A DNA stretch of 64,000 nt from Catajapyx aquilonaris (lineage: Eukaryota): positions 1-64,000 of the forward strand of contig KZ538585.1 of assembly GCA_000934665.2 (NCBI GenBank). Reading direction: 5' to 3'. This document shows positions 1 through 64,000 of the stretch, piece by piece. Each line of letters starts with the position of its first letter. Positions within the stretch are counted from its first letter, which is position 1. Under the pieces are notes generated by a model. That model ran no database searches. It was not told the DNA's origin and was given only the letters and a program-made list of their open reading frames with translations. The translations under genes and the position numbers were made by a program.

Positions 1-691
1 CGGCGGAATAAAAGTACTGAAACAAGACAGGCGCACGTAAGACCTTCACCAATTGATTTAAGCTGTACCATAGGTCTTACTCAAGCAATTCTCAAGTCCG
101 GTGTGGAACGGCTCGTAAAATGACTGCTGCAAACTACTCAGAACAGTATACGTAGGATTTAATCATGAAAAAAATTGGGAAAAAACTAAACCCATTCTAA
201 CAGACTTGGTCCAATCGAAAGAGACCCTCTAAAATTCACCAATTAACGTTTATAAGTGAAAAATTAAACGTTAGAGTTAAAATCAGCATGTAAAAGAGGT
301 GACGATTCTGCATAAATGTTTCATAGCAATAATTTGCATAATCGCATAGAAATTCAATGTGCTTAATATTGAAGTTCCTATTTCATAAAACACTATATAT
401 GGAGTGGCTCATGGAAAAGTAATGGGTGGAATTTTCGTCATACTACTATTATTACTATTAACTATAGGTCTGTAGTTACTGCTAACTTATAGCAGTACCA
501 TTGCACTACACTGGTACTGCTAAGTTAGAAGTAACTAGTAGTACGACAGAAATTCCACAAATTTGTTTTCAGAAAGGAGATTTCATGAGCAGTAAATTGG
601 TAATTGCTTGAGTAAGACCTATGGTACAGCTTAAATCAATTGGTGAAGGTCTTACGTGCGCCTGCCTTGTTTCAGTACTTTTATTCCGCCG
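1..691. repeat. Inverted repeat pair of at least 90 bp (1-90 vs 602-691), probable MITE or DNA-transposon fragments; left copy runs off the window
   Basis: 1-90 is the reverse complement of 602-691 with one mismatch. Confidence 0.85.
424..558. mobile_element. Short hairpin MITE family A, copy 1
   Basis: Ends GGGTGGAATTTTCGTC...GACAGAAATTCCAC; the internal GCTAACTT/AAGTTAG arms match the copies at 52494 and 62663. Confidence 0.7.
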
Positions 692-1168
692 CGGAGGTCT
701 TACTTCTCTTTTTTTTACTGAAGGGAAAGTTTTTGATCTAATTATACATATGCATGTGACCGTGGCGGTAATGGATGACTGACTAGTCTGACTGAATGAA
801 TGAATGAATGAATGATTAACAAATAAATACATAAATAAATGAATCAACATGATGGTAAACCACACGGTCCAGAGTCCGACAATAGGAAAAGTTGTGAATA
901 GTTTGCCTAAGCAACCGGTTGATGTGGAAGCAATAGGTTTGCTGCTGCTGGTGGTGAACAAATCCGCAACACGTGGATTTGAGCGGTATACCGTAATAGC
1001 ATGTAAATATAAATAGGACCGTCACGTTGTATCGAGCGCAATTACCTGTGTAAGTCTACTTGCCAGTTCCGAACAGATATCTCTTTTTTTCTGTTTCTCT
1101 TCCCCCCCCCCCCCCCCCTTTTGTATATTAATTCTCCCACGATGATCCGCCCTGCAATGTGCGCAACG

Positions 1169-1295
1169 TGACGTCAGAGAGGGCAACGTTTCGAAATCGC
1201 CGGCACGTGTATGGCACTTTGGCGGGAATAAACACATCACACACACACACACACAGAGACCCCTCGAGACGGGTGTGTCGAACACAACATCAGTC
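1169..1295 (+). promoter_or_regulatory. Candidate Pol II promoter: CRE, E-box and arthropod-type initiator
   Basis: TGACGTCA 1169-1176, CACGTG 1204-1209, Inr TCAGTC 1290-1295, followed by a consensus donor 77 nt after the Inr A. Confidence 0.55.
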
Positions 1296-1368
1296 GCAGT
1301 TATACGAGTCAGACGCAGGCTACTGTATACGTCAGATGGGTCCGTAGAACGTCCCGAAAGAATTCGCG
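1292..1368 (+). other. Candidate non-coding first exon
   Basis: Starts at the Inr A (1292) and ends at GCG|GTGAGT (donor 1369). Its only ATG opens a 3-codon uORF (ATG GGT CCG TAG). Confidence 0.5.
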
Positions 1369-1429
1369 GTGAGTTTGCGGATTTTTTCGCGCGATATTAG
1401 ACAGTTGCTTTTAGTGTGCCATCGTAAAT

Positions 1430-1810
1430 ATCAACTACTTTAGTCAAAAATTACAACTACTATTAGTCAAACCTTAGTCGAAATTTGCTAATACAGCAGT
1501 AGCCAAAATAGTAACTACAGTAATATCAGTCAGAATTAACTAACATCAGTCAAAACTTAGCTATTACAGTAGTCAGAATAGTGACGTACATTACTTCAAA
1601 ATTAACTGATGCAGCAGCCAAAATAGTCACTTATAACTATATTAGTAAAAAATTAAATCGATACAAGTCAAAACGTTAACTAGTATCAGTCAAAACCTGG
1701 TTAATACAGTAGCCAAAAATAATAACTTTCACTAGTCAAAAGTTAACTAATGCATAGTCAGAATAGTGACATATTAGTCCAAAATTCACTACTTATAGTC
1801 AAAAATATTG
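1430..1810. repeat. Degenerate AT-rich minisatellite (TAGTCAAAA/TAACTA motifs)
   Basis: Recurrent AGTCAAAA and TAACTA words at roughly 20-bp spacing. Confidence 0.7.
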
Positions 1811-2604
1811 GCCGATATTAATAATTGGTTTGCGATTTTGAGTTGTTTTTTTTTGCAATAAGCTTATTACTCGATCAAGAACTGTCTATATCGCAGAAAC
1901 GAAAAATTGCACGACTTTGGTGCAACCTGACACATTGTTGCCATTGTGACGTCAGGAATATTTTCCGACTGTATGAAAATTTGCGAATATTTTCTGCAGC
2001 TTTTTTAAAAAAAAGTTTAGGAGTAATTAAGAAGCATCTTAGTGGCCCCAAACTGCTGTTAAAATATTAGTTGGCTTCACGCCCTGTCCATTCATTAAAC
2101 CCCGAATTGTTGTGGGTGTGAGCCTCTCTCTAATTGGTCCGCATGCTCTTGGAAGCCCATAGGTCCCCTTTCAAAAAGCGTCGATATTTTCACCACCACC
2201 ACACCCCAACCCTCCACACAAAAACCGCTTTTCTTTCTGGTAATTAGCGCGCCAAATCACACACCCTCTGAATGGAGGGGTTGGCCTCCCAACACTTTTT
2301 GTGCGTATATCCATGTTGTACAACAGTTTTGTTGCGCTAGCTGGAATTTTCCGGAGCCTAATTGGAATCCGGGTATACAGCCCAGGATGGAAAATATATA
2401 TATATATCAGCCGGCGTTTAAAAAGCGATAAGATACACACTGTATTGTAATATATGCTCTTGTTATTCTGGATCTGCGCAGTGTTTTTCTCCCCGTCTAC
2501 GAATCGAGTTTGAGAATCTACATACGGTTCGGAAAATATTGGCCAACATTTACGAGCACTGCTGTTGCTTACCCCCGAATACCAACTGATCAACTACAGA
2601 TTTT

Positions 2605-2880
2605 TTTTCATTAGCTCAACCGAGTGCGCAACACCATTCGCGCACGGTTGTCCTTATATCAATGATACCTAGTAAGCTCTCTATGTTGTTTATAAGCGAT
2701 GAACGTATTTCCAACGCTACGATTGGTGGTGGGCACAAATTGGCCAACGTTTGCGACGTTTTCAAGGTTCTGAACGAACTTCAATGCGAATTATTATTTG
2801 GCTCCTGGTGAGAACGTTGTTGTCAGAATGATGGAGCTGCGCGAATGTGGGTGCGCACTCGGTTGCGCTCGTCAAAAATC
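2605..2880. mobile_element. MITE family B, copy 1
   Basis: Imperfect TIRs CAACCGAGTGCGCAACACCATTCGCGCA / TGCGCGAATGTGGGTGCGCACTCGGTTG; internal TATTTCCAACGCTACG shared with the copies at 49720 and 63381. Confidence 0.75.
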
Positions 2881-2990
2881 ATACACAGAATTCACAATCC
2901 GTGACTCCACCCCGTAGGTTGGCCTAGGTGCTATTATAGCTTTCACTTTCCCAGAACAATTAGAGGGCAGTATAGCGTCCCGGTGGACTT

Positions 2991-3075
2991 TGTCCGCTCG
3001 GTGACTCATCACCAACGTGCATATAGTACAACTTCCCACATGAGAGTGGCAGTAGGGTGCAGAGGGAGAGCCTAT
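2991..3075. mobile_element. Fragment of dispersed repeat family C (Helitron-like), inverted relative to the 36733 copy
   Basis: TGTCCGCTCGGTGACTCATCA and TGAGAGTGGCAGTAGGGTGCAGAGGG are near reverse complements of segments in 36770-36850. Confidence 0.6.
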
Positions 3076-5984
3076 GTGCCAACTGGTAGTGGCCTATCGC
3101 ACTACGTCCAAGTTGGGGAGTGAGCCAAGCAGTGTTGCCAAAATTAGTGTTAGCTATAATAGTTCACAGGTTGCAGCTGGTTGCTGGGGTAAACTTTGCC
3201 GTCTCCGAAGGTACAGCATCCTTTTTACCCCCCCTGGATAATAAGTAAGACATCAGCTGTTTAAGTGACTGGACCAAATCCGGTTGGTCGTATTGGTTCT
3301 CGACCTTGAAGGGACAGGGTTGCCAACTTCGGAAAAATGGGTTACAAGGTCTGGTTGTACGTATTACACGTATTATGTTTAATATGTGTGTTGGTTGCAT
3401 TCCGATCCTACCACATGCCCGGACCCTCCAACCGGTTTCCTGTACCGTTACGCATTCCTCCTCCTGGATGAGCGGAGTAGTTGTCCAGATGCACGAGATG
3501 GCGCCTGCTGCACCTGTACAGTTGAGGGCATGCTTACTTGAGAAATTCAGTTAGCACCACCGAGCAGGAAGTGTGTAGCAGTGACCATGGGTTGAATAAC
3601 GGAGAGACGAAAATTCGATGTCCCACCAGTGGTCAAATCCAGCAAAATATTGTTCTCAAGTGAGCAGGCCTTCTAGTATAGAACGTGTGTCGACCTTGAA
3701 CTGATGTTTATCCTGACTGTTCAGGGCAAGCCCGTCGAGCAGGGTTGCGCGCAAGTGAAGCCTGACACTCAGGATAAACCAGGCTCGGGTTGCCAATGAT
3801 AGGAAATTGAAGTAACTTTGGTGCTAGCAACGCTGCTGGCCACCCTCAGCAGCTGTGCCAATCGCATCCGAAAATGTTTGAGATTCCCCCAATAATAAAA
3901 GCGCATTTTGAATTCGAGTGTGTCGTGCGTGTGATGTGGATCGTGTCGCCATAAATGTAATGACCCACCTTCCAAAATAGAGAGGGGTCGTTGCGCCCTC
4001 AGGAGGAGGCCCATAATTTGGCAACCTTTTTCACCACTGGTCTAGCTGTGACATAGGCACAGATTTTGGCCGATTTTTCCCCCCCCCTGACCTCCCCTTT
4101 TCCCACAAAAAATCTGGCCTGGTTCCACCTGCATGAGCATTTTCTGGCAACTTGGCCCACCCACCCCCCACTTTTCAATGCAAGTTTTCTGCTCCGATGG
4201 GTTTCCCTGCGTGGCCATCAAGAATTAGCATGTGAAGAGACAATCACTCTCTCTCTCTCATTATGCTCTCCTCTCAAATCCATCCAATAGCCGCACCCGA
4301 GGGTTCATTTATGGGGCCTAATATGCCAATGGTGTTATGTCTGATGAGGACTTGTAAAAGAGAAAATAGAAAAAAAATGTTAATATCGAGATAAATACGG
4401 TATTGAAGATAAAAATGAAGTCTACAATTAAATACGTATAAAATAAATGGAACAAAATACTTTTATACAATATAATTAATATGTAAAATGTAACATAAAT
4501 AAATTGTATGAAATATAATCTAGTTGCTTTCTGAAAAATTAAATTTAATATAATGGTGGTCTATAAAAATAAATTAATATACAAAATATAATAATAAATT
4601 AATACGGTATATAATATAAATTTAAAATGCAGCGAATAACTACATTAATATGTAAACAAGAATATAAAATAAATATAGCCTATATTATTATTTTATATTC
4701 TTCGATTGTATATTATTTATTTATTTTAAATCAATCATATGCAAATACATAAAATCAATATACGCGTGAAATTAATTAAATATAAAATAAATGTAAAATA
4801 AATTACATAAGTGAAAACCAAGAAACAAACAAAGCTTCACTCAATCCTTGCAATGAAAGTGATGGTACAATGTTACGTGATGTTTTACTAGTACAGTAAC
4901 AATTACGCAATCATTGAAGTGTTACTAATATTAGTAAATAAAAAAAGCAAACAAAGTAAACAAAGAATTGAAATCAAAATAAACGAAATATAAACACGAA
5001 ATAAAGCAAGTTAAAGGCCCGGTCATCCTGGGTCCGCTTGTCCACTGGATTTATTACCATTATAAAGAGGTACGTGACAAAGTCGGAAGGGCGTCCAACC
5101 TCAGCCGAAATAATGTTGCGACTTCCGGTGGTGTGCGTGAGGGGACAGTGACCAGGTTTGGCGACAGATTGGCGCGAATTGCGTCATGTCAACGAACCGA
5201 CATGACAGCGCCATTTTGCATCATTTTATTGTTGTTGTTGTTCTCTATCCTTGCGTGCATAGATTGCTCGAACGGTGCGCATGGTTACACCGCAATGTGG
5301 TTGGAGGGAAGGTCAGGCAGCATGTCAACGAACGACCTCCAACACTCCGGACAACCTTGGGACCAAGCATTTTTGCGGGATTGTTGCATAAATTTGGCAG
5401 CAGTGTTGGGAGGGCATAACTCGAGCAGCGGTCCCAACTCTGACCTACTTGATTGCCTCCAGGGGGAGGGGGACTATGGGGCTACAGAGAGGGGGGGGGG
5501 GGGGGACTATGCTTTGCTTCCTCCCCAGCCCCCCTCCTCGACCACCCCAACGATAGACGAGTCTATGGGAGGGCCAGCCAGTCGGCGAGCCTTCTTTTTA
5601 ACCCGATCGATCACACACACCTCCAAAATAATTCAGGCCCCCCTTACACCTCAAATAACGCTTCAAAAATATATATAATTAGTTTGAAATTTTTGAACAC
5701 ACCAGGTGTAACACCAAGAATATTAAAACGCTCCCAAAAATGAAGGGCTCGGGTGAAAAACACGTTAACCGCCACTGCCAATTGAAATTATCACATACAG
5801 TATTTAATATTGCTAATCCTATAGTTATAGTATATTAAAACGCCTGCGCCATGCCGTGCCACTATATGATTTAGGAGTGAAGCAGCGTGCGCCACCTACT
5901 GATTTCCTTTCATAAGCTGTTAGCTGATGACTATAGTTTAGACCTAATTAGCGTAGGTTAGGAAACAGGTTGCCTTATAAACCA

Positions 5985-6032
5985 AATCTGGACAAGCAAG
6001 CAAACAAACAAATCTTGCCATTTATAGTAGAT
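5985..6032 (-). mobile_element. Helitron-like 5' end fragment
   Basis: Minus strand reads ATCTACTATAAATGGCAAGATTTGTTTGTTTG..TGTCCAGATTTG, matching the copy at 22997. Confidence 0.5.
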
Positions 6033-6037
6033 TAATT

Positions 6038-6478
6038 TAGGGTGAAGTGGGGGAAGTGCACACCCGGGGTAAGTGCACATATTGTGCCGCCATATTGGAA
6101 TGAAAATTATGAGAAATTATGAGAATTATTATAAAAATATGAAGAATATGAAGTATGATTGCAAGATAATATACAGTTTGAAACAATATGAAAATAATAT
6201 AGGGTGAAGTGGGGGAAGTGCACACCCGGGGTAAGTGCACATATTGTGCCGCCATATTGGAACCAAAACGCGTCAGCTATGTAGCTGCACAGTGCAGCTA
6301 CATAGCTGACGCGTTTTGGTGTCGTCAACCATTTTCATTCCAATATGGCGGCACAATATGTGCTCTTACCCCGGGTGTGCACTTCCCCCACTTCGCCCTA
6401 TATTATTTTCATATTGTTTCAAACTGTATATTATCTTGCAATCATGCTTCATATTTTTCATATTTTTATAATAATTCT
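6038..6478. mobile_element. Rearranged MITE forming a ~360-bp foldback with an extra direct TIR copy (A-B-A-C-C'-A'-B')
   Basis: Block TAGGGTGAAGTGGGGGAAGTGCACACCCGGGGTAAG... lies at 6038 and 6200 and inverted at ~6330-6400. Perfect 29-bp arms surround 6291. The AT-rich block 6121-6199 is inverted at 6401-6478. Confidence 0.85.
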
Positions 6479-7839
6479 CTCACACACACAGTCTATTATT
6501 TTACATTCGTATTTTCCATCATGCATACTGTCTTGTAGTGTATATTATTTTGTATCCATATTGTATTATTTGAGCATAGTCATGTGCAATGTGAGTCATC
6601 GAGAGTGTTCTAAGGAAGAATATTATTTTTATAAGTTTGGTTGGGGAATATTACGGTATATCTACACATTTTTTTATTTAAAACAATTCAGTTGGCATTT
6701 TGAGCGACTTGTGGATATCGGGGGAGTGCCAGAGATTGGCAGGCCTGCTCCGTGCGTGTTGCGAAAATTTAACCAATGGAAGGGGCGGGAATTCCTGGCA
6801 GCACCTATTAGGACAGAGTGAATTACGCCCTCAACTGATGGAACATTGTCAAGTCCGGAGAGGCATACCAACAGAAATTTCGGGAGGAAATTTTGAATCG
6901 TATATTTTGGTATTGCGCTTTCACAGAGCTAGAGTTATCGCGAGTTGAGCGAGAATAATTAGGCTGGATTTGGCTGATAATGCGACCAATATGCTAGATC
7001 TGGTAAGAAGTCCTTTTGAGCTGTACGTAAGAATCGAGTTCATTTTTTTTGTGGTGTATCTGGAGTGCACTCTCGCCCCTAGCAACCCCCAAATAACCCC
7101 CTAGCAAACACACTCCTAGCTGGGACTTTTCGCCAGAGAAACTCGAGCCTGATCCTAATGGGGCGGGTCAAACTACCCTGATGGGGGGGGATTTATTTGC
7201 ACGGGAGGAACCTCTTAAGTGCGCGTCATGATTGCGATTATTTCAGCGACAAGATCTGATATATGCGATGCGCATGTTTCGCAATATTGGCTAATCCAAG
7301 TGCACCGGGAAGTGCAATGCATATATGCATCAAACCGGTCTAGGAAGTAAGTTACGCGCGTGGCTTGCGTAAACCGGTCATGTGTCTAACATGAGATGCA
7401 TCATTGCAGCATCCCCCTCCCGATGCAATGCAAAAAAAAAGCAAGATGCAACCCCCCCTTCCATCAGCAATGAGAGGGCTATTCCCAGAGAGAGGGAGAG
7501 GCGTATATAGAGTTGAGAGCGTGGGTTGTTGGAAGTGGGTGGGTGGGATGGCGGTGGTGGGGGACCTCTCTGGCGGTCAATGCCTCTCTCGCAGGGGCCC
7601 CTAAACTCCAACTGGGTCACTAGAAGCACCGGCTCCAGCGACTCCCTCGGACACAATCCAAACCACTTCCAACAACACTGCTGAGCCTGCATCACTCTCT
7701 CACGGCACAGCACGTGTGTGTCTCTCTGCAACATGTTACAAAATCATATTCCGTACCAGTTGTAGTTGGCTACTGTTGGGCCACTATTAATTAACCTGCT
7801 TCATTCCAGGACATCACTGTCAAAAAAATAAATAATAAC

Positions 7840-8819
7840 ACCAATTAGTAACGGTTGCTAATAGCAACTGTCTAAAATAGCAGTTATTAGTAACTGTTTT
7901 ACTCGTTAGTTTTAGAACAGTTGTTAGTAGCCTAGCTGTTACCAATCACAGTTATTTTTATATTGAAGAAGCAACTGGTTTAGCGAGTCGCTGTAATTTT
8001 AAGACACCGGCGATTATTTACTGTTTTGCTCAGTGACATTTTTAAAACAGTTGCTAGTAGATGTTACAAATCAGTTATTTTCATATTTAAAAAAGTAACT
8101 GCCCTAGTCGCTGTTATTTTAAGACAGCAGCGATTATCTACTGTTGTATTCAGCGTTATTCTTAAAACAGTTGCTAGTAGCTGTTACAAATCACTGTTAT
8201 TTTTATATTTAAAAAGTAACTGCTCTAGTCTCTGTTATTTCAAGACAGCAGCGATTATTAACTTGTTTTGCTCAATGTTATTTTAAAATAGTTAGTAACT
8301 GCTACCAATCATTTAATTGGAGTAGAAACTGCTATTGTCGCTTTTTTACGACAACGGCGATTAGTAACTGTTACTAATAACTGCTTTTGAATAGCTGTTA
8401 ATAGTAACAGCTTTTCTCGTTGTTGTTTTAAAAGTAGTAGTTAGTAACTGCTACCAATCACTGTTATTTTCAAATTTGAGTAGTAAGCAACTGCTACAAA
8501 TAACTGATTTTGAATAGCAGTTATTGCTGGTAGTAATTTTTTACTCGCTGGAAAATAGTAATATTAGTAACTGCTATCAATCGCATTTTCAAAATTAGAA
8601 GTAGTAACTGCTCTAGTCACTATTGTTTTAAGATAACAGCAATTGGTAACTGCTGCTAAGAACTTATTTTTTTAAAAATATCAGTTTTAACTGTTGTACT
8701 CGCTGTTATTTTTTAAATCGGTAATTAGTAACTGGTACCAAGTAGGCCTACTGTTATTTCAAACTAGCCATTATTAGTTAAATGCGTATATTCGCTGTTG
8801 TTTTAAAATAGCGGTAATT

Positions 8820-8879
<60 letters not shown>

Positions 8880-8960
8880 AACTGCAACTACTGCTAACCA
8901 TTATTTTTGAAAGAGCCGTTAGTAACTGCTACTATTGACTGCTATTGTAACAGTAGCCGG
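7840..8960. repeat. Degenerate AT-rich minisatellite (AGTAACTGCT/CGCTGTTATTTT), containing (TAC)n at 8820-8879
   Basis: Repeated motifs, with a higher-order ~120-bp duplication around 7980-8290. Confidence 0.75.
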
Positions 8961-11569
8961 AAAAAGCAGCTTTTATTCTGATATTTTGTTTGGCCATAAC
9001 CTCTTGGATGTTTTAAGATCACGGCTCCAGGCCCCAGATGCAAAGTTGCGGTAGATCACCTGTGTAGCCAGCATGGGGTATTTTTTTGGCAAGGTGTTTT
9101 TTATCCGGGAAGTATAAAATGGGGCCAAAGTGGTCGCCTTTTTGTGTACAGAGCAGCAGCACCGGTGAGGAGTGTTGCACCTTGGCCCAAAGTTGGGAGC
9201 TTGGTTTATTCTTACTTTGCAAGAGCGTTGTTCACATGAACACGACGTGTGTGTGTGTGTGCCTAGTTGCTTCCAAAATACCCTTAAACTCCCGCTGGGG
9301 CATACGAAAAACTAGGTCAGGCACCCAGACCAAGTGTGTGTGTGTGTCTCTATAGTCAGAATTGCATGCCCATGCACATCCTCAGACCTGCCAACTCATG
9401 GTCATTAACCGACCGCTTTCTAAGATTAGATTAGGCAATTATGACATCAGACACTATGCGCTCCGGAACCTCATTTTTTCTTCTCATGTCGTACTGTGTG
9501 GCTGATAAACACGTGTGTTAGAATCAAACGATTAGTACAGCTACCAATCATCACTGCTACTCTAAAAATAGCAGGGGCCAAAAAAAGCTGTACTTGCAAA
9601 ATTCATATGTGGCCGTGATAGAATCCCTCTGTACTGTATTGCATTGACCTGATAAACAATGGTCGCTGCGATTAATAAGCTAAAAATAACCGCGACTAGT
9701 AGCTGCTAATAATAACCGCTACTTTAAAATAGCAGGGCCAGAAAAAGCTGCATTTGGAAAACTCATCAGCTAGGACCGCTGCTGGGCTCATTTTGACCCG
9801 ATTTTTTACAATTTTTTAAAAGTGCATAATAGCATTGAGGTGATGGCCGATTGTTTCTCCGCTTAGATCTGGCCTAGAGCCTATCCCTGATGAAGTACCA
9901 AGCGATGCTGTTGGTTCGGCCTTGTGTTATCTGGGTCATTGGCTTCACGGCAATTAGCTCCGCGCTTTTTTTTTCACACTTCACTTCTTGTCTGATGCTT
10001 TTTTTGAAGCTGAAGGGTAAGTAAAAGCATTTTTGCGGCAGGAAAAGGGGTCTCACGTGCGAGAAATTTCACAAAAAGTGTCGCGTTGAAGGACTTTTGT
10101 CACGAATCGACGGTAATACTCCCCAATTGTGGCGCTGATTGGTGCAACCCAATTGTCTATGAAATTTATTTATGAAAAAATTAAAGGTCGGTTAATTAGC
10201 GCAGTGAGGTTCCTTTAGTTAGTTGATCCAAGGTGTGGAGGTATAGAGTGTGGTAATGGCGTCTTCTGTTTGGGGATCATGCAATCCTTTTGGCCACTAA
10301 TCGAAACCAGTTATCAAACCTGGATTAAGGGTGTTTTGGGTGGGTGGGAGGGAGACCCCATAATCTGCCTGGTGGTGTGCGCATAGTTCGTTGAACTTTG
10401 GAATCTTTTCGAGGTGGTGTGGGAATAAACGATAGTGACACTTGCGCAACATCCATGCGCAACTCTCACTTTCTCTTTTCGCTAAAAAAAATGATTATAA
10501 AAAAAGTTGGTGTGAGAACCGTCAGATGCGGAAGTTAATTTTATGCCAGTTAATAATTGTCCTTGATATTAAGGGAGAGCATTTAGTGCCATGGAATTGA
10601 CACCAGATGGCAGCGCCCATCCTTGGCCACCTGTCGGCCAACCTCAGTGTCCTTAGCGACGCTTTTCGATTACTGTCCGACCCTGATCCTTTGTCCAGTC
10701 CCTGACCTCGCCCCTTCCCCGTTGAAGCAACTGACCTCCTTCGCATGTTCTATATATACACCCACGCAGAGTCTATTACGCACACACACATACACAACAT
10801 GACCCCACGCACCAACGACACGTGGCGCCGTGTGATTGGTTGGCCCTTGTTAGTAGAAGCGGAGATTGCTATCCACTAAACCTCTTCCAAACCATTTCGA
10901 AGTGGGTCAGGTCGCTGTCTCGACTTTTGCTACGGTTACAAGTATAACCCTCCTGGCAAACTGACAACATTTTTTTAAAAAAGAGGGAGGGAGTGACGTC
11001 ACAACTAGTACGAATCCAATATTAAACTCGGTTTCTTCGGTTGGGGGAAAAAATGGACAAAATTCGGTTCAAGCTGCACTGGCCGAAATTTTATTTGTCG
11101 ACTTGGCTGAAAGTCATTGCGTGACATAAGCTGATCGCATCAATCTTTTTGTCAGCTATAGTACTTTCTCTGAGGTAACTGCTACTTTTCCACTAGTCGG
11201 AAACACCCTCTATAGTGATATAGATGCTATTTTGTAAAACAATTAATTTGGAAAGGGTCATGCGTGCTGCAAGACCGCTCTTGCAATGACCCAGTTGCTT
11301 TCATAAAAGGTCGAAGCGAAGGCTCTTTCGGATTGACCTCCACCACGAGCACGTCTCGCGGGATATAGATAGCCACCAAAAGCCCCATTTGGCATCACCC
11401 AACGTCTTTTAGCTATTTCTTTTATAACCACTTATTCTTGGCCATATAGCCTTGCTCTTTAAATGCTGATTGCTAGAGCGAACAATTCGTTACGTCTTAT
11501 TCGCCTCTTTGGGACTGTCAGCAGCGTTTGTTCGAACTATATTGAGATGTCAATAATTTCACTCAGCAC

Positions 11570-12290
11570 CAAGCTGCTTAATTTTTAAGCAGTTGTTTTT
11601 CAACAGTTTCAACAGTTATTTTCGGCAGTTTTAACTAGTTATTTTTACTCTTTCAACCGTTATTTTCAATTATTTAACCAGCGATTTTAAACATTTAACC
11701 AGCAGTATGTTCACTAATGGCTTTAGCAGTTAATTATTTTAACCAGTGATTTTAAACATTTAACCAGTTATTTTTTGACATTTAACCTGATATTTTCCAC
11801 CGTTCGCAGTAGCTATACAGCAATATTTGCAATGCCTTTACAGTTACGTAATTTTAACCAGTGGTTTTCAACCGTTTGAAGCAGCTATACAGGGTGGTCC
11901 AAGTTCAAGTGTCGTTTTATAACGGCGATTAATAGCAGTGATTTTGCGATGACGTAGCAGCGACGCGTAAGTGGGCAATTTTACACGTCGCTGCTACGTC
12001 ATCGTTAAGCGCTTCTATTAATCGCCGTTATAAAACGCCACCTGAACTTGGACCACCCTGTATTTGCAAATGACTCTTAATTATAACCAGTTACATTTCG
12101 ACATTTTAACCAGCTGTTTCCTATATACGTTTTCAGACTTATTTTCAATGACTTTGGCAGTATATGTTACCTGTTACTTTTAACAGGTTTAGGCGGTTAC
12201 CTTTAACAGGGTTATTTTCGACTGCTTATAGCCGGTTATTTCAACAACTGTTTTTGAGCAGTTATTTTTCCAACAGCGACTTTCAGGCGA
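11570..12290. repeat. Degenerate minisatellite (TTTAACCAGTTATTTT) interrupted by a MITE
   Basis: Recurrent TTTAACCAG(T/C) words on both sides of 11890-12060. Confidence 0.7.
11890..12060. mobile_element. Tc1/mariner-type palindromic MITE, 171 bp
   Basis: TA-CAGGGTGGTCCAAGTTCA...TGAACTTGGACCACCCTG-TA; nearly fully self-complementary; TA target duplication. Confidence 0.88.
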
Positions 12291-12601
12291 GCTATCAGAG
12301 CAATGCCGTATTAGGTTGAGTTTGAATTGCGCAGTGTGACTTTATTTCGACCCGAATACTGCATTTGGTCCGGGTAAAAAATAAAAACAACACGTGACCG
12401 TATGTGTCTAGGTGCTGCCGGTGTTAAACTTAGAATCTTGAACCGAGTCGGACCAAAAATGGACGCAACGCCAAGCCTCTCGAAGGGTCACCAGACTGGG
12501 CTGGAAGGGGGGGAATTGACACACTTCGAGTGAGCCACGCATACGTCTATATACCCCTCTTTTGGGACACTTTTATTTTTCGACTCTTTGCCCGTCCTTA
12601 T

Positions 12602-12633
<32 letters not shown>

Positions 12634-13239
12634 CTTTTGGGCTAATTTAAGGCCCCTTAGGACAGATGCATCAAAAGAGTGGAAAAGGGGACTCGTTACA
12701 CACTGCCAGAGGGTGGGAGGGAGGGCTCCTTAACCCCAATTTGCATGTTTGAAGTCTCAAGCGGCAATGAATGTTCCTCTCTCTCTCTCTCTAAAGCCGG
12801 TGCCAGTGTAATTCAGCTCTGCCTCATCTCTTATAATAATATGATGAGGATTGCTACGAGCTGCTGCAAGTCTCATTACCTTCATGTTGGCACCCCTTCT
12901 GGGCATCACATGCATGAATCATGCAACGATGCACTCAACTCAAGCAGATCATTCATTCATTCATTGTTGTATGCATATTATTTATTTTATATACGACTGT
13001 ATATTTTATTTATTCACTATAGTTGCTTACCGTTCTTCGCTGTGGCAACAATGTTGCCATGCACATCCCGTTGCTATTGGACACCCATTGCTATATGAAA
13101 GAGTATATAGGGCGGTAGAGGGGAAGGGAAATGGGACATGCCGTGACAAACTTTGCCTTTTATATAAGATTCGATTCAATTTTCTTTTATTTATTATGCA
13201 GTATATTATCATGTTTCAATGATTTGTTAACAACGTGCA

Positions 13240-13277
13240 CTTAATTAATCGCCTTATTTTCTTCCTTTCAGGTGAGT
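13240..13277 (+). other. Recursive splice site (ratchet point) RP1, junction 13271/13272
   Basis: CTTAATTAAT (branch-like), CCTTATTTTCTTCCTTT, then CAG|GTGAGT. Confidence 0.72.
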
Positions 13278-13348
13278 ATAATTATCTGGACGTCCTGTTT
13301 TGAGTTGATTGGTGATCGTGATGCCCTCGTGATGGATTGGTGGAAGTG
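13272..13348 (+). other. Cryptic RS-exon (77 nt) downstream of RP1
   Basis: A second consensus donor, TG|GTGAGT, lies at 13349. Confidence 0.55.
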
Positions 13349-14689
13349 GTGAGTGGCAGACGCTTTTCGGTTGACCCCGTTCTGCTGTCTGGAAGTCTCG
13401 GTGCAACTAAAAAGAAGATATTTTTTTTTTTAAATTGTGCTATGGTGTAATTATGACTGGATAATTTTTGCGAACTGTGATTCCGGCGTCACTGCAGCTA
13501 CGACTTTTTTTATTTAAAAAAAGCAAAAGACGACAACCGCCCGTGTGAATGTCATTCGCAAATTTGCATTTCCTCGGTGACAAAGCCACCATGAAATCAT
13601 CATCGTGCTTAAAAAATAACAATAATCGGCAGATAAAAATAATGTTGATGGCCTCTAGCTTGAGCCGCCCTTGACACTGTTTGCTATTTGCTGCACATCT
13701 GACCTCGGTTTGCGAAGAGTTAACCGGCCACTAACATTCTCTCACTTTGAACAAACGGCGATAACCGGAATTTTTTCGAGCCACTATTTTTAGCGAGCAA
13801 AATTCTTGCAAATTTTTTTTCCTCCGCGTACTTTTTCGGCATTTTCTGGCTCTCAAAAAATTTCGTGGGGGGGGAGTTGTTTTGGCGCCTTACCCTGAAC
13901 CCGATCTTGTGGAGACTTTTGTTGTGAGAGGAACATGAGACCCAAGTTTGTGCCAAAGAATGCGCCGTGTCGACAATCAAGGAAATGATGATGATGAAGG
14001 TCGCACGTCCCATAAGCATGAATCAGCTCCGGGGTTGAACTTAGGGTTCAACGATTGATAAGCAATCGGAATAAGAGTCGCATAACTATAATTTGTAGGA
14101 TATCTCTCTTGTTGACGCGGTGTTGTCCAGGTCTTTTCCGGAATAGTTAATCTGGGGTGATAAGGCGTGGCGTGACCGCGGTAGTACCACATCCCTCGCA
14201 TAGATGCTGCTACTCTCAGGGTACAGTGCTGGACATTAAAATGGTGTTGTACTGGTGGCGCCGGCAGCCGATCGCGGCAAAAATAGCGAATTCATGAAAA
14301 GTTGCCTCCGTATGACTCGATCGAAATGTAGGTTCGCTCTTTTGCCGATTTCGGCTCGTGGCGCCGTACGACACCATTAATGTCCAGCACTGTACTACAG
14401 TTCTGACAAAGTACAGTGGGTCAGCTGTAATTGAGTTGAGGGGGGACAAGAAGTACCTCCCCATCTTTGGACCCCTTGCAAAGTCTCCAGCTGTGTGTAT
14501 AGTGTTGGTGGTGGTGGTGGGGGAGGTCAACGTCCGTGGCTTTGGCAACTCCACTTCCGCATGGAGCAGCCGCCGATCGAAACTAGTGGTGCCGACGCCG
14601 ACGACGCCGGCTCCAAAACATGCCTCCAAAACCGGAAGCGCCCTTCTTTTTTCCTGGCCGAAAAAAAATCAAAGCCTTCTTATACTTAC

Positions 14690-14890
14690 CCCCCACCGAA
14701 AAATATAAAATAATAAAAAAATGGGAATCGACCAATATGGCTTGGCAGTGTCGAAATATGATGATTGTGCAACTTGGAGAGGGGGGGGTGGAAAAAGCGT
14801 CGGAGTGAACTTGGCGCGATGGGGACTTGCGATCGGTTGGGGTGCGAGGTCAGTGCTCCTGGAGCAGCTGACCTAGTTACTTTATACCCC
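14690..14890 (-). promoter_or_regulatory. Candidate antisense TATA promoter with an ATG-free first exon (~14856 to 14690)
   Basis: Minus strand: GGGGTATAAA (14890-14881), adjacent AACTAGGTCA (14878-14869) and donor G|GTAAGT (14689-14684). Confidence 0.35.
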
Positions 14891-15049
14891 TCTCTCGGAA
14901 GAACGGGGAAGGAAAGTTGAATGGGCGAAAGTTTTCATGCTGGAGATGAGCCGATAACAAAAAAGCTGTTCCGCACACTCTGCCATTTTTTTTATTTAGC
15001 ATTCGGGAAGGGGCGGCTGTCACTAAATACAGCAACGTCACACACACGC

Positions 15050-15585
15050 TTATTTTAACCTGCTACTCTTAGCCGTTATTAACATACCTGCTCATTTTAA
15101 ACAGCTACTTCAGCTATTATTAGCATGCCTGTTTATTTTAACCAGTTACTCTCAGCTGTTATTATAATGTACTTGTTTGTTTTAATCAGCTACTTTTAGC
15201 TGTTATCAACATCGACGTTTATTTTAACCAGTTACTCTCAGCTGTTATTGTTTACTTTAATCAGCTGCTTTTAGCTGTTATCAACATGCACGTTTATTCT
15301 GACTCGTTAGTCTTAGCCGTTAATAACATTGCTGCATAATTTAACCAGCTGTATGCAGCTGTTATTAACACGAACGTACCTGTTTATTTTAACAAGTTAC
15401 TCGTGTTATCAACGTGCCTGCTTATTTTAACCGGCTGCTTTTAGTTGTCATTAACATTTTAATCGGTGGTTACGTTTAACTGTTATTAACCTACCTGCTT
15501 ATTTTAATGGGCTACTTTTAGTTGTTATTAACAGAAGTACTTATTTTAACCAGTTATACGTTTAGCTGTTGTTAAAGTAGCTGTT
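15050..15585. repeat. Degenerate ~43-bp tandem repeat, about 12 units
   Basis: Unit approximately TTATTTTAACCAGCTACTTTTAGCTGTTATTAACATGCCTGC. Confidence 0.8.
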
Positions 15586-16866
15586 AGTGTCACGCCAGGC
15601 ACTTTTTGGATCCAAAATGGCGGGCGGCCGTGTCCGGTTGAATGTACCCTGCCGCACATGAGTTGGAAATGGGTGTGATGAATGTGACATTCTCCGAGTG
15701 CATGTGCGGTTGAGGGAGGGTAGTAGTAGGGGGGACATGATCCGGAAAAAAGTCATGAAGGAAGGAAGGGAGCGAAAGGGAAAGCGTGGAAAGTAGGCCA
15801 TGCTGCTGCAGAGAGGACAGCATGTGTAGTGAGGCAGGCAGGGCCCGTTTCGGACTCGCCTCCATGACTACTATACCACAACTACATTTCCCTTGCCCCT
15901 CCGACACCCCCCGCACATGCATGGATTACCAACCTTCTCTGGCCATTAATCATTTGGACTCTAAATGTTTCTTCTTTTTTTTTCTTTCCTTCCCAATTTT
16001 TTTTTTTCCTCCTCCACCATTTTTGTAACGGGAGGCGCTCTCACCAGACTTATTGTTGGTAGAGGTCACTTCGTGTCGTGCGGTTCTTGCGGTTCTTCTG
16101 AGGATTTCAATTTTTCGAGTTTTGGAAGCTGGAGAATCCGGTTTCTTCTGGAAGAGAGAGTGGGAGGGTGGGGAATCAGAATAAATTTGGCCGAATTTTG
16201 TATGTCACGTGCCACGTGCTATGCATGGTTGCAAGGTTAGCCCGAATTTCGCAAAATCAGTTCGTTGGTGGTATAATAAAAATGATCGTATTCCTGCCAA
16301 AATTTGCATCAAATGGTTGTCATACGCGTAATGATGATGAATATCATGCGACCATATGGCCAGTAATCAGGGCCTTGAACTATACACTTCAAGCGAGCTA
16401 CACTCGTTAGCGCAGTTTTATTGGACTTACACTTTCACCACATGATGAGAACGGGACTTGGGCATTATGTTGGCGACCGGGCAGTTGTAAACAGGAAAAA
16501 GGAGACAACTAAAAATGAGCGTGTACTCCATAAGTATGTATATCTCTGTACCCTGTACGTGCGATTGTGCCAGGAAACGCTGACCTCAATAGACTTGGCC
16601 CGAGTCTGCCAATTCGCTCCTGACATCTTGCGGTCACGATTTTTTCTCTCTCGCCAAGTTCTTTTTACCTGCCGCCGAAGCCGTGACACCAATACAACCG
16701 GGGCCGCCCTTGGGGCCGCCCTCTTCTTTTATATACTTTTCACGATAGGCAATAGGAGCGGCCTTGTAGGGGTCTCTAGTGACTCTCAGAGGTTGGATTA
16801 TACCCCATGAAGGCGAGATTTAATCCCAGCGTTTCCTCCCAGTATAATTCGCCATTAGCCACTTCA

Positions 16867-16952
16867 CAGGGTGGTACACCCACCAAGTACACAAGTAACA
16901 TCACGCTTTATACTGTACATTGGAGTGTGTGCTTGGTCAGTGAGCCACCCTG
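16867..16952. mobile_element. Tiny CAGGGTG...CACCCTG mariner-like MITE remnant
   Basis: CAGGGTGG...CCACCCTG-TA with imperfect inner arms (ACCAAGTACAC/GTGTGCTTGGT). Confidence 0.55.
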
Positions 16953-17262
16953 TACACCTCTTGTCCTGCCGTGAACCTGCGACCTTGCCAGGTTACGCCG
17001 TTTTCTTACGACAGTTGAAAGAGTGGAAGGAAAGGAAGGAAGCTATATAATGGATGGGCAACTTGCGTTACAGTAGGGGAGGCAGTGGGAGGTGAAAGGT
17101 CATTGGCGAGTGTGACCCACTTCTCGAGGGGGCTTAGGGGGGTCGGTAATGAACTTCGGTGTCACTCGCGGCTGGCTGGTCAGGATCGCCAGGCTGGAGA
17201 GTCACCAACATGTGCTCCTTGAAGGCTTCTGCTGAAGGTGAGCCACAACACTTCCTCGCTTG

Positions 17263-17796
17263 TGTATTGGCAGCCCTGAATGGTCAGGACCAATCAGAGC
17301 CCAGGGAACGATGGCTGCGACCAATAGGAGGAAATAATGAGCCGGTTAACTCGCACATGCGCAATCGCGGAAATGAGTAAGGTAGCACACATGAACTCAA
17401 ATTTGCCTCCGAGAGAGAGAATCCCTCCGTGTGACCGCCTTCACTTGTATTGGCAGCCCTGAATGGAATCAGAGGCACCTGCGACCAATAGGAGGAAAGG
17501 AGCCTAATGCGCATGCGCATGTTAACTCGCACGTGCGCAGTTGCGGAAGGGAAGGTGGTCACTCGAAGGGAGTGTCTCTTGGGAGGCTAATTTGAGCTTC
17601 AGGTCTGCTACCTTACTCATTTCCGCGAGTTAACCGGCGCATGCGTATTAGGCTAATTTCCTTCTATTCCCCTGCCTCTGATTGGTCCTGCTGACCATTC
17701 AGGGCTGCCAATACAAGTGAAGGTGGTCACTCTCGGAGGGATTCCCTCTCGGAGCCTAATTTGCTCTTCAGGTCTGCTACCTTACTCATTTCCGCG
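17263..17796. repeat. Composite repeat: about 1.5 forward and 1.5 inverted copies of a ~180-bp unit
   Basis: TGTATTGGCAGCCCTGAATGG lies at 17263 and 17446 and inverted near 17695-17715. GAAGGTGGTCACTC...CTTACTCATTTCCGCG lies at 17551 and 17719. Confidence 0.85.
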
Positions 17797-19119
17797 CCAG
17801 TACCGTGTGGTTCGTAACTATCTGTTCATATCGGAATGTCTCGGACACTGTTGTTACTTTTTTTATTATTTTGAAGGCAGTTGTACAGAATGTAATCCCA
17901 ATGCACGTCGGAAGGTCTGGCACTTGCCCTGGATTCTCTCACCTTATCATATCGGCCTGGAGGCCAGGTGGAGGGGGAGGGGGGGGGGGTTGTGTTGAAT
18001 GTGCAAAATGTAGGCAAGGCAGACTGGGTGTGGGGGAGGGGGAGAATCTGCAGGAAATTATACGTTGGAAAGACCCCCGGGTTGGTTTCGCAAGAGGCGG
18101 CAGATGTTGGGCGAACAACCTCATTATCTTTTGGGGTCAGCTTCTTTTACCCACCTGTTGGCACCACTGGGGCCCGCTTCCCTGATGACGTAATGGTTCA
18201 AGACGATGTTGATTGATTGACAGCTGTGTTCAATCAGTGCCGGGTGAAAGGTGTGTTGCGAAAAAATAATAATAACGCGAGAAACCAGTCCTAATAATTG
18301 GCATTCATTAATGGTTCCGTCTAATAAGACAGTTGCGTAATTCCGGGCCAGTAAACGAGGCTCCCGGTTGTCAAACCTGTCGTCCTTGGTTAGATATCGC
18401 TTGGTTTTTTTTTGCATGCGAATTGCATTATGCGGACAACTAACCCGACCGAGTCTGAGGTCAAGAGTGAGGCGGTCACACAGGGATGATTTTTAGAGAG
18501 AGAAAAAAAAATTTGCGTGGGAAATGGTAGCACCTGAGTGGAATTCAGAACGAGTTTTTTGTTTGCATGGATTGTGCTGAAAAAAATATAATTGGCGGTA
18601 AAAAAAAATTGTGAAGCGAGGAAATAATGCGTGTATAGATAAAAAAAAGCGACATGTACACATCCATTTGACCCACTTTCTATACTTGTCCACTCGCGAG
18701 TTGCAGTGCATATTTTTAATCGGAGCAAACGTGGCTTGTCCATTGCGAATTTATTGCAATAAGTACATTTTGCAAAAACGCACTTCATTATTTTTTTTTA
18801 AGAAACGTAAATCCACATCGCATATTATTACTATAGTTTCAACTGAAATGCCCGTTTCAGTCGCAGATTCTTCAAATTAATAACTTGCTGACATATTTTT
18901 CAGAATTAATGGCTTACGTACTTTGATAACCATTTAAACTTCTTCATAATAAGTAGCTTAAGTACCTTGATATGACGTCATATATCTGTGTTCCTATTGG
19001 AAATATTAATGGTTCGCTATTTTCGGCATGTATAGCTTCTTATTTTAAGCAGTCACTTTTCACAATATTAATATTCAACCATACATAAATCACCGCTAAT
19101 TGATATTTATTTATAGTTA

Positions 19120-19480
19120 TATTATGTTATAACAGCAATGGTTATTATAGTTAAATTCATAGTTTTGATAGTTATATCCATAGTTTTGATAGTTATATTC
19201 TTCGTTATTACATTAATAGCTTTATTAGCAATAGTTATAATAATTATAATAATGGTTATTACATTAATAGTTATTGCATGAATAGTCTTATTGATAAAAG
19301 TTTTATTAATAATAGTTATTACATTAATCGTTTTGTTAGTAATAGATATTACATTAATAGGTTTATTTTGGTACAGTAATAGATATTACATTAATAGGGT
19401 TATTTTGGTACAGTAATAGTTATAATCACTACTAGTTATAATGGTTATTCCATTGTTTTATTGGTAATAGTTGTAATTAG
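19120..19480. repeat. AT-rich low-complexity array (TAATAGTTATTACAT) with a 37-bp near-exact duplication
   Basis: AATAGATATTACATTAATAGG(T/G)TTATTTTGGTACAGT occurs twice at 19341-19414. Confidence 0.75.
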
Positions 19481-20774
19481 CTTCTTAGTATTAATCCGAA
19501 TTGAATTATCTGTTCGGGCTCTAAATTACCAATTTTCTATCAATGCGCATCGATCATTAATGATCGAACCTATTTTTAGCAACTTGAAAAAGGATAGGTC
19601 CACAAAACTTAATATAAACAGCTGTTATTTTTAGTATAACGAAAAGTAACTGCTTAAAAATAAGGCGAGCCGAAAATCTCTGTATGAATTTCGATCCGGA
19701 CAATTTGAAACGTGTCTGCCACAATATTAGCAACTTGATGTCGAAATTTTTGCAGTAATTTCAGTCTGAACAATGGCGGAGAAAGGTGTTTTTTTGCACC
19801 CTGGACGAACTGAATATCGACGTTGCCAGATTGCATCACCGGTCTTGAAGTGTCAAGTGAAGGAGAAAATTCGCCAAAAACCTCCCTTCGATTTCAGCGA
19901 CCAGAGTATTGGCGAGGACAAGTTCTCGATACTCGCTCAATTGTGGAAAAAAAAACTTCCCAAAAATAAGAAAAAAAATTTCACGACTCGGATTTTAGCC
20001 GCGAATAAGTGTCTCAATTATTCGGCCAATGCCTGCGGTTTTATTACCTTGCCGAAATAATTGCGCAATAATTTTTTGCGATACAGGGCTAGTTTTACAA
20101 AACAGCTAACTGTTAGATAAATGCGTAAACGAAGACTGTTGGTTAGAATGCGGCGTTTCCAGATTCATCCCCTACTAATTAATCGCTTTAATTGTTGGGG
20201 TAATTGGGCGTAAGTGTGGCAACGCACTGGTGCAATGAGAGTGGGGGGAGGGGGTTATAGTGAATGATTTTTTTTGCGTACTCCGCATGTTTCCAGCAGA
20301 GTGCCATAGGTCATGTCGAGACAGCTGGAGAGATCAATGGGAGGTTTGTGTGTGCGTAGGCATGGCAACAGCGCCGAATTGCGCAAACTGGGAAGCGGCG
20401 CATGCACGACACAAGAATTTTTTGCACTGCGCACCGCCAATTTTGCACGCACTGCATATAAAAAAAAAATATTCGCCATGGTACAAACGACGTGACCTGC
20501 CTCATGTATACTGGAAATGACAAACTTAATTTTTGTGCAAGAGTAAGTTTTTGCGATTTTTTTTTGGGGGGGGGGGGGCTTGCCACATTTGGCAACGCAC
20601 GATCTGGCCAAAAGCACTTTCTCTCCATGACCATTGCCATTTTGCCCGCATTCATCCGACGGCACGACCCGTGTCAAAGGTCACGTCGTGATCTGGGCGT
20701 GATGCGACATTTATTTACGTGCCCTGTAACTGTATAACCGGTAAATAATTCTTACTAACTGTTATAATTTATTT

Positions 20775-21020
20775 ACTAGCAGCAGATCCCGTTCTTCGTA
20801 CGGCCAAATTGTGCAAAATGGGTATGAAATAGCAAATATAGGTATGAAATGGACAAACTTTGCACATATTGTACAAGTACTAATTACTGTACAAAATTAG
20901 CTGGGCCCGATCCCGGACTGTCCACGTAGTACCATATCCCTCACGTAGATGGTGCACACTTCTGCGTACACTACCTGTCCGAACAGACAGAGTCACAGAC
21001 CCAAGCCAATTCTATATTGT
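20775..21020 (-). mobile_element. Non-autonomous Helitron-like element (family C)
   Basis: Starts ACTAG plus a small CCGT..ACGG hairpin (a CTAG 3' end on the minus strand). Ends GACAGAGTCACAGACCCAAGCCAAT, similar to sequence near 36846 and 40428. Confidence 0.5.
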
Positions 21021-22361
21021 TATCTCATTATCTCGCAATCTTACAATTCTGGTACAAGGCAAAGTTTTTTAATTAATTATTTTAGTGGGATAAAATTTTT
21101 GTGTTGACACGCAATTAGGGAATGTGTGGGCTAATTCTTACACTCCCACACAATCTCGTGTGTTAGCCAGTTACGTCGTATGCATGTGAAGCACGTGTGT
21201 TACGCACTTTTCATGCACGGAATGTTTATTTACTGCACCGGTGAATAAAGTGAGAGTAAAGTGCAAAAATCGCCATAATGCAAAAATAGAATTAGCAATA
21301 GGTCGGAGTTATTTTCTGCACACGCCAAAAAAAAGGCAGGCGTCCAATCGTCAGGGTTCATTGTCCTGTGTCCAAAGCTTGACCCCATCGATGCCCAACA
21401 GGTGGAGGAGTCCCCCCCATTGTGTGCGTGACGCATTTTGCACACTTTCTATTATTCACTCTCTATACACCCGCACCATCGCTTCTATTTTTTCTCTCTC
21501 AAATTTTTTTTTCGGGTGCACCCCTGTCCACGTGGGACCCCCAAACGACCCACCCCACCCAAAAAAAAAGCAAGGACAAAAGAATACCAGGAATGACCAG
21601 GTGATTCATGAGGGTCGTGAATAATCGGACGACCAATAATTCGGATCAATATTGGAAGGTGGAGTGCTGCTGGGATGGCATTTTTTTCTGCCAAACTGAA
21701 CGTGACATAGTTGGCAACACTGCCTACAGTTCCATAGTTGGCAAAATTTAAGAGAACTCGCAAAAAAAAAAAAATTAGATGCTAACAGGATAGTTCAATT
21801 CGGCAGAAACAGCCTTGCTGTGTGTGTCGCCTATCGTGCAGGATGATCCCGATGAAGACTTACCATGCAGGCTGTTATTTACGTAATGAAGTCAAATTCG
21901 CCATTGGAAATTGATGGTATCGCCACGAGCCGATGGCAGCGAAAGAGCTAATAGAAGTTATGAATAATTGGCAATAATTCGATCTTTTGCCGCCAACGAC
22001 TCTCGACGCCACCAGTACAACACCAGCACTGTGCTATTGCATGGTGCAACATTTGTTAATCCAGGTTAACATAACTTAATTCCAGGATTGGCTGCGTTAT
22101 AGTGATGCGCAGTGGGTTGAGTCCCTTTTAGTGTCTCACCCTGTACTTGGCCCCAATATATGAACCCAGAAAAACCGATGTAAGGTCAAGAATAAACCTG
22201 TTAATCTTCTAATCCTAGCCTTGGTTATCAGTAGCGGATAACTGCTGGGGTTAGTGTTTAACTAGCGGGTTTTACAGAAATCCCGTTGCGCACACTTTGA
22301 CCCTCACTCGTTTGTAATCGTCGCAGCTGGATGGATGGATGGACGGATGGGAAGGGGGGGN

Positions 22362-22612
<251 letters not shown>

Positions 22613-22996
22613 GGGAAAAAATTGCAATGAAATGGTGCACAGAGTTATTATTATAATTTTTGTAGCGTGTGTGCCAATTTTGGAGCTGTTCAAAAAGGTG
22701 AATTTGGGCTGGAAGGGAAATGAAAGGGTTTATTATTTTATATGGAAGGGAGGTTTGCGACACAAAACATTTTTTACTGCGAAGGTTTCACACCTCACCC
22801 GGTCGCCATTTTCACGGACGGTGCTGTGTATAGTTGAAGCCTCAGTTACTTGAGAGGAATCGAGGGCCTGCAGTTCCAGTTGACATGACGTGTCAGTGTC
22901 AGCAATTTTTTTGCAACAAGTTCTTCACTACTAAATGTATTAAATAAATGAATGTATTAAATTTATATATTAAATATATAAATATATAAATAACTA

Positions 22997-23090
22997 TCTA
23001 CATATATAAAAGGCAAAGTTTGTTGGTTTGTTTATCCAAATTTGCCAAGGCAGCAGGTATCCATGGCAACGCGTTGCCATGGAAACAGGC
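22997..23090 (+). mobile_element. Helitron-like 5' end fragment with a 24-bp perfect palindrome
   Basis: A|TCTACATATATAAAAGGCAAAGTTTGTTGGTTTG, then TCCATGGCAACGCGTTGCCATGGA at 23060-23083. Confidence 0.55.
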
Positions 23091-23562
23091 CGTGTGAGGA
23101 ATCATGGGCCTTTAACATATATAACATTTTAACATAAATCGACATTAAGTCGATTAATTAATTAATCTTATTCGTATTTATGTATTAATTTACTATATTT
23201 CTATTAATTTACTTTTAACTTCATATTTCTATTATTTACGGTATATAATATAAGTATAATAATTAATCGTAATTAATTAATAACTCGTTAAATTAAAAAC
23301 CGAAAATTACAAATAAAAATAAATTGCAAATACATGATTAAAAATTTTCTTGGTGGGGTGGGGTGCATCCCATTCTGCTCGCCATTTTTGGTCCATATTT
23401 ATTTATTTTATTTTATTTGTGTAAAAGATTTTTATTTTATGGCGAGGACGATACATGCTATTCGCCAGCCCCCCTTTTTTGTGTAACTTGTTTCCTTGGC
23501 AAGCTTGGCTGACCCCCAGACAGTCTCTCACAAGTGTATAGTGGGGGGGGGGGGGGGGGGGG

Positions 23563-23771
23563 NNNNNNNNNNNNNNNNNNNNNNNNNNNNNNNNNNNNNN
23601 NNNNNNNNNNNNNNNNNNNNNNNNNNNNNNNNNNNNNNNNNNNNNNNNNNNNNNNNNNNNNNNNNNNNNNNNNNNNNNNNNNNNNNNNNNNNNNNNNNNN
23701 NNNNNNNNNNNNNNNNNNNNNNNNNNNNNNNNNNNNNNNNNNNNNNNNNNNNNNNNNNNNNNNNNNNNNNN
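23563..23771. other. Assembly gap (209 N) flanked by poly-G
   Basis: Read directly. Confidence 0.99.
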
Positions 23772-24579
23772 GGGGGGGGGGGGGGGGGGCAGCCACGAAT
23801 CAGCCAATCAGCGGCCAAGATTGAATCACGTGACCAGAAAGGGTGCTAATATGACGGCGGACGGCGCAGAGCAAGGTGCCAATGGTGAAATTGTCCGACT
23901 GTGACTGTTGGCATCTTGCTCGACCCATCAGGTAAAAATTGCGACCAATCGGCTTGACCCACATATGTCGCAAATAAACTTGCGGAGATTAAGAAGGATA
24001 TTGACGCGAAAAACACAATCGCTTATTTGCGGTATTTGCGTCCCACTTTTTCGTAGCCAATATACTGATGGGTCACATATTAGGGTCGGAAGTGTCTCTA
24101 TCATTAGCGCAACCTTGATTTCGAGTGCAAAAGGACCCCAATAGCCCATAGCTGTTTATCTGAAGGGGGATACGATATGTGCATTTATTTGGGTCTAAAA
24201 ATATTAATCTCAAGCGGTGTTTGGTTGCAGTACAAAACTGGGGCAACTGCTGACGGATATGCTAAGCGAAGGAAAATAATTAATAAATGAAAAAAAAAAA
24301 AAAACTGTTGGTGAAGGACTGGATTAACTTGTGCGTCATTCAGTGGATCGAAGTGCTCGGGAATATTGTTACGCAAACAAACGATAAGACGCCTTCACAT
24401 GGCTTATACTCGGAATCATTCAGGCTAATTAGCCGCAGCCTGCACTCCCTATGTACAGTGTCAGCCACTGGGAAGAAAATAGTTCGACCTTTTGCCCTCG
24501 TGTACTCAACAAAAATGGGCCACGTTTTAAGCTCTGAAATATTAATCACAATAGTCCAACCGAATATTGCCAATATAGC

Positions 24580-25210
24580 CACTAAAATAACTACTGTAAG
24601 CGCAACTGTTCGAAAATAACCTGTTCGAAATAACTAGCGAAAGTGACTGGTTAAAAATAACTACTGGATATATCAGTTTAAAGCGACAACTGGAAATTTA
24701 ATATAAACTGTTTAGATAACTAATAAAACAATCCGTTTAGAATAGCTAGTGAAAATAAAAGGTTAAAAACAATACGTATAGATTAACTATAGGAAATAAT
24801 GTTTAAAATCCCTATTATAAACGCCATGTTTGCATAGCTATCGGAATTTACTGGTTTAAGTAACTATTGAAAATAATCCATTTAAAATAACAAGTGAAAA
24901 TAATCCATTTAAAATAGCAATTGAAAATAATCCATTTAAAATAACAATTGAAAATAATCCATTTAAAATAGCAATTGAAAATAATCAATTGAAAATAACA
25001 ATTGAAAATAATCCATTTAAAATAACTATTGGAAGTTGCTGACCAGTTTAAAACAACTAATGAAAATAATCCCTTTGAAATAACCATTACCAAAATAATA
25101 TAAACATGTTTGTATATAGCTATCGGAAGCAACTGGTTTAGTAACTATGAGAAATAATATGTTTAAAATAACTAGTGAAAATAACTGTTTTTTGCGCAGA
25201 CTGGTTGCTA
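24580..25210. repeat. AT-rich minisatellite with a homogeneous core of ~6 x 27 bp (24867-25030)
   Basis: Unit TTGAAAATAATCCATTTAAAATA(A/G)CAA; it explains the repetitive 'CYFKWIIFN' ORF. Confidence 0.9.
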
Positions 25211-27039
25211 TAAAATAGGAGCAACATAATTTTCTTAGCAGCCTCTTGGAATTTTTGGAGTGTGTATGAGTGTGCACCCACCCTTGTTGCAATGCACGAG
25301 CAACGTTAATAATTGCATTGTGCAATCATCAGGTATAGTGCCGACAGGCTATCCCACACCCCTTCTATAGATATGCGATCATAAAAAAGGAGGGGGGGGG
25401 GAGGGGAGCAGAATACAATGTTGCCATCAGTGGAGGTGTGTTGTTGAAGCTGGCAGCACGAGAGGCGTGAGAGCAATAAATTGATTACGAAACGAGCTAG
25501 GGCCTCGCTGGCGATAAAGGCCCCACCTCTGGCACATACACGGTTCGCCCAAATCAATTTATGGCCATCGGGACCTCGTTTGACCCACGCCCCACGTCAT
25601 GTCAACCCTAACATTTCGAAAATAAATTCGCGAATTATTTGAACTTGTGAAAATAATTCTTAGAATTATTATTGGAATGAGTCTGCTGTGCCTCTGTCCG
25701 GAGCGAGTCATCATCAGGCAATAGTGTGCGTCATCTATGTTAGGGATATGGTACTATGTGGGCAGTGTTGCCAACTAGTGTGCAATAAACTAAAATAATT
25801 TAAACTACCCCCCCAGCTGGCCCTTCCCCCAATAACGGGCAAAACTGGAGGGTTTTCCAAAGCCTAAATGGCGCGTATAAAATCTTTGCCGCTAAAAAGG
25901 GGGCTTGGCTTCTTCTTCTTGAAGGAAGAAGGTCAAAGACCTCCTTGGAATATAAATAAAAAAGGGAACTCTTGTTGGGGAGGGGGGGGGGGGGATTGAG
26001 TTTGTTTAGGGAACTGAAGACGGGCAGTAAAGATCGCCTGTCAGATACAAAGACGTCATTCTTGGTGCGAGTCTTTTTTCTCGCGTCGTTAGTATACCGT
26101 AACAACAGCGATGCGAGAGAAAAAAGGGGCTAAATTCCATTAGCAGCTGTGCTTTTCGACTCGTATAAATTTAGCAGCTACTTGATTAAGGCTGTTGTTC
26201 ATTTCAGCAGCGACATCGACATGCGAATGAAATATGCTAGAAACTAACAAAATGAATGCAAATAAATCGATGTAAAATTCAGGTACATAACATTACAGGT
26301 CGTTGCTTTTAATTTTATACCTATTTATACGCGCATTAAGGCTATGAATATGAAATTACGTAATCGATTAATTATTGTAGTAATACATCGACGAAGTTTT
26401 ATTCGAATAAAATAAAATGACACATGGTCGAGTGAAGCAAAATCGGACAAAATTAAAAATTAATTTAGGAACTTAGATGAACACGTAATAAATGAAATAT
26501 TCGCATAAATTGAAACCAGGAAATAATTTACAGGGCTTTTCAAAGGCTTATCATTTTAGAACACACAGGCTAACTATAATACACATTTCTTGTAGCTTTA
26601 ATAGTATAGGTGCTAATAATTCGTAGCTACAAATGGAAACCTGCTAATTAGAAAAACAGCTGTGCTTTATCGAGTGAAAAGACCTTGCGATCCGCTAGGA
26701 AGGCCTTGGGGGCCTAGAGGTATAGTGTGTACGTGCTGGCTGTATAGAGGAAGGGAGGTATTTGGGAGAGAAAGAATCGGGTTATATACTCGTCCTCTAT
26801 ACATTACTGCAATGTGCAGTGGTGGGGGCCGCATTCTTCCCCAATTTGGGCAGACCCGGGCCTTCTTCTTCTTCTCTCCTTATGCCCCCTCCCTCGCCCT
26901 TCCTTCCCCCTCCAGTATTTTTAGTGGCGATAAGCAAGTCGTTGACCCTTGGCGGCACACAGAAGGACGCTGAGGAGGGACTCACTCAACTCACGCAGCC
27001 TTGAATCAACCGCCATCATGCCATCATTCAACCTAATAC

Positions 27040-27800
27040 TCTTGTAGCTAATATTTCTCAAGAGTAGGTTTAATTAGCTCGTCCCGCACTAACTGCTCGA
27101 AACAACCTCACATTATAACCATCATTGTCGACAATAACTATTATGCATGCAATGATATCTATTATTAGTAGCAGTAGCAGCTAATATTTATCAAGGGTCC
27201 GTTTAATAAGCTCTCCCGCACTAACTGTTGAAAACAATTTCTGTTATACCTTATCAATAAGTTATAACTAATATGGATACTAATGTCGACTGTCATAAAA
27301 GGCTACAACTATTATTGTTTATGGAAACTATCATAAGTTGCTATAACTACTGTTAATATTAATAGTCACTATTGTCAATATTATTGTAGCTGTTATGAAT
27401 ATAAATGGAGACTATTTTGAATTACTATAAATATTACAAATATTAATCGTAACTATTTTGAATTACTATACCTATTATGAATTCAAATGGTAGATATTAT
27501 TAATTACCATAACTACCATGAATATAAGTGTAGTTATTGTGAATATAATAACTATCGTGAATGGTAAAAGTAACTGCTTTTAAAATGCACTGTGAAGGCA
27601 AGCCAAAAATCGCGTCCTGTTGTTACGTGATCCAGAAGAGATCTATTTAAAAATACAACTATTGCTGATATAAATCATAACTATTAGGAAAGCAATGATA
27701 TTAGAGCTAATATGACTTATAATGTGTAACTGCATTTAAAATGTACCGTGAAGACGAGCCAAAAATTATTGCGTCCTGTTGTCACGTGCTCCAGATAAGC
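27040..27800. repeat. AT-rich degenerate array with two local duplications
   Basis: GCTAATATTT..CCCGCACTAACTG occurs at ~27047 and ~27180. TAAAATG.AC.GTGAAG..AGCCAAAAAT..GCGTCCTGTTGT.ACGTG occurs at ~27580 and ~27735. Confidence 0.7.
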
Positions 27801-30559
27801 CAATCATAGCTGTAGGTGACATGAATGGTTGGTCCCCATAGGCTGATTTATACACGAGGCGCGTAGGGGCTGCCAATGCTAACAACATAACACGTGTTGG
27901 GTACCGGCGAACAGTGTATACCATTGTGTATATTTTTTTTTGTGCGTGCGTGTGTGGTGCCTTGCCACCCAATTATGTTTTCCAGCTCGTTTGGCAGCGA
28001 TTCTGGCCTTTTGCCTAGGGGTCTTGAATCCTTGGGAGAGGAATATCCTTGACGGGGGGGCAAGGAAAAGAGTGTCTGGGTGTCCAAAAACCGGTCATCC
28101 AGTGTGCCTTTCCACTATATCATGAAGTGCCATTTAGAATGGCACGATATTAGGTTTGCAGCCCTGCAACACTCTCTGGCTGTAGATCGATGGAAACGCG
28201 GGCGAGCGCTTCCGTCCCTGACCTAACTCGCCCTTAATCTCTGCCGAGGTCAAAACGAGAAGGTCATCGACCCTCCCTCCTTTTGCATCACTCCCTCCCC
28301 GAGTCTGCGCGCTGTGTCAAAGGTCACGGCGACAAAACGGTTGGAAAAGCTCCCGTTAGAACCGCACCTCCTTTTTCTGTGCACCGGGACACATTTTGAT
28401 CTTTTGGAGAGGGAGAGAGAGAGAACCCCCCCTGAAGGTGTGTCACGGCCCCAAAAATTCTCTTGAAAGCAACTCTTCCGGAAGTGACCACCGTTACTTT
28501 TCGACCCATTCCTATAGGGGTTTCAGTGCGTCTCAGGTGCGTGTAGGTATCGGCTGCGTGTGTATTCGGGGGGCTATAGGTCAGTGAGTGTATAGGAAAA
28601 ATTCGGTCATACTGTTGGATCCAAAATGTCCGTCCTTGTAGCAGCAACGGTTAATTCCCGTCTTTTTGTGCACTTCCTGAGTTGTAGTCTCACCTTGACG
28701 TGGGTGCTCTCCATCCACTGGCTGGCTGTGGTATAACCTTGGGACGAGCAAGGAGCTGTAACCGAAAAGGGTTACTCACGTCAGTTCCCCCATGGCACAC
28801 GGAAGGTGCTCACACACTGCACGTGCCGGGTGTCACTAGTGAAAGTGTGTGGCCAGGGTAGGTTCCATTACTTGGAAAAACTTGTGCGGGTTCATACAGT
28901 TGCAGACCTTCTTACTTGGAATATATTGGTAAGAGGGACTTCAACTATTGCAATCGGTCGGTGTGATTACTGTGATGCCCACATGAATCCTAGTGGCAAC
29001 CTTGTGCGAGACATTTTGGACTTTTACCACTTCATAAGGTGTCGCAAGTTTGCCCCAGTTTCCAAGCCTGAAAATAAACAACGGATTGTGCCATTCAGAT
29101 ATTCGGATGTGTGTGCAAATAATTATAAAAAGAGAGAAGGCAGGCGGCCCATTGGCGACCTTGGTTTTGTTGTGAGTACAGGACGCGGCAGTGTAGTAAA
29201 CATATCCGTGTGATTGCCCTCTCAGGGACGAAAGCCATGCAATATAAGTGAGCGGGTGTGCAGTTTTTTTTTCTTCTTCAGATCCAAAGCTGCCCAGGCT
29301 GCATGCGCTTTAAATGCCCATTTATCCTTAACCTCAATTACTTGCTGGGGGAAGATAATTGGTCCGGGGTTTAATTGGTGGAAAGGCAGCCATGAGCATA
29401 CTATAGTCGTGAGGTAAAGGTGCTGCACAGCAACTGAACGAAAATTGTGGAATCGATATTAGGTTTAGTTACTTTGAAATAGCTCGACAGCTAACGAAAT
29501 ATTAGCCACTTATATTAAATGGATAGACTTTTTTAAAAGATAAAAACAAAAAAATTTCATCACTTGCGGTGTAAAATATAGACAAGGAAATTAATTGCAG
29601 TTGGTAGAAGCTTTCGTGTATATTTTATAACAAATATGTAATAATTAGCGCTCTAAGTTCAAAAAAGTTAACAATTATTGTGAGGCTGGTTTCGTCACCT
29701 GCTTGCCGCCATTTTTGGTCCAAATGATCCAATCATGACCACCAGTCTAATGTAATATTGACACCTTTAAGAGTAAATACTGTCGCGAAACATTTATTAT
29801 ATGTAATGTATTCATATTTACTATTTCATTTTTTGTTTTTTAAGTTTGCTTTAATTGCCATCTTTTAATTTTTACATTTTAAATTTTCTTGTCATTAGTT
29901 ATCAGTCACTACTTTTTGCTATTACTGTAGTTAGTATAGTATATATTCAGTGATTCACTCGATTATTTATTATCATAGGCTACATTTTATAGGCCTGCTT
30001 ATTATTATCATCGTGACTTATTATTAGAGATTTTCAAACTGAGGCTGGTCACGTGAATGCCGCCATTTGTGGTCAACAATGATGCCACAGGCTTTTGAGA
30101 AGTTGTGCCCTTGCATTTTTGCTCAACTCTTTTAGCTGCAACCGGCGAAGTTCGCAACTTGTCTCAAGGACAATAGAGAGAGAATATAATTATTGCAGAT
30201 ATCATTTTTTTTCGGTTCTTTGTCCCATGTAAAAGCCCTTAGCCTTGAATAAAGCCCCCGATAGCCTTTACTATATGGCCTGGCAGGAATGCGATATCGG
30301 GCCAGGGGCTGGTGACGAAACAATCGCGAAAGAATGATGGCCGAAAAAGAAGCCAGATTTTTAGTAGGTCACAGACAAGAACTTGTGTGTGTATTGCGAA
30401 GGCGATAAAGCAAGGGGGGGGGGGGTGGTAATGAGGGACACACGATAAGTGAGAAAAGAATCTTGGTTCGTTGTGCAGTCGAATGTCTTTGGAGACTGCT
30501 CCGTTTGACGCTGCCTGGGAAGGACGCTCAGCACATGACCAGAGAGTGTTTGATGGACA

Positions 30560-30635
30560 ATGTCGTACTGTGCCAGGTTGCGAGACCACGACGATGTCGA
30601 CGAGGGACGCCGACACTATCCAATGTCAGATGCGG
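30560..30635 (+). CDS. Candidate coding part of an alternative first exon, MSYCARLRDHDDVDEGRRHYPMSDA, phase 1
   Basis: ACAATG context, 25 open codons plus 1 nt, donor CGG|GTGAGT at 30636, Inr-like GCAGTC at 30475; same phase as the MTLKP exon. Confidence 0.33.
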
Positions 30636-32443
30636 GTGAGTTCAACATCAATTTAAAAGCCCGGTGGTAGAAATAAATTGCTGGGACGGTATAACACACA
30701 GGATCTCTGCAAATTATGCGCAGGATACATGAAGTAGCCTGGAGCGTGCACCACACCTGTTGGCCAATCATTCTCCGGAGACTGTCACACAACAGTTGCG
30801 CAAACATTATTACAATCCGGCAATGGGTCCTTGGAAGCGTGAATTTCGCAAAGAGCGCCGAATAAGTGAGCATGTCCAGACGCAATTTGGCCCAGAGGTT
30901 AATTATTGGGAGGGGAGAATATTCTCTTGCCTTTGTTGTGTGTATACACATGTAGCATGCAAGGTTGTGGCCGTGTGCTGACAATGCTTTTTTTCACATG
31001 ACTCGCATTGGTGGTCAACTCACTCAGCTGGAAGATGGCCGCTGCGGACCACGGAAGTGGGGCCAAGTAGTAACATTAAAAGAAGTGCACCTGCATCACG
31101 ATCCATCGTTATCAACTATCGTGACTATAGTAATTCGTACAGGTTAAAAAAAAACTCCGAACAACAGCCTGCAAACACACCACTTCCGCGTGAATTTGAC
31201 TAATTACTTGATCAAAATCTGGTGACATTATGAACGCAACACGCTTTAACATTACGCGACACCTGGTGACCACTGATAAGCGATCTCTGGCCTTAAATAA
31301 ATAAATAAATGTACAAATAAACTTATGTAGGTGCTTTGCTAACAAACGGTCGATATATCGATATTATTGGCATTTCATGTGTATCTTACATACGATATAT
31401 AAATGATAATATGAGTATCGATATATCGCATTACTGTCGATATTTTTTTTGTCGTTTTTGAACCCAACTATTTCGGTAACAATAAGGCTCCGTGGTGCAA
31501 TAGGCATCTCTACATAAAATGATCTGTTGGTGAGTAGGAGTTGGCCCAAGAAGTTCGTCTGCACCATTATGACTGGGCACCTTTCACAAGACGTCATCAA
31601 TTAGGAAGATATACCTGGGGTAAATCCGGGCACATGTCCACCTCCCAGGCCCTATTCCTAGCACTTTGAAACTGTATCACGCCTGACCGACTTTGAGCCT
31701 GTAACCTATACTGCACATCTCTTTGAACCAACCCACACAGGTGAGAGACCTCATGTGAAAAGGGAAGTATTAGCGAACACCGATTGTAACGTGTTTCCCG
31801 TCTCAGGTATTACGAGTCGTAGGGCGTCTTCTTAGAAGAAAAAAAAGGTTTGTGGGCGGTTATGGGCGGCATTCAGAGGTGTATATAGCCAGAAGTCGAT
31901 GAAGTTGAGCGAGGGCAATGGCCGGCTTTACTTGCCAGAGGCTTGATATAGGGACTATGGTGGCACAGAAATAGCTACGAGACCACAAGAAGAGAGCTTC
32001 TTTCTTTTTTTAAAATATATATACAAAGATCCAGAAGACTTTCTATTCAACACATCCTTGAACCCTTTACCTTGCCCTACCTCAACACGCTTCGTACCCT
32101 CAGGCTTAAAGAACCCAACACTGGTCCCTTATAATTTTTGCTTACACGTTTTGATACATCACTTGTAAACAATGTGCTATTAGTTTACCGCTGTTCCGTT
32201 GCGAATGCGGGTCATGGTTGAACTGGCCATTTTGGGGGAAATGGGAGGAGTTGTTTTATACCTGCAGGCTTTAGTTCCAAGCCGTGGTGGCGACGGCCCT
32301 CAGGATCTGTAAGGTGCAAGTTCGACATTGCCAAGCACGCACAGATGTACTGTATTCTGTAAGCAAAATAGCAGACTTGCAAAAAGTATCGCGTGTTTCA
32401 AAATTCAGCTCATGTCCTTGGCACCCTGATATCCACAAGTCCT

Positions 32444-32688
32444 GTTGGCACCCTGGAAGGTGCTGCGCGGAAAGATGCGCGGTCGGTGCTTCTTAATATA
32501 CATGAATCCAACCCATTCCGGACAACCCACAGCGATAACCGTTGGCTTGGGAGGAGCTTAAGTTGGCATCCTGGAAGGTGCTGCGCGGGAAAGGTGCGCT
32601 GCCGGTTCTTCTTGATATCTGAATGCAACCCACAGCGATGACTGAGGGCGATTAGACGCCTGGGTTGTCCGGAGTGGGTTGCATTCAG
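32444..32688. repeat. Local direct duplication plus inverted segment
   Basis: GTTGGCA(C/T)CCTGGAAGGTGCTGCGCGG lies at 32444 and 32562. CAACCCATTCCGGACAACCCA is inverted near 32661-32681. Confidence 0.75.
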
Positions 32689-34745
32689 GTTGACATTCTC
32701 GTGACGTGGCCAGAATATTGCTGAGCGTTTGAATGCGTGACTTTGCGTATATGCCGAAATGGCAACTTAGCAGAGGCGAGATAGGCTGTCCCGATAGCGT
32801 GGGAGGTGAGCATCCAATCCTCGCTCGCGGAAAGAGGGACCGTGGTATAGTAGTGGTTGGGAGAGGGGGGGAGAAGAGCGTGAGAGTGTTTACAAGCGAG
32901 GCCGTTGACTTCCAGCGAGCCCCCCTTTTCCTTTTCCTTTTTTTTTTTTCTTCCTCCACTGGCTTTGCCTTTCTCCACATCGATTCCCATGTCATAGTCC
33001 AACTATACTGTACAGAACCCTGCCATATTTTTTTGTTGTCTTCTTTCAAAAGCGGGATGTTTATTTCCGGGGTAGGTCGGCGCTTGGTTGCATAACACGA
33101 GCGATTTCGCTAAAAGAATTCGCCCTGTTCTCGCTAGCTTGTGAACACGTCTGACCAATGAAATTAAAGTAGAAACAATAAGCAATATTCTGACTAGCGG
33201 TTTATTGCCTCCTAGTAGCGATATCAATCCCAAAAATGCTATTTGAAGATCTGAAGCAATATCGCTGGATGAGATTTGAGCGATATCGCGTCCCAACGTG
33301 ACGTCATCGAGCGACGTCGCCCAGTCTGGTGCGAGTGACCCCCAAAAGTGTGCGAATGCACCTTGATTCGGAGGGAAGTTTAATGAGGAGGACTCTCTGG
33401 CTTGGGTCCAACGGGTTGTTTATAGCCGCAAGCTTTAGATGAGATGATGGGGGGATCGAGCAAGCGTGACAACTACAGAGGAGGAGGAAGGGGGAGAGGG
33501 GGAGGCAAGGCTATGAATTATGCAGCTTGCACAACACAAGGGGTCGACCTCCTGACCCACAACTCATGAAAGATAGACCCGATTACTATGCATCGGGAAT
33601 CGCTGGTTTTGTGTCCAGGAAGAAGCTGCTTGTTTATAAGCAGTTGGTTACTTTTAGAGGTTATCAAAAATATTAGCTCGGGGTGACTAATCCTGACGAA
33701 TCGAGCCTATTGTGGGCATTGCACCACCCTGCATGTAATAATAGACACTAACCATGAGACAACTTCACATACGTATAGTGTATGTTTTTTTATGTGTCTA
33801 TCCTGTTCATGAATCGGTGGAGCCTGCAAAGAGCGGTGACCTCGAGGCAAGGTCACCACCCCGACGGCCTTCACCACGTATACAATATCCCGTTAGGGAT
33901 TCTCCTTTCTGAGACCTCGCTTTTTCGCATTACCGCTACCTTTTTTTTGTGTGTGCCACCCCTTCCCTGACCATATATAACTGACTCGCCTGTTTTCCCA
34001 CAAATATGTGTGGAATCCAGGATTTCCGACACAATTATTTGGATTCCTGAGTTATCCGGAATCCTGTTAGGAATCCAGGAATCATAGGATTTTCAAAAAG
34101 TTTTTGCAAATTACTGCTTTTTCCTTGATTCATCCAGATTCTCTTAGATTTACCCGGATTAGCAGATTCTCCGAATTTTCATCAAATCCTCCCTTATTAT
34201 AGATTTTTATTAATATTAGCTATTATTTATATTACATTACACATTATGTACGATTTTGATATATTTTGTACATAAAAGTTGCGTAGAAAAATATTGTATT
34301 TGTTATTTTGTGTATTTATGTTACGGTACCTATATTTTATTAAATAATATATAGATAATGTAAATCTAAATAATTGTAAATTAATTAAACTAAATAATTA
34401 TAAATAAGCGAATCTAAATAATTGTAAATAAGCGCATCGAATAAATTGCAAATAAAAAATTAATTCAAATAAGAATAAATAAATAAATATTAATCTAAAT
34501 AAAATGTAAATAATATATAAATGTAAGAGAGGTTGTGGTGTACACAACCTCTCTAATGTATTATAAATATATATAATATAGGTCTACGTTATATATTTAT
34601 ATTATAAATATGTATAATAAATAATGTATTAAATACATTAGGTTGTACACGGTATTGTATAGGTATGTTTAGATTTAGTATATAATATATTTATTATTTT
34701 ATATACTATATTAAATATTTCTGTCGATTTAAAGCGTCATCGTCA

Positions 34746-34821
<76 letters not shown>
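34746..34821. repeat. (ATT)n microsatellite
   Basis: Read directly. Confidence 0.97.
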
Positions 34822-34822
<1 letters not shown>

Positions 34823-35454
34823 TCCAAGTTCTTTGGGTAAATCTGGATTCCACTAGATGGATGCCTAATAGTGGATTTATTACTCTGACGCAAGCCAGGC
34901 CCGATATGGTCCAAAGCATGTCGACCTTTTTCCCCCCTCTAAAAATAGCTCCATTCATGTGGTTCGATATTAAACCTCCGGTATTAATAATTTAACATCG
35001 TCGGGTTATACTCCCTCGGGGAGGGGAGGCATAGGCTCGCGTTTTGTAACATTAAAAAGGAAAGGAAGTCAGAATTTGCGATTCTCTCCCTCCCTTCCTC
35101 CCTTGCAAAAAAAAAGAGAAAAAAAGCTGGCAGGGTCGTAAATCCGGCCATAAGATTGGATCAAGTCCAACAATGTTGAGGAAGACTCTTCACGGACAGG
35201 TGAAAGGAGACATCCTTGGGGCCTCGGGGAGGAGGAGGGTTTGCTACAGGGTGAGTGTGGGTGGGTGGGAATAAAGGCGGGGGTGGAAAGAAAGAAGAAG
35301 CCATTTTAGGTGCTGGCTGGTGGGGGGGNGGGGGGGGGGGGGGATATCCTTGCCAGGACATTGATCCTGACAATGCGTAACCTTTCACCTGCCTGCCATA
35401 ACGGGACGTCAAATGCTAAGGCGACAGCATAACTATGATCAAGTTCAAAGTATG

Positions 35455-35587
35455 ATTGGCTGTATGTATGTTTGTCCGGGTTACCTAACCCACTTCCGGA
35501 CTACTGAAACTCTATATATCTACATATGAAACAGAGAGTTTGTCTGTATGTCCAAGCTACCTAGCCAACTTCTAGACTACTGAGAGC
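35455..35587 (+). mobile_element. Two tandem Helitron-like 5' fragments
   Basis: TCTACATATGAAACAGAGAGTTTGTCTGTATGTCC and GTCCGGGTTACCTAACCCACTT are shared with 47433-47520. Confidence 0.55.
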
Positions 35588-35799
35588 ATTTTTTAACTGT
35601 TTGTCCATCGTGTGTGTTGTAGGGGGTCAGAATTGCGACATGTTTATAAAAATGTGTAGATGTGATCCTTGTGGGAGATCCAACTGCAACGGAGATCAAT
35701 ACGCACATGGTCCCGAGGTGAACGACCGGACCCAGCGACTAGTTGGAGGGGGGCACAAAATGGGTGGGTGGGAGAGGGGGGGGGGGGGAGAGGTGAAAA

Positions 35800-35990
35800 G
35801 ATATCGATCCCCCATCGTTGCCGGATCTGTTTGAAGTTGAAGGAAGAAAAGAGGGGGGGGGGGTGAGAGAGAGAGAGAAGAGAAGGAGGGGGGAGACATA
35901 TCCCCTCGGCACGTGTCAATTGCCTAGGGAACAAAACTCGTGCCTCAACCACTCATTTGCTCAGGGTTTGGCCCCGGGGCCGGGTTGCCG
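35800..35990 (+). promoter_or_regulatory. Candidate promoter for the MTLKP exon
   Basis: GA-rich tract, E-box CACGTG at 35910, Inr TCATTT 35953-35958, DPE-like GGTTG at about +29. Confidence 0.45.
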
Positions 35991-36102
35991 GGGTAAACAA
36001 CTCGTGGCAGTGCACCCCTCGAAAGGACAAACCGGACGTATAATAAGTGAGACAAGGTCTGCAGTGACGTATAGGTTGATAAGTCGGAATGACGCCATTA
36101 CC

Positions 36103-36118
36103 ATGACCTTAAAGCCGG
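36103..36118 (+). CDS. E75: Candidate coding micro first exon MTLKP, phase 1; possible N-terminus of an isoform of nuclear receptor E75
   Basis: ACC ATG ACC TTA AAG CCG G|GTAAGT (perfect donor at 36119). From memory, some insect E75 isoforms begin MTLKP-EFDGTTVLCRVC, which needs this phase-1 junction. This is unverified and the downstream exon is not in the window. Confidence 0.45.
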
Positions 36119-36152
36119 GTAAGTGACCATTCATTGAAGTCCTTCGTGACTA

Positions 36153-36249
36153 CAGGGTGTTTCATAACGATTCAGGGATATTATGGGAATGAGACACCCT
36201 GTAGCCTTTCATCTAACGACTGGATATGCTGATTATGAGACACCCTGTA
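36153..36249. mobile_element. Tiny TA-CAGGGTG...CACCCTG-TA element (36153-36201) with a duplicated right end (to 36249)
   Basis: TACAGGGTGTTTCAT...ATGAGACACCCTGTA; a second ATGAGACACCCTGTA lies at 36235-36249. Confidence 0.65.
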
Positions 36250-36732
36250 TATAGTGTACATGCACCTCTATACACATGGAAGGGTGATAATGGCAGTGTC
36301 GTCTCCCTCTGCACATTCCCAAGACGCCGGGACATTATCAGATAAATTGAGCGCATCAGCCTGGGTCCAAAATATCTGGCAGCAATTTAGGGGGCCACCC
36401 ACCCCCCACGCAAAATAGAATTAATTTATAGTCGGGTTTTTAGAGAGGGGGCGTGTTTGATGCGGGGGCGATGCACCCTCCCCGAAATTGCATCTGATGC
36501 GGCTGCAAGAATGCCCCTGATGCTGCCTGATGGAGGATTAAGACCTTAATCCTCTTTTCTGTTGGGCCTGCATATATGTCAACCCCCCTTTTAATTGTAC
36601 AACGCGGGGTCGGGAACCTTCCTGAATTACACCTACATAAGGACACATCTCGACAATAATTCATACAGGAAAAGACGGGTAGTATGCCCAGTAGGATATT
36701 CCCTATTCGATTATAGAGCCCTACTGTTCACC

Positions 36733-36876
36733 TAGTACCTCACATAGCTCATAGATGGCGCACCCTCCCTCTCTGCACACTGCTGCCACTCTCAGCTGTG
36801 CGAGGGGTAGTGGTACTACATGCTCCTAGCTGATGACTCACCGCGGACAGAGGGACAGACTTAAGCCAACTATATT
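36733..36876. mobile_element. Repeat family C copy
   Basis: TAGATGGCGCA..CTGCACACTGCTGCCACTCTCAG..GGGTAGTGGTACTACA is shared with 49640-49713; TGATGACTCACCGCGGACAGAGG is shared with 40413-40435. Confidence 0.75.
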
Positions 36877-39476
36877 TTCGTTTGGTCCAGTCTATTCGAA
36901 GCTGAGGCAACTAAGGTCATGTTGAGCACATTGAGAAGCATCTTCCAGAATTCCTGTGGACTCTTTTGACACTTACGCGAATAGTTGTCCGGGATCTCTT
37001 GTTTCGGCGAGTGTTGTGAAAGCGGCCTGCTCTTTTTTTTCACTCTCTCTGAAAAATTTCCGCATTCCATGGCAGTGTGTGTGTACAAGAGGGGGTTTTA
37101 TTTTAAGGTTCGAGAATGAGTGGGAAGATGCTTTAGAAACGCGTGATTCATGCCGATATAATTTTACGTCTCTTTTAAAAGTTGCGCGGATATTGTTTCT
37201 GGAGTATTCTCGCGCGACCTTTTCGTACGCCGCGAACACACCCTACGACATTTCCATCGCCTCCGCAACGCCTAACTATGAGACATCAGTTTGTGCTAAA
37301 TATTGCATGTTAACACGTACACTTTGAATTTAAAATTATAGTCGCCTAATTCTATTGTTAATTTCACTATAAATATTTATTTCTAGTCAAATTTATTTTC
37401 AATGTAAATACTACTTAGCCTACATTTACATTGCATTGCAATTTTTCTGTAATACCGGTATAATTAATTTATTCGATTTTAATTAATTGCCGTCAATTAG
37501 TTGCACTTAATGGGCCTATAAATATTTCATTTTAATAGAACTAATATACCATTACTATATTAACAACTAATATATCTATTTAATGTCAATTAATGCGAAT
37601 GTTCGGTTTTAATTTTCATAAATATTTGATTTTAATTTTTATAGATAATATTTGATTTTAATTTAAAATGTTTAATTTTAATTACACTTTAATTTTAACA
37701 ATTCAGTGTGGCGTCACACTGATGTTAATGGACAACTCGGATAAAGAATCTTCGTGTGTCTCCGGCGTGATCAGCCTGTTAGCCACTATTCAACTGATTA
37801 CTCTCAGCTGTCAATCTGTCTTGTCACATTTATACCGCTGGTGTAATACTATAACTGTTGGTGACCTGATGAATTACAACACCCGGAGCTTAGATCTAGA
37901 CTTTGGGTGCTAATCTTAACCCCCGCAGTGAGAGATAATGACCTTTTGAGGGACACACCTGAAAGTGTGCCATCACAGGTTTTGACTCCAACGTGACGGA
38001 ACGTTACCCCTTCAGGAGACTAGAGGGGGTGGTATAATGCTGAGACAAGCAAACAAGTTCACCCCTGATTACGCTTCTGCCGTAATCATATCAAAAGTTT
38101 GCCAACTAGCTACTTGTATATCCAGGTCAACAGTTTTGCGCCAATTTTGGCGTCAAGGGTTGGTTGGCATCAGACAAGGTTTTCCCACCCTATATGATGA
38201 CATTGTTGATGCATTTTGTTGCCACCCAGATATTGGGGCTGCCCCAAGGGACCTTCATGTGTCACCGATTACAGAAAATGGCGAATATGGGTTACAAAAA
38301 GAGACATTGTCACCGGAAGTTCGAGCTGAATCCGAATTCGAAACCCGTTTGCCGATATCTCATTAGGTTTAGGCCCTGATACCTGTCCACGGACGGACAG
38401 ACAGCAGTTCTACAGTACTTTTTAGAAGAGAAAAAGTCTAACAACGAAGCATTCTGATAACAACATTGCTATCACTGCCTATTATACCGGTAGAGCATTG
38501 TTGATCTTGTGTGTGTCCCTAGCCGCAATTCTACCATCATTGTAACCGCAACCAATTAAGGTTTGTTTTGGATGGAGGATTGAATGGTGGAAGGTGTGGG
38601 TGTCCGTGACCTTTGTGGGGTGGTTTGTTGGTCTGCTGGCGACGTCCGTCCTACTCGAACCGGCGTTATATTTTGAGTGATAGAAAGTAGCAAAGAGCCC
38701 CGCCCTTGGCGGCAGGTGAATGCCCGCTGAATGGACTCACTCGGCTGGCTTCCTCTTCCTCAACCCACAGCTCATGTGTGTATGTTCCCCCTACAACCCC
38801 TTTCCCTTCCTGTGGCCCATCCTTGACATTGGCCCCCACACGTGTGTTTGTTCCGATTGCTTTCATTTTTTCCCCCCATTCCATCAGCTAGGGTTTGGCA
38901 TAGGTCGACCAAACTGAATCACAGCCTACACGACACTTCCGGATAATTTCATACCCATTTGAAGGAGCATTTGAAGCCCATTATTGCGTGGCGACTTGAG
39001 AAAGTGTACGACACTGCACAAATCCAATCGTGTTTATTGCAGTCGGTTACGTGATAATGGGTGGCCTGATTGAGTGTGGATGGGACGATGGGTTAGGCGG
39101 TGGGGTAGGCTCTTTTGGCATGCATGCACGAGTCTGGTTGGTATTAAAGGGGGTGGTGGTGGGGTGGTGGTGGGGGCCTGCTGCCTTGTGTCCGCCCGTG
39201 GTCTGCAGCCAAGCGGAAAGTGGGCCATGGAGTCAGTCACACCGCCAGGAGAAAGTCCAGGTGGGAGTGCAGGGAACGAACGAACGAACGAAGCTCAGGG
39301 GGAAGGACCGCTCGGCCTCCTTTCTAGGGCTTGCAGACTACAATCATGCAGCCAGCAGACACCCACCTGTAGGACACACTCATCGGATCATGCCCGACGC
39401 AGACCTTCACCAACAATCCCAGCCTAGACCTAGCCCACTCCCGAATTTTTGCAAACCACCATTTTTGTTTTATTGT

Positions 39477-39570
39477 CTAACCTAACCTATCCTAACCCTA
39501 AACAAACCCATCCTAACCCTAACCTAACCCATCCTAAACGACCCTAACCTAACCTAACCTAACCTAACCT
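39477..39570. repeat. Degenerate interstitial (CCTAA)n, the arthropod telomeric TTAGG motif
   Basis: CTAACCTAACC units, pure at 39544-39570. Confidence 0.8.
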
Positions 39571-40376
39571 GACAGTGGTGCCTATTTATTTAGCTTCAAT
39601 GTACGTACCAAAATTGCGATTTTCACGCGGAAATTGTCTGGTCTTATGCAAATATGTAGGGCACCGTTTTGCGGAAGAGCACCGTGTGTATATAGTGTGA
39701 GGGTGTATTTTGCAACAGCGGATACACACTCCATTAACTGACAAGGTGAACGGGAAAAGGAGATTCGATCAGCCCATTTTTTTGGGTGGAGGGGGGTACC
39801 TGCAAAAATTTTGTGAGGCTCGAATCGGTTGAGTTGTGATCAAAATGTGCGGAAAAAATGATGCATAATCACAGCCATGTGTTTTTGCATGACGTATGTA
39901 GGTCACCTGCAGTGAGCGTGCGAGGATTGCTCTTGGGGGGTGGTAAAATTCTCCCTTCCCTCCACCCCCCCCCCCTCCCTACTATTCCCGGTTCTAAACG
40001 AGTCATGAAAAGGCAATCCTTATCGGGGTTTATGCAATGCGGTAAAACCGAGGCTATTGCCCTTTTACTGCCGGGCCACACTGTATACAACACTGTGTCG
40101 CGCGGTGTCGCAAGTCCGAGTTACGTCACGCCCCATATTTTAAGGGGCATTATAAATTTACTAAGAGAGAGAACACAGAAAAAATAATGGTCGTGAGGAC
40201 ACGGGCTTCGTCCGTGGCGAAGGTTGGCACGTTGACCTCGGAGTCACGAGTCTGACCTCGCAGGTACGTATACCCGTGACATTCGCAGCGACTCGGGGGA
40301 AAGTGAGTCGCAATGTGGACATACCGCGTCGCTGTTTATAATTTTAAAAACTAGTGAAACGACCAGTGGCAGTGTA

Positions 40377-40455
40377 CGTACTACCATATTTCTCACATAA
40401 ATGACGCACTATTGATGACTCACCGCGGACAGAGGCACAGAACCAAGCCAATTAT
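40377..40455. mobile_element. Repeat family C copy (internally deleted)
   Basis: CGTACTACCATATTTCTCACATA...TGATGACTCACCGCGGACAGAGGCACAGAACCAAGCCAAT. Confidence 0.65.
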
Positions 40456-40502
40456 TCCAGCAACGATATTTAATTAAATGCCTATAATATTAACTAAATC
40501 TT

Positions 40503-40757
40503 TCGTTGTAAGACCGATTATTCTGATTGGCTCGCCGTATATTTTTGCGCGACGGTCATATTAATGCGCCTGCGCAATGGGGTGGAGGGAGTGCCTCTGG
40601 TGGGTGGAAGGAGGAACTAGTAATGTTAAAGTCCCTCGTTGTACGACCGAGGCTTCTGATAGGCCCATGTATATTGTTTGCGCGACGCTTCCTATTGGCC
40701 TCCGTTCTGCGCATGCGCAATGGGGGAAGCAGCGCCTCTGGTGGTTGGAAGAACTAG
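40503..40757. repeat. Diverged tandem duplication (~120-bp units ending GAACTAG)
   Basis: TCGTTGTA.GACCGA..TTCTGAT..TGCGCAATGGGG..GCCTCTGGTGG.TGGAAG..GAACTAG at 40503-40620 and 40636-40757. Confidence 0.75.
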
Positions 40758-40814
40758 CTTAAATGTAAATTGGTAATTTTAACTAGTAATTAGACACGTA
40801 CGTAATTTTTCATT

Positions 40815-40853
40815 GACTAACCGAATGTCCTTTCTCTCCTTTCGCAGGTGAGT
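40815..40853 (+). other. Recursive splice site (ratchet point) RP2, junction 40847/40848
   Basis: Perfect branch point GACTAAC (40815-40821), tract TCCTTTCTCTCCTTTC, then GCAG|GTGAGT. Confidence 0.78.
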
Positions 40854-41908
40854 AATCTTCTCTTCTGATGCTGGAATCACGACGAGTCGCTTCATCTCGC
40901 CCGGGGGGTTGGTTTTTCGGAGGGTGTACCAAACTTTTTTGGGGACAACCCCCCCATAAGCGAAAGCTCTCCTGGAGTTCTATTATCTGGCCAGGAGAAC
41001 ATAGTAACGGCCGAGCTTTGCAAAAGCCAATTAATGAGGACTTTCACGCCGGTTGCGTCACACGTGATAAATGGGACAGACTTTTTTTATGGGAGGGGGG
41101 GGGGGGCGTCCCAGCAATTATTTCCGTATATTACACCTTCACTTCTGGGCCCCCTTGGCGTAATCTGGCCAAAATATTTGTGCACTATATTTTTTACGAT
41201 ACATCTCAGCAGATAGTACGTGATGTGGTAAGTGTTACCTGATCATTAATTTAACAGATTGCTTCCGACAATGTTACGTAACGGGCTATTTTTTAAAATA
41301 ATTTTTTTTAAATTATTCGTGTCACTCTATGCACGTAATATCTGCATGTGAAGAAACTTTCTCACGTGGACCTTGGTCTAGAAAAGAGGCCGGCGGGGGA
41401 AAACGTTGCGAAAGGACGTGGGCTGGACTTTTTGCAAACAAAAAAAAAGAAGTGCTGCTGGCAATTTTCTCTGGGTCAATGTTGCCCCTGTGTGTTAACA
41501 GTTAGGCTTGACCCCGCGGGGGGCACTTTCACCTCGGGAGAATACAACAAGTACGCTCAATCCACTCTGATGGAGGGCAGGGACAAACATACGCATTGCC
41601 ACGAGACAGTACAGTATGGTTGTGGCTCCATACCTATATAGAGAAGATACTTTCACCGAAATCGAGTCACGACCTGCACAATTTCGATTGCCTATACCTT
41701 CCTTCACATCAGAGGGACAGGTGATCGTTTGGGTTCGTCGTACCCGTGTACTGGTTTTCCGCCACGGTTCCTCTCAAAAAGCCAAAAGTGTGGGTGGGTT
41801 TAACACTTACAGCCCAACTCCCACACTTGCACGATTAACGTGTTGAGTTAAATAATTAAATGCGGCAGGGGGATTTAAGTCTGTGCAAAATTTATATGAT
41901 TGCGTCAG

Positions 41909-42087
41909 ATTATTGGGATAGGATAGGAAAGAGGCGGCTGTGGCCTATTAGTTTAGGAAACAACTCCGGAATTCTCCTGGAGGAACCGTGGGAAACCACA
42001 GAAAACCACGGTTAGAGTTGCCGGCACCGGGATTCGAACCCAGGACCTCCCGATTAGCAGTCGGATACCATATCCCCACTGCTTCGG
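41909..42087 (-). mobile_element. tRNA-derived SINE with a 14-bp target-site duplication
   Basis: Minus strand has the B box GGTTCGAATCCC and a GGTTTTCTGTGGTTTCCC..CCAGGAGAATTCCGG..TAGGCCACAGCCGC body recalling insect Lm1/Talua-type SINEs (from memory). TSD TATGATTGCGTCAG lies at 41895-41908 and 42088-42101. Confidence 0.85.
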
Positions 42088-42139
42088 TATGATTGCGTCA
42101 GTTACGCTATGGAATAGTCTGCTTTAATATTTAGGCCAC

Positions 42140-42425
42140 AAACTTTGCGCAAAAAAGCGACAAATATTTTGTAGACTACATCCAGTAATTTCTGACGCTA
42201 TAATGCATTAAAATGTGACTTTAAAGCACTTTACAAATATGCTGTGAAATATATGTGTAAACATTTTTTTAAACTGAAAATGGTATGTTCTAATATGGGT
42301 CTCGGAATTTGCAAGAAAAAAAGCGCCAAACCGTTTGTAGACTACATCAATAAGTCATATCTGACTTAAAAATCATAAGTGTGAATTTAAAACATTTTTT
42401 AAATGTGTGAAATATTTGTTTAAAA
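42140..42425. repeat. Diverged ~165-bp tandem duplication
   Basis: AAAAAAGCG.CAAA..TTTGTAGACTACATC..TCTGAC..TGTGA.TTTAAA..GTGAAATAT occurs twice. Confidence 0.7.
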
Positions 42426-42533
42426 AAAAATACCGAATAATATTATTCGGTATATTATTCGGTTCTTAAAATAAGACTACATAATTGGAAAATTTAAAAA
42501 AAACACTAAAATTCAATTGAAAGGGGAGCGCCA

Positions 42534-42618
42534 TGATGGATTATTCACGCCAGCTGCGCATGCGCATTCCAGCCAGCCTGTGAAATGCGCATGCTCTGCT
42601 GGAGTGACAAATCCATCA
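42534..42618. repeat. Imperfect ~85-bp hairpin
   Basis: TGATGGAT..TCAC.CCAGC.G.GCATGCGCATT / AATGCGCATGC.C.GCTGG.GTGA..ATCCATCA. Confidence 0.65.
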
Positions 42619-45029
42619 CATTTTTTTACTCCTTGAAATTTATCCTTCATTTTTTCCCCGAATTTTTTTTAACGAACTTGTAGCATGTTAGGACATATCT
42701 GGCCGCGTTTCAAGTGGCCCTCGGATGCAATGCATGCCTCGGTATTGCATAGCGGCAATCAGCTTTCGCTTCCCAGCAACCTCCGCATGCAGGCCGATGC
42801 CCTCAGGAAAGGTCTGGGTCACTCGAGTGACATTTGAAAAAATAAAAAAAATAAACGGGGGCTTCCCATTGGCCAGCCTCTCTCACCAGCAACCTTTCTA
42901 GGTCACGTAAGAGCTACGACCCCTTTTTATAATATGTGCTGGGGCCTGCAAGTCAGGAAGACTTCGAGGGGGAACGTTACAACAAAAAAAAGGAGACTTG
43001 TTGCATCATGATTCTCAATGTGAAAGTCAACCAGTACCAAGTTACGTCTCAAGAGAAGGTCCAATTAATTCGTGTGACGTCATTTGAGTGGGTCACACCT
43101 TTTTCTTGTCGTCTCGTCTCGCAGCCATTCCCATTGCGAGAGGTGGAAAAAAGGGAGCAGGAAAAAAATTTGGGTATAAATAATTGTATCTTTGAAAGTT
43201 TGAGAAGAGGAAAGGTCAGTTTCGTCATTTGCCTTTTGGCAGAATGGACACCCTTCTTTTTTATTGCAATGGGTGGGCGGAAGGTGGAGGACTAGATTTG
43301 TGAAGAAGAAGAAAAAAAATGAGGAGGAGGAGGAAGAACAGCGGGTCGTCCAGATCTGCTTGGCTTCCTGCTTATGTCTGCAAAGTGAAAGTGAAAAGAT
43401 TAAATGGAACACTGTTCACATGCTCTTGGAAGGAAGGGGGGGAAGGGCACTCGACCGATCATTTTTGCTGGATTTTGCACGTTTTTTCCCCCCTTGAAAA
43501 TTTAAACATGGCCACGTTCCCATCGCAGTGATAATTCTTTTTAAGTAATACAGATTTGAATGAAGTCGCTGTAAAAATTATGCGTGACACGTTCAGCATT
43601 ACATGCTATTACATAATAGAAAGACATATATTAATGTGTAATTTGATAAAATATTATTCGTGTATTGCCAGAAGGTAACCGTTATTTTGTATTTAAGTTA
43701 TGGGTAGTGACTGAATCAATAAGTGAAAGAAACATAAATTTAATCCATAAGCTGCATTTTAGTGCTTTTGTCCACTCATTGTACACCGTAATATTATCGA
43801 TTTTTTGAGCATAAATTTTCTCCCAATCGACCAATTTTAATAGCCTATATTCTTAAAAAAGTCTGCGCCAATTCGAGCCAAATGTGATTGAAATATTACT
43901 CTAAAATAGCGCTAGTTAGAAGACTCAAACATGACAGGATACATCAGCTAAATTTCGCGTATATTTAATACAGCGGTAGTCGATATCATCCCGTGGTAAA
44001 GCCCTTTTAGCGTTTCATAAATCAGTTTGCATCATACATTGTGATGTCTTAATTCACTAAAAAAGGGTCATGCAACACGTGATAATAAAAGCCCTGAGGG
44101 CTGCCCGAGGTCGTGCGAGTCACAATGCTGCCTCTTTATCCTCCAGAAATATGCGTCATACTTTTTTTTGTTTAATTTGAGGCATATCAAAAGTAATTAC
44201 GTTATATATTATCTGTGATTCACTCATAATGTACCTTTCTTTGGCTGGTAGCTGCCATTGACCTTTTACCTTGGCCCTTTGTCCTGTTGGTTTTGAAAGC
44301 TACTCTGACCGATAGAGTGCAGACTGCGCAAAAATATCATGGCACAAGCAATGCTGCACATGCATCGACACGACTCGAAAATTCCAGACAATTCCTTGAC
44401 CGTGAACAGGTATATCGCAATACCCGTATATAAAAAGGCATGAACTTTGGCCTCTCTATAGTGATCTTGCCATAATGTGCGTCGTCTTAATCGCTTCTGT
44501 GAAATGCACTTCTCCTTTCAAAAAGACTGAAGTGAAGTCCTGTCAAAAAGAGAAACTTTCTCCCCGCACCCCGGAAGAGAAACCCTTCCTGCTTCTTCTT
44601 CTTCTTCCTTCTCCATCCCTGCATTCAAGTCTCTCCCTCATCTCCCAGAGGCTGAAGAATGGTCAGGGATCTTGCCTCTCTTTTTTCTTTTCTTCCTTGC
44701 CCAGCAAGGGGCGGCCACGTGTCATTTTTTGTGTGTTCACTTCTTGGTAAGGAAGAAGAAGAAGAAGAGTCATCTTGTGCCCCACTAGTCGGAGGAGAAA
44801 GTGATCGTGCTGTGTCAGATCCCATTATAGGATCACTATTGGTTCCGCCCAAATTCAAAAGGAGACAGGTCATCCACCTGGAGAAGTGTTGGAATGTTTT
44901 TGAGAAAAATGCTATTATGCCGGATTTCCCCCCATAAGCTATTCCTTCCTGTTGCTGAGGCAATGACGAAGCCTGCGCAATTTCGGCCAATATGTCTACA
45001 TCAACGACACATTAAACATTATTTTAAAT

Positions 45030-45380
45030 ATATTTGTTGGCAAATATGAAGCGAATTTTTCGCTGACGAAACTGAAGCAAATACCTGCAGATTCGGACAA
45101 AATGCCCAAATTAACAACACATGAAACATGATTTTGAATTTATTTATTGGCTCGCGTGAAATGAATTTTTTGTCGACTATTTTTGACCACATATCATAGT
45201 CTTCAATAATTTCGTGCCACTTTTGCCATTACGCATTATTGCGCATTTATATGTTGGCTCGTATGAAGTGAATTTTTCGCCTGCGAAACTGAGGCAAATA
45301 CCTTCAAAATGCCCAGGTAAACGACATATAAAACATGATTTTGAATTCATTTGTAGGTTCATGAATTTTTTGTCGACTAA
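45030..45380. repeat. Diverged direct duplication (~150 bp)
   Basis: TGTTGGC..TATGAAG.GAATTTTTCGC..CGAAACTGA.GCAAATACCT..AAACATGATTTTGAATT..ATGAATTTTTTGTCGACTA at ~45035 and ~45252. Confidence 0.8.
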
Positions 45381-45704
45381 ACTATTTAATGGGTACATAT
45401 CCCATTCTTCACGAATCGATTTATTAGTTGGTGCCATTTTTGGCAATTCTTGATGGTTGATGTGCAATTTGGGCATTCGATAGATATTCATTTAATATCT
45501 ATGGGGTATATCCTATATACTATTTGAGGAAGCCACATGTGGTGGGCATGAAAGAGAAAGAGGGAAGAAGTAAAAAGAGAGAGAGAGAAAAGAGGAGGAG
45601 GGTTGGTTGCTAAGGTGAGGTGAGGAGGAGGGGGTAGTAGAGTAGTAGTAGCGAAGGTGAGAGTGGGGCCAAGTGGGCCTGGGCCTCGGCCATGCCTTGG
45701 GCTG

Positions 45705-45899
45705 CCAGTCGGTGCCCTACTTTGGTGCCGAGCGGCTGCCCTTTTCCATACACTCCGGGATAAGTAGTGACCTTAAAGGATTACCAAGGTGGAAATAATT
45801 ACACAAAAAGAGAGAAGTGCGCGAATGTGTGACTATAGTGAAGTAGTGATTTATCTGTGAGTCCCAGGAGACCAACATGTTGTGGGAGGCACGTCATAG
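45705..45899 (+). other. Candidate further alternative first exon
   Basis: Purine-rich upstream tract, Inr-like CCAGTC at 45705, donor TAG|GTGAGT at 45900. CAACATG at 45877 gives MLWEARH (phase 2). Confidence 0.35.
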
Positions 45900-46091
45900 G
45901 TGAGTTTTCTGGGTCTCTAGGCTACCGGTGCAACAAGGGTTAATCACCCCTCGCGTGGGTCTCATGCTCCTCTAGTACAGACCCCACAAAGTCCAATCAA
46001 TATTGATCAGGATCATATCAATTAATATCTATAAATAACGTTCAGTCATAGTTATCCAAAAGTTCGTCTAAATTTGTGCACGATGACTACC

Positions 46092-46092
<1 letters not shown>

Positions 46093-46160
<68 letters not shown>

Positions 46161-46455
46161 GTTATTATGATTATGATTATGAATGGCACCGTTAGACGTA
46201 AAAAAATGAAGGTAAGAGCTGTGGGTGTGCAGTGCAGCATCATGGCAGGATTAAACCGTTGCACAAAAGCACAGTTTTCACTTTCTCACTAGCCAGGGTC
46301 AGGGGAGGTCATACAATGCGCCGTACTTTTTTGTTTCGAGGCCACAGGTTTTAAATACATTTGCTGGCTGCATCGCATTAGCTATCGTTTTTTTTACTAC
46401 CGGTTGTCTTCGTTACCTGTGCCCAATTATGGGGACACCACGACCTCGTTAGGTT

Positions 46456-46526
<71 letters not shown>
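46093..46526. repeat. (ATT)n at 46093-46160 and (AAT)n at 46459-46526 in inverted orientation
   Basis: Read directly. Confidence 0.95.
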
Positions 46527-47432
46527 GGCTAATAATAATAATTAATAATGGGTCATACCTAATAATTCGTCAATTGCGAATAATTTGGGAATCGAACTTG
46601 GGACATTGCAGGTGGTTTTGCCACCTTGCTAATTACTTTAAATTGAATCGGTTGCACATGCAGGTGGAGAGAGAGGCGAGGTGCGGATGACCTTTGACCA
46701 GTTCCAGGGATTTCAAGCGAAATAAAGTGGCAGGCAAGGTGTGAAAAAGGTCTGAATGGCCTTGAAAGCCTTCGTTTAATGAACGCGGCTCTTGAAAGTA
46801 TGGAAGGATTTTTTATTAAACGATGGACACTATGTCGTGCTTTGGTTGTCCTTCCGGTAGCTACATATGTGTACTTGGGGCAGTGTACAGAGTACGTGCG
46901 AAAAAACGTGTGAGTCACAGCCCGTTGTGTTGCTATAATTTGTACAACTGATTACTGGAAGCTGGCCTGGCTGTATGATAAGACTGTATGGTAATAACCC
47001 TGCTGATTACGCCAGCTGACTTGTACATTGTATAGCTTACATCATGTAGAGGTCACGACGAGGGGTCAAGAATCTCAACAGATGTCTCTTGACCGCTGTA
47101 ATATGTAGGGTATTGCTGCACGTGATAATGACTCCTAAACGTCATAACACTGTAATAGAGAGGCGTATCATGTCAGCTATGCGTATTTTTATCCGAGCCA
47201 CACGGCGACCTTGCAAATTTTACGACCAAATATTTGCTGACTCACCTTATCTCTCTGAAAACAAAATCATTACAAAATTTGTCGCACTTTAACTCTGACT
47301 AAAATGTGTTTTAGTCTTCTCAGCACACTTAATTGACAAAGCCAATATACACCCAATTTTATCTCGATTATTACGAGAAAAAAGAGCAGACTCGTGTCCG
47401 TCACTGACATGTGATGTATGTCCGGCTGTGTG

Positions 47433-47520
47433 TATAATATAAATGGAAGAGTTTGTATGTCCGGGCTACCTAACCCACTTTCAGACTACGGAGAGAGCTG
47501 AAACTTGGAATACTGATGGC
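47433..47520 (+). mobile_element. Helitron-like 5' fragment
   Basis: TATAAATGGAAGAGTTTGTATGTCCGGGCTACCTAACCCACTTTCAGACTAC matches 35455-35587. Confidence 0.55.
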
Positions 47521-48418
47521 AAACCGTTCCATTTTTTTTGGGGGGGGGGGGAATTCGTAAAAACCACGAATATTTTGGTATAGTAAGGCGAATTATGGAC
47601 ACATTTACACACTTGTTATTCATACAGTATGTACCTTATTATTTAAAGTTGTTGTTGATTATTCCCTCGGGCACCACCGTGTATTTATTTAAATTCGGTA
47701 ATTATTGTCGAGCGTGATGGACCACCTTGTGAGAGTCAGAAATTATTCAGCGACCAATTAACTATAACAATCGCATTTGCACATATCCGACGGTTGGACT
47801 ATTTGCATTGCGTCACAATAATTACGCAGCGTGCCATGTGTGCTTAGTGTAATATTAGAGTGTTATTTCTCACGTGACGTGACGATTTGCACCGAGTTTA
47901 AGTGCCACTTCCTCTTCATCATCCTTCCAAATGTTTCCTTCCTTCCTTCCTATTCCTCGCAGGGGGAAAAGATCTAAAGAGGAAGGACAGGTGGCCTCCG
48001 AGGTTTCTCGTGTGTGTGTGAAAAGATGACCAAGAGATAACGACCTCTTCCCTCCCCACCTGAACAGCACAGTACCTGAAATCCGTTGACGCAATTACGC
48101 CTAATTCGATATACCCTAATTGAAGGGTTGCTGTTTTTTAAACACAGAATTCAGGATGAAAATGGGCAGCTTGTGAATTTTTTTTAACGCACATTTCAGT
48201 GCGACTCCAACCCTCATCAAGTTCAGATAACCCGTTTTTTGTGGTTGGAGGGCACAGACAGGCGGAAATGCCAGAACTATCAAGTGCATTTTCACCTGCC
48301 CGTTTCCTTGTACAGCACACCTTGGGTTGTTTCACCACAAGGTCATCTTTTCTTCTCTCCGCCAACTCGTCACCTTCGCTGGTATAGAGCACGAGTGGCA
48401 GCCTCTGCCTGTCAACTA

Positions 48419-48544
48419 CAGGGTGTCGCATGCCCCAAAATAGTCGATAAAATAACCCGATGCGAGATATTTGTCACATTTTGGTCAACTTTCAATTTCG
48501 ACAATTCACGACACATTTAAGACATAACCTTTTGGCTCACCCTG
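48419..48544. mobile_element. TA-CAGGGTG...CACCCTG-TA mariner-like mini element
   Basis: 7-bp terminal inverted repeats with TA flanks. Confidence 0.55.
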
Positions 48545-49639
48545 TACCTAGACAATAGGGTGCAGGTGCGGTACAGAAAAACAAAAGAGTTTTGCCCGCA
48601 AGCCTACCCCCTTTGTGACTTGAATGAACGAATGAGCGGTGAGCACGAGACGAAAAAAAACCCCTTCCATCAACTTAGAAGAAACAGAGAGAGAGAGAAA
48701 AAAACAATGGCCCACTTCAAGACGCCTAATTTTCATCATCCCCCTTCTTTTTTTCCTCCCCCTTTCGGTTTTTGTCTAACCTTGATTGGTGTCAAGGCCT
48801 ATAGCAGCTGCTAGGCCTCAGGCAGCCTACTATTATAACCAGCAGCCTATGATGAATCGCACGCTGAAAAAGGAAGGGCAGGTGGAGGAGGCCTGACATT
48901 ACAAATGCCTAATATTAGCAACTAATATTTTCGCTATAGCTGTTGGAAATGAACTGCTCGAAAATAGTCACACTAATAATAGTTGGTGCCAAACAATTTA
49001 TTAGCATAATTTAATATTTACGTTGCTTATAGTGTGCGCAGATTTTTTTAAAAAATTTTTTGGAACACCCTGTAGATGGGCACATATAATTGGCCGTGTC
49101 CCCTGTGAAGATGAGAGGAAATTCCGACCGATCCAAGCTTGAGGAAACTGGGGTTCAATGAAGTGTGAAGCAGTGTGATGCATGGCGGAACCATTTTTCA
49201 CCAATCACGTCTCTTGGCATTAAAAAAAAAAATCTTTAAGGTATTGGGGGGGGGGGGGGNGGGGACCGACAGAAAGAAAATTTTCCCAACAATCGATCAA
49301 ATTTTGCCATGGGGGTGCTCCCTTTCGTTGTTCTCAAAGAAAAAAAAATGAGTCTTACCTTGCATAAAGTAGGAAGGAACCCACCTATTTTGAAGCAGAA
49401 GAAGAAGAAGAAAAAAAGTTCTAACGGTGGTTTGTGATTTGATGACTCTCCGTTTTTGTTTATTAGCCTCTAGCCTAGTTAGGTGTCCCGTTAAAATTTT
49501 TACGAGAGGAAAGCATTCTTCTTGTTGTTTACATCTTTGTAAAAAAAAAGAAAAGAAGTTCAGAGCACATGAGGAATGTGCAGGTGCACTGAACAGATGT
49601 CAAAACTTGGCAACACTGCTCGGGATGTCCATGATTCGC

Positions 49640-49713
49640 TCGTAGATGGCGCAACCTCCCTTTCTGCACACTGCTGCCACTCTCAGGGTTATACGATGGG
49701 TAGTGGTACTACA
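49640..49713. mobile_element. Repeat family C copy
   Basis: Matches 36750-36820. Confidence 0.7.
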
Positions 49714-49719
49714 GATGAA

Positions 49720-49905
49720 AATTTTTAATGAACGGAAATGAGTGCGCAGGGTTCACATTATCAACGATACTGTAGCTGGTAAGCTCTGTGGGTATACTGC
49801 GCTGCACTTATTTCCAACGCTACGTTTGCGACGTTGTCAACGTTGTCGGAACAATGGAGCTGCGCGAGTGTGGGTGCGCACTCGGTTGGGCTCGTAAAAA
49901 AAAAT
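49720..49905. mobile_element. MITE family B, copy 2
   Basis: TATTTCCAACGCTACG..ATGGAGCTGCGCGAGTGTGGGTGCGCACTCGGTTG matches 2707-2870. Confidence 0.75.
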
Positions 49906-50929
49906 CGTCTACATCACTTACACTGTATGAGGTCAGGGCGTAGCATAGTGTTGCCCTTATTCTCTCCCAATTGCCGTCCTCCACACACATGCACTCATGG
50001 TCCCCCAGCATATGTATAGATGAATGGCACGGCTATATAACTAATTGCTATAGGCCCCCATATACATCAATGGTGGAAGTTGAGTGGAGGTTTCCCTTTT
50101 GGCAGCCCGACTTCCAAAGAAACACTCTCTGGAAGGGAGCCCACAGGTGATGGAACCCGTCCAAAATCAGCACCGTTCTCCTCTTTTCGTGCATAGTCAC
50201 TTTCTGCTATTTCCAATCCTGAATTTTTGCAACCAGTTTTACTGTACATTGCAGATTAAGTTTGTACCAATAATTGTAGGGTTCACGTATTAAGCTGCTT
50301 ACTTATAGATCATTAGTTGCTAATATCTTCAAAATGGCTGCTTACAATTGGGGACATAACTTTTTTTTTAAAATTACGACATAATGAGTAATTGTTTGCA
50401 TCATTGTTTGCTCCAGAATCTAGTGTAAATAAAGAAGCAACACCTTGTACATACAGTGAGTGTTACGACAGGTGACGTTTTTTTTGGCATGTTTGTGGGG
50501 ATTAGCAACTAAAAAGGTCGCGCGTCAAAGTTTGTGCGCATAATAATTTTTAGTCGTTATCGGTCGTGGTTGGTGCAATAGGCCGTTGGCTCCGGCCAAA
50601 AAAGATAATTGTTTGCAGAGTGAGAAAACCGGAAAAAGTTGGGTACAACACTCCCTCGCGAGATAATGAAAACTAGTGCTATAATAGATTCATTACGCAT
50701 GCACCGCCTGCACTCACTGTGAGAGCTATACACTTGATTATCCTTTTATTTTTGTAAGCAGAGATGTTACAATATTTCGGCAACCCTGATCGGCCAGTCT
50801 GACATTAAAAGCAATTCTTGACCAAAGTTGTCCCGTGTGAACGAGCCTCTTTTGGACACGGAGCACACCGAAGGTTGCAATAATTGAAATGCTGTAGTAG
50901 TTGTCAGCAATTTTTTGGGCATTAACATC

Positions 50930-51620
50930 GTATATTTTAACCAGTTATTTAAGCGGCTATAAAAAGTATTGATTAGATTTGCTAAACTCTAATATTAGAT
51001 AGCCAACTAAAAGTAACTGTTTAAAATATGCAACTTGGTGCCCAAAAACCGCTAACCAGTACGGTGAGGCAACAAAAATAGATCATAGGCCTCCCTTCAT
51101 CGCTAGCTAATATTTCTGATAGCAACTAAAAGTAACTGCTTAAAAATATAGGGTCAAAAATCGCTAACCACAAGCATAACAAAATGTAGATCTTGACCTG
51201 CCTTCAGCGCTACAGTTATCGTGACCTGAGTATAGCATCTTAGAATACTCTTTTGATAGCAACTAAAAGCAACTGCTTTAAAAAAAAGGGAGGGACAGAG
51301 TGCCGAAAAGTGCTATAGAGATCAATATGGCCATGACTTCAGTGCTACAGTTATCGTGACCTCAGTATAGCAGCTAATACTATTTTGATGTCAACTAAAA
51401 GCAACTGCTTAAAAAGGGGGTACATAGTGCCGAAAATTGCTATAGAGATCATCAGATCAGCGCTACAGTTATCGTGATTTGAGAATAGCAGCTAATACTT
51501 TTGATGGCAATTAAAAGTAACTGATTAAAATGTGTATAGTGCCAATGCGGATCATATGACATATACGGTGTGCCTTCCAGCGCTACAGTTATCGTGACTT
51601 GAGTGTAGCAGCTAATAGTT
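50930..51620. repeat. Tandem repeat of ~115-135 bp, 5-6 diverged units; orphan copy near 55868-55898
   Basis: CAG(C/T)GCTACAGTTATCGTGA occurs four times in the array, and GCAACTAAAAG(T/C)AACTG recurs. Confidence 0.85.
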
Positions 51621-52493
51621 GAGAGAGTCACTGAAGCTAATATTGGACACAATGCGCCTCTGAGGCCAAATGCACTACGTGTGAACGACCCGAACTGCCC
51701 TAGTCCAACTGAACATGCATGACGGGAGTTTCTGATGAATTCCTGGAAGCCCCAAACCCCGAAATAATCGAGTGCTACAGGTTGTTTTTTTTATTATATT
51801 ATTAACTATAGAGAAGTGGCATGTCGTGACGTCAGACAATCCGTGACAAGCCAAACGGGACTTGGCATATACACGCAGGGGGGTGGCCAGGGAAGGAAAA
51901 ATTTATTCAAATATAGCGAAAGACATGTTTCTATTTTTATGCCCGAATAATCGCTCCCAGTTTATATTTCTAGAGCTATAGACAGTTTAGGGGGGTGGGT
52001 GGGGAAAAGGTCAATGACTCCTTATCGAAAAAGACAGGGTTTGTCCTTTGCTATCACCCATTTTTTTTTTTTTTTTCGTTCTGTCTCTCTTCTTCACCCC
52101 CACACCCTCTATACCCCCCTCACCTTTTTTTTGTGGGGGCCTTCCGCCTGTCAGGACAAAGACCCGAAGAGTGGGGGAGGGACACATTAGTTGGAAGCCA
52201 GTCGGGATCATTGCGAGACTTGAGCGATTTTCGTTCATGAATGGAAACCTGTCGCTGGACTCAGTCGCTATTCCGGACCACACATGCCGAAGGTTATCTG
52301 CGATGCCCAAAACGTGAGCACAAAATTTTGCCCCAAAAAATAATAATCAGTAGGTCTACATACACAAAAGTGTACATAAAAAATAATAATCCGTACAGGA
52401 TGTATATGTTTCGCGATTTTTCGCACAAAGCTCGTTACCCTTAGCCATTAAAAACTTAAAAGGTGCCGCTATTCGTCCTAATAATATACGGTA

Positions 52494-52606
52494 GGGTTGA
52501 ATTTTCGTCCCACTGCTACTGCTAGCTTAGCGATACCAGTGTTGCCAATGGTATAGGGGCTACTGCTAAGTTAGTAGTTGCTAGCAGTGGGACGAAAATT
52601 CCACCC
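52494..52606. mobile_element. MITE family A, copy 2
   Basis: GGGTTGAATTTTCGTCCCACTGCTA / TAGCAGTGGGACGAAAATTCCACCC. Confidence 0.82.
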
Positions 52607-53304
52607 ATAATTTTTAATTTAATATAAAAGGGTTGTTCCGTGGCTTCGTACAGGGTAGACAAGAATGTGCTAAGAGGAAAGGGGTTGCCCACAGAGTACG
52701 TCACAGTGGTAGGGGGTTGATGCGAGAGTGACACACCGTGACATGGAGGAGGGTTTGGTCCGTGTTACGTCCGTGTAAGGCATACAGTGAAATTTAGTAA
52801 ACTAGAACTGGTCAATTGATAAATATTAACATTTAACAATAATTCGTAGCAAAATCGAGCAATTAATTGTATAAAATTTAGCAATTAATTGTAACAACAT
52901 TTAGTGATAATTAGGAACAAAATGCAACAATTTCTTAGTAAAGAAATGAGTCATAATGAGGGAATACAGTACAGAAATGACGTGCACTGTATATTCTCGT
53001 GTGTACTGTATATGGCAGCAGGCTACTTTTTCTTAATTGAGGGGTGTCAGACCCAGTGTGACTATACGCGACGTGGGGGGTACGGTGGAGGTCGAGCAAA
53101 GCCACCCAGTCAAGGTGACATACACAGGGAAAAAAAAGTCCAGGTGCAATAAACTTAAAAATTCGGGTGACAACTAAACGCTCCTGATTGGCTGGTAACA
53201 TTTATTCAGCTGGCCATATTTACCTGGCAACATTTAGTCAGCTGGCAACATTTGCTTTCTTCACCTGGCAACATTTGCTCTCCTTCATCTGGCACCCTGA
53301 TACC

Positions 53305-53489
53305 ACCCTGTCACACAGAGTGTACTCTATAAAAAATAAACAAATAAAAAATGCAAATAAAATGTTGTGGAAATGGATAGGTTTATATTTAAAAATATAT
53401 CCCTACCCATGTCCGTAACATTTTATACATTTAATTAATTAATTAATTTTAGTTTTAATTTATAGAGTACACGCTCTGTGGGACAGGGT
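53305..53489. mobile_element. Palindromic MITE (~185 bp)
   Basis: ACCCTGTCACACAGAGTGTACTCTATAAA / TTTATAGAGTACACGCTCTGTGGGACAGGGT, plus inner arms. Confidence 0.78.
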
Positions 53490-54377
53490 TGTACGCCCCC
53501 CAATGTTGCCAACCCCCGTTCAAATAGCTCAAGTTACATTCCCACGGGCCCAATTTCCTCCTAATTACTCCCACTGTAGCCAACCCCCCTATCAAAATTT
53601 GGCAACCCTTCCTTATAGCGTGCAAAACTCTCTTCTCTCAACCCCCCTCCCCCTGGAAGCAACCATGTGGCCGGCTGAGGGTCAACGACCGCCAGACGCA
53701 AGCAAAGCTGGGGAAAAGAGAAAAGGAGGGGGGCTGGTTGAGGGGGGGCGCGGAGGGTAGGGGGCGGAAAATCGACCTGTGACGTCAGTGGGACGTCACG
53801 GGGAGATCCCGGAAGAGAGAAAGCCGCAACTGATTCAGTGTTGCCAGATGCCGGACGCTCCTGCCCTCTCTGCGCCCAATTCACAACTAGTTTCACTTCA
53901 AGGGCAAGGATCTTTATGACGAAAAAAAGCGGGGCCGGGTTGCCATTTACATACGCCATCTCTCTCCAATAAGATTTACAGCCAAGTTTTTTTTTTGCGG
54001 TTCGTTTTATTAATCGAAGGTACACATAGATTGCAAAAAAAAAAGTGTTGATTCAAGTGCTATCACATTGCCCTTGCTTTTTTATAGGGGAGGCATTGAC
54101 CGGGTTGGTAAACATGGGGCTTGTTTTGTCCTTATTTACTTTTCCGTAGTATTTGTGGGCGGGCTTCAAGGGCAATGCGAGGATCCAAAAAATTTGTTTG
54201 GAGGACATGTGATTTATTTTTTTTTGCCAAAATAAACTTATTGACTTATCAAGTCCCCCAATATGTCCGTTGAGTCGTCAAACTCCCGCATCGGCGCTGG
54301 GTTGCCCTGTGAAAGAGTAAAAAATAATATGAATTAGATTAAGCAAACGATTGGTTAATTAAAAAATAAAAATTAAT

Positions 54378-54696
54378 GGCCGGTTTCACCGAGCAGGTTA
54401 CATTATAAATCCGAGTTTCTTTTCGGAAAATCCTTACGTTTGATTGTTGTCAACAATAATTGCTATGCTTATATAACTGAGGTTCTAAATTATAACCAGG
54501 TTGGTGAAACCCGACCTAAGCAACAGCCTAACTGATTGGTTAATTAACTCCAGTTGCACCACCACACTTACAGGGATTGATTAAATGTCCGATATCCCCA
54601 ATCTTTTTAACGGGCGGTTAAAAGCTAATTCAGTTTCACAAAAACGAAACTCTTAACCGCCCGTTTAAAAAAAATAACAGTGGTGCAATCGGACCC
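54378..54696. mobile_element. Two adjacent degenerate PIF/Harbinger-like MITEs (54378-54516; ~54549-54696)
   Basis: GGCCGGTTTCACC...GGTGAAACCCGACC; TTGCACCAC...GTGGTGCAA with inner TTTTAACGGGCGGTTAA/TTAACCGCCCGTTTAAA. Confidence 0.6.
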
Positions 54697-56369
54697 ATGT
54701 TATAATATTGCGCGCATAAACTAACCAAAGGCAGATCTCTCAACTAAATACAGTAGTCGCTAAAAATAACTGCTTAATGAAAGTCGCACATTGATATAGC
54801 TATGACTGTTAGTATTAAGCGGCTTATTGGTGGTCTGGATAACAGCTTAAAATACCTGCTTAATAAGCCACCTAGCCATGGTTTAAATACCGGTAGCTGA
54901 TTAATAATAAAAAGCAGTTTATAGTGCGATTAATAGTTTCAATTAACGGAACCAATCAGTGTTTACCATCAGGGGTGCAAACCTGTCCTAACATGGAGTT
55001 CTAGAAGGAGCAGGTCACAAAAACGGGTGTAAAACCGGCCCTAAACCCATGACTCATGGCGCTTTTCCGTGGTTCGCAATTCTTCACGGCCATGCTGTAT
55101 ATAAAAAGCCGGCCGTTTTTCCTCAGAAAAATCGTGACCATCTTTTAAAATGGGGGTTGGCTTGCATGGGGTCACGGCCTCAAAAAAATAGAGTCTCACT
55201 TTCATGTGTGCCCATATGCGATGCACGTGTGTATTGTTGCGTGTGTGACGATGGACACGGGCCATTTGGTCGAATAATCGGAGCGTGTCCTTGACCATGC
55301 GATTGGCTATACTGGGGAGCCTGGTGAATATATATTTGTTTTTTAAATAAAGTGCGCGTGACCTTTGACCCAGTTAACACGCTCTGAAAGAGAAGCGATC
55401 GGAAACGTGTAGGGCGGTACAAAGTGCTCGAGTACGCAGTATATTTGCTTCTCTTTCTAATCTGGTTGCTTGCTGGAGTGAACAATCTATAGTATATTAC
55501 CATTGATTGAGGTACAGTCCATCAGCTTCTGTAATGCATCCTTTCCCCCCCAGAAAGGTTAATCCGGTAACTTAAGCCGGGCCATAAATCACCGCAGTAG
55601 GTCAATGGGCTGAATGGAGGTTTTAAAAACAACCGCACGCCATGGTAACCCTGTTCATCCTGGGAGTGGCTCATTGCACTGTACACACTTAAAATAAAGG
55701 GCAATAAAAATGTTGGCCACCCGCTATTAGTTGACCCGACCTTTTGCAGGGTCAACCAACACTCAAAGCATGTCCATGAGTGCCAGCTGAAAATTAGTGA
55801 CATCTTGCTGCTGGCACCCCTGCTCACAGGTTAAAGATCACGTGATCAACAAGGATGCCAACTGAGTCCTTCAGCGCTACAGTTATCGTGACTCGAGTGA
55901 CTGCAGACTTTTTCCGGGATCAAGTTTGTTTCCGTATCATACGTTGTACGTCACAACGTGTGATAGTGAATGGCGTATTTTCTGAGGCATGTTGTATGCT
56001 GAAATTGTGGCAAGGACTTATGCACGTGACGCAAGTGTCTCTTAATATATTATCCTTGTCGATTCCTCCAGAACACCATCATTCGTGAAGCAGGTTGGCT
56101 TCCTTTTTGCTGAGCTGAGGGCACACTGTAAAACGGCACTGCCCTCTACGTTCTAGGTCAAGGTGAGGTCAGCCACCCTTCAGAGCATGCTGACTTCATG
56201 CAGCCTCTCTTTTCACCCTGTACTTTCCCAGCAGCCCTTACGTGATTGGCAAGGGGGGGAATGAGGCGGAGAAAGGTGCGCACTTCCACTTTCACGCACC
56301 CACCCCAGAACCTCTACTTCCAAAAGAAGTTCAGGGTCAATTCCGCAGAAGAAACATAAGAGACGATGT

Positions 56370-57000
56370 CCACTAAGCTGCTTATTATGAAGTTACTTCG
56401 AACCATTTTCAAAATTAACAACTTATCAATAAGTTACTTTCAGCAATTTTCAAAATTAATAACTGCTGGTCAAGACGTTACTTTTCACAGTCTTCAAAAA
56501 GTATTAGCTGCTTTATATTAGGCGGAGTTACATTCAGCAATTTTTCAAAGCTGCTTATATATTAGGTTATTGGTGACTGGTTACCAATTTATACCACTAA
56601 TAAGCTGCTTATTAGAAAGTATTAGCTACGTGACAGAATTGATTCAGACTATTTTCTAGCGCATTAGCTACACTTGTGAGGCACTTGCTTTCAGCATTTT
56701 TCGAAAGCATTAGCTGCACACATTAGTGACTGGCGAGCAATTTTTGCCATTATGCTGCTATTAGAATGAGTTACTTTTAACAAATTTCAAAAGTATATTA
56801 GCTACTTAACAGAATGGCTTGTCACAGTTTCAACTATATTAGCTGCTTATTAGAATGAGTTACTTTTAACAAATTTCAAAAGTGTATTAGCTACTAAACA
56901 GAATTGCTTGTAACAGTTTTCAACTATATTAGCTGCTTATTGCTGGGTTACTTTTAGTACTTAAGTGTTAGCTGCTTACCAAAAGTTACTTTTAGTCGTC
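56370..57000. repeat. Degenerate minisatellite (AGTTACTTTT..TATTAGCTGCTTAT) with a near-exact 90-bp duplication at 56761-56941
   Basis: Read directly. Confidence 0.8.
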
Positions 57001-57919
57001 TTCGAACGTAGGCCTATTCTACGAAGCTTCGTATATTACGTACGTACGTATGAAGGTATACCGATACTTTTAGCATAATTATTTTGAAATCTTTTTGTTG
57101 CCTATAGCCACTTTCAGCATAATTCCTTAGCTGCTGGGTCAATTTTTGTGCAAAAATTGATTTCCGGCCATATTGAGTACCTCGGGAGCAACAAAATAGC
57201 GCGCAGATACTTGGCGGCGTTGCCAAATTTGCACAACATGTGATCGACCCTCCACGACCCGCCCTTTTGAGTAGATGAGTCAGAGGTAGAGTTGAGTGAC
57301 TGGTAGGGTGTAACTGCGACATTACTCGAAACGGAACCTGCACCATGCACGATCAGGCAACACCGGCACGCGCCGCTGGTTGCAGATTTTTCCAACCCTG
57401 TCCGGTTGCAAACAGTGTTTCTCAAGACAGGTGCCCCTGACTCGTCGCTCATCCACGGGCCTAATCGGACGCCACTAGGACCATCTCTCCCTCCCCCCAA
57501 AAAATATTTTCGCATAATTTATTCTTGGAGGAACATAATAAGAGATGGCACCATCATACCAGCCTATCAATCTACTTGGATTTAGAGGTCAGTAGGTGCA
57601 ACATTTTAAAAGTGACCCGTCGTAAAAACTGGTCGTTAAAAAAGCATGTCTCGACGGATGAAGCTTAAGGGGGTGACCCCAGTGGGCGACCTTTGCTTAG
57701 TTCCGGGTTTTGCCAACAGATGTGGCGGACATGTGCGCCCGCCCGTAAGACGAAATCGTGGAAGACTCGCGAACGGCACGTGTTTTCATTCACTGCAAGA
57801 CTATACTGGACTCAGGGGGAGGTCAAGCACTCCCTGGTCTAAACAATGCGTAGTTGAAGGCCTCGTTACTTCACAAGTTACGTGTTGGTACCACTGCTGG
57901 CCAATCTTAGTGGCCAATA

Positions 57920-58610
57920 CAAGCTGTATAAAATTTTCGGTTTCTATTTTGCCACCTAGAAGCTGCTTAGGAAGAAGTTACTTTTAGCAGTTTCGAAAGT
58001 ATCAGCTGCTTATGAAAAGTGACTTTTAACAGCTTTCAAATGCATTAGCTGCTTATTAGGAAGTTGCTTTGAGCAATTTCCAAAAGCATTCCCTGCGCTA
58101 ATAATATTAGGTTCTTAGCATATGGTTATCTATTTTTGCCACTAAACTGCATGTTAGAAAGTTACTTTTAGCAGTTTCAGAAGTATTAGCTGCTTACAAA
58201 AAAGTTACTTTTAACAGTTTTGGAAAAGTATAAGCTGCTTATTAGGAAGCTACTTTTATGGAATCTCAAAAGGTGCTATAATATTAGATTCCTAGCGTCT
58301 GGCTAGCTATTTTATTGCCACTAAACTGATTATTAGACAGTTACTTTAAGCGCCACTATGCCGCTTATGAGAAAGTTTAGTAATTTTAAAAGTATTAGCT
58401 ACTAATTGTAACAGGTGTCAAAAGTATTAGCTAGCTATTAATTTTAACATGTGTCAAAAGTATTGGCTACTGATTCATATGAGAATAAAGTATTACTGCT
58501 TCTTAGGAAGTTGTATTTCCAACAGTTTTCAAAGGTATTAGCTGCTCATATTAGCTTAGTGATTAGCGATTTTTGCCACTAAGCCGCTTATTATTATGAG
58601 AAATTAGTTG
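57920..58610. repeat. Second array of the same minisatellite family as 56370-57000
   Basis: AAGTTACTTTTAGCAGTTTC..AAGTATTAGCTGCTTA and TTTTGCCACTAA recur. Confidence 0.75.
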
Positions 58611-59039
58611 TTTTTAGTGATTAAGAGCGTAAATAGGAAGACATGCGGTCGGGTCAGTTTGTCTGTGTTGGCAATGTAAGAAACCAAATAGTGGACTGGG
58701 TCCAGTTTCCTCCGTGTCGTGTGAATGTATATCGCAAAGTTACTGATATGATCTGATGATGTAATAAGGGAAGATAGCTGGTTTGAAACGTGCCCCTTTA
58801 CCTCCCCTAGCAAGAAATTCAGGTTGAAAAGTGCGCAAATCAATTATTCGGAGCCATATTTTCGTGCCCTGTTTTGTGCTGTTGTCCAACTTGATGATCA
58901 CTTTTGCTGTCAAGGCGCACGTTCACTCGAGGGTCTAACTATAGGCCCATAACAAGCAGGGTCAGTTCTAAGTTTGGCTGCACAGTGACTGCACTGTACG
59001 AGGGTACTGTAAGTATCGCAAAAAAGGGCCGGGACTCTA

Positions 59040-59167
59040 CAGGGTGTTTCACTCACCAAAAACCCTGAAGAAGTTACGGACTGTTTCTTCCATCAAAAAC
59101 CAGCAAGCTAAATAAGGTTGCTGGGGTAAACAATTCCGCACTTTCCGGCGGGTTGCGGAGCACCCTG
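59040..59167. mobile_element. TA-CAGGGTG...CACCCTG-TA mariner-like mini element
   Basis: TACAGGGTGTTTC...GGAGCACCCTGTA. Confidence 0.6.
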
Positions 59168-59959
59168 TACATTCTAAAGGTCAGACGCGAGTGTTATTTT
59201 CGGGTGAGCGACTGTAAATGGTTCTTATGCCTCTGATTTCCAACTCCGATAACTTGGAAGGATGTACCAAGTGCATTGAGAATTTTTTGTGTGCAACAAA
59301 ACGTGTTAAAAATTTGCACTCAAAAGTTTGACCCACTTTTCTTTTTAACTGGGCATTACATCCCCTGGAGGGAGGCTGCACACACATACACACACACACA
59401 CAATTTTCGCAAACAGATGGGTGGGAAAAACCATCTGTCCCACAAAACTTTTGCACCGAAATTTGCCTGTCGCATCTGTTGTTTTGGTGTTGTCGGAGAG
59501 GGTCGCATATTTTTTTTTTTGATGGAGTAGTACTATATGTTGGGAAGGGGTTATTCCCATAGTTTTGACGGTCACATGGACCCCGCGAAAAAGTGACTTT
59601 CGCAGCCTTGACTCGGCAGCCAACCCCCCCCCCCCCCCCTTTTAATTCCTCTCCTTTTTTTTTCGCACAGCCTCACATAGAGTTGGCAACAATCCCAAGA
59701 GGACGCCCCTGACCCGCACTGCCGTAATTGACTATTTCCGTTCTCTCCTTTTATACCCGGCCCGGTCGGCACGTATGACATGCACCATCACTCCCAAACA
59801 ATTGCCAAAATATCTTGCAACAAGTCCTGTGCTGCTCCCAAATAATTACTATTGGAAGCAAAGATTCCAATAGGAAACCATCGCACGACAAGAGTTTTCC
59901 AGTTGGCACCTTGCTGCCTGATGTATGCCAAGTGCACGCGGCCAATTTATTTATTTTTT

Positions 59960-60755
59960 TAGTTGTTGCGAAGAGCAGCTAATACATTTTTGATGGCTAC
60001 TGAAAGTAAATAGCTGGTCCAAAGTAACCGCTTGAAATAAGAAGCTTCGAGCTCAAAGCAGCTAGTGCGACTACCTCTATAATAACTGCTGAAAGCAGCC
60101 GTTTCAAAGTAACTGCTTAAAATGAGCAAGATTTGAGCCAATAAGCAACTAATATGTTTGATAGCCACTGAAAGTAGCTGTTGCAAATGAACTTCTTCAA
60201 GTGAGCAGCTTAACGAAAAGCTAATGCATTTGATAGCTGCTAAAAGTAGTTGTTCCAAACATTAACTGCTTAAAATGAGCAGGTTTGAGCCAAAACAGCT
60301 GATGAAATGTTTGATAGGCGCTTACAAATCAGCGAGTAGATATTGCATTTGATAGCTACTAAAAGTAAAGTAGCCAATCCAAAATAACTGACTGAAGCTA
60401 GCAGATTTGATCCAAAAGAAGCTTATACATTTGGGGCCGAATTCAGAGAGGTTGCTTAACGTAAACGCGCCCGATTAAATCCTTTAGTCATCCTCGATTA
60501 TCAAATTTAACCATCCTGCTAATACAAAGGCGGCGATTAGCGCTAAACGCCCCCTAATCGCACTTGCTAGCACTTTTAAATTTGCTAATCGAGGATGACT
60601 AAAGGATTTAATCGGGCGCGTTTACGTTAAGCAACCTCTCTGAATTCGGTCCAGGATAGCCGCTGTAAGTAACTGTTCCAAAAATAACTGCTTAAAATGA
60701 ACTCCTTAGACATAAAAGGAGATGAAACGGTTGGTAGCTGCTGAAAGTAGCTGTT
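59960..60755. repeat. Degenerate array (TTGATAGCT.CT.AAAGTA..TAACTGCTTAAAATGAGC) interrupted by a MITE
   Basis: Recurrent motifs on both sides of 60434-60652. Confidence 0.7.
60434..60652. mobile_element. Young palindromic MITE (~219 bp) with near-perfect arms of about 75 bp
   Basis: GGCCGAATTCAGAGAGGTTGCTTAACGTAAACGCGCCCGATTAAATCCTTTAGTCATCCTCGATTA is mirrored at ~60586-60652. GGCC-type ends suggest PIF/Harbinger; TSD unclear. Confidence 0.85.
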
Positions 60756-62662
60756 CCTGTGTGCCAGAAATTCAAAAACTACAAACACGACGATCTGTAC
60801 AGGGTTTCTTGAAAATAATGTTTCGGACAGTGTTCAATGGAGATTTCCGTCCGATCATTTCTCGTTCTTTACTGACACCGAGCGTACGGATAGTGTGTGT
60901 GTCCTCCATTAGAACTTGGTGCAAATGATGATTGAAGGTGAAGTGCAATATTGTATATATCTGTTGGATAGAAATGAGTGTTTACGTGGAACCTATGACT
61001 GAAGGCTATCGAGCGCGTCACATCCGGGGTGAGTGTCCAGCCTAGACACATGCGTGCCCTTCCTCGCCGCTAGATGGAATCCGCAACACTTGTACGTAGC
61101 GTTGGCTAAAAAAGTCTAGTAGAAGCGTGGGTGCAGGTGTTTTGCAAAAGGTGGGTGGGTGGGTGGGTGGGTGAGAGACACACAATGGAGGGCAGGGGGT
61201 TACTAGTGGTGGTGGTGGGGGATATAATAGAGACCCTGGCGTTCCGGAGGCTAGGTTGCTGCTTTGGCTATTCCTGCACGTGTGTCCCTGAGTTTTGCGC
61301 TGCCTCCTACCCTCTCTCTCCCCTCCATACCCTCTCCCTCTCCATCGGCGGTGGTAGGCACATAGCGGTTCCAGCGTTCACCGGGTTCAAGGCAGGACAG
61401 GCCCTGCCCAAGGCCTTACCCCTGCGCCGGAGAAGCAAGGCTCCCTCCCTCGCTCAACTCCGCCCACACAAACACACTACTACCCTCCATTCCACCATAT
61501 TTTTTTTTGCACAATACATTACTATCCGCATATTACACAACACACATGCTAAGAGAAAATGGGGGGACAGCCGGACAGGTGATGGTGACACTATATTTCC
61601 TAGAATCATGGGCGAAGAAAGGGTCGAATATATCCGGCATTGACTTTTGCGTCTCTGTATATAGGAGACAAATCTGTATTCGTGTCTCCTTCATCTGATG
61701 GTTAGTAGCAAAATTGGAAACACGCTGCTAACGAGCCTTTTTAAACTAATTCGACCCGCACAGGTTGAGAGCCATGCCATTCTGTGTGGCCTGCTTACGT
61801 CAGAGATGGAATTGGCACGCCTGATTATATGCTCGCATGTGATTGGCTAGTTCGAATCAGTCGTGCCAATATGTTACATAAAATAAGTAAATACGTAGTA
61901 CAGTACAAAGTATGTAACAGTAGTAAATACATACATGTACGTAAATCAATTAATATATTTGCTACTGTTACATGTACTTTATATGTATACTTCATTTACA
62001 CTTTGTTTATTTACTTGTTTACTTGTAAATTTACAAGTGCATGTGTAAATAATAAACAGGTAAATAAAGTGTCGCGCCTAGCTGTGAGGATAAACAGCGT
62101 TGCAGGGCGCCCAATTGCAAATACAATACATAAAATATTTGACGAAAATATTAAGGGACATGTAACGAAAAAATTAGTCATACATGAAAATATTCAGTCA
62201 TTTGAATATGTAGACTAATGTTCGTGTAATACGATGCAATAATGGGAGGGGGAGGGTACAACTATCTAAAACAGGGTTATCAATAATTCATATTCAGTTG
62301 TAATGTTAGGTTCGCAAAAAAAGGGCCGAAATTTTTGCAAGTTTTACGCTTTTTTATATAACTTAGTTTCATCCGTGTTGGCTGACAGTTGCAAATTTTT
62401 TTCCAGCATTCGAGCCTTTACAAAGTTGGTGAAAAGGTAGTTCCGCGAATTCTGTGCGTGTGACGCAGGTTTTCCGTATAGAAAATTACAGCCTTTTTTC
62501 AACTCGCTTCGTTTACTCGTCAGTGTTACGATGTACACACGAACGAATCATAGGCTACTTAATCTTAACTACAGTGCAATTAGACCTTTGAACGTCCTTA
62601 TTCTCCTCATGGGCATACGATATAATCAGGATATAACACATCAAAATATTAATATAATTATT

Positions 62663-62760
62663 GGGTGGAATTTTTGTCCCACTGCTAGTTACTGCTAACT
62701 TAGCAGTACCAGTGTTGGCTAAGTTAGCAGTAACTGGCAGTGGGACAAAAAATTTCGCCC
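62663..62760. mobile_element. MITE family A, copy 3
   Basis: GGGTGGAATTTTTGTCCCACTGCTAGTTACTGCTAACTTAGC / GCTAAGTTAGCAGTAACTGGCAGTGGGACAAAAAATTTCGCCC. Confidence 0.82.
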
Positions 62761-63380
62761 AAATTTTTAAAAACAGCTTCTGAAGCAGTATTGCCAAATA
62801 TCAGTAATGTAAAAACGTACTGCATATGAATGTATGCAATAAAATATATTACAGTACAAACATGACATTGCCCTATAAAAGGTGAAGTATTTTGAACCTA
62901 GAGTGCAATTACGTAATTAACGACCTCTTTCTATTTATGACTGTCCCGTGTGGTTTAAAAAGCGCCGTTTAATTTTGCAATCCTCTAACCGCGACCTTTT
63001 ATATTTTTGGCGGAAATTTCCCAGTCCCCATATTTTTTTTTCCAGCTTCCCTTTTTTTCTGTCGTCTGGATCGATAGTTCCAATAAGCCAGTGGGCATCG
63101 GGGCACGCTAAAAATATTGACCCCCCTCTCCCAGGTTTATTTTTGGCAACTTGGGACGAGGGCAAGGGACAGAATTAAGGGCAAGGTTCGCTCTCTCCCT
63201 CCCTCCCTCCCTCCCTCCCTCTCTTCGCACAATTGCACTTCTCCCTCGCGCGCAAATCTAATTACACCATTGTTTCATACACTGCGCGTATTTTTAGCCC
63301 CAACTCAATTCTAGGATCTGGAGTTTTAATCGCCATAGAAATGGCTAGGTGTTTGCAAAAAAAAAAAAATAATTAGCTGC

Positions 63381-63612
63381 ATTTTTAAACGAGCGTAACC
63401 GCGCACCCACACTCGCGCAGCTATGCTCCGACAATGTTGCCAGAGTTTGTAGCCTCAGAAGTTCGCTTGGAAACGTCGCAAACGTCCGCCGTTTTGTTCC
63501 CTCCAAACGTAGCGTTGGAAATACATGAAGCGTAGTACACCCACTGTATATTTATAATGCCAGCCGTGCAAGCTGCGCGAACTGTACTGCGCTGCTGCGT
63601 TCGTAAATGTTT
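63381..63612. mobile_element. MITE family B, copy 3 (inverted)
   Basis: GCGCACCCACACTCGCGCAGCT and CGTAGCGTTGGAAATA are reverse complements of motifs in copies 1 and 2. Confidence 0.72.
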
Positions 63613-64000
63613 TTCACAGTGAATCGAGCCTCCAGGTGTGTGTAACAGGAGCTGAAATGTTGCGTCAGATTAATTTAAAAAAAAATGTAGGAGTGAAACG
63701 TGTGCATTTCCCTATCCCAGCAAGGTCGTAGATTTCACTTTACCTGGAACCCCCCTCGAGGCATAATAACTACCCGAAAAAGAAAAGAAAAAAAAAGAAG
63801 TGGTGCGCGTGGCCTCAGTCATGCTTCAAAGAACTGAAAAACTTTTCAATGGGATTCCAGCCAGTCTCAATACCGTGAAATGGACCGGATGATGACCATT
63901 CTTCTAATTTAATTAATTATCTAGGAAGTGAAAACATTGCACGGTGTTAAGAGTCCAAAGTGACAATCGCTAACGGATTCGATGGCCTAGCTCTCCTAAC

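Follow-up and report, generated by a model that had tools for sequence, protein, structure and literature searches.

Does the abutment of a 3' splice site on a 5' splice site at 13271/13272 mark a point of recursive splicing within a long intron and, if so, what becomes of the short segment lying between this junction and a second GTGAGT further downstream? A preliminary description of the locus had read the region from 13240 to 13354 as a ratchet point of the Drosophila type, with a cryptic exon whose own donor competes with the one regenerated by splicing. We considered this proposal against the whole stretch of DNA analysed, a window of 64,000 nucleotides. The site, hereafter called RP1, is probably a recursive splice site on the plus strand of a long non-coding intron (probably more than 62 kb), and the 77-nt exon that it opens would mostly be removed. 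This reading was built from the DNA sequence, from which we infer that the plus strand is transcribed, which exon lies upstream, in what order splicing proceeds and how it ends. The features concerned are collected in Table 1.

Table 1. Features of the candidate recursive splicing locus; positions are those of the 64-kb window
Feature	Position	Strand	Characteristics
Putative non-coding first exon (exon 1)	1292-1368	+	77 nt; 3' end GCG; Inr-like hexamer TCAGTC at 1290-1295
Donor of putative exon 1	1369-1374	+	GCG/GTGAGTTT (GTGAGT); U1 duplex proxy -9.4 kcal/mol
RP1 branch motifs	13241-13249	+	Two overlapping TTAAT (YTRAY); branch A at 13244 (-28) and 13248 (-24)
RP1 polypyrimidine tract	13252-13268	+	18 of the 20 bases before CAG are pyrimidines; TT at -5/-6
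RP1, 3' splice site fused to 5' splice site	13269-13277	+	CAG/GTGAGT, junction 13271/13272; direct reading
Candidate cryptic RS-exon	13272-13348	+	77 nt, not a multiple of 3; ATGs at 13321 and 13332
Donor of candidate RS-exon	13349-13354	+	GTG/GTGAGTGG (GTGAGT preceded by TG); U1 duplex proxy -10.3 kcal/mol
RP2, second ratchet-point-like site	40817-40853	+	CTAAC and CGCAG/GTGAGT, junction 40847/40848; branch A at -28; 17 of 20 pyrimidines
First strong donor past RP2	41228-41233	+	GTG/GTAAGT, 380 nt downstream; U1 proxy -11.0 kcal/mol

The fused splice site and its departure from chance

The motifs of RP1 and their positions can be read directly, and at this level the layout proposed earlier is exact to the base: the branch motifs, the pyrimidine tract, the CAG/GTGAGT junction and the GTGAGT at 13349 all lie where they had been placed. 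Both overlapping copies of TTAAT are contained in CTTAATTAAT (13240-13249), and CCTTATTTTCTTCCTTT (13252-13268) leads into CAG (13269-13271) and GTGAGT (13272-13277). The element departs at no position from Y8NCAGGTRAGT, and its acceptor end reads TTTCAG. In its genomic context, CAG/GTGAGTAT is complementary to the 5' end of U1 at 10 of 11 positions, and a duplex proxy (-14.1 kcal/mol) ranks its U1 complementarity first among the 45 GTRAGT sites of the 64-kb window. RNA structure around the site is not above chance (z = +0.73). One of the DNA sequencing runs represents a second haplotype, with five substitutions and five indels within about 125 nt (13019-13143) just upstream of the RP1 region and zero variants listed from 13144 to 14204, RP1 included; this is a single comparison, too thin to mean constraint.

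Pairing of this extent would also suit an intronic docking element for the U1 snRNP with some other role, such as trans-splicing or the suppression of premature cleavage, and with no re-splicing. A precedent is found in mod(mdg4), where trans-splicing is promoted by a conserved intronic U1-binding motif (Gao 2015, in excerpt). Such an element would, however, leave the acceptor half of RP1 (branch motif, tract and TT at -5/-6) and the paired downstream donor unexplained, and we regard it as improbable in the extreme.

How often should a fusion of this kind arise by chance in 64 kb? The bare CAGGTRAGT 9-mer is not significant, being found twice in the window against 0.90 expected, with at least two occurrences in 25 of 100 shuffles. 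The composite motif, defined as YAG/GTRAGT behind at least 16 pyrimidines in 20 positions, is far above chance. In simulated 64-kb sequences (400 each at Markov orders 1, 3 and 5), its expected number per window, both strands together, is 0.0125, 0.015 and 0.0225, respectively; the number observed is two, both on the plus strand (13271 and 40847). At every Markov order, 0 of the 400 simulations held two or more composites on one strand, and none contained the complete arrangement, in which a branch motif precedes and a GTRAGT follows the composite. Acceptors with a strong pyrimidine tract and YAG are common by themselves (23 on the plus strand and 37 on the minus strand), and not one of the 37 minus-strand sites is followed by GTRAGT; the rare element is the consensus donor fused to such an acceptor. 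A looser scan of both strands of the window brought up no further convincing recursive site. As to donor-like strings in general, GTRAGT occurs 28 times on the plus and 17 times on the minus strand, and GGTRAGT 14 and 6 times, a mild excess on the presumed sense strand.

These figures bear on the possibility that RP1 is a chance or non-functional motif, situated in intergenic or antisense DNA and crossed by no plus-strand transcript. The window is without a recognisable gene and the promoter at 1292 is conjectural, both of which would be in keeping with such a reading. Yet about 0.02 composites are expected per window and two are present on one strand, both of them heading the 45 GTRAGT sites in U1 pairing (-14.1 kcal/mol for RP1 and -13.8 kcal/mol for the second site), and in flies the complementary strands or intergenic DNA have a background of about 0.1 per 100 kb (Shepard 2009, in excerpt). 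We consider a chance motif decidedly unlikely.

The second composite, RP2, does not follow the fly pattern as closely. The TT rule of flies is broken there, with T at -6 but C at -5. The core of the site, TCGCAGGT, occurs once in a table of 539 D. melanogaster sites, as a low-confidence entry. RP2 is also without a short RS-exon, the next strong donor lying only at +380; two reading frames are open over most of these 380 nt, without a Pfam match. Directly 5' of RP2 lies a promoter-like tandem duplication (about 145 bp, 40510-40770), each copy of which carries ATTGG, TTTGCGCGAC and GCGC(A/C)TGCGCAATGGGG; an internal promoter or enhancer is possible at this place. Because RP2 departs from the fly consensus and adjoins a promoter-like block, it supports RP1 less than the statistics alone suggest. 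Judged by its motifs, RP2 could be read as a ratchet point, as a recursive exon of larger size, or as the donor that ends an internal first exon.

One could envision that RP1, too, is a donor only, serving an internal promoter and a short first exon that ends in CAG/GTGAGT; the pyrimidine run would then be exonic, either as a TCT/TOP-like initiator or by chance. CAG/GTGAGT equals the plain donor consensus, RP1 is preceded at a distance of about 100 nt by a TATA-like string, TATATAAG (13163-13170), and the duplicated block with its ATTGG, TTTGCGCGAC and GCGCMTGCGCAATGGGG lies 80-330 nt before RP2. A first exon, however, has no need of the branch motif that both sites display at -28 (TTAAT in one, CTAAC in the other). 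Moreover, both CAGGTRAGT sites of the window (2 of 2) are preceded by at least 17 pyrimidines in 20, whereas the requirement for pyrimidines makes such sites about 40 to 70 times rarer in expectation, and the TATA-like string at 13163-13170 has no Inr suitably spaced from it. A donor-only role for RP1 is thus very unlikely in our estimate.

The 77-nt segment and the possible choice between two donors

If RP1 is a recursive splice site, an upstream exon must be joined to it. The motifs that had been singled out for such an exon read as previously stated, with TCAGTC at 1290-1295 and GCG/GTGAGT with its GT at 1369. TCAGTY is common on both strands of the window (29 copies on the plus strand, 37 on the minus strand), and the Inr-like hexamer at 1290 therefore argues only weakly for exon 1. 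The identity of this exon is a guess made from sequence, and the promoter at 1292 a conjecture. The sole ATG in the putative exon (1336-1338) is followed by GGT CCG TAG, and its frame is closed after three codons.

Further downstream, the segment of 77 nt with two ATGs noticed in the preliminary description is present, its length following from the positions of the donors at 13272 and 13349. The first ATG (13321-13323) begins the short frame ATG CCC TCG TGA, and the frame of the second (13332-13334) meets no stop codon in the remainder of the segment. Of 1000 random positions, 3.7% have a donor of at least the strength of that at 13349 in the interval from +30 to +150.

With these elements the following sequence of events can be proposed. 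The pyrimidine tract and the TTAAT branch site of RP1 would recruit U2AF and U2, and the GTGAGT at 13349 would delimit the 77-nt cryptic exon through exon definition. The upstream exon, putatively 1292-1368, would then be joined to 13272 with the removal of 11.9 kb. The resulting junction, GCG/GTGAGTAT, would constitute a new donor, slightly better than GTG/GTGAGTGG. Were this new donor used next, the 77 nt would leave with the following intron segment and be absent from the mRNA. At the similar site at 40847/40848, 27.6 kb downstream, the same step would take place again.

The relative strength of the two donors was gauged with a U1 duplex proxy, a crude measure given in kcal/mol. The regenerated donor, GCG/GTGAGTAT, scores -11.3 against -10.3 kcal/mol for the RS-exon donor, a comparison that presumes the unverified GCG end of exon 1 and changes if the real upstream exon ends differently. 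Since the donors are only 1 kcal/mol apart in so crude a proxy, skipping of the 77 nt is not assured.

It is worth considering, then, that 13272-13348 might be an expressed exon, that is, an alternative or constitutive 5' UTR cassette present in a substantial share of the mRNA, with or without re-splicing at 13272. Such an exon would be compatible with two GTGAGT donors separated by so little in the U1 proxy and with the lack of a stop codon in the frame of the second ATG over the rest of the 77 nt. There are known cases as well (Ubx m1, msi, heph, ps, sm and mub), and inclusion is poorly predicted by donor strength (Joseph 2021, in excerpt). However, fewer than 50 expressed RS-exons are set against more than 500 silent ratchet points in Drosophila (Joseph 2021, in excerpt), and a conventional exon opening with GTRAGT by chance is improbable (2 in 4096). 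An expressed exon at RP1 is in our view unlikely.

The preliminary description had gone further and proposed that donor choice decides whether the 77 nt enter the 5' UTR. The near-equal GTGAGT donors would then make this a regulated recursive exon, entering the 5' UTR according to tissue or splicing factor. Both the 5' UTR placement and the deciding role of donor choice are things that we infer, because exon 1 rests on an Inr-like hexamer that is common in the window. As silent ratchet points far outnumber expressed RS-exons in Drosophila, a regulated inclusion switch is the less likely outcome, and we hold it to be unlikely. The earlier reading remains preferable to the alternatives, with support for its sequence half (motifs, positions and departure from chance); given fewer than 50 expressed against more than 500 silent cases, the regulated switch is less likely than a recursive site whose exon is mostly removed.

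The surrounding DNA

The window is plausibly a non-coding stretch of more than 62 kb, interspersed with short repeats and with no recognisable gene. Among the ORFs scanned, none reached the cut-off of any Pfam family, whether in the 46 taken from the 125 of at least 90 aa on both strands or in the 259 of 329 plus-strand ORFs of at least 45 aa (those with starts at or beyond 13751, up to the window end); an intron longer than 62 kb is therefore plausible. Two matches stayed below threshold: Tmp39, with 19 bits where 28 are required, and DUF6470, with 21.5 where 28.9 are required; the DUF6470 match falls within a tandem repeat. An ORF of 231 aa at 4983-5678 was judged non-coding: other plus-strand frames are partly open over the same region (92 aa at 5141-5419 and 96 aa at 5453-5743), and it includes a G run of about 17 bases. 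The only Rfam match in the window is a borderline one to tRNA at 42019-42096 on the minus strand (30.3 bits against a gathering score of 29); ARAGORN called no tRNA at these positions, and a tRNA-derived repeat or a chance match is possible. Strand asymmetry of base composition is too weak for use.

Repeats are frequent in the window. A miniature inverted-repeat element of about 177 bp occupies 11886-12062; its terminal inverted repeats start with CAGGGTGGTCC, and TA is found on both flanks. In the DNA runs, word depth over this element reaches about 300,000, compared with about 35 in single-copy sequence, which implies thousands of copies per genome. Its terminal 25-mer has 0 exact matches in metagenome contigs, and a search of the literature for the terminal sequence returned unrelated papers only. 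Further high-copy repeats, with depths in the thousands in the DNA runs, lie at 2334-3667, 6024-6479 and 17008-17674; the repeat at 6024-6479 includes a hairpin with 148-nt arms (6121-6268 and 6332-6479) that are 96% complementary. Degenerate tandem arrays with units of about 27 to 135 nt are scattered throughout the window (1400-1600, 7860-8960, 15040-15560, 24710-25220, 51100-51620, 56360-58550 and 60140-60380), with TTTTAACCAGTTAC and AAAAGTAACTGCTTAAAA as common words. There are also long C/G homopolymer runs (1103-1119, 5490-5510), a (GA)n stretch of about 260 nt (22361-22620) and a gap of 209 N between G runs (23563-23771); together these look like the marks of a draft assembly with gaps at low-complexity sequence. 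Sequencing runs were compared over 1000-20999, where X1 and X4 consist of DNA contigs and X5 is of unspecified kind. Matches of X5 in this interval are repeats, plus one contig of 249 nt at 16080-16328. In none of the three runs does a joint touch 1368, 13272 or 13349, although stretches that they leave uncovered speak neither for nor against splicing.

Relation to known recursive splice sites

How well does RP1 agree with the ratchet points of flies? In Drosophila, TT occupies -5/-6 in 196 of 197 ratchet points, branch points lie between -36 and -21, and the segments removed measure 2.6-63.6 kb (Duff preprint); the introns concerned are longer than about 11 kb and carry the site on their sense strand. 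RP1 has TT at -5/-6, its splice sites are juxtaposed in the form (Y)nNCAG/GTRAGT, and a downstream donor at 77 nt would close a short candidate RS-exon. The motif-predicted branch adenines at -28 and -24 fall inside the range for flies, and the segments of 11.9 kb (from the putative donor at 1369) and 27.6 kb (from RP1 to RP2) both lie within 2.6-63.6 kb. The cryptic RS-exon is described as about 50 nt, of variable length, and its closing donor as weaker in most cases than the regenerated donor (Joseph 2021, in excerpt). The difference between the two donors of RP1 has the direction reported for most ratchet points, the regenerated donor being slightly stronger, with a small margin in a crude proxy. 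The claim that this is the architecture of a Drosophila ratchet point is thus borne out as far as the sequence criteria of these studies go (Duff preprint; Joseph 2021, in excerpt; Pai 2018).

A table of 539 candidate sites from D. melanogaster S2 cells (Pai 2018) holds 61 entries with TTTCAGGT, 48 with CAGGTGAGT and 7 with TTTCAGGTGAGT, and by these frequencies RP1 represents a mainstream form. A search of the same table for cores established no orthologous site active in S2 cells. The nearest entry, FBgn0259481, was weighed as a candidate ortholog and rejected, its identity from -10 to +6 being at about chance level among the 7 entries with TTTCAGGTGAGT. In an exact scan of metagenome contigs, the RP1 22-mer gave 0 matches. 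Conservation of the SA/SD core is a hallmark of the ratchet-point class.

The density of sites is informative as to the kind of DNA in which RP1 resides. Recursive sites are found in 63-70% of fly introns longer than 40 kb, and their proposed role is to break up introns of great length into manageable portions, with a gain in splicing accuracy (Pai 2018). Fly introns above 50 kb have 2.2 such sites per 100 kb versus 0.1 on the complementary strands; introns of mosquito, bee, beetle and sea urchin are likewise enriched, and long introns of vertebrates show little enrichment over complementary strands, with ratios of 0.9-1.5 (Shepard 2009, in excerpt, including Table 2). Here, two sites in 62.6 kb amount to 3.2 per 100 kb. 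Two on the plus strand and none on the minus strand fits the sense strand of a long invertebrate intron. To call the gene "insect-like" would be to draw on the Inr-type hexamer and the recursive-site density only, and the criteria applied are derived from flies and may not transfer to the host species.

The closest likeness is to the intronic ratchet points of Drosophila (Burnette 2005; Duff 2015; Joseph 2018, 2021; Pai 2018). The two share the branch motif, the T-rich tract with TT at -5/-6 and CAG/GTGAGT, a donor a short way downstream and, going by the crude proxy and the putative end of exon 1, a regenerated donor at least as strong as that of the RS-exon; RP1 would also be set some 12 kb deep in a non-coding stretch of great length, with a further site beyond. 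They differ in that the RS-exon measures 77 nt here against the roughly 50 nt quoted for flies, in the near equality of the donors at RP1, and in that our site is known from its sequence. The expressed recursive exons of Ubx (mI and mII), msi, heph and ps likewise open with a donor, and their inclusion is settled by the choice between two donors; in contrast to the candidate described here, which has 77 nt, not a multiple of three, those exons have been seen in mRNA and often preserve the frame, as with the 51 nt of Ubx (Duff preprint; Joseph 2021, in excerpt). The RS-exons of vertebrates share exon definition followed by competition between the reconstituted donor and that of the RS-exon (Sibley 2015 and Blazquez 2018, as summarised in Joseph 2021 and Pai 2018), whereas the density found here, with two sites on the plus strand and none on the minus strand, is invertebrate-like. 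The closest single precedent is the ratchet point of Bx, because its RS-exon sits in the 5' UTR; loss of a ratchet-point donor can force the cryptic exon into the mRNA (Joseph 2021, in excerpt).

What would these assignments mean for the gene? Should the unlikely case of regulated inclusion turn out to be true, a uORF of three codons would be added to the 5' UTR, together with a second ATG whose frame continues into the following exon. Translation of a developmental gene would then be turned on or off by recursive splicing, possibly in an insect outside the drosophilids, in which the process is not known from experiment. If, on the other hand, RP1 is the largely silent recursive splice site that we favour, the call would establish on which strand an unannotated long intron lies and how far it extends, and flag two positions at which mutations could disturb expression. 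RP1, and perhaps RP2 with it, would be one or two additions to a class that has hundreds of members, among them a near parallel in the 5' UTR of Bx.

Follow-up and report, generated by a model that had tools for sequence, protein, structure and literature searches.

A candidate recursive splice site and its same-strand twin in a 64-kb stretch of the Catajapyx aquilonaris genome

The window, meaning the whole 64,000-nt stretch of DNA that was analysed, comprises positions 1 to 64,000 of contig KZ538585.1 from Catajapyx aquilonaris (GenBank assembly GCA_000934665.2), with the forward strand taken as plus. For protein families, Pfam was applied to stop-to-stop ORF pieces from either strand that were 45 aa or longer, 599 of 673 in all (set aside were 65 pieces of 45–49 aa, eight minus-strand pieces at 62.0–63.7 kb and one RE-repeat ORF), and no family was matched at the curated cut-off. 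Sub-threshold rows were FnI_RECK and Pacifastin_I at 2422–2586 (plus) and DUF7101 at 33307–33510 (minus). A further sub-threshold row, Tmp39, fell in a 149-aa ORF at 61769–62215 (plus; 19 bits versus a cut-off of 28, E = 0.00074); this match, the sole hint of a plus-strand coding exon, is probably spurious. A 231-aa ORF at 4983–5675, considered as a signal-peptide exon, was dropped, having no Pfam match and containing a G-run. Given that no Pfam family was matched, the window has the character of an exon-poor stretch, as a giant intron would, and since no exon or gene was anchored by Pfam, we infer rather than observe that the site described below lies inside a long plus-strand intron.

Donor-like sites of at least 8.5 bits numbered 46 on the plus strand and 34 on the minus strand. 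Three of the 46, at 1368, 30635 and 36118 (10.1–11.0 bits), had been put forward in an earlier sequence-only reading as the donors upstream of the site; standing among so many similar sites they are not special, and RNA would be needed before any of them could be read as an exon. G exceeded C on the plus strand in most 2-kb bins, and AATAAA and ATTAAA together numbered 114 on plus versus 132 on minus; both counts could be, at best, weak hints of plus-strand transcription.

Several repeats were recorded in the window. An interstitial (CCTAA)n array at 39477–39570, with 18 copies at 74% match, reads TTAGG on the other strand, and TTAGG is the repeat unit of arthropod-type telomeres. Rfam gave a single, borderline match, to tRNA, at 42019–42096 (minus; 30.3 bits versus a gathering score of 29), where, as in the rest of the window, ARAGORN called no tRNA; the element is possibly a SINE of tRNA origin or else a pseudogene. 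A (GA)n/(TC)n microsatellite of ~300 nt is found at 22300–22650, runs of G10–14 are many and scattered, and G-runs stand on both flanks of an assembly gap at ~23560–23770 (212 N), so that distances spanning this gap are approximate. A dispersed short repeat, TGATGACTCACCGCGGACAGAGG...AAGCCAA, occurs at 40413–40455, 36831–36873, 25686–25759 (minus) and 20986–21011; its full-length copies, the first two, are 88% identical and carry a minus-strand donor-like GCG|GTGAGT.

The features needed for the argument are the following.

40848–40855, plus strand: 5′ splice site GTGAGTAA, which splicing to 40848 would re-create; CAGGTRAGT is found here and at just one other place in the window
40848–40907, plus strand: possible cryptic RS-exon of 60 nt, the closing donor of which, GGG|GTTGGT (GT at 40908), is weak
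40503–40751, plus strand: tandem duplicated module of ~110 nt, ending 97 nt upstream of the junction
13252–13279, plus strand: sister site RP1, CCTTATTTTCTTCCTTTCAG|GTGAGTAT, junction 13271|13272; 18 of 20 upstream positions pyrimidine; 14.90 bits, second of 463
13272–13348, plus strand: candidate RS-exon of the sister (twin) site, 77 nt, closed by GTG|GTGAGT at 13349

Across the junction at 40847|40848, the plus strand reads ttGACTAACcgaatgTCCTTTCTCTCCTTTCGCAG|GTGAGTaatc. The branch-point consensus GACTAAC occupies 40815–40821 (plus); its branch A, position 40820, lies 27 nt 5′ of the G of the AG at 40847, and a YTNAY scan placed CTAAC at −31 relative to the junction. The pyrimidine tract TCCTTTCTCTCCTTTC (40828–40843, plus) is 16 nt long and uninterrupted, and is followed by GCAG (40844–40847, plus), in which the G at −4 of 40848 takes the N position of the (Y)nNCAG consensus and CAG forms the 3′ splice site, with the junction after 40847. 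GTGAGT (40848–40853, plus) abuts the CAG. Pyrimidines fill 17 of the 20 upstream positions (longest run 16), and the interval from the branch A to the 3′ AG is free of any AG. This anatomy is directly observed: GACTAAC, the tract, GCAG and GTGAGT, all named in the sequence-only reading, are each present on the plus strand within 40815–40853. T and C are found at −6 and −5 (TTTCGCAG|), so that the fly-like TT is absent. A stop codon occurs within 21 nt of 40848 in all three frames, as would suit a sequence that mRNA never retains. The candidate is plausible and well formed, and the window contains a single copy of it.

All AGGT sites in the window (242 on plus, 221 on minus) were scored with acceptor and donor weight matrices, which are crude, being built on generic metazoan frequencies. 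With its preceding CAG, the donor at 40848 scored 12.89 bits, the maximum possible for the matrix used, and the acceptor part scored 11.90 bits, the highest among the 463 AG|GT sites. The abutting 3′ and 5′ splice sites on which the sequence-only reading was built hold up under this scoring, since acceptor (11.90 bits) and intronic donor (5.07 bits) sum to 16.97 bits, first of the 463; 13271|13272 follows at 14.90 bits and the third site at 5.54 bits (z = 4.4 and 4.1 for the first two, the third lying more than 9 bits below). A perfect GTRAGT donor combined with C at −3 and at least 17 of 20 upstream pyrimidines was found only at these two junctions among the 463 sites. CAGGTRAGT occurs twice on plus (13269 and 40845) and not on minus in the whole window, and 20-mers with at least 17 pyrimidines make up 1.16% of positions on plus and 1.84% on minus. 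In Markov simulations of order 1, 3 and 5, at least one such site appeared in 0, 1 and 1 of 300 windows (both strands), respectively, the simulated expectation being ~0.003 per window.

The match at 40847|40848 is statistically exceptional and more than chance. One site of such quality is expected by chance every few Mb, and the window was chosen because the motif is present in it; a stronger argument than 40847|40848 alone is that another site of equal quality shares its strand. Both top sites are on plus and none is on minus, corresponding to 3.1 per 100 kb in a sample of a single window. According to Table 2 of PMC2773006, strand asymmetry marks selected ratchet points in long introns of invertebrates.

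The twin junction 13271|13272 is located 27.6 kb upstream of 40847|40848 on the same strand, has T at both −5 and −6, and lies in AT-rich, CpG-poor surroundings without a CpG-dense or motif-rich upstream region. Its 77-nt candidate exon is open in one frame, and the closing donor at 13349 scored 9.85 bits (99.4th percentile), weaker than the 12.89-bit ratchet-point donor; this layout corresponds to the fly RS-exon arrangement as described in PMC8605326. The twin region, 13252–13353, is a more canonical recursive-site candidate than 40847|40848. Searches with the exact 24-nt cores of both sites against metagenome contigs gave 0 matches each.

For fly ratchet points, recognition via a cryptic RS-exon of ~50 nt has been described, with a downstream donor generally weaker than the regenerated one, and in the fly model a cryptic exon is forced into the mRNA when the ratchet-point GT is mutated (PMC8605326). 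A 60-nt RS-exon had been suggested at 40848 from the sequence; its donor at 40908 is indeed present and weak, but at 2.94 bits it is not a convincing exon-closing donor. An alternative closing donor at 40924, giving a 76-nt exon, scored 2.46 bits. These two are the best donors within 200 nt downstream of 40848, and both fall below the 90th percentile (4.4 bits) of 3784 GTs; the next good donor is GTG|GTAAGT at 41228, with 9.54 bits.

CpG density in the window is highest in two stretches, 40001–40900, which runs up to the site, and 1001–1400 (29–32 CpG per 400 nt, observed/expected 1.0–1.4). Each ends at a plus-strand GTGAGT donor (40848 and 1369, respectively), and both stretches are possible promoters or first exons. 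Within the former, 40503–40610 is duplicated at 40636–40751 with 74% identity over 119 columns, and each copy of the module contains ATTGG and the palindrome TGCGC[AC]TGCGCA (the TGCGCATGCGCA motifs), which we take to resemble CCAAT-box and NRF1-type promoter motifs; GCGCCTCTGGTGG is presumably to be seen as loosely like a CTCF site. The 12-mer TGCGC[AC]TGCGCA is found four times in the window, at 40565, 40708, 17508 and 42555, and the module or 12-mer family could represent a regulatory element or a repeat that has become dispersed. A second, similar palindrome accompanies the 12-mer, 20–35 nt away, at 17.5 kb and 42.55 kb. The site might have been a degenerate third unit of the tandem module, but this reading was rejected, its above-shuffle score arising only from overlapping coordinates.

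At the ~17.48-kb copy (minus), the 12-mer is followed by TCCTTTC-CTCCTATTGGTCGCAGGTG, which aligns with the site's own TCCTTTCTCTCC--TT--TCGCAGGTG. The score of this 27-nt likeness (TCCTTTC..CTCC..TCGCAGGTG), one of 11 comparisons, was reached by 1 of 1000 dinucleotide shuffles, and part of the 40848 motif may for this reason come from a dispersed element. The same copy has a poor donor, GTGCCT. For the twin at 13271, comparison with the ~17.5-kb element gave a score of 17, reached by 170 of 1000 shuffles.

This recurrence beside the 12-mer, with its poor donor, counts in favour of an unused motif at 40848, one that arose by chance or was carried by a dispersed short element and has no splicing function, the region being untranscribed on plus or the site ignored. 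We consider such an origin unlikely, yet deserving of serious weight: Pfam ties no gene or exon to the window, other short dispersed repeats are near (40413–40455 versus 36831–36873, at 88%), and the window was selected for its motif, for which the antisense or background density tabulated in PMC2773006 is ~0.1 per 100 kb. An unused motif does not readily account for two same-strand sites with maximal donors and 17–18 of 20 pyrimidines against the ~0.003 expected per window, or for the distance of more than 9 bits that separates them from the other 461 AG|GT sites. The likeness at 17.5 kb spans just 27 nt in 1 of the 11 comparisons, and the twin owes nothing to that element.

The promoter-like look of the CpG-dense module suggests another role for GTGAGT at 40848, namely as the donor that closes a tiny first exon transcribed from an internal (alternative) promoter. 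Transcription would start in the tract, at a TCT/5′TOP-like initiator (TCCTTTCT, 40828), or at TCATTG (40810), and would be driven by the CpG-dense, CCAAT/NRF1-like module at 40000–40750. The two most CpG-dense stretches both ending at a GTGAGT donor, the two tandem module copies with ATTGG and TGCGC[AC]TGCGCA, and a YYCTTTYY match at 40828 would all find a place in this arrangement, and as CAG belongs to the donor consensus, only the pyrimidine tract would need another cause. YYCTTTYY, however, occurs 42 times in the window, and the exon would measure just ~18–36 nt. Coding exons would be predicted soon after 40848, and none was seen on plus for 23 kb: 0 Pfam families reached the cut-off in the plus-strand ORF pieces from 40.8 to 64 kb (at least 45 aa, or at least 50 aa beyond 59 kb, a scope that misses shorter exons), and no ribosomal-protein or translation-factor exon, as a TCT/5′TOP start would lead one to look for, was found downstream among those pieces. 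A CTAAC at −27 and an AG-free interval are not expected in a first exon, and the AT-rich twin at 13271 shares the tract-CAG|GTGAGT layout without any CpG-dense sequence upstream. Because a first exon leaves these features unexplained and coding exons are not seen where it predicts them, recursive splicing is preferred over it, and we rate a first exon at 40848 as rather improbable.

Splicing to 40848 could also serve an expressed alternative exon, probably non-coding or of the poison type and included in some mRNAs, for example 40848–41227 closed at 41228. The acceptor is very strong, the donor at 41228 reaches 9.54 bits, and expressed RS-exons, fewer than 50 in flies, may number in the thousands in mammals, as PMC8605326 has it. 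The 40848 donor, however, is maximal and stronger than every donor downstream, so that competition would favour skipping. As a coding cassette the interval does not hold up: 380 nt long, it has early stops in three frames, a 13-G run, no Pfam match and no protein relative. In a protein-level search with the 128-aa ORF at 40856–41239 against a collection without the window's own ORF, six word candidates were returned, none at E ≤ 0.001. Inclusion of such an exon is in our estimate quite improbable.

A combined arrangement, which we think very doubtful, is that a ratchet point is functionally linked to the promoter- or insulator-like module, duplicated and dense in CpG, that lies 97 nt upstream; GTGAGT would then have a dual role, as regenerated donor for transcripts from far-upstream promoters and as first-exon donor for those from an internal promoter, merging promoter isoforms onto a common splicing path. 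An intronic landing site for U1 snRNP without a splice junction, acting against premature polyadenylation or in trans-splicing bridging, would suit nine nucleotides in mid-intron that agree perfectly with the donor consensus and has a conserved intronic U1-binding motif of such a role in fly mod(mdg4) as precedent (PMC4387717), but it leaves the branch site, tract and AG directly in front of the donor at both sites unexplained and is scarcely credible.

The best explanation, to which we assign an even chance, is that 40847|40848 would be a fly-type intronic ratchet point in use inside a long plus-strand intron. For this reading we infer that the region is transcribed on plus, that the junction is used and that the steps follow a given order. 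A long plus-strand transcript would cross the window, and U2AF and U2 would recognise CTAAC as the branch site, together with the 16-nt pyrimidine tract and the CAG. The upstream exon would be joined to 40848, where its 3′ end, abutting GTGAGT, would rebuild a consensus 5′ splice site; this rebuilt site would be used in the next step, and no nucleotide from here would enter the mRNA. The ratchet point before this one would be the twin at 13271|13272, and the intron would be removed in pieces of ~12 kb or less (if its start is within the window), 27.6 kb (including the 212-N gap) and more than 23 kb. Against a ratchet point stand the C at −5, the weak downstream donors, the upstream CpG-dense module and the 27-nt dispersed likeness.

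Ratchet points, or zero-nucleotide recursive sites, are known in Drosophila from Ubx, kuz, osp, fz and Bx (Hatton 1998 and Burnette 2005, as cited; Duff 2015, 10.1101/006163; PMC6110457; PMC8605326). The site at 40847|40848 resembles them in its (Y)nNCAG|GTRAGT sequence with a prominent tract and a branch site 27 nt upstream, in a donor at 40848 that exceeds any downstream cryptic donor, in downstream sequence that is out of frame and full of stops, and in the presence of a second site on the same strand with none antisense. It differs in having C at −5, where 196 of 197 D. melanogaster ratchet points are reported to have TT at −5/−6 (10.1101/006163), a fly-specific statistic that may not hold in another taxon; in GTGAGT, where the consensus given in reviews is GTAAGT; and in the lack of a clear RS-exon donor. 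Recursive sites are described as enriched in first introns, with fly pieces typically of 9–15 kb (PMC6110457), and the pieces here would be longer, at 27.6 kb and more than 23 kb. Vertebrate RS-exons (Sibley 2015 and Blazquez 2018, as cited in PMC8605326; PMC6224609), which according to these sources are often annotated, expressed exons, share an exon-definition step and regeneration of the 5′ splice site at the first base of the exon, a layout also seen in the twin at 13272–13348, and differ from 40848 in that its closing donor is weak.

Outside Drosophila, Table 2 of Shepard et al. 2009 (PMC2773006) lists how many high-scoring RP sites fall in each 100 kb of annotated introns above 50 kb in length. 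Densities on the sense and complementary strands are there 2.196 and 0.101 for fly, 1.029 and 0 for mosquito, 0.484 and 0.122 for bee, 0.807 and 0.101 for beetle, and 0.540 and 0.066 for sea urchin; in the four species other than fly, the sense enrichment ranges from 4-fold to above 10-fold, and the vertebrate ratios are ~1. If the window is such a long intron, most sense-strand matches of this quality would be selected. As in the tabulated invertebrates, high-scoring RP sites are strand-specific here and lie in an exon-poor stretch, 2 per 64 kb versus 0, on the order of the fly value; unlike in those annotated introns, the sense strand is here taken from the sites themselves. In locust, a recursive site predicted in the 230-kb intron 2 of NPF1 is reported to have support from U2AF65 RNA immunoprecipitation (PMC8892266). 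It resembles the present site in combining a motif-predicted branch point, a T/C tract and AG|GT in a non-drosophilid arthropod, within a very long intron (here a presumed one), and differs in having the U2AF65 pull-down behind it. A literature search on recursive splicing with mosquito and with crustacean returned, among the titles and abstracts of the matches listed, no RNA mapping in another arthropod. The sequence-only reading had described the phenomenon as little documented outside drosophilids; this is fair for experiments and overstated in view of the enrichment in four invertebrates (PMC2773006) and the locust site (PMC8892266).

The understanding of the mechanism would be unchanged, as the anatomy is the known one of fly ratchet points. 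Evidence from outside Drosophila has so far consisted mostly of motif enrichment (PMC2773006) and one locust pull-down (PMC8892266), in so far as these sources report it. If used, 40848 and its twin would be concrete, directly testable recursive splice sites outside Drosophila, and, for a 64-kb stretch with no other features, the pair points to the strand that is probably transcribed, an indication that would aid its annotation.
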